Source of the DNA: Chiloscyllium plagiosum
Lineage: Eukaryota
Assembly (NCBI RefSeq): GCF_004010195.1
Contig: NC_057736.1
Span: 22,338,831 to 22,402,830, forward strand
Direction: 5' to 3'
DNA: 64,000 bases
The notes under the pieces were generated by a model. That model did no database searches. It was not told where the DNA came from and saw only the letters and a list, made by a program, of their open reading frames with translations. The position numbers and the translations under genes were made by a program. Shown here piece after piece: positions 1 through 64,000 of this stretch; within the stretch, counting starts at the first letter, position 1, and each line of letters begins with the position of its first letter.

Positions 1-222
1 GTGTGGAATGCTCTGCCCCAGAAGACAGTGGAGGCCCAGTCTCTGGATTCGTTTAAGAAAAAGTTGGATAGAGCTCTCAAGGATAGTGGAATCAAGGGTT
101 ATGGAGATAAGGCAGGAACAGGATAAGGACTGAGGATGATCAGCCATGATCATAATGAATGGTGGTGCAGGCTCGAAGGGCAGAATGGCCTACTCCTGCA
201 CCTATTGTCTATTGTCTATTGT
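1..222 (+). mobile_element. 3' end of a CR1-group LINE (second family) with (TATTGTC)n tail
   Basis: Reads as an RT C-terminal remnant (VWNALP..., FKK.LD) followed by the CR1-type 3' end ggctcgaagggc..aatggcctactcctg and a tandem tattgtc tail. Confidence 0.75.
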
Positions 223-901
223 CATTGAGATGCAGAAATAAATGAACATTGTCTGGCAGCATGTAGTAGTGCTCCAAACACTACACTATTGTCTATGCTT
301 CTGTAAGGAAGTTTCTTGGTTATGTTTGCTGTTAACTTTAATCATGAATTTGAACAAAACCATTTGATTTAGTGGTTCTCACACTATGCTCTCACACTCA
401 GGCCCCATCAACCTTGTCTGATATTTTTTACCGCAGTACCTTGACTGATCTTAGCAAAAATAGAGAGGATGAAATTAATCTTAAGCAGCAACAAAAATAG
501 GCAAGCATGCATCAACAGTCTATTTTATGCAGTTTCCAGTTTTCTTTCCCATTGACTTCAATCTATCTCTTGTTAAAATTTCTGTTCTCCTTCACATGAA
601 GATTTGGACAGGTAGGAGTAATCCATCCAGTCCCTCGAGCTTGCTCTGCATTTAACAAGTTCATGGATTCATCTGATTGTAACCGCAAATCTATGTTCTT
701 ACTTTTCCCTATAATTTTTCAACTTCTTACTCATCAAGAATCTATAGAGCACTGCCTTACAAATATTCAGACTCCCTTCCACTGCCTTTTTTTGGAAGAG
801 AGTTCAAAATACTTATAATCCTTTATGAGAAAAATAAAGTTTGTCTCATTTCTGTTTTAAATGGACAATGCCTTCTTTTAAACAGTGTCCTCTAGTTATA
901 G

Positions 902-1641
902 TAGAAAGTGAGGACTGCAGATGCTGGAGACCAGAGTTGTAAAGTATGGTGCTGGAAAAGCGCAGCAGGCCAGGCAGCATCCGAGGAGCAGGAGAATCGA
1001 CGTTTCGGGGGGGTTGGGACTGAGATAAGGTGGGAGGAGGGGAAATGAGGAAGCTGGAGAAATCTACATTCATACATGTGTTTGTTGGAGGGTTCCTAGG
1101 CGGAAGATGAGGCGCTCTTCCTCCAGGCGTCCTGTGGCCAGGGTCTGGCACCAACCCAACCGCCCCGTGGCTGAAAACTTTAACTCCCCCTCCCACTCCG
1201 CCAAGGACATGCAGGTCCTTGGCCTCCTCCATCACCAGACCCTGGCCACATGATGCCTGGAGGAAGAGCGCCTCATCTTCCGCCTAGGAACCCTTCAACC
1301 ACACGGGATGAATGTAGATTTCTCCAGCTTCCTTAATTCCCCTCCACCCCACCTTATCTCAGTCCCAACCCTCGGATTCAGCACCGCCCTCTTAACCTGC
1401 AATCTTCTTCCCGACCTCTCCGCGCCCACCCCCTCTCCGGCCTAACACCCTCACCCTCACCTCCTTCCACCTATTGTATTCCCAGCGCCCCTCTCCCAAA
1501 TTTCCCTCCCCACCTTTTATCTCAGCCCGCTTGGCACACCAGCCTCATTCCTGAAGAAGGACTTATTCCTGAAACGTCGATTCTCCTGCTCCTCGGATGC
1601 TGCCTGGCCTGCTGCCCTTTTCCAGCACCACACTTTTCAAC
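902..1641. mobile_element. Penelope-like (GIY-YIG) non-autonomous element with inverted ends and 14-bp TSD
   Basis: 905-1008 is the reverse complement of 1571-1641. Internal GIY-YIG C-terminal remnant (LEEERLIFRLGTLQPHGMNVDF). TCCTCTAGTTATAG is duplicated at 888-901 and 1642-1655. Confidence 0.8.
1547..1582 (+). ncRNA. Minimal hammerhead ribozyme motif (PLE family A)
   Basis: CTGAAGA-AGGA-cttat-TCCT-GAAA-CGTC: catalytic core, stem II and palindromic ACGT stem III. Confidence 0.65.
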
Positions 1642-1702
1642 TCCTCTAGTTATAGACTCTCCATGAGAAGTATCAACTCTCCACAATCACCCTGTTAGAG
1701 TA

Positions 1703-3990
1703 ATAGAGTCATAGAGATGTACAGCATGGAAGCAGACCCTTCGGGCCAACCCGTCCATGCCGACCAGATATCCCAACCCAATCTAGTCCCACCTGCCAGC
1801 ACCTGGCCCATATCTCTCTAAACCCTTTCTATTCATATACCCATCCAGATTCCTTTTAAATGTTGCAATTGTACCAACCTCCACCACTTCCTCTGGCAGC
1901 TCATTCCATACACATACCACCCTTTACATGAAAAAGTTGCCCCTTAGGTCTCTTTTATATCTTTCCCCTCTCTCCCTAAACCTATGCCCTCTAATTCTAG
2001 ACTTCCCCACCCCATCCTATCCATGCCCCTCATGATTTTGTAAACCTCTACAAGGTCACCCCTCAGTCTCTGATGCTCCAGGGAAAACAGCCCCATCCTA
2101 TTCAGCCTCTCCCTATAGCTCAAATCCTCCAACCCTGGCAACATCCTTGTAAATCTTTTCTGAACCCTTTCAAATTTCACAACATCTTTCCGATAGGAGG
2201 GAGACCAGAATTGCACGGAATATTCCAACAGTGGCCTAACCAATGTCCTGTACAGCTGTAAATGCCCTCGTAACTCCTGTACTCAATACTCTGACCATTA
2301 AAGGAAAGCATACCAAACGCCTTCTTCACTATCCTTTTCTGCGACTCCACTTTCAAGGAGCTATGAACCTGCACTCCAAGGTGTCTTTGTTCAGCAACAC
2401 TCCCGAGGACCTTAACATTAAGTGTATAAGTCCTGCTAAGTTTTGCTTTCCCAAAATGCAGCACCTTGTATTTAACTGAATTAAACTCCATCTGCCACTT
2501 CCCAGCCCATTGGCCCATATGAACAAGATTTCTTTATAATCTGAGGTAACCTTCTTCACTGTCCACTACACCTCAATTTTGGTGTCATCTGCAAACTTAC
2601 TAACTATACCTCTTATGCTCGCATCCAAATCATTTATATAAATGATGAAAAGAAATGGACCCAGCACCAATCCTTGTGGCACTCTGAAAAATAACCCTCC
2701 ACCACCACCCTCTGTCTTCTACCTTTGAGCCAGTTCTGTATTCAAATGGTGAGTTCTCCTGTATTCCGTGAGATCTAACCTTGCGAATCAGTCTCCCATG
2801 GGGAACCTTGCCGAACGCCTTACTAAAGTCCAAATAAATCACATCTACCGCTCTACCCTCATCGATCCTCTTTGTTACTTCTTCAAAAAACTCAATCAAG
2901 TTTGCGAGACATGATTTCCCTTCACCCTAACAGGAATATACTTTCTCTGGATTCTCATTTTCTCATTTCTGAAAGCTTCACATTTTCCAAACTTCCCTTT
3001 ACCTGCGAACATGTGTCCCCAATCAGCTTTTGAAAGTTCTTGTCTAATACCATCAAAATTGGCCTTTCTCCAATTTAGAACTTCAACTTTTGGATCTGGT
3101 CTATCCTTTCCCATCACTATTTTAAAACTAATAGAATTATGGTCGCTGGTTCCAAAGTGCTCCCCCACTGACACCTCAGTCACTGCCCTGCCTTATTTCC
3201 CAAGAGTAGGTCAAGTTTTGTACCTTCTCTAGCAGCTACATCTACATACTGAATCAGAAAATCTTTTTTGGATTAGATTCCCTACAATGTGGAAACAGAC
3301 CCTTCGGCCCAACAAGTCCACACCAACCCTCCGGAGAGTAACCCACCCAGACCCATTTCCCTCTGACTAATGCACCAAACATGGCCAATTCACCTGACCT
3401 GCATATCTTTGGGTTATGGGAAAAAACTAACGCAGACACAGGGAGCATGTGCAAACTCCACACAATTGCCCAAGGCTGGAATTGAACCTGGGACCCTGGT
3501 GCTGTAAGGTAGCAGTGCTAACCACTGTGCCACCCTTCTTTGTACACACTTACCTAATTCCTCTCCATCTAAACCCTTAACACTATGGCAGTTGCAGTCT
3601 ATATTTGGAAAGTTAAAATCCCCTACCATAGCCACCCTATTTTTCTTACAGATAACTGAGATCTCCTTACAAATTTGCTTCTCAATTTCCCTCTGACTAT
3701 TGGGGGGTCCACAAAACAATTCCAATAAGGTGATCATCCCTTTCTTATTTCTCAGATCCCCCCAAATAACGTCCCTGGATGTATTTCCGGGAATATCCTC
3801 CCTCAGTACAGCTGTAATGCTATCCCTTATCAAAAACGCCACTCCCCCTTCTCTCTTGCCTCCCCTTCTGTCCTTCCTGTAGTATTTGTATCCTGGAACA
3901 TTAAGCTGCCAGTCCTGCCCATCCCTGAGCTATGTTTCTGTAATTGCTTTGATCTCCCAGTCCCATGTTCCTAACCATGCCCTGAGTTTA
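1703..3990 (-). mobile_element. CR1/HER1-like LINE, 5'-truncated and internally deleted, interrupted by a SINE
   Basis: Fragments of APE endonuclease (VGDFNFPNID, GTSDHN) and RT (YLDFSKAF, RPLLEY..QFWSP); (ATGACTCT)-type 3' tail. Confidence 0.9.
3271..3535 (-). mobile_element. HE1-like V-SINE nested in CR1
   Basis: tRNA-like head (GTGGCACAGTGG..GGTTCAATTCC), V-domain gtgtggagtttgcac, CR1-derived tail gggccgaagggtctgtttcc and aatct repeats. Confidence 0.85.
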
Positions 3991-4339
3991 TCAAATCACC
4001 ACATATTCTTCCAAACTCCAGTGGTTACACCTAATCTTTCCTCATGAGACCACCTGCCCATTCCAGATTGGTCCAGTGAAAGTTCTCTGAACTGCCTACT
4101 TACACCATTCTTTAAATACGGTGACCAAAACCGTGCACAGTATTTCTAATGTGGTCTCACCAAATACCTTTATAACTGAAGGACCATCACCTGACTTTAG
4201 TATTTAATTGTATTGTGCTTATGAAAAATGATGACACTCTATGAGCTTTCTAATTACTTGCTGCACCTATGTACTGGCCTTTTATGGTTCATGCGCTAGG
4301 ACACCCAGGTCCCTTTACATATCAGAACAAAACAATTTG

Positions 4340-4715
4340 TTTGATTAGCACCACATCTACAAACATTTAGTCCTTCCACTGGTGTTGCTCAACATTGGCA
4401 ATGGAAACCATCTACAAGATGCGCTGCAGAAATTTATGAAGGCTCCTTAGACTGCACCTTCCAAACTCACAACCATACCACCTAGAAGGATAAAGGCAGC
4501 AGGCACATCTGCAAGTTCCCTTCCAAGTCACTCACCACTCTGACTTGGAAATATGTTGCTGTTTCTTCAGTGTCGCTGGGTCAAACTTCTGGACTCTGTA
4601 CCTGTGTCAAATGTACTGCAGAAATTTAAGAAGTCAGACGCCCAGTACCTTCGATAGGACAATTAGGAATTGGGCAATAAATGCCAACCCAGCAACCCTC
4701 ACACCCCATGAATTA
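4340..4715 (+). mobile_element. Old LINE 3' remnant (third family)
   Basis: Shares ctgcaagttccc.tccaagtca.tcacca..ctga.ttggaa and gggcaataaa motifs with the copy at about 21990-22260. Confidence 0.55.
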
Positions 4716-5109
4716 ATTTAAAGGTCTATCAGAACCCAAGCATTTATCAATTCACTGTGCCATTAATTTACTCAGTACCATCTTGTACATACTTGCTTTT
4801 GAAATGTTCGCAGAAATTCCTCCTATCTATCTAGCTTTCTTTCACACTCTAATCTTTCCCTCATTAACTCTCTGATTATCATTTGCTCTTTGCTTCCCCT
4901 TTATGTCCTCCGACGTTGAACAGTTATTTGTGCCACATTGCTGTGGTTAATTAGCTCATCAACTGTGCAGCACCCACTCTCATACAAATAAGCTGAACAA
5001 ACCTCAAACCTCTTGGATCCTTTCAAAGCCTGAGGCTCCAATGCTCCTGTCCTCTGGGTCCCCTTACCTGCCTCAAACTTTATCTTGCTATTTTTCCTTT
5101 TTTGTCCTC

Positions 5110-5893
5110 CATGGAATACTGGGAGAACTAGCTATTTGGATACAGAACTGGCTCAAAGGCAGAAAACAGAGAGTGGTGGTGGAGGGTTGCTTTTCAGATT
5201 GGACCAGCAGTGTGCCACAAGGATAGGTGCTGGGTTCACTGCTTTTCGTCATTTATATAAATGATTGGGATGTGAACATAAGAGGTATAGTTAGTAATTT
5301 TGTAGATGACACCAAAATTGGAGGTATAGTGGACAGCGAAGAAGCTTACCTCAGATTACAACGGGATCTTCATCAGATGGGCCAATAGGCCAAGGAGTGG
5401 TAAATGGAGTTTAATTTAGATAAATATGAGGTGCTGCATTTGTGAAAGGCAAATCAGGGCAGGACTTATACACTTAATGAAAGATCCTGGGAGTGTTGCT
5501 GAACAAAGAGACCTTGGAGCGTAGGTTCATTGTTCCTTGAAAGTGGAGACAAAGATAGACAAGAGAGTGAAGAAGGCATTTGATGTACTTACCTTGATTG
5601 GTCAGTGCATTGAGTATAAGAGTTAGGAGGTCATGTTGTGGCTGTACAGGACATTGGGTTGGCAACTTTTGGAGTACTGCATGCAATTCTGGTCTCCCTC
5701 CTATAGCAAGGATGTTGTGAAGTTAGAAAGGGTGCAGAAAAGATTTACGAGAATGTTGCCAGGGTTGGAGCAATTGAGCTACAGGGAAAGGCTGAATACA
5801 CTGGGGTCATTTTCCCTGGAGCGTCAGAGAATGAGAGGTGACCTTAGAGAGCTTTATAAAACTATGAGGGGCATGGATAGGGTAAATAGACAA
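5110..5893 (+). mobile_element. CR1/HER1-like LINE RT fragment
   Basis: RT C-terminal motifs (WIQNWL..RKQRVVV; LEYCMQFWSP; LERVQKRFTRMLPGL) with stop codons. Confidence 0.9.
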
Positions 5894-5898
5894 TGTGG

Positions 5899-6020
5899 AG
5901 AAAGTGAGTACTGCAGATGCTGGAGAGTCAGGGTTAAAAAGTGTAGTGTTGGAACAGCACAGCAGGTCTGGCAGCATCCAAGGAACAGGAGAGTTGACGT
6001 TTCAGGCATAAGTCCTTCAA
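5899..6020 (-). mobile_element. Penelope-like element 3' terminal fragment
   Basis: Same terminal sequence as 905-1008 (gaaagtgag.actgcagatgctgg...gacgtttc). Confidence 0.75.
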
Positions 6021-6233
6021 CGTGAATGACACAAAAAACAAACAGCCAGAGTAATATTGAATGAACTGCAGGGAGATTAACCTTTCGTTATATCTAATTT
6101 TTCTTTGTAAGGAAGAATTCTGTGAAGAACAATTTTTCTGTGAGCCGTTATGCTGTAAAGAATTAATGTCTGCTGTAAACTGGGCTCTAAGTAGTTGACA
6201 ATGGAGCTGATTCATTTTTCTTTTTTTATATAG

Positions 6234-6260
6234 TTTCCACACTTAGCAACAATAATTTGA
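6234..6260 (+). CDS. RHCE: Terminal coding exon of an Rh30-type (RHCE/RHD-like) gene; the rest of the gene lies upstream of the window
   Basis: Strong acceptor (tttttctttttttatatag), then TTTCCACACTTAGCAACAATAATTTGA = FPHLATII*, resembling human Rh last exon FPHLAVGF*. Lies tail-to-tail with TMEM50A as in mammals. Short, so support relies partly on synteny. Confidence 0.72.
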   Translation, partial: FPHLATII

Positions 6261-8461
6261 AAACATTCACCATCATTGTTGCTATTTGGGCACAACAAGA
6301 CTACAGGTGATAAATAATTTCCAAAAGGTTGAAGTAATTTCACAAGAAGTATACAAAAGAACAATGGACTCTTGAATTTAAGCAAACAATAATGTATGGC
6401 TTTGTCTGCTGATACCACTGCCCAAATGTAATATGAAACATGTCCATGCATGTTGAAAACACACTGGACTGTATAAGCATTTTTCAAAATGCAAGAGCTT
6501 TATACAATACTTGGTTGTTTCTGTTTTTGATTAAGTATTGTATTGATTGTGTGAAAATTTGTATTTTCTGATCATGTGAACCTTGTAAGCCAGCATTAAA
6601 AACGTTGAAGAAATTTTGATGTAGTAACTATTTAGAAAAAGTGAATCTTCCTTCATGGAGTATTTAACAAATGTAATAGCTGTATGACAGCTAGTCATAC
6701 AGACCAGAAGTTTACATGCTCAAGATTCCATGGTCTGTGCTGTTAGATAATGTCATCTCAGCCAACTATATGGTTTTGTAATACCTCTTAGATCCCTTGG
6801 AAAGGAATAGAAAAATCAGCTTGTGTTATTATTTCTATCCAGGATTTTTGGTGGAAAAATATCCACAAATAAAAAAAATCAATCCTTCACATCCAAATAA
6901 TCTGCCAAAGGCAACTGTTTGGGTTCACTTATTTTAAAAAATGTCATTTGGTAATATTATTTTTTTAAGGTGAATGATTCCCCCCCGCCAAAAGTAGACA
7001 GTATAAATTTTACTAATCTGTCCACCACTGGCTTTGTGGGCCAACAGTATACGAGAGAGATTTGGAAATGAAGGACAGCATACCATGTTTTACAAATAAT
7101 TTCTTTTAAATATTTTCCACACCTGAAAAACCAAATCTGAAATCATCCAAAATAGACAGATATTCCAAATTTTTGACATTTCCGTAGTGCAAAAAGATCT
7201 AGACCAACTGCATAAATTCACAAAATGCATTTTTATATTTCTACAAATACAACACCATCCCTGAAAATTGACATCAGTTTATTTTCCTGGTTTATTTGAA
7301 ATAAAATTAGTAAAATTGAGAATTTTACAGATGCTACAAGTACAATCAGAAATGCAATAAGATTCAATTATTTCAATTCATAAGCCTGACTCAGCCATAT
7401 ACCCACTTAACATTGAACCCAACATCACTCAACTCCAGAAGTGTTCTTATTTATCTTTTATTCGGTAAGATGACAGCAGCATCATTGTTATATCATGAAC
7501 ACATTTTCCTGATTTTGATTCTTATCTGCAATGTAAGTCACTTGAAAAAAGAACATATGGCTTGCTTATGTGATGCAAATGTTCTTATCACATTTTAGAG
7601 TCTTTCTGTAGTATTGTACTAATTTCAATCCAACTGCAGAGGTTGGATTGTAGATATAATGATGATATAATGTGTGATTATTTGTCAGCTAAAGATTTGA
7701 CATGGAATATTAAGTGTGGGGTGGTGTTACAGTTCACTTGGAGTCAAAGTTGCTGTGTCAACATACACTTTTAGTTGTTTTCTCTTACTGCATAATAGAT
7801 TTCTGTTTTATTACTTTCATATAGCATAAGCAAGCATAGATATTGAGAAATTGTGCTGCTTCATTGGGGCCATTGTATTAGCATAACATGATATACACCA
7901 GAGGTAGAGAGAAATTATGCTATCTCCCTGCAGTTCATTCAATCTTTAGAATTGGGTGTCACTTATACTCAACGGCTGAGTATCTATATTCAATTCAAGA
8001 CAGACGTTGATAGATTTTTGGGAAATTGGAGAATTTTGAAATAATGGAGTAGCACGGGAAAGTGGAATTGAGGTAGAATATCTGCTATTAAGTGGCTGAG
8101 CGGGTTCAAAAGCTTTATTTTAAATGCTCTTATGTGCTCATTCACAACCTCTCCTTATTCTATTAACAATCCAAGCTGACTTGTAAAATACTTAGGAGTG
8201 CAGTGGAGCCATTTTAGATTTAAATTTTTATTGTCACGTGTAGAGAATTACAGGATTAGAGTGAAAAATGTATCATGTTGCAACACATGGTACCATCTTA
8301 AGTACAAAGGTACCTAGGTACAAAAAAAAACTTAGGTACAAAGTAGCAAAGGAGACAAAGTTAAAAAAGGTTAAGCATTATCTTCATATAATAAGCAGAA
8401 AAATAAAGAAACAAGGTCATAGTTAACAGATTAAGGAATTTAGCAGAAAAGGTATGTTTAG

Positions 8462-9318
8462 TGTAGGAGTGGCCCATACATGCTTGTACCAAAATGGTCT
8501 GTGTCAGCTCACAAAAAATTGGCCTACAAGGATTATGTAGAATGAGGCAGCCTGTCCCAGCATTAAAACCCTAAATGGCTGAAAATAGATAAACGACACA
8601 AACAGCCTTTTGATAAGAGCATGCCTAAAGACAAACAAGTGATGAACCGCAGCCACATTAATGAAAGTATAATTGGCCCAGTAAAAACATTTAAACCTCG
8701 ATGTGGGGATTAATTAGCTTTAGGAACTGACTTCTTTTATGCCCTGAACAAAAGAGGCTGTTCACAGCCCACCAATCACAAAGTGCTACCAAGACTAGTT
8801 GTATAATTTTACACGTTATAACTAACATCATATCAGAATTCAAGCTGTCCTTAGACATAAGCCAGCCTGAGACAGATCCGAAATTGTAATTTTGGAATGC
8901 GAATGATTAGGATGCATAGAAAGATCCAAGGCCTAGAGATTATTGTGTCTGTTAAACACTATGAGACCATGGGAATCTGAGGTTGTCTGCAGGGATGCCC
9001 ATCATTAACTAGGTGTCCATCATTGATTAGGTGTCCCTTGGGATTGGATATATGAAGAAAGAAGGAAGGACAGTTATTGCTGTATTTGATTATTGTAACA
9101 AAATGTATAAGAATATTGCTTTTTACTGTAAAGACTGCATGTCATTGATCTCTTCTGATCTAAGCTAAAGACTAAGTGAATAATTAAGTTTGTATGTCAA
9201 GGCTAGATTTGGGGAAGATCCTTTGGCCCTCTCCTTGCTTTAAGTGGTTTCTACTTAAATAAAAGAATCCTGCCTGCCTCCTGAGTCTTCATCCACGACT
9301 GGGGATTACGCTCCTATA
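8462..9318 (+). mobile_element. Solo LTR of an LTR retroelement/ERV
   Basis: Inverted termini TGTAGGAG...CTCCTATA, 5-bp TSD TTTAG (8457-8461 and 9319-9323), internal CCAAT-like, TATA-like (about 9105) and AATAAA (about 9259) signals in LTR order. Confidence 0.75.
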
Positions 9319-9869
9319 TTTAGTTTCAGGCTTCCATTAGCAGGCTTGCCATCTTGAAACTACAAAATAACTTTACTTATGATTAGTCCCCTGAGCATGC
9401 CAGGTACTGGTCTAAGTTAGACTTCATTGTTCCCCAATTAATTTCCAGGAAAAAGAGATGGCAATATATACAGCAATTTGCAGTTTGGCATCTTTTTGTG
9501 GTATAAAATGAGCTCGTGTATCAGCAAAATATTTGAATTGATTTTTAAGACTGATCAGCTGCAAGGTAACATTTTTACAAAATGCTTGGTCCTGTTATAT
9601 AATCTGGGACAGATTACACATCCAAACAACTTCCAGTGACATGAATGCTTTCTCGTATAGGTCATCTCAACAGGTCAGAAATGGTTAATTAAGAATCGGG
9701 CTAAAGTGCTCCTAATTTCAGAGTCATTCTCAAGTCAAAGTGAATATTATCTGCCATATTTTCACTCATTCACTTCATACAACCAACTGCTATAATGGAA
9801 TTAATGAGACTTATTTGACAAACCACCTCTTCTGAACACAAAATCTTTTGGAAAAAAAGTACTCATACA

Positions 9870-10562
9870 AAGATCCTGGGGTGTGTTGCTGAACAAAGAG
9901 ACCTTGGATTGCAGGTTCTTGGTTTCTTAAAAGTGGAGTCTCAGGTAAATAGGATAGTGAAGGCAGCATTTGGTGTGCTTTCCTTTACTGGACAGAGCAT
10001 TGAGTATAGAAGTTGGAAGGTCATGTTGCAGCTGTACAAGACATTGGTTAGGTCACTTTTGGAATATTGTGTTCAATTCTGAAATCTCTCCTATCGGAAG
10101 GATGTTGTGAAACTTGAAAGGGTTCAGAAACAATTCACAAGGATGTTGCCAGGGCTGTAGGGCTTGAGTTACAGGGAGAAGCTGAATAGGCTGGGGTTGT
10201 TTACCTTGGATTATCAGAGGCTGAGGGGTGACAGTACAGAGGTTTATAAAAGCATGAGGGGCATGGATAGGGGAAATAGACAAGGTCTTTTCCCTGGGTT
10301 AGGGGAGTCCAGAACTAGAGACCATAGGTTTAGGATGAGAGGAGAAAAAAGGGATCTAAGGGGCAACTTTTTCACACAAAGGGTGGTGTGTGTTGAATGA
10401 GCTGCCAGAGGAGGTGGTGAAGGCTGGTACAATTACAACATTTAATAGGCATCTGAATGGGTATATGAATAGGAAGGGTTTAGAGGGATACGGGCCAAGT
10501 GCAGGCAAATGGGACTAGATTAGGCTCGGATATCTGGGCAGCATGTACGAGTTGGATCAAAA
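9870..10562 (+). mobile_element. CR1/HER1-like LINE 3' fragment
   Basis: RT C-terminal remnants (SYREKLNRLGLF, RDLRGNFFTQRVV). Confidence 0.9.
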
Positions 10563-10651
10563 GCACAGAAACAGACCCATCTATCGCTATAGCTCTCTGA
10601 CATCCAGACCCGTTTCATGGTAAGAGAAAAAAAAAAAGAGTTAATACTGGA

Positions 10652-10990
10652 GGCAGCATGGTGGCTTAATGGTTACCACTGCTGCCTCACAGCGCCAGTG
10701 ACTGGGTTAGTTTCATCCTTGGGGTGACTGTCTGCGTGGAGTTTGCATGTTCTCAGTGTCTATGCAGGTTTACTATGTGTGTTCCGGTTTTCTCCCACAG
10801 TCATTATATGAGCAGATTAGGTTGATTGGCCATGGTAAATCACCTATAGTGTCCAGAGATGTGCAGATTAGATGGATTCACCAAGTGAAACACGGGGTTA
10901 CATGGTTCAGAGTCTGGGAGGGCTACTCTTTAGAGAGTCTGTGTGGATTCGATAAATCGAATAGCCTGCTTCCACACTGTAGGTATTTTG
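10652..10990 (+). mobile_element. Diverged HE1-like V-SINE
   Basis: tRNA-like head, gtggagtttgca V-domain, gcctgcttccacactgtagg tail. Confidence 0.75.
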
Positions 10991-13490
10991 TGGAGTCTGT
11001 GGCCTTTCATCATAACACTTCTGACAAAGTCACACCCCTAAAAGGTTAACTGTTTTTCTTGTTTGACAGCTGCTATCAGATGAGTATTTCTTGCTTTTTC
11101 TATCTTTGTTACAAACTGTCCAATAAATTTTCCTTGAAATAAAAATTCTTCTCTCTTTTGGGCCATGTGGTATTCCAAATCAAGACCTGCGAAAAGTAGT
11201 TGCCAAATCTCTGCAAATTGGCTGAACTGCCAATTAACCAAATATAAGTAAGCCCTGAGTAACTTCCACAATAACATTTTTACCCTTATGAGGAGACAAC
11301 CTTTATTATTGTCTTGGTCAGATGCCTGAGTCAAAGTGTCAACAATGCAGAGATTTATAGTTAATCTTCTTGCTGATTATTTCATTGTTTATCTTCCATG
11401 GCACAGCATATCAAACAATGGCTTCTTGTATCAGAAGGAACATGGAGAGTTCTAAGTACTACAATAAATAGATCCAGTTATTGCTCCATCATTTTTGAAA
11501 TTTATGATTTTAATACTTGGTAATTTTGCAATTGATGGATTACACATACACTTCATAATTAAAACAAATGAAAAAGTATTGATTACACAAAATAGCAAGT
11601 AATTAAAATATATGATTGAGCCCCATGGTAACTTTAACAAAGCAAAAGAAAGCTCATAAATGATAAATCTGCACTAAAGTCAACTTTTCATTACTTGCCT
11701 GTGCAAAATCAAGTTAGATACCAAAGAATTATTATTATGGCATTTTATAGGAATCCTTTTTACTTTTTTATTTTTAGGAATGCAACAACTATAGCAGAAT
11801 ATATAAACAACAATTACTAATAAGCTACAACTTAAAAGACCCTGTGTATGTCTGTATGAGAGGGGTCAACATGATTTGTAGTGGACATGGCTGCCAACAT
11901 AATTCCTGAATCTCAAGATTTCACATAAACTAACATTCTAAGAATGCCACCACTGATCACTGGAGCTTCTCTATCATCAGTATTAAATGTTAGAAATATG
12001 TTGATAATTACCTTCAATTTAATCTTAAAACTGTCATTACAATATTCCCCCACTGTATTAGCATAGCTTTCTCCAAATCTGGTAATAGTCATCTTTCTTT
12101 GAACTACCCAAGTCAGTTATTGCTACTTACTTTTTCTGTTCAGAATATAACAAGTCATGTATTCCATCAAGTTGGACTTCTCATTGGAAAAGGGAGAGCA
12201 TAAGAAAACCAGTAAAGTTAGAGGGACATTCGCCAGGAATCTCCAACTTACAAACACCAAAATCTTTAATGCAATCTTGCAGTGTTCACAAATACATCAT
12301 TGTTTTAGCAAACAGGGGGTTTTAAGAGATTGAACAATGCAGATCTTATTTAGTAGGTAAAGTACAGAGATAGTAACTACCTGGCTCGAAACACCCAGAA
12401 CATCTTAAGCTCGTGTAGAAGCATCATACAAACTAACATTAGTTTTAAATCCAAGAGCTTCTATATTTAAAACAAATATTAGGAATTTCCTGGAAACTTC
12501 TGCTGCAACAATATCCATAATATAAAGTTGCTTTCCAGCACAGGAGTTGAGGAAGATGTTGTGTGGGATAATCTGGTCAATGCTATTCTATTTTGGCAGA
12601 GCATTTCTGAATTAGGTTAAAGTGCTCGTCAAACTCTCCAAAACATAACAGGTCTGTCCCAATTTAGAACCCTGCAAAAACAAATTTTTTAGATTCATGC
12701 TAATTGTAAGACAGTTATACCAAGTAAATCTAGACAGAGTGGGTTTGATATCAACTAATGTAGACTGACTCAGGACTTTCTGTTAAGTAAAGCTATTTGA
12801 AGTTTGATTTCTGTACTGCAGAATTGATTTTTTTTCTAGTTTTCTTTTTTTGGCATTTTGCTTGGATCAAATTTCCAAATGCAGAGATCAGCAAGTTCTA
12901 AATGTTAATAGTTATAAGAATCCCAAACTACTCATCATGTTCAAAATGATATAGTAGCTGCACTGCCTGCCAGATTGGATATTTTCTGGTTATTCTAGAG
13001 GATGGAGTCTGAGACAAAAGGCAAGGTGGAGACGAATACCCATGTTAGAAGACAACAGCTATTACTTCCTCACTCCAAAAATGTGGTAAGAATGGACTTT
13101 CTAGATTAATTTCTAGATTAACAAGATAGATTATGTATGGGGGAGAAAAAATTAATATATATGATCAGTGAGTGATAATTCACCTTGAAACAAAGCAGAA
13201 ATACAAGGCGGATTTGTGCAAAATAATGAGGCGGCTGGACATGAGCATTATTGTTGATGCTCCCGCTTTTAAGAAAGCTTTGTCTGTACAATACTTGCAT
13301 TTGATTTGAATTTGCCAGTATGCACTTGGATTACTTTCCATACAGCATGGAAAGGTTAATGCAGCATGTTGTCTTTGTTGCATTTGCCAGTGCAATCAAG
13401 CCATCAATTATCAGGTCAGAAAATATCTCCAAAAGGTGTTAATTGCTGCTTACGGTTCAAGTCAAGCAGTCACATGACATCTTCAGCGCT

Positions 13491-13496
13491 TTTATT
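13491..13496 (-). promoter_or_regulatory. Candidate TMEM50A polyadenylation signal
   Basis: AATAAA on the minus strand about 640 nt after the stop codon. Confidence 0.4.
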
Positions 13497-14136
13497 CCTT
13501 GTTCTATGATGAGAGATTGACTCCCTACTTGACAAGATCTGAATCATGAACCTTACAATTAGGCATGCATGGGAATTACAGTATGGGAATACTACAAAGA
13601 ATGAGGAATATGTGACCAATGATCATAGTAGGACTAGCCAGAGAAGCATAGAACACACGGACAGAAATAGTTGAGCACCTTGTGAAACTATGCCCACCTT
13701 TGTATTACACTTCTTCCAGGGTTGATGGAACAGCATGTTTGCTATACCCTGTATGAATTAGTTTCCTGGAAATTATGGAATAAGGACATCACTGGAAGAT
13801 TAACAATAAAACCAGTGACTCCTAACTCACCCTGCCCAGAAAATCCCAATCATTCTAAAAAAATAATCACAATGTTATACGGAGACTATTATCCTCCATT
13901 TTGAGTTCAACTATTGCTAGGTAACATTTTAATCTGTTCTACATAATTATATACCACTCATCCTAACAATGCCCATAAATAACCAAAAACATATCAAAGT
14001 CAAATATGAGCTCCAAATGGAAAAATGGTACAGCGTCAACATGTAAACTCAACAGTAAAAGTTACACTAAATACAGCAAGATGCAAGTTGTGAGAAAATA
14101 CAAAATACGTAGTCAGTGAACCTCAGTGCCACATAT

Positions 14137-14182
14137 TTACTGCCACAGATCCTCGGTACGTCCAAACTTGAAGACCAGACCT
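14137..14182 (-). CDS. TMEM50A: TMEM50A last coding exon (GLVFKFGRTEDLWQ*)
   Basis: Acceptor tttttcacgcag; peptide matches the recalled TMEM50A C-terminus; phase consistent. Confidence 0.95.
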
Positions 14183-14319
14183 CTGCGTGAAAAAGAAATT
14201 TCAATTTAAAAAAAAGTTCTAAATTTCAGTTGCTCTCAATTGCTGTGCACTTTATTTTCTAAAAGGTTTTGGAAATAGCTCTCACATAGAATTTATATTA
14301 CTGTAACATATATGCTTAC

Positions 14320-14380
14320 CCAAAGAAGATAAATGCATTTTGGAAGAAGACAGCTATACCAGGGTAAACATCTGACTTTT
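14320..14380 (-). CDS. TMEM50A: TMEM50A coding exon 5 (KSDVYPGIAVFFQNAFIFFG)
   Basis: 61-nt exon with AG/GT boundaries and the conserved YPGIAVFFQNAFIFF motif. Confidence 0.95.
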
Positions 14381-14689
14381 CTAGAAAGAAAACATTTTTT
14401 TTTAAAAAAAACAAAGTCTGGAAATACTGAAAAGCAAAATAGTGCACATTTATATCACACCAATAATCTTCAATACTCTCTGTTTTGCCCACAAGGCATG
14501 TTGTCTACTCAGTCTCACATATTCATATATTCATTCCTACATATTCAGTTATATTCCAGATTTCAGGTTTAATAGTCCAATAAAAGTAAAGAACTTGCAT
14601 TTACATAGCAATTCTCATATGATTAAAAAGTACTGAATAACTTTACAGCAAAACACTTAAACTGAAGGGGAGATTTTAATACCCTCCCC

Positions 14690-15240
14690 TGTGCTGCGTT
14701 TCTTGCGAATCATTTCAGAGAACATCTCTGGGACACCCGCACCCATCAACCTCACCGCTCCGTGGCTGAACACTTCAACTTCCCCTCCTAATCCGTTAAA
14801 GACATGCAGGTCCTGGGCCTCCTCCACCGCCAAACCGTTACCACCCAACACCTGGAGGAGGAACACCTCATATTCTGCCTTGGGACCCTGCAACCACACA
14901 GGATCAATGTGGATTTCAAGGGCTTCCTCATTTCCCACCCCACATTATCTCAATCCCAAGCCTCCAATTTGGCATAACCCTCCGGACCTGTCCATCCCCC
15001 TCTGACCTATTACCTTCTCCCTCACCTTCATCCACCTATCGCTTTCTGAACTACCTTCCCCCAAACTCCAACCCCTCCCATTTATCTCCAAGCCCCGATC
15101 CACTAGCCTCATTCCTGATGAAGGGCTTATGCCCGAAATGTCAATTCTCCTACTCCTCGGATACTGCTTGACCTGCTGTGCTTTTCCAGCACCACACTCT
15201 CGATTCTGATCTCCAGCATCTGCAGTCCTCACTTTCGCCT
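14690..15240 (+). mobile_element. Penelope-like element 3' part with decayed hammerhead motif (15111-15146)
   Basis: GIY-YIG C-terminal remnant (FREHLWD..PVAEHF..LEEEHLIFCLGTLQP); CTGATGA-A-GGGC-ttat-GCCC-GAAA-TGTC. Confidence 0.8.
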
Positions 15241-15864
15241 TGTCTATATCCTTTGTCAGACTGTTATCCACATCATTTGGCTACCCACTATTTTTATGTC
15301 ATCTGCAAACTTAGTTATAGTACATTCAATTCCACATTAATATATATTGTGAATAATTGTAGCACCAATACTGGTATCTGAGGGGCACCATTAATCACAG
15401 ATTACCCGAAAATATCACCTTTATCCCAATGTGCTATCTTTGATTAGTTTATCAAGTCCTCTATATATGCTAACATATTGCCTCTGAAACCAAGAGTTTT
15501 TATCTTATTAAGTAGCCTGTGTGGAACCTTATTAAATGCCTTCTGAAAATCCAAATAGGTTACATCCATTGCTTCCCCTTTATCTAACCTACTTCAGTAA
15601 ATTTGATATTGAATATTCAGGGAATATCGAAAACAATGGAAATTCCATTTTAAAATCTCAACCATTGTTAAATAGCAACCTACATGAAAGCCTGAAATTT
15701 ACTAAGCACTATTCACAATGATTACATTACTATCAACCTTTTTGCGCTGTTACTTTCTCTTTAGACTTTGAGACACTAACAAAGAAGTGACCTAACAACA
15801 GAAATAAATTATACTTAATCACTGGAGTTTCACAAAAGCAGGTTAGAGGAATTACTTGCATTCA

Positions 15865-16032
<168 letters not shown>

Positions 16033-16702
16033 TCAAAATATACATTTGCAACTGCAGGACACACGCTCGGGAGTCTTTCCAAAAGTGTGCTACAAATTCA
16101 TGTGCATTAGAAAGAAGATTCTCTATTAAGTAACAAGTTGGAACCAATGTGAATTAGAAAAATATTGATAAGATAATCTATTGCAACCATGTTATATTAC
16201 AATAGCAGTACATTTTTGCTATGATTAAAATGACAGCCAGATTATTTTTAATAATAAGTCATAGATGCAATAAATTTCCTAAGCTGATTAGCAGAATTGT
16301 TTTCCTATTGCTAATCTACTGCATAAATAAATACACAAAAGACATCTGGCTGGCCATGAGGTGAGCAGGAGCACAAATCAGATCCTTCAATGGGCAATAC
16401 AAATCAACAGCAGAAATTCTGATGAAAGATGGACAAGAACATCCTGACCCTCATGGGTTACATTTGTGGGCAAAGAAAAATTGGTGTAACAATTCACCAA
16501 TGTACTAACTTTATATATTTATTTTCTACATTTTTCTGTTTCTAAATCGATTCTGTTAAAGCAGCCATCAAACTAAGAGGATTCAGGCTCAACTTGATTA
16601 CAGAGAATCCACAATACGAAAATCAAAACAAAGTAACAAAAAAATCAGGAACAGAATCTTTCTGGGAACAACCTTAGAGATAGCACAAATCACACCATAT
16701 TA

Positions 16703-17106
<404 letters not shown>

Positions 17107-17291
17107 TTACAGTGCATTAATTAGAATTATGCATTCAATTTCCAGGACAAAGCAACTCCTTTCAATAGAAATAATCAAGAGTTAGATCCATTGCAAAATG
17201 TAGATGCTTATCAAAAAGAACAAACTTGGACATGCAACTAGCCCGGAAGGGCTATCAGAAATGAATGAGAGTATTTTTGAAGTAGCCAATA

Positions 17292-18060
17292 CAGTGAAAA
17301 CTTGAGTATCCGAACAAGATGGGCAGACACTATTTCATTTGGATAATTGATTATTCAGAAAATCGATTAAATGCTCGGAGTTTTAAAGTCTGCTCCCCAT
17401 TCAGGAGACTGCAGCAGCAGATATTGTGCAACACCCCGCCCCCCCCACTCCCGTCCAGCACTGCCCCCCAATCCGGTCCAACCCCACCCCCGTCCCCAAC
17501 ACAAAGCACACGAGCTCCCCCTCCCCCCACTACAGGGTAGCCGGACTGTACACCAAGACTGCTGCTGCCTGTGTGGGGTAAGTCTGAAATAGTACACACA
17601 CAACTTTTTGACAGGTTCCACGTTTGCCCTGTACAGGACGATGGTGGAGAGATTATACCTGGGAAGCAGGGGTGGGGGGTTAGGGTACACCCNNNNNNNN
17701 NNNNNNNNNNNNNNNNNNNNNNNNNNNNNNNNNNNNNNNNNNNNNNNNNNNNNNNNNNNNNNNNNNNNNNNNNNNNNNNNNNNNNNNNNNNNNNNNNNNN
17801 NNNNNNNNNNNNNNNNNNNNNNNNNNNNNNNNNNNNNNNNNNNNNNNNGTTTACTTCCCTGGAGTGAGAGAGGGAGGAGAGGGAGGAGAGGGAGGAGAGG
17901 GAGGAGAGGGGAGTCAGTCATTTGGAGACGGTGCTGGTTTAATCACTGCAAACAAAAGACGCGATCACTGTTGGAAACACGTCCTTGATGTAAATGTTTC
18001 TATCAGGACCTCGAGATCTCTTTCGGATAACTGGTAATTCGGATAATCGAAGTTCCTCTG
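17292..18060. mobile_element. Non-autonomous Tc1/mariner (pogo/Tigger-like) DNA transposon spanning an assembly gap
   Basis: Imperfect TIRs CAGTGAAAACTTGAGTATCCGAA / TTCGGATAATCGAAGTTCCTCTG flanked by TA on both sides; N-run and (GGAGAGGGA)n inside. Confidence 0.6.
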
Positions 18061-18427
18061 TATTTATTACCATGTTCAATTTTCCTCAGGGTTTGTATCT
18101 TTTCAAATATTAAGCAATCTAATGCTTAGCAAATAGACAATAATTGTGCTCAAACAAAAATTAATTCTTAAACATCCTGCTCTATTGTATCCCAACCATT
18201 ATTTATGTAATAGAGAACTCAAAAATTTAAAAAGTTCTAGTATCCTTTTTGAAATCTGTCACACCCTATTAAAGGGGTTACATTTCCTCAGCTCTTCACA
18301 GAGTATCATAATTGACCACATTAAATTAAATATCTTTGGTTGTTGGAACAAACTCTGTTTTAAATATCCAAATAGAATAAGTTCAACTTGATTTTAGACT
18401 TTGCCTCTTCCTTTTTCAGTTTGGTAT

Positions 18428-18591
18428 GCCCATAGTGTTCAGGGATGTGTAGGTTACATGCATCAGTAAGGGCTAAATATAGGATAATAGGGTAGGGGAA
18501 CGGGTCCAGATGGGTTACTCTCCAGAGGGTTGGTGTGGACTTGCTGGGCCAAAAGGCCTGTTTCCACATTGTAGGGAATCTATTCTATTCT
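18428..18591 (+). mobile_element. 5'-truncated HE1-like SINE
   Basis: 3' half: gggttggtgtggacttgctgggccaaaaggcctgtttccaca plus (TATTC)n tail. Confidence 0.75.
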
Positions 18592-18904
18592 ATATACATA
18601 TTAATCTTAATATTTTGTCAAATCCACAAGACGGTTAGAAAAAAGCAAAGTTCCCTTGCACACACATATAGTTTACTTAATTTATATGTTAAAAGGAATT
18701 ATACAATCATGAAAAGTTAAATTAAAAAAAAGACCTCATCTTAGCACAAGCATTTGAAATACAAAATATACAACAAACATTCTACTATATTCAGTTGGAT
18801 CATGAGAAAGCAGGCCTCTACAAACACTGATAAACACAAGAATTACTAATACCTAACAGACCAATATCCATACATTGAATTAGATAACAAAAGGTTTTAG
18901 ATAT

Positions 18905-19692
18905 TTAGAGGCATAGAAGTGTACAGCATGGAAACAGACCCTTCGGTCCAACCTGTCTATACCGACCAGATATCCCAACCCAATCTAGTCCCACCTGCCC
19001 ATATCCCTCCAAACCCATCCTATGCATATACCCATCCAAATGCCTCTTAAATGTTGCAATTGTACCAGCCTCCACCACATCCTCTGGCAGCTCATTCCAT
19101 ACACGCACCACCCTCTGCGTGAAAAGGTTGCCCCGTATGTCTCTTTTATATCTTTCCCCTCTCAGCCTAAACCTATGCCCTCTAGTTTTGGACTCCCCGA
19201 CCCCAGGGAAAAGACTTTGTCTATTTATCCTATCCATGCCCCTCATAATTTTGTAAACCTCTATAAGATCACCCCTCAGCCTCCGACGCTCCAGAGGAAA
19301 CGGCCCCAGCCTGTTAAGCCTCTCCCTGTAGCTCAGATCCTCCAACCCTGGCAACATCCTTGTAAATCTTTTCTGAACCCTTTCAAGTTTCACAACATCT
19401 TTCTGATAGGAAGGAGACCAGAACTGCAAGCAATATTCCAACAGTGGCCTAACCAATGTCCTGTACAGCCGCAACATGACCTCCCAACTCCTGTACTCAA
19501 TACTCTGACCAATAAAGGAAAGCATACCAAATGCCTTCTTCACTATCCTATCTACCGGTGACTCCACTTTCAAGGAGCTATGAACCTGCACTCCAAGGTC
19601 TCTTTGTTCAGCAACACTCCCTAGGACCTTACCATTAAGTGTATAAGTCCTGCTAAGATTTGCTTTCCCAAAATGCAGCACCTCGCATTTAT
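18905..19692 (-). mobile_element. Young CR1/HER1-like LINE 3' fragment (RT C-terminus still open over 258 codons)
   Basis: Uninterrupted ORF with LHFGK..DLGVQVH..RPLLEY..FWSP..LERRRLRGDLIEVYKIM; 5'-truncated. Confidence 0.92.
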
Positions 19693-19837
19693 ATAGAAAG
19701 GTTTTATTGTAAATCTATAATTGAGCATCAAACACCAGTTTCTATATTTTCTTTCTGAATCCATGTCCTATCTGGAAGCCAACCCACTCGTGGTGAAAAA
19801 CCAAACTCTTCTTTCAAAAATATTTTCTAATCACCTT

Positions 19838-20632
19838 GTTCGGAGTTGTTATTACACACTGTTAGAGCAGGTGGGGCTTGATCTTGAGTCTCCTGACTCA
19901 GAGGTAGGGACGCTACCACTGTGCCACAACACCCATAAATCAAGTTTTAAATTTTCTTTTAAATCAACGAGTTCAGAGATGCTACGACACACCTCTGAAG
20001 CAGGTGGCACACAAACCCAGGCAGGCCTCCTGGCTCAAAGGTAGGAACACATTACTAAAGTGCCACAAGAATAAGCCTAACCCAAGCTTTTATTTACAAT
20101 AATTGATTTGAAACTTCACTACTGCCATGATGGTAATTTGAACTTGTATCTCCAAACATTAGCGGCCATAAACTTCTTTTTAAAAACCGAATTCACGTTT
20201 ATTTCAGTTGGCCACACTTCATCAAACTCACCCGTTTTTTTTCTACCTCCACGTGTTTATGCAACTAATTTAAACCTGCTTGATATATTTCCTAATCAAC
20301 TACTCAGAGATGTTAAGACACACCTTTGAAGCAAGCTGGATTTGAACCCAAGCTTCCTGGATCAGAGGTAGGAACACTACCACTGCACCACAAAAGCCCC
20401 TAACATTTTTAATCCAGCTGTTCACAGATGTTAAAGCACATCTCTGGGATAGATGGGACTTGAACACAGATCTTCTGGCTTAGATATAGAGGTAGAGATG
20501 CTGCCACTGGACCACAAGCTCTTGATATTTTCTAACCAACCTGTTCGGAGCGGTTATTACACACTTCAGGAGTAGTGGACCTGGACCTGCTTGCTCCAAG
20601 GCAGGTACACAATCATTGCATCACAAGAACAC
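19838..20632 (-). repeat. Tandem array of five diverged ~100-bp tRNA-like (Pol III A/B-box) units
   Basis: Units at about 19838, 19971, 20303, 20420 and 20543. Minus strand reads TGGTGCAGTGGTAG..ctacctctga..GGTTCAAATCC..ggtgtgt in the best copy. Confidence 0.7.
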
Positions 20633-21574
20633 TTATCCAAGTTCTTTTTTTCCCCCCTTACTCAGAAGGGTTATCACATACAACTGAGTGACCCTCCCAC
20701 CATCAAAATTACCGTGACTTCTTTTTGCATTTTTAAATAAAGTAATAATCACCACCAGTGAAAGCACCCATGTAGCAACTGAGCACTTTCAAACAAAGCC
20801 CACCATGGGCAATGCAAATCATCATATTTTTTGGGGGTGCGGAAAGTAAGAAGCAGGAAGGCACTAAATCAAAATGGAGTTGGAGGGGGAAATAAAGCAC
20901 TGTATTGCCCATCCTATCCTACCTATCTCTCTCTCTCTAAAAGGCATAGAGAATACTGATGGGCACTGTGTGCTCCCTCTCCCAGGACACCAAGGCACAA
21001 ACTTAACCAGAGAATCCAAGCTCTTAAATATTAAGTCCAATGAGCATAATCTATCCTTAAGTAATTCTGGATCCATTTACAATTTATACTTAAAGCATAT
21101 TGTCAATTTTTTTTCTCTCAGAAGATAGACAATCTGTGGAATTCTTTACTGCAGAAGGCTGTAGAGAATTGATCCTTAAGCATATTCACGGCTAAGATAC
21201 ACAAATTTTTAATCAGAGGGGAGACAAGGGTTAAGGGGATAAGAAATGAAAGTAGAGTTGAAGTAGGGCTGAATGGTTGACTTCTGTTCGTGACTCTTGT
21301 GGTCTTATGATGCGGCACAGCTTATTAGAAATAATAAATGCAAATATAAATAATAACTTTCAATATATAGCACCTTTAATGCAAGTAAATATTCAATTAT
21401 ACTTATCAGGAATTGACTGCACAAAACTGGAGAACAACAAGGACCTAAGGGTGCACCATATCAAACTCAATGAAAATAGCAGAAATGAGAATTACAAGAA
21501 AGATTGGGGTGGCTCTCTGGTGGTAATGGGGAACTGGCATCATCTTCAAGACAGCTAAAGCCCACTTCTACTTA

Positions 21575-21688
<114 letters not shown>

Positions 21689-21989
21689 CTAAAGAAACAA
21701 AATACTTCAAGATTCTATAACTGAATCATATAAATAAAATTTATGACTCGATTTCATCAAATCAAACAGCCATATTTCAGTGTACAAATAAAATACCTTA
21801 TAAACGAAATTAACGGACTAAGACAGGGCAAAAGAAGTGTTCACACAAAGTTCGTTAACACAGAGAAGATTCAATCTCTCCTCTCCTTCAAATTTAGTTG
21901 TACTAAAACCAAGACAGCAGCACCAATGTTTTTTACTTACCTCAGCTTATGGGTTGTGATAAAGTTACTAGATACTTGCTCTTGATCAT

Positions 21990-22260
21990 ATTATAAGCAA
22001 CCTTTGACAGCACTTTCCAAAGCCATAAACTCTCCCAATTTGAAGGCATCAGATCCACCTGCAAGTTCCCCTCCAAGTCATACACCATTCTGATTTGGAA
22101 CAATATTGTATTCCTTTATTGCCACTGGGTCAAAATCTTGGACCATTCTTCCTAACAGTACTGCAGGTACTCTTACATTGCAAGGTGGCAGTCAACACCT
22201 CCTGCTCCAATTAAGGGTAGCCAATAAACATTGACTTCACTCACATCCAGTGAATGAATA
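21990..22260 (+). mobile_element. Old LINE 3' remnant (same family as 4340-4715)
   Basis: Shared motifs acagcactttccaaa..ctgcaagttcccctccaagtca..gggtcaaaatc..caataaa. Confidence 0.55.
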
Positions 22261-22836
22261 AAAAAAAACATACATACAACATTGGGTAAGAATGGGATTT
22301 GGGCTTAACTACAACTATCCTATAGTCAAACATATGCCAAGACTTACTTCTGAATATTAGTTCGAGTAAAGTAGTAACCGCTATCCAGCATCTATGCAAT
22401 TGCCAAATCCAAGGTATTAATGTCTTCAGGATAAAACAAATTATGAAATTTTGAAGAGTGGAGGGAGAGGGGAAGAAAAAATGATTTGTGTTGCACAGAA
22501 ATGAGTAGACTTCAACTAGCAGCTGATCCACTTGACTGGACCAACCCATAAACTGTGTGCACTTTCCTATTACTATACTTACTACTTAAATGCTGAATCA
22601 GTTGCATAGATCAACTATAATAATCAATTCCTGAATCAACATATCAACGCATATTCAAGTGATGAGGATACTACTTAATTGTGGAAGAGAGCAAAATAGT
22701 GCAACAGGTGGTATTATAAGGATTATGGTGAGAACAAGATGCTCTAGAGCTTAGTTACAACATCAACTTATTAGCGCTTCTTCATCAGGGACAAATCTTG
22801 CACCCAATCTAGTCCGAAACATCAAATCTATGATTA

Positions 22837-23121
<285 letters not shown>

Positions 23122-23794
23122 TTAGCCTCATTCCTCCACTCTTTCCCTATATCGTTGATTTTTTCTCTTCATTAATAGCTGTTCCATTCAAATTCCAACC
23201 CCTTATTATGTAAAAACAATTTTCCTTACGTCGCCTCTGGTTCTCTTGACTACTTCCAAATTTGTGCAATCTGTTCATTAACCTTTCCACCACTGGACAC
23301 ACATTCTCTATTTCCACTATCAAAATCCTTACTAATTTTGAATCTTTAAAATCTCTTATCCTTTGTTGTCCAATGTGGAACAATTTACAGTCACATAGAT
23401 CAACTATAATTATCAAATCATGGAGCATTCCAGGTCAAGCTGTTTAGTATACTGCCTAAATCCTTATGATGGTGTGGTGTCCAAAATTAAAGACATTTTA
23501 CCAGCTGGGAATGAACTATTTTAAATAGATTTAGCATAACTTCCTGACTTTTGTGTTTTTGAGAACAGAATCACAAAGCAAGGTTTTGAATTGAGGGATG
23601 ATCACAGCAAATTGGGCCAAATTGCTCATAGGTCAACCTAAAGATAAATGCTGAATAATATTCACTATGATACAAAACCAGTTTACATCCTTGGTGCAAA
23701 CACCTGACTTGGATAGTTACTCAACCATGGTCAACAAATAAGGTGAGAGATATTCCTGTACAAAAACTAGTAAAACCTACACTGTTGAAAGGAT

Positions 23795-24610
23795 TTGATT
23801 CCACTGGAGAAGGTGCAAATGAGATTCATCAGGATGTTGCCTGGGGTGAGAAGTCTCAGTTATAAGGAGAGATTTGATAGACTAGGTTTCTTTTCCTCGG
23901 AGAAGAGGAGGGCGAGAGGAGATCTGATTGAGTTATACAAAATGATAGGAGGCATAGACAGAGTAGATCAAAAGAACCTCTTACACACGGCAGACATGTA
24001 CATGACCAGAGGGCAGAAGTTTAAGATGAGGAGCAAATGGTTTAAGAGAAGATATAAGAATAGGAAGGGTTTAGAGGGAGATGAGGAAAGGCTTTGTCCC
24101 CCAGAAGGTGGTAAGACATATGGAATGTGCTACCTGAGAGGCTGCTGTAGGGAAGTGCTCTCAACGAAACACCAACCCTCTGAAGAGTATCCCACCCAGA
24201 CCTGCACCCTTATCCCATTATTTTACATTTTCCCTGACTAATGCCCCTAACCTACACATCCCTGAACACTATGGGCAACTTAGCAGGCCAACTCACCTAA
24301 CCTGCACACCTTTGGACCGTGGGAGGAAACCAGAGCACCCAGTGGAAACCCACACAGATATGGGAAGAAATGTGCAAACTCCACACAGTCACCCAAGGCT
24401 GGAATCAAACTTGGGTCCCTGGTGCTGTGAGGCAGCAATGCTAACCACTGAGCCACTGTGCCGCCCACTTAAGAAGCATTTGTATGAGTACTTAAAATGC
24501 CAGGGTATAATAGGCCATGAGCCAAGTGCAGGTAAATGGTAATAGTGTCTTTTGATGTTTGTTGATTAGCATAAACACAGTGGGCTGAAGGGCATGTTTC
24601 CATGCTCTAA
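23795..24610 (+). mobile_element. Old CR1 3' fragment interrupted by an HE1-like SINE
   Basis: LEKVQMRFIRMLPG..RGDLIELYKM remnants. Confidence 0.8.
24170..24468 (-). mobile_element. HE1-like V-SINE
   Basis: tRNA-like head GGCGGCACAGTGGCTCAGTGG; V-domain gtgtggagtttgcac..gggtttcc..gggtgctctggtttcctccca. Confidence 0.85.
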
Positions 24611-24994
24611 CTGATGCCCTATTGTTTAAAGGTAGAGCTTTTCCAAAAAAGTGCCTTAATCAGAGTTGAATAAATAGGGGAAAGCACTACTTAACATCAC
24701 ATTATCTCCACAACTTCAACTCAAATACAGTCTCCAGCCACTTAAACTCAGGCAGAAATCACTTGAAATAACTTTAAGGGCCTGGAAAGCAGACAGTTTC
24801 AACGAGGGAAAAAAAAACTTGCATTTGTCTAGCATATTTAACATCAAAATTAAAAGTCCCCATTTTACTTCACAAACAGAAACCAAAATAACTCGGGGAT
24901 ATTACGAGGAATGACAAAAGGCTTAGCCCAAGACTAGGCTCCAAGGAGAGTCTCATGCAGAAACGATTGTAGCCAGGAAAGTTTAAAGTGATTT

Positions 24995-25848
24995 TAGTCA
25001 GATGGGCAATGGGCCAAGGAGCAGTAGATAGAGTTTAATTGCAGATGGAGTTTAATATAGATAAATGCAAGGTGATGCATTTTGGAAAAGTGAATCAGGA
25101 CAGGACTTATACACTTAATGCTAAGGTCCTGGGGAATGTTGCTGAACAAAGAGACCTTAGAATGCAAGTTCATAATTCCTTGAAAGAGGAGTTTCACGTA
25201 AATAGGATAGTGAAGAAAGTGTTTGGTATGCTTGCCTATTAGTCAGTATATTGATTACAGGGTTTGGGAGGTCATGTTGCAGCTGTACAGGACATTGGTT
25301 AGGCCACTTTTGGAATACTACATGCAATTTTAGTGTACATGTTATAGGAAGGATATTGTGAAATTTAAAAGGGTTCAGAAAAGATTAACAAGAATGTTGA
25401 CAGAGTTGGAGGGCTTGAGCTACAGCTGAATAAGCTGGGGCTATTTTCCCTGGAGCATCGCAGGCTGAGGGGTGACCTTCTAAAAGTTTATAAAATCATG
25501 AGGGGCATGCATAAGGTGAATAGCCAAGGTGTTTTCCCCTGGAGTGGGGGAGTCCAAAACTAGAGGGTATGGGTTTAAGGTAAGAGGAGAAAGATTTAAA
25601 AGAGACCTAAGGAGCAACATTTTCATACATAGCATGGTGTATGTATGGAATGAGTTGCCAGAGGAAATGGTGGAGGCTGAGACAACAACATTTAAGAGGC
25701 ATCTGGATGGATATAAGAATAGGAAGGGTTTAGAGGGAGATGGGCCAAATGCTAGCAAATGCAATTAGATTAATTGGGATATCTGGTCGGCATGGAGGAG
25801 TTGGACCGAAGCTTCTGTTTCCGTGCTGTGCAACTCTATGACTCTATA
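24995..25848 (+). mobile_element. CR1/HER1-like LINE 3' fragment
   Basis: QMEFNIDKCKVMHFGK...; ends in a ctatgactcta tail. Confidence 0.9.
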
Positions 25849-26545
25849 ATTCCAAGGTCTGGAGCCCAAATAGTGAAGATACATGTATCAATGGTAGGGT
25901 TCAGACAGTATGCACAAATGGAAGGAATAAAAGGAAGGACTCCAGGGATTGCAAAGGAAGTTGCAGGAATTAAGGAGGTTATACAATGAAGGCATTAAAT
26001 ATGTAAATCAAACTTTTAAGCAAGGACATGGGTGATATGTGCAGAGCTCTAGATGATAATAATTTATTAAAGTATAGAATGAGGTACCAGAATGACGATT
26101 TCTGTAACAGATGAGTTATTGGAGGAGCAGGCAGGTCATAACACAGTAAATATGAGACCATAAGCTCAGCTCACAGACTGAGGACAGGGACAAAGTGCCA
26201 GAATGCAGGGTTTGTGAAAACATAAGATAGAATGATCATGCAATATGCTCAATTCAACATGAGATCAACTAGTTGATCTGATAATATAAATAAGTAGTTT
26301 CAATAATTTAATATAGGCATTGTTCAATAGTTCGATATTACTGTTTGGAATTTCAAAGAATGACAGGTGATCTTTGAGACACACAAGATTCTTAAAAAGC
26401 TTGACAGGATAAATACTGACAGGATGTTTCCCCTCATGAGAGAGTCTCGGATCAGTGTACATCGTCTCAGAATTAAGGGGCACCAATTTAAGACTGAGTT
26501 GAGGAGGAACTTCTTCACAACAGAAGGTTGACAAACTTTGTAACA

Positions 26546-26650
26546 AGATTAGAGTGGTGCTGGAAAATCACAGCAGGTCAGGCAGCACCTGATAAGCAGA
26601 AAAAATTGATGTTTCGGGCAAAAGCCCTTCATCAGGAATGAAGGGCTTTT
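26546..26650 (-). mobile_element. Penelope-like terminal fragment with hammerhead motif (about 26605-26639)
   Basis: Minus strand CTGATGA-A-GGGC-tttt-GCCC-GAAA-CATC; short inverted junction (aaaagcccttcat...atgaagggctttt). Confidence 0.75.
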
Positions 26651-27099
26651 GGAACACTTTGCCACAGACAGCTGTGGACCAGAGTCATCGTGTATATTTG
26701 AGAACATAGCAATAGCCCTTCAGCCCCTTGAGCCTGTCATGCTACCATTTAATGATAGCATGACTGATCTGTGGCCTATCTCCAAATACTTGCCTTTGTA
26801 TAATACATTTGCTTACCTGAAATGTATCTAGCTCAGATTTAAAAGCAACAACTGATCCAGCATCCACTACTGTTTGTGGAAGAGTTCTGAACATCTATCA
26901 CTGCGTATAGAAGTACTTCCTAACATCTCTCCCGAACAGTCTGGCCCTAATTCTCAAACTATCCCCTAAGTCTACAAAGTTCAAAGGCTAGGATAAATAT
27001 TCTTGATGAGTAGGAAATCATGAGTTAAGGAAAGGGCAGGAAAATGAATATGAGAAGCCATGTATTGAATATCAGGCTCAAGGGGTCAAATGGCTTACA

Positions 27100-27800
27100 T
27101 CTTGGAGTGCAAGTTCATAGCTCCTTGAAAGTAGAGTCACAGATATCTAGGACAGTGAAGGTGGCATTTGGTGTGCTTTCCTTTATTGGTCAGAGTACTG
27201 AGTATAGGAGTTGGGAGGTCATATTGAAGCTGTACAGGATGCTGGTTCAGCCACTTTTGGAAAATGCAATTCTAGTCTCCTTTCTATCAGGAGAATGCTG
27301 TGAAACTTGAAAGAGTTCAAAATAGATTTACAAGGATTTGCCTGGGTTGGAGGATTTGAGCTATAGCTGAATAAGCTGGCGCTGTTTTCCCTGGAGCTTT
27401 GGTGGCTGAGGGGTGACCTTATAGAGGTTTATAAAATCATGAGGGGCATGGATAGGGTAAATAGACAAGGTCTTTTCACTGGGGTGGGGGAGTCCAGAAC
27501 TAGAGGGCATAAGTTTAGGATGAAAGGGGAAATGATATAAAAGAGACCCAAGGGGCAACATTTTCACGCAGAGAGTGGTGTGTGAATGGAATGAGGATGC
27601 CAGAGGAAGTGGTGAAAGCTGGTATGATTGCAACTTTTAAAAGGCGCCTGGATGGGTATATGAATAGGAAGGGTTTGAAGGGATATGGGTCAAGTGCTGG
27701 CAAATGGGACTAGATTAGATTGGGATATCTGATCAGCATAGGCAAGTTGGACTGAAGGGTCTGTTTCTGAGCTGTATATTTCTGTGACTTTATGATTCTG
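27100..27800 (+). mobile_element. CR1/HER1-like LINE 3' fragment
   Basis: LGVQVHSSLKVES.., standard 3' UTR. Confidence 0.9.
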
Positions 27801-28284
27801 TCAGTTCTTATTTCTTCTGACTTCTTCATTAAAAAAAAAATCAGTTCTGGTACGTCAGCATACTTTAAAATCTACCTACATTGAAAATAAAACCATTCTA
27901 GCTCCTTCCAATATAGAATAAATATTCTTAAATATAGTATCATGAGAGACTGAAATTTGCCTAAGTCATGAATGTCATCGAGAGGCATAACATTTGCTTA
28001 AGTAACTACGTACAGCTTCTTAAACAAAAACAGAAATCGCTGGACAAACTCAGCCGTTCTGACAGTATCTGCGCAGAGAAAGCAAACGGCCGAGTTTTTC
28101 CAGCAATTTCTATTTTGTTTCAGATTATCGTCATTCGCGGTTCTTTGCTTTATTTTACCACTACCTTCTGGACACGATAGGAAATAACCATGTCTTTAAA
28201 ACATGGTTATTTTTGGAGGAGGATGTAAAGCCATCACAAATTTTAGACTGAGACAAGCCTGAGAAGCGAAAGGCTCGGCCTTAC

Positions 28285-28740
28285 AGTGCTCTCGGGATTT
28301 GTAGTCCTGCAGAAATTTCACTTCTTCCCGGGAGCTGAAGACACAGCTTCCAGAAAACTACATTTCCCAGTGCGCATGCTCCACCCAAAGCGGTGCCGAC
28401 CCTTTAGTGCTCCAGCAACGCCTCAATATATCTCTATTTATAATAGTAGCAACGACGACGTCTACTGCGAAGCTGTAAGTTAAACGATTAAACTTAAAAA
28501 AAAAACCGGTCTATACGAGAAATCCATACTTGCTCAGCCACCGATAGAGACGATCACAAACAATACCGCATCCACCCTCCAACAACAGCTGGAGATGCGC
28601 ATGCCCGTTAGGGTCGGACCATCACGTGATCAATGATGGAATCGGCGTAGTGACATCAGATGGAGTGACGCAGAAATAGGTATATAAAGGACTGTGGCGG
28701 GTCCGGCGCATGCGCACCACCTCGGCGTCCGGCCGACAAC
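28285..28740. promoter_or_regulatory. CpG-rich bidirectional promoter shared by TMEM50A (-) and SNRPC (+)
   Basis: Two ZNF143-type ACTACA..TCCC motifs (about 28292-28305 minus, 28357-28370 plus), E-box TCACGTGA 28622-28629, CRE-like TGACATCA and TGACGCA, TATATAAA 28681-28688, NRF1 GCGCATGCGC 28706-28715. Candidate TMEM50A non-coding exon-1 donor (GTAAGG) at 28284. Confidence 0.75.
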
Positions 28741-29226
28741 ATGCCGAAGTATTATTGCGATTACTGCGATACTTACTTAACACACGACTCGCCGTCTGTC
28801 CGCAAAACCCACTGCGAGGGCCGCAAGCACAAGGAGAACGTCAAGGACTATTACCAGAAATGGATGGAAGAACAGGCCCAGAGCCTCATCGATAAGACCA
28901 CCGCCGCTTTCCGCCAAGGGAAGATCCCGCCCACCGCACCGTTTCCGGCGCCGGCCGGTCCTCCTCCCGGTGGGGCCGCTATCCCGCCGCCTCCCGGCAA
29001 TGTCGGTGTCCCACCGCCGCGGCCTGCCATCCTACCGGGGCCCCCGATGGGAGGGCCGCCCATGATGCCGATGATGGGCCCCGCGCCTCCCGGTATGATG
29101 CTAGTAGGTCACGGGATGAGGCCGCCTATCGGGGGCCCGATGCCCATGATGCCGGGGCCTATGATGGGGCCTCACCGGCCGATGATGGTGCCTTCCAGAC
29201 CTGGGGTGGTCCGCTCGGGAAGATAA
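28741..29226 (+). CDS. SNRPC: U1 snRNP protein C (U1-C), single-exon intact ORF, 161 aa
   Basis: [51 protein letters not shown]: matrin-type zinc finger followed by a Pro/Met/Gly-rich tail; no introns, stops or frameshifts. Confidence 0.95.
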
Positions 29227-29920
29227 GCAGTGATTTACATTGTGAGGTTTACTCAGTGCAACTTTTCATATTTTTCCCCCACCGAAGCAAAGGCCGCTGA
29301 AGGACAGCATCGGCGGTTGAAGATCAGATTTGTAAACTTCTTTTGTTTTAAGAAACTGCAGCAAGTCGCATGTCAGCCGCCATCTTCCCGGCCAACCACC
29401 AACCATGGTTAATGTGAGCGCGTTTCTAAATGACGAATCGTGATTCAAACTGAAATACTCTCTAGAAATCGCCATTTACATTCGGAAATGGCTGATACCC
29501 GTTTTCGAAAGCGTTTTGTTGATTCTGGCGTCCTCTAGATTGTGCAGGAAACATGGCCCAAGTTGCAATTTTTTTGACTGCCCCCAATCTATTTCACAGT
29601 TCAATGGCATTTTGTCTTTCTAAGTAATTTCAGTTCGAGTTCCTCCTCTGCCATTTATACTGTAATTCCTTTTTTTCTTTTACCAGTGTAAATTTTCCTA
29701 ACTTTCTAAAAGATCTCCAAACACACTGGTTGACTGTACAAGAAGCAGTGAGCCATTAACATTAGGTTAAATTGTAATTGGAATGTATTGTTTGTTCCTT
29801 GATCTTGGGTAATTGAACAGCCAACTGCAGATCTTAATTTGAAAATACTTATGTTGAACATGTTGCATTTATTTTGTAATCCTTAATTTAGTGTTTGAAA
29901 TATTACATTTTAAAAATTGT

Positions 29921-29926
29921 AATAAA
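29921..29926 (+). promoter_or_regulatory. Candidate SNRPC polyadenylation signal
   Basis: AATAAA followed by GT-rich sequence about 700 nt after the stop. Confidence 0.5.
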
Positions 29927-31478
29927 TGCTATATGTTGTATGATTTGTCGTCTGCATGTCTTTGGGAACTGCAGTTTCTAAGCCAACCGAAATAATTTTC
30001 ATCTTGTCCAGAAATAACTTGTAATTCATTTGTTCCAGTAGAAGTTATGCATTTCTGCTCTTTCTAAATACCTTCTCAGTGGAATGAAAGTGCCATGTTC
30101 TATTTGCAATTGTAGACTCAGTACAGGTATATTAGGATATCAAATATAATTTATAAGGGGTTAAGCTTCATTTCCATTAAAACTATGGACAATTACAGCT
30201 CCAGTGTAGCTGCACCAACAATTAACTTGAGTATTTGCAATACTTAAAGCTGTAAACTATAAAAATTGTCATAATTTGGTTGCACTGTACTGTATGTAGA
30301 TCAATATAGCGAATCAATTCGTTTCAACTTTGCCTACTTAATGTCTGCTTGCAGTATATGAAAGGTTTTACCATTTTGATTTTTCTTCAGTCTGGAATTT
30401 GAGTTGGAAACAACAATGGCTTACTGGCCATAAGTGAACTGCACTATACAGAAACACTCATTTGTGACCATTGTTGTTCCTAAAGACATGTACTGGTCTT
30501 TCTGAAATTTGTTTCAAAAATATTCTTAAATGTCTTTAAATTCATTTTTAATTAGAAATGAAGTGAAACATACAGCTACAGTAAGATTTTATTCCCAAAC
30601 AAACATTAGTTTAAACATTTCTTAATCATATAGGATCCTGATAAATGGTTACATGAAGAGTTTTATAGATAGCTAAGCAAGACAAAATTATACCTTGAGG
30701 CATTTCATTATTTAATCTGCAAAAAGTTAAACTAATCGCTTTTAATGGTGCTGATAAACTTAATAACAACCGAAACTGGAAAAGTAAAGAACAATGAATG
30801 TTTCATTTTATTAAAAAAAACTCCATTGTTCAGAAGTAACTTTTCAGCTTATGAATATTTAAATTACCCCTGTTCATCAGCCTGATGTGCACTTTGCCAT
30901 TTTGTTTGTCTTTTGATTTGATATAATTTCAAGACATCATAATACATTCTGCTGTTGTGAGGTCATATTGAAAACTGTTCAAATATTGAGTACCTTTGGG
31001 AGCAGAGAAACATCTGAGGTCAGATTCAAGGTTAAATTTAATTCAAGATTACACAATAAATTTAAATTGGGAATTACATACCCTTAGCTGGAGTGAAGAA
31101 GAATTCTGTTACAGCAGAGAACGTAACAGCCAGTTCAATTATTTGGGATTTCAACTATAAATGCCTAGTTTGTATAAAATACAACTGTTTTACAATTTGC
31201 AATGCATCATTTTTGTTAAATGATCAGAAAGTATGAAAACATGTTGTCCCACAAAGTCTAATCACAATGGAATGCTTATGATAGTAACACTGATATTAAA
31301 GAAAACACCCATCGATGGTTGACAATGGTAAAAGGGATTAGCCATTAAACAAAGAGATGGTGAAGATAATCCTCATTTCAAACTGGCTGAGTATGTAAAG
31401 TACTAGAGAACCACAGCCATGCTGTCAGTCACTGATTTTCTTACGTTCATCACAGTAGTAGCGTTAAAATTACTCTTT

Positions 31479-31582
31479 TCATCCTGACGAAATAAGGGTT
31501 TTAAATGCGACAACTATAGACAGAAAAATAACTCCCAGTAGACCAATGTATCCGTAGGAACCATTCATTCTTTTCTCTGGCA
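31479..31582 (-). CDS. MGST3: MGST3-like MAPEG gene, last coding exon (PEKRMNGSYGYIGLLGVIFLSIVVAFKTLISSG*)
   Basis: Acceptor cttcttcgcag; phase matches the previous exon; P.KR..G..G..GLLG MAPEG helix-4 pattern. Confidence 0.88.
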
Positions 31583-31735
31583 CTGCGAAGAAGCGGAGAT
31601 AACAGCTGAACAAAAGTACACAATCTGATATGGTTTCATTGAGATTGCTAATACTATACAGAAAAAAAAAGGCTTATACGGTCTATAAAGTATGCATACT
31701 GGACCATATAGACATAAGAGTTTCATTTTAGTGTC

Positions 31736-31835
31736 AAGATTAGAGTGGTGCTGGAAAAGCACAGCAGGTCAGGCACCATCCAAGGAGCACGAAAATTGAC
31801 GTTTTGGCCAAAATCCCATCATCAGGAATGAAGGG
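31736..31835 (-). mobile_element. Penelope-like terminal fragment (degenerate hammerhead)
   Basis: caagattagagtggtgctggaaaagcacagcagg..catcaggaatg, as at 26546-26650. Confidence 0.7.
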
Positions 31836-32822
31836 TGTCATGTAGTACTGTGAATTTTATAGCACCCTACCGCCGCCTCCTAATTTGCAGGCCACCGACA
31901 GATCAATGGCAATGGCTGGAAGGAACCAAAGAGTTCAGTGAAGTTTGGTAACTGTTTAGGGCCTAGAGAGAAAAACAGGCCGAGGGAGAGATGAGAAAAG
32001 CAAGTACAGTAGGAGAGAAAGAGAAAAGTGATATTTGTATAGGTACAAAAATGATCAGAAATGCAGAGTTTTGGAAATAACCAGTCAGCCAATGCTTGTG
32101 AAGAAATAAATGGTTGGTAACTTATCTGACATATCTGATAAGGTCACTTTCGCTAGATTGGGAAAGGGATTGAATCAACAAATATACCATCTGGAAAGTG
32201 GGATTAAATGAGATGTAATTGGCTTAAGGCATAAATAATAAAAGACTTAAGACAGAAATGCAGAGATAAAAATGTGCAAATAATGTGTCAAAAGACAGGA
32301 AATGCCATGTGAATGAAAATCTGAGACGAAACAAAGTGTTAGAACAAAAAATAAGGCCACAAGTAAAACAGGAAATTAATACAAAATGCAAGTCCTAGTA
32401 GAAATTGTAAATAGTTTTATGTAATTACGAAAAATGTAGGGACTTTTGAACAGCTTGAATCAAAGAAGATAGTGTGGAAAAGATGTCAAAACAGCAAGGT
32501 GTCAAGGAAGGTCTGCGAGGGGAATTGAAGGAGCATAAGTGATCTCTGAAAGGTGTTCAAGTGTGGAACCTTGCTGACTTGTAATGCTGGGGAAGGGAAG
32601 GGTACAAAAGAGACCAGAATCACCAAATGACAAGTCTGCTGCAGGGAATGGTAGTGCCAAGTTGTGTGTGACCCAGTGTATCATTGAAACAGGTGAGAAG
32701 CAAAAGCATGAAGGGATACATTTAAACGTGAGTTGTTCAGAGATTTTTAATGAGGAACTTCTGTATAATTAATGTTTTTTGAGAAGGTAACAAATGAAAA
32801 TAAATGCCTGTCTGAAAGCAAT

Positions 32823-33920
32823 GGGGGAAAGTGAGGACTGCAGAAGCTGGAGATCAGAGTCGAAAAGTGTGGCGCTAGGAATGCACAGCAGGTCAAGCAG
32901 CATCCGAAAAGCAGGAGAATCAATGTTTCAGGCATAAGCCCTTCATCAGGAATGTGGGGTGGAGGGGAAGGGAACGGAGAGATAAATAGGGTAGGAGTGG
33001 GGCTGAGGGGAAGGTAGCTGGGAAGGCGATAGGATGGATACAGGTGGGGGTCGTTAGTGATAGGTCGGAGGGGAGGGTGGAGCGGATCGGGGGGGTTGGT
33101 AGAAGAAAGATGGACAGGTAGGACAATTAAAGTGGACGGTGCCAAATTGGAGGGTTGGATTGGAGGTGAGGGGAAATGAGGAAACTGGTGAAATCCACTC
33201 CAGGCACCTCTTGCCGCTGCAAGAGGTGTAAAACCTGTTCCCCCATCTCCCCCATCACCTGTGTCCAAGACCCCAAAGAATCCTTCCACATCCATCAGAA
33301 ATTTTCCTGCACATCCAAACACCTCAGCTCCTGTGTCCTTTGCTTTCAATGGGGTCTCCTGTAAACAGGACGCCAACTCATGAAATGTTTCAGAGAACAT
33401 CTCTGGGACACATACACTTAACAGCTCCACCGCCCTGTGGCCGATCACTTCAACTGCCCCCCACCAGTCCACCAAGGACATGCAAGTCCTGCGCCTCCTC
33501 CATTGCCAAATCCAACCCACCTAACGCCTGGAGGAAGAATGCCTCATCTTCCACCTTGGGACCCTCCCACATACAACATCAATGTCAATTTCACCCATTT
33601 CCTCATCTCATCTCTCCCCCCACTTCATCTCAGATCCAACCCTCCAATTCGGCATCGCCGTCTTGAACTGTCCTACCTGTCCATCTTCCTTCCCACCTAT
33701 CCGCTCCAACCTCTCCTCCGACCTATACCAACATCTGTATCTACCTATCGCCTTCCCAGCTACCTTCTCTCCAGCCCCACCTCCATCCTCCTATTTATCT
33801 CTCAGCCCCCTTCCCTCCACCAAATTACTGATGAAGAACTTATGCCAGAAATGTCAATTCTCCTGCTTCTTGCATACTGACTGACCAGCTGTGCTTTTCC
33901 AGTGCCACACTTTACAACTA
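32823..33920. mobile_element. Penelope-like element with long inverted repeats and GIY-YIG remnant; 10-bp TSD
   Basis: About 330-bp inverted arms; internal CKRCKTC..FHIHQKFSCTS..C..C..GLL and FREHLWD..VADHF; TGAAAGCAAT at 32813-32822 and 33921-33930; hammerhead motif in each arm. Confidence 0.85.
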
Positions 33921-34404
33921 TGAAAGCAATAGTCAAGGTTCCACCAAAAGGAACTCTTAAAGGGGCAGCCAATAGCTTTGAATAGGGAAAGAATTTGTTA
34001 GGAAAGAGGAACAATGATCAGGAAACAATAAGTACGTATTCAAATCTCTAGAATTTGATCAGTTATTTTGTACAAAAATCACAAAACTAATAGGGACAAA
34101 AATTAATTGAAAATGCTAATAGAATGTTGGCCTTTATCTCAAGGTGGCTGGAAATCAAAGGGGTGAAAGTTATATTCCATATTTCGCACTTCAGACAAAC
34201 CTGTTTTGCACTGTGTTTGGACAATGCACCTCGGACAGTGTACACAGGATTTGTAGGAGCTGCAGTGTAGATTCAATTGAATGATACTGTGACTAAAAAT
34301 GATTACATTATGAAGGGACAGTGAATGGAATAGGCTTGCATTCTTGTGAATTTTGAAGATAATGGATTAATCTAATTGAGGCGTTTTAAGATGATCAAAG
34401 GATT

Positions 34405-35662
34405 TGTGTGGAGCTGCAGAAAATGGGGGAGATACTAAATGAATATTTTGCATCAGTATTTACTGTGGAAAAGGATATGGAAGCTATAGACTGTAGGGAA
34501 ATAGATGATGACATCTTGCAAAATGTCCATTTTACAGAGGAGGAAGTGCTGGATGTCTTGAAACGCATAACAGTGGGCAGATCCCCAGGACCTGATCAGG
34601 GGTACCCTAGAACTCTGTGGGAAGCTAGAGAAGTGATTGCTGGGCCTCTTGCTGAGATATTTGTATCATTGATAGTCACAGGTGAGGTGCTGGAAGACTG
34701 GAGTTTGGCTAACGTAGTGCCACTGTTTAAGAAGGATTATAAGGACAAGCCAGGGAACTATAGACCAGTGAGCCTGATCTCGGTGGTGGGCACGTTGTTG
34801 GAGGGAATCCTGAGGAACAGGATGTACATGTATTTGGAAAGGCAAGGACTGATTAGGGATAGTCAACATGGCTTTGTGCGTGGGAAATCATGTCTCACAA
34901 ACTTGATTGAGNNNNNNNNNNNNNNNNNNNNNNNNNNNNNNNNNNNNNNNNNNNNNNNNNNNNNNTCATTTACATAAATGATTTGGATGCGAGCATAAGA
35001 GGTACAGTTAGTAAGTTTGCAGATGACACCAAAGTTGGAGATGTAGTGGACAGTGAAGAGGGTTACCTCAGGAGTTAGGAGGTCATGTTGCAGCTGTACA
35101 AGACACTGGTTAGGCCACTGTTGAGAATATTGCATGCAATTCTGGTCTCCTTCCTATCAGAAAGATGTTGTGAAACTTGAAAGGGTTCAGAAAAGATTTA
35201 CAAGGATGTTGCCAGGGTTGGAGGATCTGAGCTACAGGGAGAGGCTGAACAGGCTGGGGCTGTTTTCCTGGAGCATTGGAGGCTTAGGGGTGACATTATA
35301 GAGGTTTACAAAATTATGAGGGGTATGGATAGGGTAAATAGGCAAAGTCTTTTCCCTGGGGTGGGGGAGTCCAGAACTAGAGGGCATAGGTATAGGGTGA
35401 GAGGGGAAAGATAGAAAAGAGACCTACAGGGCAACTTTTTCACACAGAAGGTGGTACGTGTATGGAATGAGCTGCCAGAGGAAGTGGTGGACGCTGGTAC
35501 AATTGCAACATTTAAGAGGCATTTGGATGGGTATATGAATAGGAAGGGTTTGGAGGGCTATGGGCCGGGTGCTGGCAGGTGGGACTAGATTGGGTTGGGA
35601 AATCTGGTCGGCGTGGACGGGTTGGACCAAACGGTCTGTTTCCATAGTGTACATCTCTATGA
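34405..35662 (+). mobile_element. CR1/HER1-like LINE fragment (RT) with assembly gap
   Basis: ILNEYFASVFT, SPGPD, ANVVPLFKK, PGNYRPVSL, QHGFVRGKSCLTNLIE, FADDTK and 3' UTR. Confidence 0.92.
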
Positions 35663-36487
35663 CTAATTGATGGGATAATAGAGATATTAGTTCCTCAGGT
35701 CTGGACTCCAAAACACAATGGTATAGGATTAAGATTAGAACTATGTCCTCGAGGAATGATGTCAGAAATGACTTCTTTACATAAAATATGCTGTGAATCT
35801 CACTGTTGAGGTGAGGTCAATTAAATTTCAGAACTAGTATAATTAATACCTTTGTCTAACAAAGCTTTAAAGGTTATGGAACCAAGGCAAGTAGATAGAG
35901 TTAAGGTATAAAATTGAATAAGATAACATTGAATTCAGCTACGGAATCGACTTACGGCAGAAACACCTACCCCTTTTGATTAGATTAGATTAGATTTTAT
36001 TCCCTACAGTATGGAAACAGACAACTTTAAATTTGAAGTGGTGATCCACTGGGAGGAATTTTCTGAGACTGAGAGCTTGAATCAACATCATTTCTCGGGC
36101 CTATCAAACTCCTCCCCACTCCCAGCAAAATTCCAGAGCAGCCAGTTGAGAGGCTGTCTTCTGGAATGCTGTTCAGTTAAGGTTGGTGAACTGGTTCCAG
36201 GGATGGCAGGCCTAATTGGAGTGCTTACAGCCCTGAAAGATGGCACTCCTACTGCCAGAGGTGGGCACAGCCAGTAAGAGAGAGGAGATTAGGCCACCTC
36301 CATCATGACGCACCATTTGAAAAGGTTTGATTTCAATTAACGGAAATCTGATTGCAGAGCAAGAGTTTCCCCACGACAGACTGGATGGGAGTGGTAGCAG
36401 CTGTGCCTCACTGATAGTATTGACTATGGCAGGAGATTAATACATGAGGCCCTGTGGACTAACTGCTAGCAAGTTGCCATGCTTGAC

Positions 36488-36935
36488 CCGTCTTATCAAA
36501 CCACAACAACCCGACGGTCGGAGGAGGAGCGTCTTATCTTCCGACTGGGAACCCTCCAACCGCAGGGGATGAACTTGGACTTCACCAGTTTCTTCATCCC
36601 CCCTCCCCCCACCTTGTCTCAGCCGGATCCTTCCAGCCCGGCACCGCCTTCCTGACCTGCAGTCTTCTTCTTGACCTCTCCGCCTCCACCCTACTCCGAC
36701 CTATCACCCTCACCTTGACCTCTTTCCACCTATCACATTTCCAACTCCCCTCCTCCAAGTCCCTCCTCCCTACCTTTTATCTTCTCCTGCTGAACACTCT
36801 CTGCTCATTCCTGAAGAAGGGCCTGTGCCCGAAACGTCGAATCTCCTGTTCCCTGGATGCTGCCTGACCTGCTGTGCTGTTCCAGCAATAAAGTTTCAAC
36901 TTTGATCTCCAGCATCTGCAGACCTCACTTTCTCC
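36488..36935 (+). mobile_element. Penelope-like element 3' part
   Basis: EEERLIFRLGTLQPQGMNLDF GIY-YIG C-terminus, pyrimidine-rich spacer, terminal repeat. Confidence 0.85.
36807..36842 (+). ncRNA. Minimal type-I hammerhead ribozyme motif, best-preserved family A copy
   Basis: ATTC-CTGAAGA-A-GGGC-ctgt-GCCC-GAAA-CGTC-GAAT: perfect stems I and II, predicted cleavage after GUC (36838). Confidence 0.8.
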
Positions 36936-38136
36936 ACATTAGGCAACCCATCTACTACTGGGAAGATCCTGGTGGCAGTCCCAAACAGCTCAGAAGTGGG
37001 CAGTTAATTATGGAATATTGACCACTCACTATGCATCTCAGAAATACCTCCCTGTCCTGACTCAAAACCTACCCAAAACACCTGGTAGATTCCACCCACT
37101 GGTTTGATTTGATTTATTATTGTTATGTACTGAGAAACAGTGCAAAGTATTGTTCTGTGTACTGTCCAGGCAAAACATACCTTACGAAAGTACATCATTG
37201 AGAGCCAGTGCAGGTGAGAGAGAACAGTGATCTTTGGGAAGCAGTTCATGATGCCAGTACTCTGTCCATAATCAGAGCTTTGGAAATTTTACAGAGAAAA
37301 GCTCACTAGGAAAAGCATTCTAATAGTTAACACTGGCGGTGACAAAGTCAGAAATGAGAGTTGAAGCTTCAGATGGATTGAATGTAGGTAAGTGCAGTTC
37401 CAGAAATGGAAATAGTTGTTCTTCACTGTCATTAAAGGCTTTTATTGGCTGTTAGCTCATCTGTGGTTGTTCATCAGCATTTATCAGTTTTCTAAAGCTA
37501 GCATCAAGAATGCTGAGGAAATAAAATAGACACATTTCAAATGGGTAGTATGATGGGAGACCTAGAAAAGGGGTGCTTGAGAGCAAGGGTCAAACTATCC
37601 CCCACCCTGTGGGCTCTTCCAGACGTTGTTCAATGACTACAGTTTTTGTTCTCTAATTTGTTCATTAAATGAGATGTAATCATGTAGTAACAATCGTGGA
37701 ATTAGAAAACTTCAATATCTTCAATTATCATCACTCAAACATTAAACTTAAAACTACAGAACACAAGAAAATGTTTTACTTCCTATATAATGACAACATT
37801 AGCATAAGATAACAGGCAAAAGTTAGCAACAAAAGCTTTTTAAAAAATCAAAACAGTTAACATACCCCATAAAAAAGCACTTTTAATTTGTAAAGAAATC
37901 ATTATCTCAATGTCTTCATGTTTCCACAGTTGCCAGTTAGCCAAATATTGCTTTGTTGACAGGTTTAAAGCTCTGTTCTCCTTCATAGTCACAGTGCCAT
38001 TTGTAGCTACCTACTTCTCACACCTCCCCTTTGAAGGCATTCACATTTCTTCCCAATTCCTCTTTGCAGCCATTTGCTTCTCCCCAGCCTTGCATTTTTC
38101 CTGTGGTCTCACCAAAACTTTGATCACCACAACTTA

Positions 38137-38431
38137 CCAGAGACCCGGGTTCAATTCCCGCCAGAGACCCGGGTTCAATTCCCGCCTCAGGCGACTGACT
38201 GTGTGGAGTTTGCACGTTCTCCCCGTGTCTGCGTGGGTTTCCTCCGGGTGCTTCGGTTTCCTCCCACAGTCACAAAGATGTGCAGGGCCAGGTGATACTA
38301 AATTGCCCGTAGTGTTAGGTAAGGGGTAAATGTAGGGGTATGGGTGGGTTTCGCTTTGGCGGGTCGGTGTGGACTTGTTGGGCCGAAGGGCCTGTTTCCA
38401 CACTGTAATGTAATCTAATCTAATCTAATCT
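38137..38431 (+). mobile_element. Young HE1-like V-SINE, 5'-truncated, with duplicated B-box segment
   Basis: ccagagacccgggttcaattcccg twice; CpG-intact V-domain; (AATCT)n tail. Confidence 0.88.
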
Positions 38432-39809
38432 TACCCTTTCACTGTTGCTTCAATGCAAGTGATCACATCTGTAGCAAGTAAGTAGTCTGTAACTTGATGG
38501 GCAGTTCTTTTCAAAATTTCTCAATTTCACATAAGGAGGGTGATTTTTCTCTGATTGGTCGCACACTGAGTTTTGGGTATTTTCAGCATTGCTTGCAAAA
38601 CCATAGATTCTGGGGTGTCAAGATGTTGATGAGACCAGAGACCTGGATCAGGAGATTTGCTTGTGAGGCCAAAGAACTGGAGGTGGAAGGGTTTGATAAT
38701 TATCAATGCAGTCAAAGAATTGCCCAACCTCCAACTATGCTCCTTGCAAAATTCCACTTGTCAATACTTCCCTCATGATTTACCTTTCAACCCCACTGAT
38801 GCTCTGCATGTTGCCCCACTCCACATTGTTCCCATCACACAAACATACACACCCCTTCCCTACCATTTCCACTCAGATCCTCTTTCCACACCCCTTTCTA
38901 AACACATTCAACATATCCTCAAGTCAACCTCACTCCTTTACCAATTCAGCAGCCCCATTTCCCATCTGTTATGCCTCTGGTCAAAAGTCTTCTCACCAAT
39001 CTGGTGCCCCATCACCAATTCAGTAGCCCCTCTGCACTATATCCCCCACACATCCCCAGCACTGCTGCTAGCTCTTCTTGAGTTGCACGCCTGCTTGGTC
39101 CTACTGCTGCCCACCCATAGATCCCTGCACATTTAGCAACATTTTAGCCCCCTTTCAGATTCAAAGGCATGGTACAAGCCAGTCAATCCTCCTTGTGGCT
39201 GAGTGAGCAGCATAAAGTGCAGCATATCCACCACCCCACCACCCACATGTACAGCCACTAAAAATATTTGGACAGAAGCAAAAGGAAACTGCCCATAAGT
39301 TTTCCCAGTTGCTACCGAGAAATATGAGACAAATGAAATCCCGGAAAGCAAACACATAGGACTTGGGCAAAAGCATAAAACTGCAGGTCACCTGGTTAGA
39401 ATATTTGTATCATTATGTAATGAGGCACTTAACCAAGAGAATTCTACATAAACTAAAAGGATGTTATGTGTTTTGATTGAGAGAAACAACTCCTGCTTTT
39501 CTGTTATTGAACTTGTTATTTTGCATTCTGGTTTGTCTAATTTGGTATTGCCTGCCTCCACTACAAAAAATAGGGTCAGAAATTTAATATTTTGTTACTG
39601 CATTGGAAAGGTTACCCTTCAGAAGAGAGATTAAACTCAGGTACAGTTTGCATGTTTTGGTGAAATAAGATCAACTAGCTGCTCATCTAATTTCTGTTGT
39701 GAAAATACTAGATGCACTTACACTGAACCATACAATTATTTATCACCAATGGAGGAAATTGATACTTTTCTGAAGGACACTCGAGTTATTATTATCTATA
39801 GAATCCATC

Positions 39810-40137
39810 TACCAGGCCTGCTGTCAAGGAAAGGCCGCCAGCATTCTCAAAGAGCCATCCCACCCTTTTAATGTTTTTCCACAACCTCTACCATCAGGGA
39901 GAAGGTACAGAAGCCTAAACACATACACCAGCCAGTTTCAAAACAGTTTCTACCCTATTATTGTTGGAATACTGAATGGACTCACATTCACCTGTACCTG
40001 TGTTTTTGTTTTTGCCGCTATTTACCTATTATTTACTTATCTATGCTACTTAACTATGTGATCTGCCTGTATTGCTTGCAAGACAACGCTTTTCACTGTG
40101 CCTTGGTACACGTGACAATAAATTCAATTCAATTCAA
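39810..40137 (+). mobile_element. Rex1/Babar-like LINE 3' end
   Basis: KAASILKEPSHP..F.QPLPSGRRYRSL..T..F.NSFYP-like remnant; tail aataaa(ttcaa)n. Confidence 0.6.
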
Positions 40138-40483
40138 TATAATTCAAAGTACTGCAGAAAGGGTAGAAGCAACAGATTCGATAATAGAATTCAAAAGATA
40201 ATTGATTTAAGTACATGAAAAGAAGCTATGACAGGGTTCTGTGGAAAGAGAAAGTGAGTGCAGTAAATTGAATAACTCAACAAAAAGTTAGCACAATGGA
40301 CCAAATAGGCTCCTTCTGTGCTGTATCATTCTGTGAGGAGATACATTATCCTCAAAGTGAATCCTTCTCTCCCACTAATCCTATGGTACACATGATACTT
40401 TAAAATAACATTGTTAAATACAATGAGATGCATTTGTTTTCTTCAGTAAATACAAAGAGTAAAAAGGGAATTTGAATACACAC

Positions 40484-40556
40484 CTCCTGAGTAATATCCC
40501 CACGCATATGTAAATCGACTGGTTACCCAGATGATGCCAAGCAAAGAAGCAGTGAT
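40484..40556 (-). CDS. MGST3: MGST3-like exon 3 (ITASLLGIIWVTSRFTYAWGYYSG)
   Basis: 73-nt exon with AG/GT ends; G..W...R..YA.GYY MAPEG motif. Confidence 0.9.
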
Positions 40557-41265
40557 CTGAAATATTGAATAACTAGATTGTCACTATTCATTGCATGTAA
40601 TATGAATTAATATTAAGAAACTGCAATGAAGTATATCCTAATGAAATACAAATATCATATGAAAATACTTCGCAAATGAGGCTGGTCAAAAATTAATATC
40701 ATCTCTCTGGTTGTTCTAAATGTCACTGCACTTCAAAGCATGTAAAGTACTTTGAGATGATTTTTAAGGTGTATCCCAATGTTATACAAATGGTAGAATG
40801 CAGGAGAAACCTCTTTACCTCAAGATCTATAATAATGTTTAAATACAGTAACATAGTTTTTTTATTAGGCAATGCACATGCTGACTTGCCCATGGTCGAG
40901 AGGACAGAAAGCATTAATATTTGTTGTTTCCAAGGGGGAAAGAATCACTAGTGTACCAACATTTCCCACAGTGAAACTGAGGCATGCTAGTTTGAGTGGC
41001 AGTGAACATAAGGAAAACATTTTTAGTTAGCTGAAGTTAGATGACTCAGGTAATAGTTCGAGGATTTTTTTTGCATTACTGTATTTAGAAATAAAGATAA
41101 ATTATATAATTCAAGAAAAATATTTGTGGAAACACCAGGATAATACTTAGAAACTCATGAATTTTAGTCCTTTGGATAAAAGTTAAAGAGTTCTCACACT
41201 GTCAGTAACACAAGACTAGTGGCCTTACTGGCTAAAAGGTGGCATTAAAAAAGGACAGAATATTG

Positions 41266-41485
41266 ACTGAAAACAACAAATGTTGGAGATCACAGTGGTT
41301 CAGAAGGCATCCATAGCAAGCTAACATTTCGAGTCTAGATGACTCTTCATCAGGGCTGAAGTGAAGTATGGAAGGTACAGCATTTACTTGCTCTCTCTCC
41401 ATGGATACTGTCTGACCTGCTGTGATCTCCAGCATTTGTTGTTTTCAAATTATATTCCAGCATCTGCAGTAATTTGTTCCTCACA
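41266..41485. mobile_element. Short inverted-repeat Penelope-like element (third family)
   Basis: aaaacaacaaatgttggagatcacag vs ctgtgatctccagcatttgttgtttt inverted arms around a hammerhead motif. Confidence 0.65.
41319..41357 (-). ncRNA. Minimal hammerhead ribozyme motif (PLE family C), partly decayed
   Basis: Minus strand AGCC-CTGATGA-A-GAGTC-atcta-GACTC-GAAA-TGTT-AGCT. Confidence 0.6.
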
Positions 41486-41523
41486 CAGAATATATCTTTG
41501 GATTACCATTTCCTCATCCTTAC

Positions 41524-41646
41524 CGGATAGACAACTCCAGCTATCAGTTGGAAGATCAGCCACTGAGGATATATCTCCACCGTACTTTGATGTGCTCGTT
41601 GGATGCAGTTGAATAGTGGATCCTTATCACTGTACATGTTTGGATA
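41524..41646 (-). CDS. MGST3: MGST3-like exon 2 ([41 protein letters not shown])
   Basis: 123-nt phase-0 exon with the FNCIQRAHQ signature of MGST3. Confidence 0.93.
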
Positions 41647-41786
41647 CTGGAAGGAACTATTATGCATTATTACCAAGCTAATGTATGATTGCATGACTAA
41701 ATTCCAGAACTCTTATGCAAGTTTCAGCTTTTAAAATGTCCATCGTTAAAGACAGTGAGTAAGAAATTAATCTAAATAAATCAGGC

Positions 41787-42030
41787 ATAAGGGGCAACTG
41801 TTTCACACAGAGGGTGGTACGTGTATGGAATGAGCTGCCAGAGGAAGTGGTGGAGGCTGGTACAATTGCAACATTTAAGAGGCATTTGGATGGGTATATG
41901 AATAGGAAGGGTTTGGACGGATATGGGCCAGGTGCTGGCAAGTGGACGAGATTGGGTTGGAATATCTGGTCGGCATGGACGGGTTGGACCGAAAGGTCTG
42001 TTTCCATGCTGTACATCTCTATGACTCTAT
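41787..42030 (+). mobile_element. CR1/HER1-like 3' end
   Basis: VWNELPEEVVEAGTIATFKRHLD plus tail ctctatgactcta. Confidence 0.9.
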
Positions 42031-44659
42031 AATCTGAGTAAACAGAACAAAGCTTTCCAGAAATGCTTCAAATTACTTGGGCAGTTCATAAACTAGTGCA
42101 TTTTAATGCACTGTAACGGTGAGATTAAGAATTCAAAAAATGTCTTCCAATTAAAATCTTTTCCTTCGAACCTAAAATTAGCAATTCTTGTTGAAGTCCA
42201 CCTGGAGGAAGTATAAGTCAAAGTAACCAAATTTATTGAATGACTCCAAAATGAAGAAATTTACAACAATTCACTCTTCATAGAATTTTCTTTGAACATG
42301 AATCCTAATCAATGTAAATTAAAATTGAATTAATGGGCATGTGATGCTTCAACTAAAATGGTCAATTTTAAATAATCAAACAAAGATACTTAACAAAAAC
42401 ATCCCAGTTCATGTTTTGGCTACTTGTGGAAAACAGCCAACTCTTGAGGGTGTCTAAGCTATTCATATTGCTTCCCAGATTTTAGTTATTCACACATTAC
42501 ATCCACAAGCTCCACTTTCTTTTGTGCCAACAGAGAAACTGATGCTCTTCCTCACACAAGAATTCTCAGTTCCCCTTTCTGTCTCCACCTGCTTACTGTT
42601 TGTGTCTGCATCTGACCCTTCACCTTCACCCACCAATAGCTGCTCTGCTTTTAGCTCCCCATTGTAGCTGCAGCTCTCTGCCAGCCACATGCCTTCTTTT
42701 GTAACTTTCTTCCTGTTGGGACTGCTTCCAAGTTAAGGGTAATTGGGTCATTTGGGTCAGTATTCCTTGTTATCCATAAAATTTACTACTGATCGCCTTA
42801 CAGTTGATGCAAACCTTTAAAAGTCCACTTCAAATATCCTTAAAAACAATTACAGATTTCTTGGGCACGTTTTTGTAAGGTTACAAATTTTCCTTCCAGT
42901 ACTGTTTCTGGATGAAAGTTTAGCTCACTGTGAAAATTGCAGTAGCTCTGTTCTAACCCACTGTATACCAACTACAACTGGAAGAGCAGTTAAGTTGGTA
43001 GAAATACAAATAATACCCTCTTAATTGCATAACTTGAGTTTCAATACCAAATTCTACTAAAGTAGAACATTTCTATGACTGATTCTTAGACAGCTTAACA
43101 TGGAAAATTCCTGAACATGTGGTCTTTTATAAACAATAAATACTTGGGGTATGAAGGGAATCTAGTCATATAAACTTATTTTATTCTTTCGCAGTATGTG
43201 GAGGTCACTAGTTAGACCTCCAATTATTACCTATCCTTTTTTGCCCTTGAGAAGGTGGTGGTTAGCCTCCTTCTTGAATTGTTGCAGTCTATGTGGCATA
43301 GGTATATCCACAGATGAGATGACAAGTTGTTGGAGCTACAGTGCAGAACTACATGCCAGCTAATTAGAAGCAGCATACAACTGATAGAGAGAAGCCATCC
43401 CACAGTCATGGATCAGAACAAATCTCTGCATGCCTGCCTCTTGCAGATATGAATGATAACAAGCACTTAAACAACTGACAGGAGAAGAGGTCTTTGTGAG
43501 CTTTTTCCATTCTCAATGCCAGTAGAGACCAAAACATGAATGCAAAACACAAGGTTGAAGCAATTGGAACCATCTTCAGCCAGAAACGCTGCATAATCCA
43601 TTTCAGCCTCTTCCTAAGATTCCTAGAATCAAAGAATCCAATCTTAAAACAGTTTGATTAATTCCACATCACATAGAGAAATGGCTGAATGCTTTAGTTA
43701 CAACAAAGGCTATGGTCCAACCAATATACCAGCTGCAGTGCTGAACATGTGTGCTTCAAAACTAGATGTGGTTCTAGCAAAGCCATTTCAATACAACTAC
43801 AACATAAACATCTACCTGACAAAATAATTTTAAAAATTCCAAGTATGTCTTACCCACAGAAAGCAGAAAAAATCTATTTACTAATTCATCAGAGTAGTCT
43901 CATACACTGGAAAGTGACGGGAGCTGTCATTGATAGTGCTTAAAGCTACACTGTCATCAATTTAATTTGCTCACCAATATCAGGACCATTTGCTTCAAGA
44001 CCTCTCCATAGCTTAGCTCCAACCATTCATAAAACAACTGAATTATGCTGAGATGAATGTGATTTCACTTGGCACAAAGATATGATGTAGTGTGACATCA
44101 GGAGTCTGCTCAAAAACAATGTCAATGAGAATCGTGGAGAATTTTTCACTGGCTGAAATCATACCTAATGCAACTTTGGGGGCTAATCAACAGCGTCAGG
44201 ATAGTACTGCAGAGTTTCACATGATAGTATTCTAAACTCAACCATCTTCAGCTGTTTCATAAATTATCTTTCTGTCCACTGTAAGGTTGAAAATGAAGAT
44301 GTTCACTTATTATTACAGTGTTCCATTCTATTTTCAACTCCTCAGAAAATGAAGACATTGAGGTTTTGGGCTGGTAAGTAACAAGTGACACTTTTGTTTT
44401 ATATTGCTTCCTGGGATGTAATTTTCCATCCATTATTGCCCTTAGGAAAATAGTAGTGAACTGCCTTCTTGAACCACTATAGTCCATGTGCTGTACATCT
44501 TCAATGCTGTTAGGAAGAGTTCCAGGCTTTTGATCCAGTGAAAGTGAAGAAAAAGCAACATGGTTCCAAGTTAAGGTGGTGTATGCCTTGGAGGGGAATT
44601 GTAGTGACAGGTAATGACCATCTCCATCAAGACAGAGTTTAACTAGCTAACATTACAGA

Positions 44660-45460
44660 GATCTTAATCAATTGGGTCAATGCCCTGAGGAGTGGCAGAT
44701 GGACTTTAATTTGGATAACTGTGAGGTATTGCATTTTGGTAATACAAACAAGGACAGGACTTGTACAATTAATGGTAGGGCCCTTCGTAGTGCTGAGAAC
44801 AGAGCGATATAAGGACTCAGGTACATAATTCTTTGAAATTTGCATCACAGATAAACAGAGTGATTAAGAAGGTGTTTAGCAAGCTTGCCTTCACTACTCA
44901 GATCTTTGAGTATAGGATTGGGACATCATGTTGAGGTTGTACGGGACATTGGTGAGGCCTCTTCTGGAATACTGTGTGCAGTTCTGGTCGTCCTACTATA
45001 GGATGGATATTATTAAACTGGAGAGGGTTCAGAAAAGATTTATGAAGATGTTGCCAGGAATGGAGGGGTTTGAGATATAAAATTACACTGGAAAGACTGG
45101 GACTATTTCCACTGGAGCATGGGAGGTTGAGGGGTCACCTTATTGAGATTTATAAAATCATGAGGGGCATAGATAAGGCGAATGACAAGGGTCTTTTCCC
45201 TGGGATTGAGGAGTTCAAAACTAGGAGCATAGTTATAAGGTGAGAGGAGTGAGATTTAAAAGGGACATAATGGGTGATCTTTTAATGCAGAGAATGGTTT
45301 GTGTGTGGAATAAACTGCTGGAAAAAGTGGTGGATGTAGGTACAGTTACACCATTTAAAAAGACATTTGGATAAGTTCATGACTAGGAAAGGTTTGGAGG
45401 GATATGTGCCAAGCGCAGGCAGATAGGACTTGTTTAGTTTAGGAACACTGTCAGTGTGGA
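44660..45460 (+). mobile_element. CR1-like LINE 3' fragment (diverged subfamily)
   Basis: gaggcctcttctggaatactgtgtgcagttctggtc.., agggttcagaaaagattt.. RT C-terminal nucleotide motifs. Confidence 0.85.
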
Positions 45461-45936
45461 TTCCCCTTGATATTAATGAGACATCATAATAGAATCCCTC
45501 ATCGTCAAGACATATAAATCTTGTGTCAACAAGAACAGATATAAAGCTGAATTTTCTGAGACAAGTGTCATATTTGCTTACTTGCCAAAGCTTTTCCACC
45601 ATCAACAAGGCACAAATGGCTGATAATGGGATGCTTCTTCATCAGAATATTTGTGACAAACAGGGAATGTTTTGTTTTTCGTTTAAAGTTTTCTGTTCAC
45701 CTAATTTCACCCATTTTTTGTTGTTAATAGCTAGTCAGCTGTAATTTAATCCACTCCTACAGACCTTTCACCTGAACAGTGGTTATGTTCCAATGAAACA
45801 TCAGTATTTTTTCCATGAATTATTCTGAAATTATCAGCCACATATTTTGTAGAAAATAGATTTATAATTTTTTTCTATTCAGATTTTCTAAGGCTGTAAG
45901 TAACTGAAGGGACATCTGTGGTGTAGAGGATTATGA

Positions 45937-46050
45937 GAAAACGAGGACTGCAGATGCTGGAGATCAGAGTCAAAAAGTGTGGTGCTGGAAAAGCACAGCA
46001 GGTTAGACAGCATCCGAGGATTTGACTGTTTCAGGCATAAGCCCTTTATG
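45937..46050 (-). mobile_element. Penelope-like terminal fragment
   Basis: gaggactgcagatgctggagatcagagtc..gtggtgctggaaaagcacagcagg..gtttcaggcataagccc. Confidence 0.7.
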
Positions 46051-46134
46051 AGCAATTACGACAATTCTAGAAGAAGCAAACAAAGAAAAGCCTTTTCCAA
46101 TAGCAGGTGACACAAGAACTACACAAGGACTATC

Positions 46135-47065
46135 GAGTCATAGAGATATTCAGCACGGAAACTGATGCTTCGATCTAACTCGTCCATGCTGACCAGATAG
46201 CCTATATAAATTTGCCAGCATCTGGCCTATATCCCTCTAAACCCTTCCTATTCATATACCCATCCAGATGCCTTTTAAATGTTCTAAATGTGCCAGCTTC
46301 CACCACTTCCTTGAGCTACTCAGTCCACATACGCACCACCCTCTTCGTGAAAAAGTTGCCTCTTAGGTTCCTGTTATATCTTTCCCTTCTCACCTTTACC
46401 TTATGTTTTGGACTCCCCCACCCCAGGTACTTACCCTATTCATGCCCCTCATGATTTTATAAACCTCTATAACGACACCCCTCAGCCTCTGACCCTCCAG
46501 GGTAAATAGCCTCAGCCTATTCAGCCTCTCCCTATAGCTCAAACCATCCAAGCCTGGCAACATCCTCATAAATCTTTTCTGAACCCTTTCAAGTTTCACA
46601 ACATTCTTCCTACAGTATGGTGTCCAGAATTGCAAACAATACTCCAAAAGTGGCATAACCAATGTCCTGTATAGCTGCAGCATGACTTCCCAACTCCCAT
46701 CATCAACACACTGACCAATAAAGGCAAGCACTGTTGCTGGGGTGGTACGGTGGCTTAGTGGTTAGTACTGTTGCTTCATAGTACCAGAGACCTGCGTTCA
46801 ATTCCCACCTCAGGCAATTGTCTTTGTGAAGTTTGCACATTCTCCCTATATCTGCATGGGTTTCCTCCCACAGTCCAAAAATGTGCAGGTTAGGAGAATT
46901 GGTTAAATTGCTTGTAGTGTTAGGTGAAGGGGGGAAATGGGTTGCTCTTCAGAGGGTTGGTGTGGACTTGTTGGGCTGAAGGGCCTGTTTCCACACTGTA
47001 AGTAATCTAATGCCTTCTTCACTATCTTATCTACCTGTGACTCCACTTTCAAGGAACTATGAATC
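46135..47065 (-). mobile_element. CR1/HER1-like 3' fragment interrupted by an HE1 SINE
   Basis: PLLEYCLQFWTP..LERVQKRFMRMLPGL; continues after the SINE at 47010. Confidence 0.88.
46739..47010 (+). mobile_element. HE1-like V-SINE
   Basis: tRNA-like head, V-domain remnant, gggctgaagggcctgtttccacactgt tail. Confidence 0.85.
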
Positions 47066-47650
47066 TGGCAGATTTGTGGTTTTGACAAAAGATGTAAGGG
47101 GAACATATGGAAGAACCATTTTATTCGGTGTGATAATGACCTAGAAACTGCTGCATGAAGGTTGGGTTGATCAATCAGTGATTTCAAATCAAATTTAGAT
47201 GAGCAGTTTTAGGGAATACAGCAAAAAAAATTAGACTGAATGGAATGTCCTATAGAGAGAGCTGGATATGATCATTGCCTCCTTATGTTATATAATCACA
47301 CAATGACTGAATCAACATTTGAGTCCTATCACTGGAAGTTCAGTCAGAGGCCATGGAGCAGAAACCCAAAAGTCACCTTTCAAACTGGAGGCTATTAGAA
47401 AATCCTAGATTCTTTAAATTGCAAACCTTCCAAAATAACCAGAGCTGAAAATTTCATTTTTAAGAAAAAATTGCAAAGACCTGAGCAAAGGATGAATTAA
47501 AAATAAAGAGACAGCGCATGGCCAAGGGGCAATGGGCAGGAATGTGGACACTTTACATTGGTTAGAGCCTGGTTGTAACAATCAGGGTGTGGTGACAGTA
47601 AAGCTGGCGAGTGAGGCCTGTGCTGATGGTGCAGTGTCTTTCTCCTTTAC

Positions 47651-47806
47651 CTTGACATTGTATTTCTTCCTGGCAAGGCCCACTTTCAATCCCAGGTAGG
47701 CCAACATGACCCAGCTGTAGATAAACACCAGGATCACATAGCCGAAGTGCGGGTGTATGAGTTGGTTCGAGTGGGCCTGAATATTCTGCGTGGGAACGTA
47801 TTGCAT
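47651..47806 (-). CDS. MGST3: MGST3-like first recognisable coding exon (MQYVPTQNIQAHSNQLIHPHFGYVILVFIYSWVMLAYLGLKVGLARKKYNVK); start uncertain
   Basis: GYV.L..V..ARKKY.V motif; donor GTAAAG. Four exons give 151 aa. A possible acceptor at 47786-47788 makes the ATG uncertain. Confidence 0.85.
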
Positions 47807-47957
47807 TAGAGACGATGGGGTCCACAGCGACTGGCAGAGGGGTTCCCTGGAGACTCGAACCAAAGGGGTCGGAAACCGAGCCCCCCTCCGGGTCGGGCAG
47901 CCGTCAGCGACCCCTCTCGCTCTACCAGAGGCACTGCAGCTCCTGGAGGACCGATCC

Positions 47958-47968
47958 TGCGCATGCGC
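47958..47968. promoter_or_regulatory. NRF1-type site in the CpG-rich 5' region of the MGST3-like gene
   Basis: TGCGCATGCGC within a GC/CpG-rich patch at 47820-48030. Confidence 0.55.
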
Positions 47969-48362
47969 TTTACGAGGTGTCCGGGCTGAGGGAGAGGAGA
48001 GTGGCACCTGGCAAGGACAGGGACACTTCTGCCAGTCCACTCAAACCTGAGCAGCTTCACAGAAAAACACCCATGGGACACACTGAAATAGCTCGGATAC
48101 TGGTTCTGAAGATATTACACTCGAAACGCCAACTATTGTTTTTTCTTGATCTCCCTGCACAGACCAGCTGGTTAGCCCCAGCATTCCCTGTTCTTAATTA
48201 TATGGGACATAATTGTTATTAAAAATATTTCAAAACTTTATTCATAGAAAATACATACATAGTCACGAATGCAGTTCGGTTCTGTACAATAGCATGTGAA
48301 GGAAACAAATAAAATTGAATTTGACCCTATCCAAACAAACCAAGGACATCTCTTATATATGC

Positions 48363-48542
48363 TGAAAATGTGTTGCTGGAAAAGCGCAGCAGGTCAGGCA
48401 GCATCCAGGGAACAGGAGAATCGACGGCTTATGCCCGAAACGTCGATTCTCCTGTTCCCTGGATGCTGCCTGACCTGCTGCGCTTTTCCAGCAACACATT
48501 TTCAGCTCTGATCTCCAGCAACTGCAGACCCCACTTTCTCCT
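48363..48542. mobile_element. Miniature hairpin Penelope-like insertion with 16-bp TSD
   Basis: Near-perfect inverted arms; CATCTCTTATATATGC at 48347-48362 and 48543-48558. Confidence 0.8.
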
Positions 48543-49429
48543 CATCTCTTATATATGCAAAACTACTTACATGCATTTGAAATACTAGGGAACATACTGA
48601 TGAGCAACATAACAATGGCTTATTTTTATGCAGGTTCATTGCCACATGAGATAGAGTTGGACTTCATATTGTTTAGACACATAAAAATTAAAGACACACG
48701 AAAACACGTTCCTAATTAAAGGTCAGAGAATGAAAATCCATGTAGGAGACTTTGATTTTATGATTGTGCATTGTAGTGACTATTTACCTCAGTAGTCCTT
48801 TACAGGGCAAGGTGGTTGTGCAATCATGTAATGGTAATGCTTGCTTCTTATCTATCATTTATCTATTTTTATATTATCTATTGCAAACGTAGCTTTTCGT
48901 GATTGTTTGTATTTGTCACCACAGTAAAGAAGCAGTATTGTTTACTGCTGTGTATTGCGTCAACCAAACAAATGCTGATTCTGCTGAAGGGGACGGGTTT
49001 TGTTGTGTGGGGGCCGTGGGGGCAAGTCAGTGACTACTGATGACAATGAAATCGACAGTTAGCAGGAGTAGATGAGAATTTGGAATTCTAAATACCATCA
49101 GACCAGTCTTTATTTTGTTCACAGCAGGCTCGTGGGGCCGAATCGGCTTCTGCTCCTATTTTGTGTGCACTTTTATTTAAAATAGGGGGTTAATAAACTA
49201 AAACATCACGCCCAGAGTGTAAAATTCAAATAAAGTTTTTTAAAATGCGAATGGTGTAATGACATGTATTTCAAATGAAAGAAGCTTTGAGACGGGTTTC
49301 AAGCAGTATTTACAGCTAAAGCATTAACATTATCTTCAAATTCCTTCTAGAATTTTCTGTGTATTTGTTTGTTTCAGACTTGCAGCATGTGCAGCATTTT
49401 ACAGACGCCTGCGTCTTCTTGTTGATTGA

Positions 49430-49690
49430 CAGCGCATGTGACCAATGAGGCGTCGAGTCGCCGGCAACTGCGCGGGCCACATCGTGACTGACAGCTCCAT
49501 AAACCAATAGAAAGAGAGGTCCTACCAGCACCCACCGTTCTATAGGCTAATATCGCAGGCAGTTTCCAAACAAACGAATAGAGACGGCGATCACGGAGCG
49601 ATAGCCAATGAGAAAGGGAGGTGGAGGCGGGTTCCTGCGATCAAATAGGTTATAAAAAGGGCGAGCTCAGTGCGATTGCCGCAGTGACAA
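49430..49690 (+). promoter_or_regulatory. RSRP1 promoter
   Basis: CpG-rich; CCAAT boxes at about 49442, 49504 and 49605; GC box GGAGGCGGG; TATAAA 49651-49656. Confidence 0.75.
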
Positions 49691-49691
49691 G

Positions 49692-49765
49692 ATGGTGGTG
49701 GTTATTGATGGTCACGTTTGTGGTAGTCCAACCGCATCTAAGGTTCAAACCGCCCATTATACTCG
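49692..49765 (+). CDS. RSRP1: RSRP1 exon 1, putatively coding (MVVVIDGHVCGSPTASKVQTAHYT)
   Basis: Strong Kozak AAGATGG about 40 nt after the TATA box; donor GTGAGT; stays in frame through exons 2 and 3. Confidence 0.55.
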
Positions 49766-49924
49766 GTGAGTCTTTTTCAGTATATGAAGGAGGCGCGCTA
49801 TTAAAAAATGTTCTTCCATTGAAAATTTCTTGAGAGGGGTATGGATGATGTAATTCCGTGAAACGGTTTAAACTTTCGGCCTAGGGTCTGACGCAGTTTT
49901 GACCAACTGGCGAAATGAGGGGGG

Positions 49925-50585
49925 AATGAGATGGTTTGAGTTGGGATCGAGATTTTGTTGGCTCGGGTTGTCGAGGTCTGTGACAGATGTAGAGCATCGT
50001 TTAGGTTGCCGTAGCAAGTAAGGTGCTATTTGGGGGAGTGGGGCCACAGCTAATGGGTTGGGCTGTGGGGAAGAGAATGGAATGGAGTGGGGCCAAAGTC
50101 AATGGGTTGGGCTGTAGTAGGGGGGAGAATTGAGGGGGGCAATGAGATGGTTTGAGTTGGGATCGAGATTTTGTTGGCTCGGGTTGTCGAGGTCTGTGAC
50201 AGATGTAGAGCATCGTTTAGGTTGCCGTAGCAAGTAAGGTGCTATTTGGGGGAGTGGGGCCACAGCTAATGGGTTGGGCTGTGGGGGGGAGAATGGAACG
50301 GAGTGGGGTCAAAGTCAATGGGTTGGGCTGTAGTGGGGGGGGGGGAAGAATGGAGTGGGGTCAAAGTCAATGAGTTGGGCTGTGGGAGTTGAATAGAGTG
50401 GGGTCAAAGTCAACGGTCTACATTAGTGGTGCTGGAAAAGCACAGCCGGTCAGGCAGCATCCGAGGTGCAGGAAAATCGATGTTTCGGGCAAAAGCCCTT
50501 CATCAGTCAATGGGCTGGGGAGGGGGTGAATGGAGTGGGGTCAAAGTTAATGGTTTGGGCTGTGGGGGCAAGCTGAGTGGGGTCA
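49925..50585 (+). repeat. 216-bp tandem duplication plus G-rich ~40-bp minisatellite in RSRP1 intron 1
   Basis: The sequence starting at 49925 recurs almost identically at 50141; repeated gaatggagtggggtcaaagtcaatgggttgggctgt units. Confidence 0.85.
50426..50506 (-). mobile_element. Penelope-like terminal fragment with hammerhead motif
   Basis: Minus strand CTGATGA-A-GGGC-tttt-GCCC-GAAA-CATC. Confidence 0.7.
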
Positions 50586-51193
50586 ATGTGCATTTTTCGA
50601 AGTGTACTCTTAAAACAATTGTGGAAGCTTTAAGTGCTTGTTTGTTTCCTGTTTTACGGTGTCATAATCAGGTTTAACCTGTTTTTTCTATTGTTAAAAC
50701 TAAAGTTGTCAACATGAACCATTTTCATTGTTTTAATTTTCTGTGAAATGAGAAGCTGGATTTCTGCATAACGGTGTTTACACTGGTGAAAGCCAAGCCC
50801 TGCTGACTCATTGTAGATTAGCTCTGTCCTCTGGCCAATTGAAATCCTTAAGCAGTGGGGAATTTTCTAGAAAGTGACTCACTTGGGTGGTGATGTAGCT
50901 AAGTGACATAGGCACTTGTCTTTCGCTTTAGGTTTAAAGATAATCACTAACTTATCAAATGAATGGAATGAAAAGGCTCCAGTGTAATAGCATCTTGCAT
51001 TGTATGATGTAAAGCATTGCAATATGCTTCACCAAAGTAATCTTACAATTTTAAAAAAATCAATCGGATAGTGCGGGTGATAACATTAATTAATGCGAAG
51101 CTTAGATGGTTAAAGGTATCAGTCAAAGGAAGGGCAGGAAACCTATATTGTCAGGCAGTTGGAGTAGTCGAGCGATGTATGGCATGAGACTGG

Positions 51194-51264
51194 TTTTTGC
51201 CCGAAACGTTGATTTTCCTGCTCAGATGCTGCCTGACTTGTGCTTTTCCAGCGCCACTCTAATC
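51194..51264 (+). mobile_element. Penelope-like terminal fragment
   Basis: ttttgcccgaaacgttgattttcctgctc..gcttttccagcgccactctaatc. Confidence 0.65.
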
Positions 51265-51471
51265 GTGATGCTAATTTAAATAACTCGAGTTAAGACTTTG
51301 ATTGTTCTGGGAGCAGTGGAGACACTTGTCATGTAAGCAGTTTCAGGGGTAATGCAATTTAAAATGAGGTGAAGTTTCTGGAAGGATTTTGGATTTACTG
51401 TTTAAAAATCATGTTCTAGTATTATAATTCCAAACCAAGCTTTGCCTATAATATGTATTTTTTTGTTACAG

Positions 51472-51524
51472 GCTAAATTCCTCTAATCTTTCCTGGGAAA
51501 CTCTGGAAGAGAAATCCAGCTATG
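51472..51524 (+). CDS. RSRP1: RSRP1 exon 2 (53 nt; LNSSNLSWETLEEKSSY if coding)
   Basis: Strong acceptor ttttttgttacag and donor GTAAGT; open in the frame linking exon 1 to exon 3. Confidence 0.55.
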
Positions 51525-52278
51525 GTAAGTTTTAGTTGTAGTTGAAAATCAGTGAGTCCAGCATTCCATAATGCCCAAGAGAAACTGTTTAGAGTTAGGG
51601 AATAATTTTTGTACTAAACAATCAGTATTCATTTGAGTGAAGGCATTGTTAATGTAATGACAAGGATTCATTCAGTGTGAATTTATTTTTCCTCTTAGGT
51701 TAATGTTGGAACTGGAGTGAGGTATTTGAGAGCTTACCATTATTTAGCACTGTTAATGGATAATAGAAATAAAACTGTTTCATAACTCAGGTTTTTGTGC
51801 TGTTGATTTGTGTATGCATTCCAAAAAAATGCAGTCCCAAAATGTCTCTTTCCAATTGTGTACCAGAGGCTAATGCTGACTGAAGGGGTTGTTTAGTTCA
51901 GCTGGATAGATGGTTGGTTTGCGATACATAGTACTGTCAACAGCATGGGTTCAATTTGCCCACCTTGTGTTTACTGTGAATTGCACACTCCAATCCCTCC
52001 CTTGCCTGAAGTATGGTGATCCTTGGGTTAAATTCATCACCAGTCATCCCTCCTTAATGAAAGGGAGCAGTCTGTGGTCTGGTAAGACTATGGCAACTTG
52101 CATTAACGTTTAGTGCTGACTGATTATAAATCCGATCAGTTCTAGTGCATGGAGCACAAATGTCTGGTGGCATCAATATATAGAGAAATGCAACATTGCT
52201 GTAGCACCAAAATATGCAGTACCTGTTAAAAGCATTTCTCTGCTTTAAAATTAATGGCAAAAGAATACTTCAAAAATG

Positions 52279-52567
52279 GGACAGTGGCACAGTGGTTAGC
52301 ACTGCTGATTCACACTGCCAGAGACCTGGGTTCAAATCCCGCCTTGGGCAACTGTGTGGAGTTTGCACATTCTCCCAGTGTCTGCGTGGGTTTCCTCCCG
52401 CAGTCTAAAGGTGTGCAGGTTAGGTGAATTGGCCATGCTAAATTGCCCATAGTGTTAGGTGAAGGGGTAAATGTAGGGAAATGGGTCTGGGTGGGTTGCT
52501 CTTCAGAGGGTTGGTGTGGACTTGTTGGGCTGAAGGGCCTGTTTCCACACTAAGTAATCTAATCTAT
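52279..52567 (+). mobile_element. HE1-like V-SINE
   Basis: A-box GTGGCACAGTGG, B-box GGTTCAAATCC, V-domain, CR1-like tail. Confidence 0.88.
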
Positions 52568-53452
52568 AACTCTGGTCATTGTCTCCAGGTGATTTGAGTT
52601 ATTGAAAACAGGGTGGAAAAGCATTGCACTTCATTTTTAAATGATCACCTGTTGAAACTGACCCATTAGATCATTTTGAAAGATGAAACTGAAGCTGAAA
52701 ATAGTTTTCCACACTGAGTTTAAAATTTGAAATTTCTGTAAATATTGTACGGAAGGTTAACTTACAAACTTGGAAGAAAAATGCTGTAGTTTCTAGTCGA
52801 CTTGCAACATAAAAAACTTCTGATCCTTTCAGAAGCTGTATATGATGTGTTGGGCAGGGCAGGGCAGTGATTTTTGGGGGTGGGTTTGGCAGGGCACGGC
52901 AGTGGTTTTTTTGGCTAATGATGCATGACTTGTTCTGTTGAATGAAGGGGAAATGTGATAGCTCTCAATGGAGCAACACAAATCAAAGGGAGATTTATTG
53001 GCGATGTTCCAAAGTTTAGGTTTTGCTCACTTAAGAAAATGTTTCCTGTCGCAAGTAAGTTAGTAATTGGAGACAGAATTATGATCTGGTTACCCTACCT
53101 GACAGGTGGGAGTAGATTTAATGGAAAATTTCAGCATATAATTGGAAATATGCAGCCCTTAAAATTGAAGGGAAAAAGGTGCATAGCTGTGGAGAAAGGG
53201 CATAGAATTGATTTAATAATGCCTTTAAAGCAGATTGGCGTAGTTGTGTACTAAATAAGTACCTATGCTTCATAATTGTCAGATGCTAGTGATTAATACG
53301 AGACCCATAAATGTAATCTTTATAAAATAATGGAAAGTAGCAACATGAAATTGATTTGTTGCACCATCTACTAGATTTGGTTCTTGTGTAATGGTGTTCA
53401 GTATGATTAACAGAAGATTTGACTTCATTCTAATGTTTGTTGATCTATATAG

Positions 53453-54298
53453 GTAAACCACATTTACAGCAAGTGTGTGATAATGTTCTGAAATCAAATG
53501 CAAAAGTGGTGCAGGTGATGGAGAAAGACATTGAAATGGATTGTGAAACAGGTGGGTGCCATGTACAAGAACAGAAGACTGAAAGTATATTTGCTGCTGT
53601 GCATGAATTGAGACTTCATTCTCCTTGTCAAGGAACTGACAAGAATCAGAGAATGTCGCGTTCCAGAACACTTGCTATCAAACGATCTAAAGATTCCCGA
53701 TCGAGTTCAGCATCCTCTTCAGGCAGTTCCCGATCTGGTTCGATGTCGTCTTCGGGCAGCTCCCGGTCAAGTTCTGCATGTTCTACAGGCAGCTCCCGGT
53801 CAAGTTCAATGTCATCGTCAGGTCGTTCCCGGTCAATATCAGTATCATCTTCGAGAAGCTCCTGTTCAAGTTCAGCATCATCAGCAAGCTCCCGATCAAG
53901 TTCATTGTCACCTTCAGAGAGGTATGGTTCAAGTTCGGATAATGTCTCTTTCTCTTCGAGAGGCAGATACGTATCACGCCAAAGGAGCTATAGAAGATCA
54001 AGGCGAAGCTGTTCAAGGTCCCGGTCTAGAAGCCGGTCACTGTCTTGTTACCGAAGATCCAGATGTCGAATGTCTTACCGGTCACCCCAAAGATACAGGT
54101 CTAGATCCAGATGTTCCAGATCATACCAAAGACAAAGGTCCAGCTTGAGGTACAGAAGGTCCAGGTCCAGATCATGGTCTCGGTCCCCGTCCAGATTTCG
54201 GAGAGGTTACTACGGCTTTGCTTACAGAACACAACCACGATCCCACCAAAGGAGTCGAAGCAGATCAAGGGACAGATCTTTCTGCTTAACGCAAAAAG
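53453..54298 (+). CDS. RSRP1: RSRP1 large exon encoding Ser-rich and RS domains
   Basis: RS dipeptide repeats, RRGYYGF motif, ends F.LTQK in phase 1 with a GT donor. Confidence 0.9.
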
Positions 54299-55244
54299 GT
54301 AGTAGATTTTTTGAATAGGAGTAAAACCTTTGCAGTTTTTTTCAAAATGGGGATATAGGTTCAGCTGCAATGTGCATTTTGTTAATGCAAATCTGCTGTA
54401 ACACGATTGGCAAATTGGGTACACGGTTTCTAAAATGTGAACCTTTAAACTTGTGCTGACTGTAATGTGATTATATTGCCAACAGTTTGTGCTGTCTCTA
54501 AAGCACGATTTTTCTGTAATTCAGATTTGTGCAAGAACACAGTCAGAGTGCTATTGAGGAACTGTCTGTTTTATAATCTGGTCACTATCCCTGTTAAAAA
54601 GTGGGTCTTTTAAAGTATTGATAAATTGCTGTTTTATCCATCAAGTTACAAACTAGTCTGTTTGAACAAAATCCTGGGAAACTAGAGCAATTTGTAAATC
54701 TCTTGATGCGCAAAACTAAGTTTGCAGCTTGCTATTGAAGTTAAATAGCATTAGATTGCCCCATCAGCTAATGGCAATGGATGTTGGGACAGTATACGTT
54801 TGGTGAATTTATAAATGTTGCAATGTGTCCATTATAAAACAAACAATTTACGATTATTTTCTAAACAACATTACATAATGGTTTAATCCGCCTTTCAGAA
54901 TCTGGGAGAGATGTCACTTGGTCATGTGATATCTTTAATAAAAGACCACAGCCAGTTGTTTTTAAGTTTTAGGTGATTATTCAGTATTGTACTTAGAGTT
55001 CTGACTGCTCACTGTGCACTGTTATGCAAACACAAAAATGTTTTACCTATTCAGTGCTACATCATGAGACCAACAGACTGCAATGATATTCATGGATACC
55101 ACCACAAATATTTTAATTTCATTTTCAGTTATTTTAAATTGTACCTTGTGATTTAGTACTGTTATTGCCTGTCAGCACTTCAAGCTTTTGACACCTTTAT
55201 TAAATGTAAGAAGAATTGCAGCCTAAAGTGTTTTTTTATTTCAG

Positions 55245-55405
55245 ATAAACAGAAGTTACTTGAAATTGCAAAGGCAAATGCTGATAAATTATTGGGAAAG
55301 GGTAACATCTGGTTGCCTTCTAACTTGAGGCCTGCCAATCCTCTCTCTGAGAGACTTTTTGAAGTGAAAAGTAACAGCGATGCAGTAAAAGCAGTAACCA
55401 GAAAG
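55245..55405 (+). CDS. RSRP1: RSRP1 exon (DKQKLLEIAKANADKLLGKGNIWLPSNLR...)
   Basis: Conserved LLEIAK.NA...LG..NI.LP..LR RSRP motif; canonical splice sites. Confidence 0.92.
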
Positions 55406-58400
55406 GTGAGTGATAAACTATTTGTTTAATAAATTGATTTAGCTGCATGCCATTGTCAAAACAAGTGCTTTCTATATTGATATTTGAGCACTTGCTCACT
55501 TGTACAATGTATTGTATGATCTTTCTTAAAGTGGCTGTTGTCAATTTACCCAAGTTTTGACATTCTTGCCGATTGTTGCTACTGCAGCAAGATGGAATAA
55601 ACTTGGTGGGTTTAATCCTTTTCAACTCAACCATTTTTACAATGGTTTAATATCCAAATTATGCTTGATAAGTAGATCAGTTTTATTCACACAACGAATT
55701 GCAGCATGTAACTATTCTTAAAAACTAGTGGAAATTGTACCATGCTGCCTTATACTCTAAGGGAAAGAGACAATTTACACTTGTATTGTGTTTTTTGTGA
55801 CCTCAGGTTTCCCCAATGTTTTTTATAGCTGATTAGTACTTTGTGTACTTTTTGTTGTAATGTACAGTAATCGTTAAACTCAGTAGCTTGTCAACATGTC
55901 ATTCAAACGCTTCCCATATATAAAAACTAAAGTTGGTTTGTGTGACTTGATTTATTTCTGTTTTATAGAAGCCTTGAAATGGACTGCACTTCTTGAAGAT
56001 ATGAGGTGGTATCTTTGTATCTGCGTGTGTGCAGTGTTTGGGGGCAGCTAGGCCAATATAATATAAAGGACAATTGCCTTTCAAATATTCTATATAAATG
56101 AAACTGGGGCATTGTCACCGCAAAAAAATGTTAAGTGGGAAGGATGCTTAGGGTTTTTGTGTAATGTTAATACATTAGTTTTTTGACATTTCCTGGGACT
56201 AAGGGGTGAGCCATTTGGCTCTCTTCCTGGGGAATCCTACAATTAGCTGACTGCCCACTATTAATATGTGGAAGGATAAACCAATGTGTATGAACTTTTA
56301 CTGCTGCTGCTCCTGTTTTTTGTTTGTTGGGTCAAGGAGCTCCGTGATCTGTCAAGCCAGAAGTATGGTCAAATGGGGCAACTAAGGAAAATGTGGTAAG
56401 CTAGGTCTCTGTTGTGCCACGCAAGTCAAGGTAGCACAGTATGTTGGTTCTTTAATATATTGTATTGTCCCTTTATGAAAGGAGATTTATCCTGATGTAT
56501 TAGTGTTCTGACATCTGATACTTAGTCTAAAATCTTGATGATGATATCAACAGATGCATCATTTCTTCATGTCCCATATTTTCAGAATCATTGTTTAGCA
56601 ATATGGTCAAGAATTTTTAATGGAAATATAACTACATAGAACATAAAGCACAGAAATGGTGATTCTCCCCTAATAGACTGGGTGTTCACATTTCATGAAG
56701 TCATCTCCAGTTCTATTTACCCCTCGTCTGCCATTCAGCATTGTTTTCCTTTTTCTCATGTATTAATCTAGTTTATTTTTGGAATCTGTTTGAGCTGACA
56801 ACTTGTAATAAATTCCACATTCTAGAATTCTTTCTATTTAATTGAATACATTCTTTCACAAGCAAAACCATGCTCCTAACTGTCCAATCCTATCATTGTT
56901 TTCAAAATCTTTTGTAAAGTCAATTTTCTTTTAAGAAAATCTTAAATCTCCCATCTTGTGCCATTTTTGAATACATCTTTTATTCTCCAATTTGTGTCCC
57001 TTTATTGCATAGGATCTAAGCAGTACACCATATTATCCCTCATGTGGCATCATTGGCTCCTATATAAGTTTAACTTCATTACTTTCAATTGCGTACCTCT
57101 AGAAATTGATCTCAATGGTTTATTAGCATTTGAATTGCTTTACTGATCTGGAGGGCTGCTTTTGATTTGGTCACCTGTATTTCTAGCTCTTCAGACCTCC
57201 TGCTATTCAATTTTTTAATTTCCAAGGTGTTTTTGTTTTGTTTGCCACTTAATTGTGCAATTTACAATTCTTCTGATATATCCATATGGTATTTAGCTTT
57301 TTCCTCTTATACCCTCCAGTTTGGAATTAGCCAAAATTTCAATAGTTTCTCAAGTACATTCAGTTATGAATAAAAATGGACCCATCCTTTGTGGAGGATC
57401 ACTTTTTTGTGCTGTAATCTGAATAATAGTTTTCTCTTACTCTGTTTTCTATTTTTAGCCAATTTTGTATTCATCCACCAGTTTATTTCATGATTCCACC
57501 TGCTCCCTGGCCTTTGTTACAAGCCTAACTGAGTGGTATCTTATAAAAGGTATTTTGATTACCGGGAAATGTAAAAATGTCTGATTGCTTTCCTAAGTAC
57601 TTGTAATAGAATCTCAAGTTTTGAGCATTCCATACATATAGCAAATCAATAAACCCAGTTTAATTTTAAATAATTTGTGTATCCATTTGCAAATCTTAGT
57701 TATGAATTAATGTCAGTGGTTCAAGTCACCCAAGTGACCTCAAATACCAGAATGGTCCCCTGTAGATTTTGTTTCAAAATGTTGGCTGCTTTGTAGCTGT
57801 GTTCAAAAGAAGCCTGGACAGTCTATCATTTAAATGGACTACGATTGCCTGTTTCCTTGTTCTGAGCAGGTCTGTGCCCATAGTATGCACTGGTCTGGCC
57901 ATTTAATTTTATCATGTAATAGGCTGTAAGTGGACAAGTTGAGTTGTCAGTGTACTTTCTTGGTTGAGATGTAGTGAGGAGGGAACTTCATTTTCAATGT
58001 ATCCTTGTTTCACTTGACCTTGGAGTGCTTGATCTGATACTGGGTCCAAAAGCATTTGGTGCCCACTCCGTAGAGGAATCCAAAACAGTGTGACTGCAAA
58101 GCGCTTTATGCTGTAATTCTGTACCCTACAGAATCTACTTCACAAACTATTCCCTATGGTCTAGGTCAGAGTGGAAAACACTAAATTTTCCAAATCTGGA
58201 TAATGATTGTGCTTATCAGTTTCTACGTGCTGTCAGCGTTTCAAGTTGATCAATATTATACTTTTGACTCACTTTGTAATGTGAGAAATCATACTGCAAA
58301 TTCACTTCCTCCTGCGGCTTGACTAGATGCTGCTTTTGGAATCAGTATTGATCATGCTTTACAGCTTTGCTCTAGGATTTTCTTGTCCTCATAACTTATT

Positions 58401-58992
58401 CACTGTGTTCCAGGAAATTTTGAATATCAGATCTTTGCCGAAGAAGAGACCAACAGTATTTTTGAAGATAAGTTTATTGGCTAATATAGCCTAGAAAATA
58501 TACCTTGTCAACAGCTGCATTTGTAGTGATTAATGTGTTACTGAAAATGCTCAGAAGCATTTTGAGCTCTGAAGTTGACATTGTCATTGAAATAACCGAC
58601 ATTGGGAATTCACATTGACCGGAGATATCGATTATATTGCAGTAGTTGATACCCATTCAGCTTGATCAATGGTCAGATATTTTGGAATTTATCACTCCAA
58701 ATCTCACTCTTGTATCCTTGGGTCAGCATGATAAAATCAGGTTTGATGTGTTTTAAACTGTTAATTGTTTTGGTGAAAATTTACAGAATTAGTGTCAAGC
58801 CAGAAGGAACAGTAACAACTTTACTACAAATTCTGCCACATCAGGTAGAAGTGCCATTTATTACTCAGTGTTGGGTCTGTCCAACCAGTGCTAAAAATGC
58901 TTCATTTATAAGGGACTGTCTAATGTGGGTCGCAATATATTACTTTGGTCACTTTTAAGAGTAACCTGTGGATATTCTGTATTTTTGTGTAG

Positions 58993-59088
58993 GACTACAA
59001 AAAAGAAGCTGAAGGTGAACCACTTCAGAAATTAACCAGTCCCCCTGCAAAGAATGAAACAAACCACTGGATAGCTTTCAGTGTTAAA
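58993..59088 (+). CDS. RSRP1: RSRP1 exon (DYKKEAEGEPLQKLTSPPAKNETNHWIAFSVK)
   Basis: 96-nt phase-0 exon ending in the IAFS motif. Confidence 0.85.
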
Positions 59089-59555
59089 GTAAGAAAGAGC
59101 ATAAAATGTTTATTGCATTATTTCCTCCTTGACTATCCTTTAAATTGATTATAAATTCTTGCTTGGAGAAATGTATGGATGTGAAGTTTACAGCACCTTG
59201 CTAAGCCTAGTCTGTAGCTGTTTTTCCTGCTTTGATGTGACAATGTGCTATCATCTTTGTTTACCAATTTTTTTATTGGTTTCCATTGTGACGTTCTTTT
59301 ATGTATTAGTACATTGTGCCGATACGGCAGTTTTGTATCAACATTAGTTGAGGTGGCTTCAAACTTGTGCTGTGCTTGTTACTGTGACATAATATATTGA
59401 TGAAATAGCAAGCTATAATCCATTCAGGTAACACTTAACCTGAAATAATGGCATACTTAAATTATTATTCAATCTATACCTATAATGCTAAACTAAATCT
59501 TTGCAGTTCTGGTTGCTTTTGGCAGCTACTAAAAATCTATTTATTCCTTTTGCAG

Positions 59556-59699
59556 AATACTGTGGCAAAACCATTGAGTCAAAAAACAGCAAACACTTCT
59601 AGAGACTCTCCTGAACAGAAGCCGAAAGGAAGCCCGTATGGACAGTGGGTACTGGTTCATAATGGCCACAAGAACACTGATAAAACAAAGACTTGTTGA
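59556..59699 (+). CDS. RSRP1: RSRP1 last coding exon (NTVAKP...SPYGQWV...*)
   Basis: N.VAKP and SPYG.W motifs; acceptor ccttttgcag; AATAAA at 60085 and 60133. Confidence 0.9.
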   Translation, partial: NTVAKPLSQKTANTSRDSPEQKPKGSPYGQWVLVHNGHKNTDKTKTC

Positions 59700-60489
59700 A
59701 CACCTTTTGAAATGTTTTAAAATATATATTTTTGTACATAAGACTAATTATCCTAAAGACCCTGGTAGAACTGTTTTGCTGAGCAGAATATTGTGATAGC
59801 ACTCCACTTAATTTGTGAATCATGTACCATTTAGCTTAATCCCAAGTGTTCTAGCTTTTGTAAAAGTTAACAACTGGAATAACCGTGTGGATCAGTATGT
59901 TGAGTGGACAGATGTTTAGACTTTGATAGTTATGCCAAATGAAATACCATATTTCTGAAATAAATTGCTGTTTTGCAGGTAAGATACTGGCGATTTTATC
60001 CAAGATTTCAGGTGGGACTTCATTTTGTTTTTCCACAGAAATACTTCCATTTGTTTTGTCGATATTCACTGTTTTCCAAAATTCAATAAAGGTAATTTGT
60101 GAATTTAAATTGTTCTTGTATGTTTTCTTTTCAATAAAATATTTATGTATATACTGTTATAGTTCACAGGGAGACATTTTATAGATATTTAAGAAACTTT
60201 AGGATGGTGGGCAAATACCCACCACAGAAGCAAAGAATATTGATAGATCAATTATGCAAGTGATTTTTTTGTTTGAATTATTGGGGTTTCACAGCTGAAT
60301 TTCCCAAGACTGAGTGATTAAATGCAGTGAATATAACACTTGGATAACATCAAATAATATACAGCTCCCAGTATTGAATTTCATTTAACAATACTTTATT
60401 AATTTAACCTGGTGCAGTGTTTTGTAGAGGAATAAGACTTGTCTGGGCCTGTAGATTGTAAATGATCAAAAATGGTCTTTAGTAGAGTA

Positions 60490-63400
60490 TGCTCATGTGG
60501 GAGTTCAGGCAGACTTTACAGATTAATGAGAATTATATCTGCAATAAATGCTGTTGATTGAATCCTAAAGGATCGAATGGATTGGTTGGAGAGACAGTTA
60601 GAGGCAATGAGGAATTTACAAGAGCAAGGGTGGCAGTTATAGGAAGGGGATACAGTCCCATGAGTTAATTCCAGGAAAGGTAAGAGGCAGGCAGTTAATG
60701 CAGTAGTTTCCTGTGGCTATCCCTATTTCAAACAAGTATGCTGTTCTGGAAAATGTAAGGGGTGATGGATTCTCAGGGGGTCATAGCACAAACAGCCAAG
60801 TTTCTGGTATTGAGACTGGCTCTAATGCAATGAGGGGTAGGTCTAGTTCCAAGAGATCAATTGCTAGGGGACTCTCCAGTCTGAAGTACAGACAGATGTT
60901 TCTGTAGCCAGCAGTGAAAAATCATCAGAATGGTGTTGCTTCCCTGATGCCAGGATCAAGGATGTCTGAGGGTGCAGAATGTTCTCAAAGGAGAGGGGAC
61001 AGCAGGAGGTCATGGTACACTGGAGCCAACCACCTAGGAAGGGGAAAGGTTGAGATTCTGAAGGGAGATTAGAGTTAAGTAGGAATTTAAAAAGGAGGTC
61101 TTCTAGTAGTAATAACTGGATTACTCCAAGTGCTACAAGCTAGTGAGGGTAGGAATAGGAGGAAAGAGCAGATGTATGGCTGAGAAGCTGGTGTATGGGA
61201 GAAGGATTCACATTTTTGGATCATTAGAAACTCTTGGGGTAGAAGTGACCTGTACAAGAAGGACGGATTACACCTGAATTGGTAGGGGGCTAATATACTG
61301 ACAGGGAGATTTGCTAGAGCTGCTCAGGATTTAAACTAGTAAGGTAGGGGGAGAAACCCAGGCAGATAGTGAGGAAAGAGACCAATCTCAGACTGGCACA
61401 GTTGAGAACAGAAGTGAGTCAAACAGGCAGGGACAAAGCAGAGAACAAGGTAGGACTGATAATTAAACTGCATTTATTTCCATGCAAGGGGCTTAACAGC
61501 GAAGGCAGATGAACTGTGGTTAGGAACATGAGACTGGGATATCACAGCAATTATGGAAACATGGCTCAGGAATGGACAAGACTGGCAGCTTAATGTTCCA
61601 GGATACAAATGCTACAGGAAGGACAAAGGGAGGCAAGGGATAAGGGATAGCATTACAGCTGTACTGAGGGAGGATTATCCCAGAAATAAATCCAGGCAAG
61701 CTATTTGGGTGGAACTCAGAAATAAGAAAGGGATGGTCATATTATTGGGATTGTATTATAGACCCCCTAATAGTCGGCGGGGGGGGGGGAAGAAAGAGAG
61801 GAATTGAGAATTTTGTAAGGAGATCTGTTATCTCAAGAAGAATAGGGTGTTATGGTGGGGGATTTTAACTGTCCAAACATCAAGTGGGATTGCCATAGTG
61901 TTAAGGATTTAGATGGAGAGGAATTGGTGTACAAGAAAATTTACTGATTCAGTATGTGGATCTACCTACTAGAGAAGGTGCAAAACTTGACCTATTGTTG
62001 GGGGAAATGAGGCAGGGCAGGTGACTGAGGTGTTGGGGAGCACTTTGGGGCCAGCGCCCATAATTCCATTAGTTTTAAAATGGAAAAGGATAGACCAGAT
62101 CTAAAAGTTAAAGTTCTAAATTGGAGGAAGGCCAATTTTGACAGTACTAGGCAAGAACTTTTGAAAGCTGATTGGGGGCAGATGTTTGCAGCTAAAGGGA
62201 TGGCTGGAAAATGGGAAGCCTTCAGAAATGAGATGTGTCCAGAGAAAGTATATTCCTGTTGGAGTGAAAGGAAAGGCTGGTAGATGTAGAGAATGCTGGA
62301 TGACTAAAGAAATTAGGGTTTGGTTAAGAAAAAAGAAGCACATGTCAGATATAGACAATAGTTCAAGTGAATCCTTAGGAGTATAAAGGAAGTAGGAGTA
62401 TACTTGAGAGGGAAATCAGGGCAAAAAGGGATGTGAGATAGCTTTGGCAAATAGGTTAAGGAGAATCCAAAAGGTTAACTAGGGAGAGAATACATAGGAG
62501 TATACTTGAGAGGGAAATCAGGGCAAAAAGGGGATGTGAGATAGCTTTGGCAAATAGGTTAAGGAGAATCCAAAAGGTTAACTAGGGAGAGAATACAGCC
62601 CCTCAAAGATCAAGGTGGCCTTTTGTGTGGAGCTGCAGGAGATGGGGGAGATAATAAATGACTATTTTGCATCCGTATCTACTGTGGGACAGGACATGGA
62701 AGATATAGACTGTAGGGAAATAGATGGTGACATCTTGAAAAAAATCCATATTAGAGGAAGTTTTGGATGTCTTGAAATGCATAAAGGTGGATAAATCCCC
62801 AGGACCTGATCAGGTGTACCCTAGAACTCTGGGAAGCTAGGCAAGTGATTGCTGGGCCTCTTGCTGAGATATTTGTATCATAGTCACAGTTGAGGTGCTA
62901 GAAGACTGGAGGTTGGCTAAGTGGTGCCTCTGTTTTAAGAAAGGTGCTAAGGACAAGCCAGGGAACTATAGACCAGTGAGCCTGATGTTTGTGGTGGAAA
63001 AGTTGGGAGTCCTGAGGGACAGGATGTACATGTATTTGGAAAGGCAAGGACTGATTCGGGATAGTCAACATAGCTTTGTGCGTGGGAAATCATGTCTCCC
63101 AAACTTGATTGAATTTTTTTGAGGAAGTAACAAAGGATTGATGAGGGCAGAGTGATAGATGTGATCTATATGGATGTCAGTAAGGTGTTTGACAAGGTTC
63201 CCCATGGGAGACTATATTCGGTGAGATCTAACCTTGATAACCAGAGAACTAGCCATTTTGGTACAGTGGTAGTGGATTGTTTTTCCGCCTGTGGGGTGTA
63301 CCGCAAGGGTCGGTGACCAGTGGAGTGTACCGCAAGGGTTGGTGCTGGGTCCTCCATTTATATAAATGATTTGGATGTGAGCATAAGAGGTATTGTTAAT

Positions 63401-64000
63401 CGGTTTTCAGATGACACCAAAATTAGAGCTGTAGTGGAGAGCGAAGGTTACCTCAGATCACAATGGGATTGTGATCAGATGGGCTGAGTGGCAGATGGAG
63501 TTTAATTCCGATAAATGCAAGGTGCTGCATTTTGGAAAGCAAATCTTAACAGGACTCATACACTTAATGGTATGGTCTGCGGGAGTGTTGCTAAACAGAG
63601 ACCTTGGAGTGCACGTTCATAGCTCCTTGAAAGTGGAGTTGCAGGTAGAAAGGATAGTGAAGGCGTTTGGTATGCTTTCTTTTATTCGTCAGTATTTAGT
63701 GCAAGAGTTGGAAGGTCATGTGTCTGTACAGGACATTGGTAGGCCACTTTTGGAATATTGCGTGCAGTTCTGGTCTCCTTCCTATCAGAAAGATGTTGTG
63801 AAACTTGTAAATCTTTTCTGAACTTGTCCAAGGATGTTGCCAAGTTTTTGGAGGATTTGAGCTAGAGGGAGAAGTTGAATAAGCTGGGGCTGTTTTCCCT
63901 GGAGCATCAGAGGCAGAGCAGTGAGCTTGTAGAGGTTTACAAAATTGAGGGGCATGGATAGGATAAATAGACAGTCTTTTCCCTGGGGTGGGGGAGTCCA
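60490..64000 (+). mobile_element. Near-full-length but decayed CR1/HER1-like LINE (ORF1 esterase-like, ORF2 APE-RT)
   Basis: ORF1 remnants (IPISNKYAVL, DLYKKDGLHLN); ORF2 remnants (ETWL, YYRPPN, GDFN, PGNYRPVSL, FDKVPH, DDTK, PLLEYCVQFWSP); many frameshifts; runs off the window end. Confidence 0.92.

What the first reader, a model, noticed from the sequence alone, without database searches (positions are those of the whole stretch)
28741..29226. Intact intronless U1-C (SNRPC) gene, probably a functional retrogene
Seen: a complete single-exon ORF with all four zinc ligands, high CpG retention, a TATA box 60 nt upstream, a TE-free 3' region with AATAAA, and no poly(A) remnant or TSD. Known: mammalian SNRPC is multi-exon and is not located in the RH/TMEM50A/RSRP1 block. 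Inference: an old retrocopy of an essential spliceosomal gene that became functional here. It may have replaced or supplemented the parental gene in this lineage.
Basis: partly seen in the sequence, partly recalled or inferred. Interest (0 to 1): 0.7.

Follow-up and report, generated by a model that had tools for sequence, protein, structure and literature searches.

The report
Intronless shark splicing gene, relocated copy
Sharks, skates and chimaeras appear to make the essential splicing protein U1-C from an intron-free copy that moved to another chromosome long ago and probably replaced the original gene, a known kind of event that we did not find described for this gene.

Summary
28741-29226 is an unbroken 161-codon U1-C ORF with all four zinc ligands, a TATA box 60 nt upstream and a CpG island. 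It is functional: probable RNA contigs cover it without a joint, and a relative differs by 11 synonymous and 1 non-synonymous changes (dN/dS about 0.03). It is not local to this species. It belongs to one clade (99/98) with the annotated U1-C of chimaera, skates and catsharks. In little skate, Snrpc also sits beside Tmem50a on chromosome 26, whereas C6orf106, Uhrf1bp1 and Anks1a, its neighbours in bony vertebrates, lie on chromosome 24. Gene-model breakpoints show SNRPC introns in hagfish, lamprey and bony vertebrates. Best reading (0.75): a stem-chondrichthyan retrocopy that replaced its parent, an orphan retrogene. No second copy was seen, but no whole genome could be searched. The lamprey position and the exon structure in other cartilaginous fishes were not seen directly. 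No RH exon was found; the 3' neighbour is an MGST3-like gene. New member of a known kind; not found in print in 10 searches.

The parts
28741..29226 (+). Single-exon SNRPC (U1-C) coding sequence, 161 aa: zinc finger 1-38, helix to about 61, Pro/Met/Gly-rich tail
   Evidence: unbroken probable-RNA contigs 28735-29721 (X17) and 28732-29274 (X19)
28681..28688 (+). TATA box, 60 nt before the ATG
   Evidence: RNA-type depth is zero over 28324-28716 and starts at 28732-28735; start site itself not mapped
28706..28715 (.). Palindromic GC motif of NRF1 type (motif name recalled)
   Evidence: 2 places in the window
28294..28369 (.). Two opposed ZNF143/SBS-type motifs (28294 on -, 28357 on +; motif name recalled)
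   Evidence: 2 of the 3 matches in the window lie here
27750..29750 (.). CpG island covering the promoter region and the whole ORF
   Evidence: CpG o/e 0.78-1.15 in 500-nt windows
29227..30456 (+). Probable 3' UTR; AATAAA at 29921; end not mapped
   Evidence: contigs carry no strand, so part may belong to the opposite gene
28193..28323 (-). Candidate region of the non-coding first exon of TMEM50A (inferred)
   Evidence: depth 2.77 in this bin in X17 only, piece not listed; several weak donor candidates; not shown
14140..22969 (-). TMEM50A-type gene, six coding exons; the ATG exon (22870-22969) begins one base before the ATG, so a further 5' exon must exist
   Evidence: UPF0220
30483..47800 (-). 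MGST3-like (MAPEG) gene converging on SNRPC; coding exons near 47.7k, 41.6k, 40.5k, 31.5k
   Evidence: probable RNA contigs leave the stretch at 31584, the last-exon acceptor
53434..59696 (+). RSRP1, coding exons
28016..28126 (.). Relic of a very high-copy short repeat
   Evidence: summed depth up to 46,908 in DNA run X3

Best explanation
This is the working U1-C gene of cartilaginous fishes. Shown: it is intact, intron-free, under purifying selection and very probably transcribed. Inferred: before chimaeras split from sharks and rays, a spliced SNRPC mRNA was reverse-transcribed and inserted between TMEM50A and an MGST3-like gene. The copy gained expression from a CpG island that probably also drives TMEM50A in the opposite direction (this step about 0.65). 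The intron-bearing parent between C6orf106 and UHRF1BP1 was then lost. The protein should work as ordinary U1-C, stabilising the U1 snRNA/5' splice site duplex through backbone contacts.
For: Function: 11 synonymous and 1 non-synonymous of 12 coding differences in organism C, dN/dS 0.03, P 2e-6 against neutrality; first 61 residues identical in 5 of 5 full-length shark, skate and chimaera proteins compared; the 9 residues named as contacts in PMC4383343 passages, and K29, are kept; skate Snrpc has baseMean 2018 in fin RNA-seq. Introns ancestral: 59 of 254 U1-C-like proteins break before residue 4 and 14 of 254 before P18 (crude patterns, some are decayed copies), including hagfish P0072/P0129 and lamprey P0127; further breaks at 53-55, 84-85 and 122-123; 0 of 9 chondrichthyan proteins break at the first two. 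Moved: skate Snrpc 26C:20.75-20.76 Mb (5 of 5 rows), Tmem50a 20.76-20.77, Syf2 20.71-20.72; C6orf106 24C:8.26, Uhrf1bp1 8.28, Anks1a 8.43. Bony vertebrates: fused models SNRPC+ANKS1A (Channa) and SNRPC+UHRF1BP1 (Heterocephalus); C6orf106 next to SNRPC in mammals. Single copy: 7 chondrichthyan rows form one clade, 99/98; no chondrichthyan name on any other type among the proteins listed; skate symbol has no -1/-2 suffix; DNA run X3 gives one contig at flat depth 7.05 over the ORF.
Against: No whole genome was held, so absence of the parent is not shown. The lay drops human-like contigs and short diverged exons may fall under 80%, so X3 is a weak test. U1-C was recovered for only six named chondrichthyan species; the collection also holds Heterodontus, Hypanus and Hemitrygon proteins whose U1-C I did not find, and only the best 120 of 1361 hits were listed. 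The skate file was cut when stored. The exon structure in skate, catshark and chimaera was not seen. The cyclostome position is unknown. No poly(A) or target-site relic. The one raw-read RNA run laid 0 reads (no test); X17 and X19 are RNA by guess and by pattern. The TMEM50A first exon was not mapped.
Confidence: 0.75

Rival explanations
1. Functional retrogene that supplements a surviving intron-bearing parent on the C6orf106-UHRF1BP1 chromosome.
For: Parent loss untested genome-wide; protein survey incomplete; most retrogenes coexist with their parent (PMC4772013 passage).
Against: All 9 chondrichthyan U1-C proteins held are of one type; five species' records carry the plain name without '-like'; one Snrpc label in the stored skate tables; no second contig over the ORF in DNA run X3 or in X17/X19. 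The Narcine '-like' copy groups with skates (97/88), so it is a later offshoot, not the old parent.
Confidence: 0.12
2. SNRPC was ancestrally beside TMEM50A. Cartilaginous fishes lost all introns in place by recombination with a cDNA, and bony vertebrates moved the intron-bearing gene to the C6orf106-UHRF1BP1 block at DNA level.
For: Cyclostome position not seen (searches gave nothing); no insertion scars; a well-formed TATA promoter.
Against: Needs two independent events where one retroposition explains both the intron loss and the move. Loss of every intron is most simply retroposition (PMC3548309 passage). The C6orf106-Uhrf1bp1-Anks1a block exists in skate with no Snrpc row seen there.
Confidence: 0.09
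3. The gene first moved as an intron-bearing DNA copy, and introns were lost later, in some lineages only or in several steps.
For: Intronless state seen directly only in organism A's DNA.
Against: The Callorhinchus model P0046 skips residues 60-104, which match no ancestral junction and look like a false intron over a known frameshifted stretch: weakly in favour of one exon there too. No chondrichthyan isoform breaks at the first two junctions (0 of 9).
Confidence: 0.04

Closest known systems
Orphan retrogenes (PMC3548309: 25 human cases; PMC4772013: 10 mammalian families, e.g. RNF113A, MARS2, TRMT12)
   Same: Intron-free copy of a housekeeping gene at a new locus, strong purifying selection, CpG-island promoter (9 of 10 in PMC4772013), parent apparently gone.
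   Different: Here in cartilaginous fishes and in a core U1 snRNP protein; 'SNRP' occurs 0 times in the PMC3548309 main text. Parent loss is not shown genome-wide here.
Head-to-head retrocopies on a neighbour's bidirectional promoter (e.g. HTR7P1 with HEBP1, PMC4772013)
   Same: Divergent neighbour (TMEM50A), one CpG island, adjacent promoter bins in skate.
   Different: The neighbour's start site is unmapped here, and the SNRPC side has its own TATA box, which could have come with the copy or arisen later.
Teleost hatching-enzyme genes (PMC6385490, abstract only)
   Same: Indispensable gene that lost its introns and changed locus at the same time.
   Different: Those kept the parental promoter and moved several times; promoter origin is untested here and one move suffices.
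Vertebrate SNRPC / U1-C
   Same: 58 of the first 61 residues match frog, zebrafish, sturgeon and bowfin; all ligands and named contacts kept.
   Different: No introns, other chromosome, and Y4 (shared with cyclostomes and invertebrates), E26, R58 and a one-residue insertion near 66; E26 occurs only in the 9 chondrichthyan proteins among 257 U1-C-like proteins held.

Membership tests
U1-C (SNRPC) | N-terminal matrin-type U1 zinc finger with C6, C9, H24, H30 | tested here: met
U1-C (SNRPC) | Residues contacting the RNA backbone or SmD3 (T11, Y12, T14, H15, S19, R21, K22, H24, R28, K29) | tested here: met
   named in PMC4383343 passages; present
U1-C (SNRPC) | Full-length match to human U1-C including the Pro/Met-rich tail | tested here: met
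   residues 1-160, E 1.6e-69
U1-C (SNRPC) | Incorporation into U1 snRNP | not testable with these tools
   inferred from sequence only
Orphan retrogene | Coding sequence runs unbroken across several ancestral exon junctions | tested here: met
   one frame over all five break positions seen in other species' models; the six-exon human structure itself is recalled
Orphan retrogene | Multi-exon orthologue in outgroups | tested here: met
   indirect: protein breakpoints in bony vertebrates, hagfish and lamprey; no genomic DNA seen
Orphan retrogene | Position differs from the multi-exon orthologue's locus | tested here: met
   window map plus skate chromosomes 26 versus 24; fused models
Orphan retrogene | The new position is the derived one (outgroup synteny) | tested here: inconclusive
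   no cyclostome position found
Orphan retrogene | Parent absent or decayed in the lineage (genome-wide search) | tested here: inconclusive
   no genome held; no second copy, each with limits
Orphan retrogene | Purifying selection | tested here: met
   dN/dS 0.03 on 12 differences; conservation to chimaera
Orphan retrogene | Expressed | tested here: met
   probable RNA contigs in 2 of 3 RNA-type runs laid, the third no test; skate RNA-seq row; breadth across tissues not tested
Recent retrocopy | Poly(A) relic and target-site duplication | tested here: not met
   expected to have decayed in an ancient copy
Head-to-head retrogene on a shared promoter | Divergent gene's start within 2 kb | tested here: inconclusive
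   TMEM50A needs an upstream exon; weak depth at 28193-28323; adjacent 10-kb bins in skate

The most novel reading that the evidence does not exclude
All living cartilaginous fishes run their U1 snRNP on one orphan retrogene, born before the chimaera-shark split (over 400 million years, date recalled), that took over TMEM50A's CpG island, gave up any intron-based regulation that the parent had (basal ray-finned fishes keep a conserved 24-residue cassette there), and fixed a lineage-specific acidic residue (E26) beside the RNA-facing R28/K29 that may tune 5' splice site choice.
Probability: 0.3. Interest if true: 0.68.

Novelty: new member of a known kind. Interest (0 to 1): 0.5.

Why it matters
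If right, an essential core splicing factor changed chromosome, promoter and gene structure in the ancestor of a whole vertebrate class, against the slow, conservative picture of shark genomes (picture recalled). It would be a very old orphan retrogene outside mammals and a clean rare genomic marker for Chondrichthyes. Retrocopy pipelines that need a multi-exon parent in the same genome, as in the VGP methods passage, would by design miss such cases, so more may be hidden in these genomes. The mechanism itself is known, which caps the interest.

Tried and rejected
No whole genome was available. No RNA holder was on record; raw-read run X22 laid 0 reads from about 6% of the run, which is no test. 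A TMEM50A exon search for neighbour accessions found nothing. An RSRP1 search gave Heterodontus, Hypanus and Hemitrygon proteins but none of the species with a known U1-C accession, so accession order could not test synteny. Seven further U1-C clusters (59 members listed) held no chondrichthyan name; four members were unnamed. Longer proteins: 46 hits, none named as chondrichthyan. Supplements: catshark genome PDF too large to read; catshark cartilage paper, elephant shark genome and Nakatani 2021 had no hit for the gene names or for recalled gene identifiers. Unread or cut supplements could bear on synteny and copy number. The donor at 28284, my first pick for TMEM50A exon 1, is not better than others in the island (6 of 9 consensus positions), so it is not claimed. 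Pseudogene reading rejected. Rfam: 0 matches in the window. Earlier findings: 3 look-ups, nothing. Print: 10 searches; no listed title or abstract start concerns an intronless or relocated chondrichthyan SNRPC; most subscription papers are not in the library. A 2R-paralogue origin was considered and set aside on recalled paralogon knowledge only, not tested.

Full report
Verdict. Parent loss and the direction of the move are inferred, not shown.

Observation. 28741-29226 (+) is one open frame of 161 codons. It matches Pfam zf-U1 and human U1-C over residues 1-160. C6, C9, H24, H30 and the residues named as RNA or SmD3 contacts in PMC4383343 (passages) are all present. A TATA box starts 60 nt before the ATG, AATAAA lies at 29921, and there is no poly(A) relic or target-site duplication above chance. 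The whole ORF lies in a CpG island (o/e 0.93 against 0.29 for the window).

Neighbourhood. TMEM50A is on the minus strand (coding exons 14.1-23.0 kb), an MGST3-like MAPEG gene on the minus strand (31.5-47.8 kb) and RSRP1 on the plus strand (53.4-59.7 kb). SNRPC thus points away from TMEM50A and towards the MGST3-like gene. No RH or SYF2 exon was found in the window. The TMEM50A ATG exon starts one base before the ATG, so its first exon lies further up; the island at 27.75-29.75 kb is the only strong one between and holds two opposed SBS-type motifs (name recalled). A shared promoter is therefore likely but the exon was not mapped.

Function. Four runs were laid on 27800-31700. X22, the only raw-read RNA run laid, gave 0 reads and is no test. 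X17 (organism A) and X19 (organism C) are RNA by guess, and behave so: zero depth over 28324-28716 where DNA run X3 is flat, unbroken contigs from 28732-28735 through the ORF, and contigs that leave the stretch at 31584, the acceptor of the last MGST3-like exon, with 495 and 423 letters left over (those letters were not shown). Organism C differs at 12 coding positions, 11 synonymous and 1 not; dN/dS 0.03, P 2e-6 (one of the 11 also differs within organism A, and leaving it out gives 0.03, P 7e-6). Skate Snrpc is expressed in fin RNA-seq (PMC10115646, supplement rows).

Age. The protein clusters with the U1-C of Callorhinchus, Amblyraja, Rhinoraja and two Scyliorhinus species. In a tree of 26 rows chosen by hand from the proteins held, the 7 chondrichthyan rows form one side of a 99/98 branch. 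The first 61 residues are identical in those five species. A decayed Narcine copy groups with skates and so is a later offshoot.

Introns. The six-exon human structure is recalled. The calls support it indirectly: gene models and isoforms of other species break before residue 4 (59 of 254) and before P18 (14 of 254), by crude patterns that also catch some decayed copies (one search gave 42 and 8 among 223 held), and single models break at 53-55, 84-85 and 122-123. Hagfish models break at the first site and a lamprey model at the second, so introns are ancestral for vertebrates. None of 9 chondrichthyan proteins breaks at either.

Position. In the skate supplement (table rows only, file cut when stored; I read the bait as the promoter bin), Snrpc is at 26C:20.75-20.76 Mb in 5 of 5 rows, Tmem50a at 20.76-20.77 and Syf2 at 20.71-20.72, the order expected from this window. 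C6orf106, Uhrf1bp1 and Anks1a are on 24C at 8.26, 8.28 and 8.43 Mb. In bony vertebrates SNRPC belongs to that second block: fused models join it to ANKS1A in Channa and UHRF1BP1 in Heterocephalus, and a mammalian paper names C6orf106 and SNRPC as neighbours (PMC6459222 passage). One fused model in Labeo joins it to SYS1 instead, so carps may differ. Chicken and human share the gene order round RHCE (PMC11188259, section 16; the figure's gene list was not visible, so absence of SNRPC there is recalled). The cyclostome position was not found.

Parent. No genome was held. No second type turned up among named proteins, in the skate rows, or in the DNA and RNA contigs at 80% likeness. Each test is weak: 120 of 1361 hits listed, U1-C of several sequenced sharks and rays not recovered, human-like contigs filtered from the lay, skate file cut.

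Mechanism. Shown: intact, intron-free, selected, probably transcribed, beside TMEM50A in two distant elasmobranchs. Inferred: one retroposition before the chimaera split, promoter gain from the CpG island, later loss of the parent, ordinary U1-C activity. Rivals: surviving parent (0.12), intron loss in place with a move in bony vertebrates (0.09), DNA move with later intron loss (0.04).

Comparison and novelty. It works like, and on all tested features fits, the orphan retrogenes of PMC3548309 (abstract, section 15, passages) and PMC4772013 (section 13, passages); two defining features remain inconclusive. Teleost hatching-enzyme genes are a fish precedent (PMC6385490, abstract). Ten searches listed nothing on this case. 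New member of a known kind; interest 0.5.

Noticed in passing
proteins P0020, P0233-P0241: Sturgeon, bowfin, eels and tarpon share a conserved insert of about 24 residues at the last SNRPC junction, probably a cassette exon; the intronless shark gene cannot make it. Five such proteins were aligned.
   Followed up: partly
window 29318-31584: In organism C, contigs end at 30456 and restart at 30483, so the SNRPC and MGST3-like 3' UTRs abut or overlap; the 3' region differs at about 4% of positions (48 in 1132), less than synonymous sites (9%), hinting at constraint.
   Followed up: partly
window 28816-28818 (codon 26): E26, beside the RNA-facing R28/K29, is found only in chondrichthyan U1-C among 257 proteins; bony vertebrates have S, and other groups vary. 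Not mentioned in PMC4383343 under the terms searched.
   Followed up: partly
window 30483-47800 (-) and 49000-50250: An MGST3-like gene lies between SNRPC and RSRP1; a second CpG island with a TATA-type motif at 49651 and a smaller one at 47500-48250 mark the probable RSRP1 and MGST3 starts.
   Followed up: partly
window 28016-28126: Degenerate copy of a very abundant short repeat inside the edge of the CpG island; family not identified.
   Followed up: no
window 29040: Synonymous G>C against the window in all three runs that cover it: polymorphism or a base error in the assembly.
   Followed up: no
skate LE28302 (PMC10115646 SI Table 5): Skate Snrpc is listed as differentially expressed between anterior and posterior pectoral fin (log2 change -2.5), unexpected for a housekeeping gene, though the table has over 6,700 rows.
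   Followed up: no
P0085 (Narcine): Decayed, internally deleted U1-C-like copy of the chondrichthyan type: a secondary copy of the intronless gene or a poor model.
   Followed up: partly
window 50100-50300: A stretch of roughly 200 nt appears twice in tandem in the RSRP1 5' region (seen in the printout): local duplication or assembly artefact.
   Followed up: no
P0195, P0249: Cypriniform models join SYS1 and SNRPC, suggesting a different neighbour or read-through in carps.
   Followed up: no
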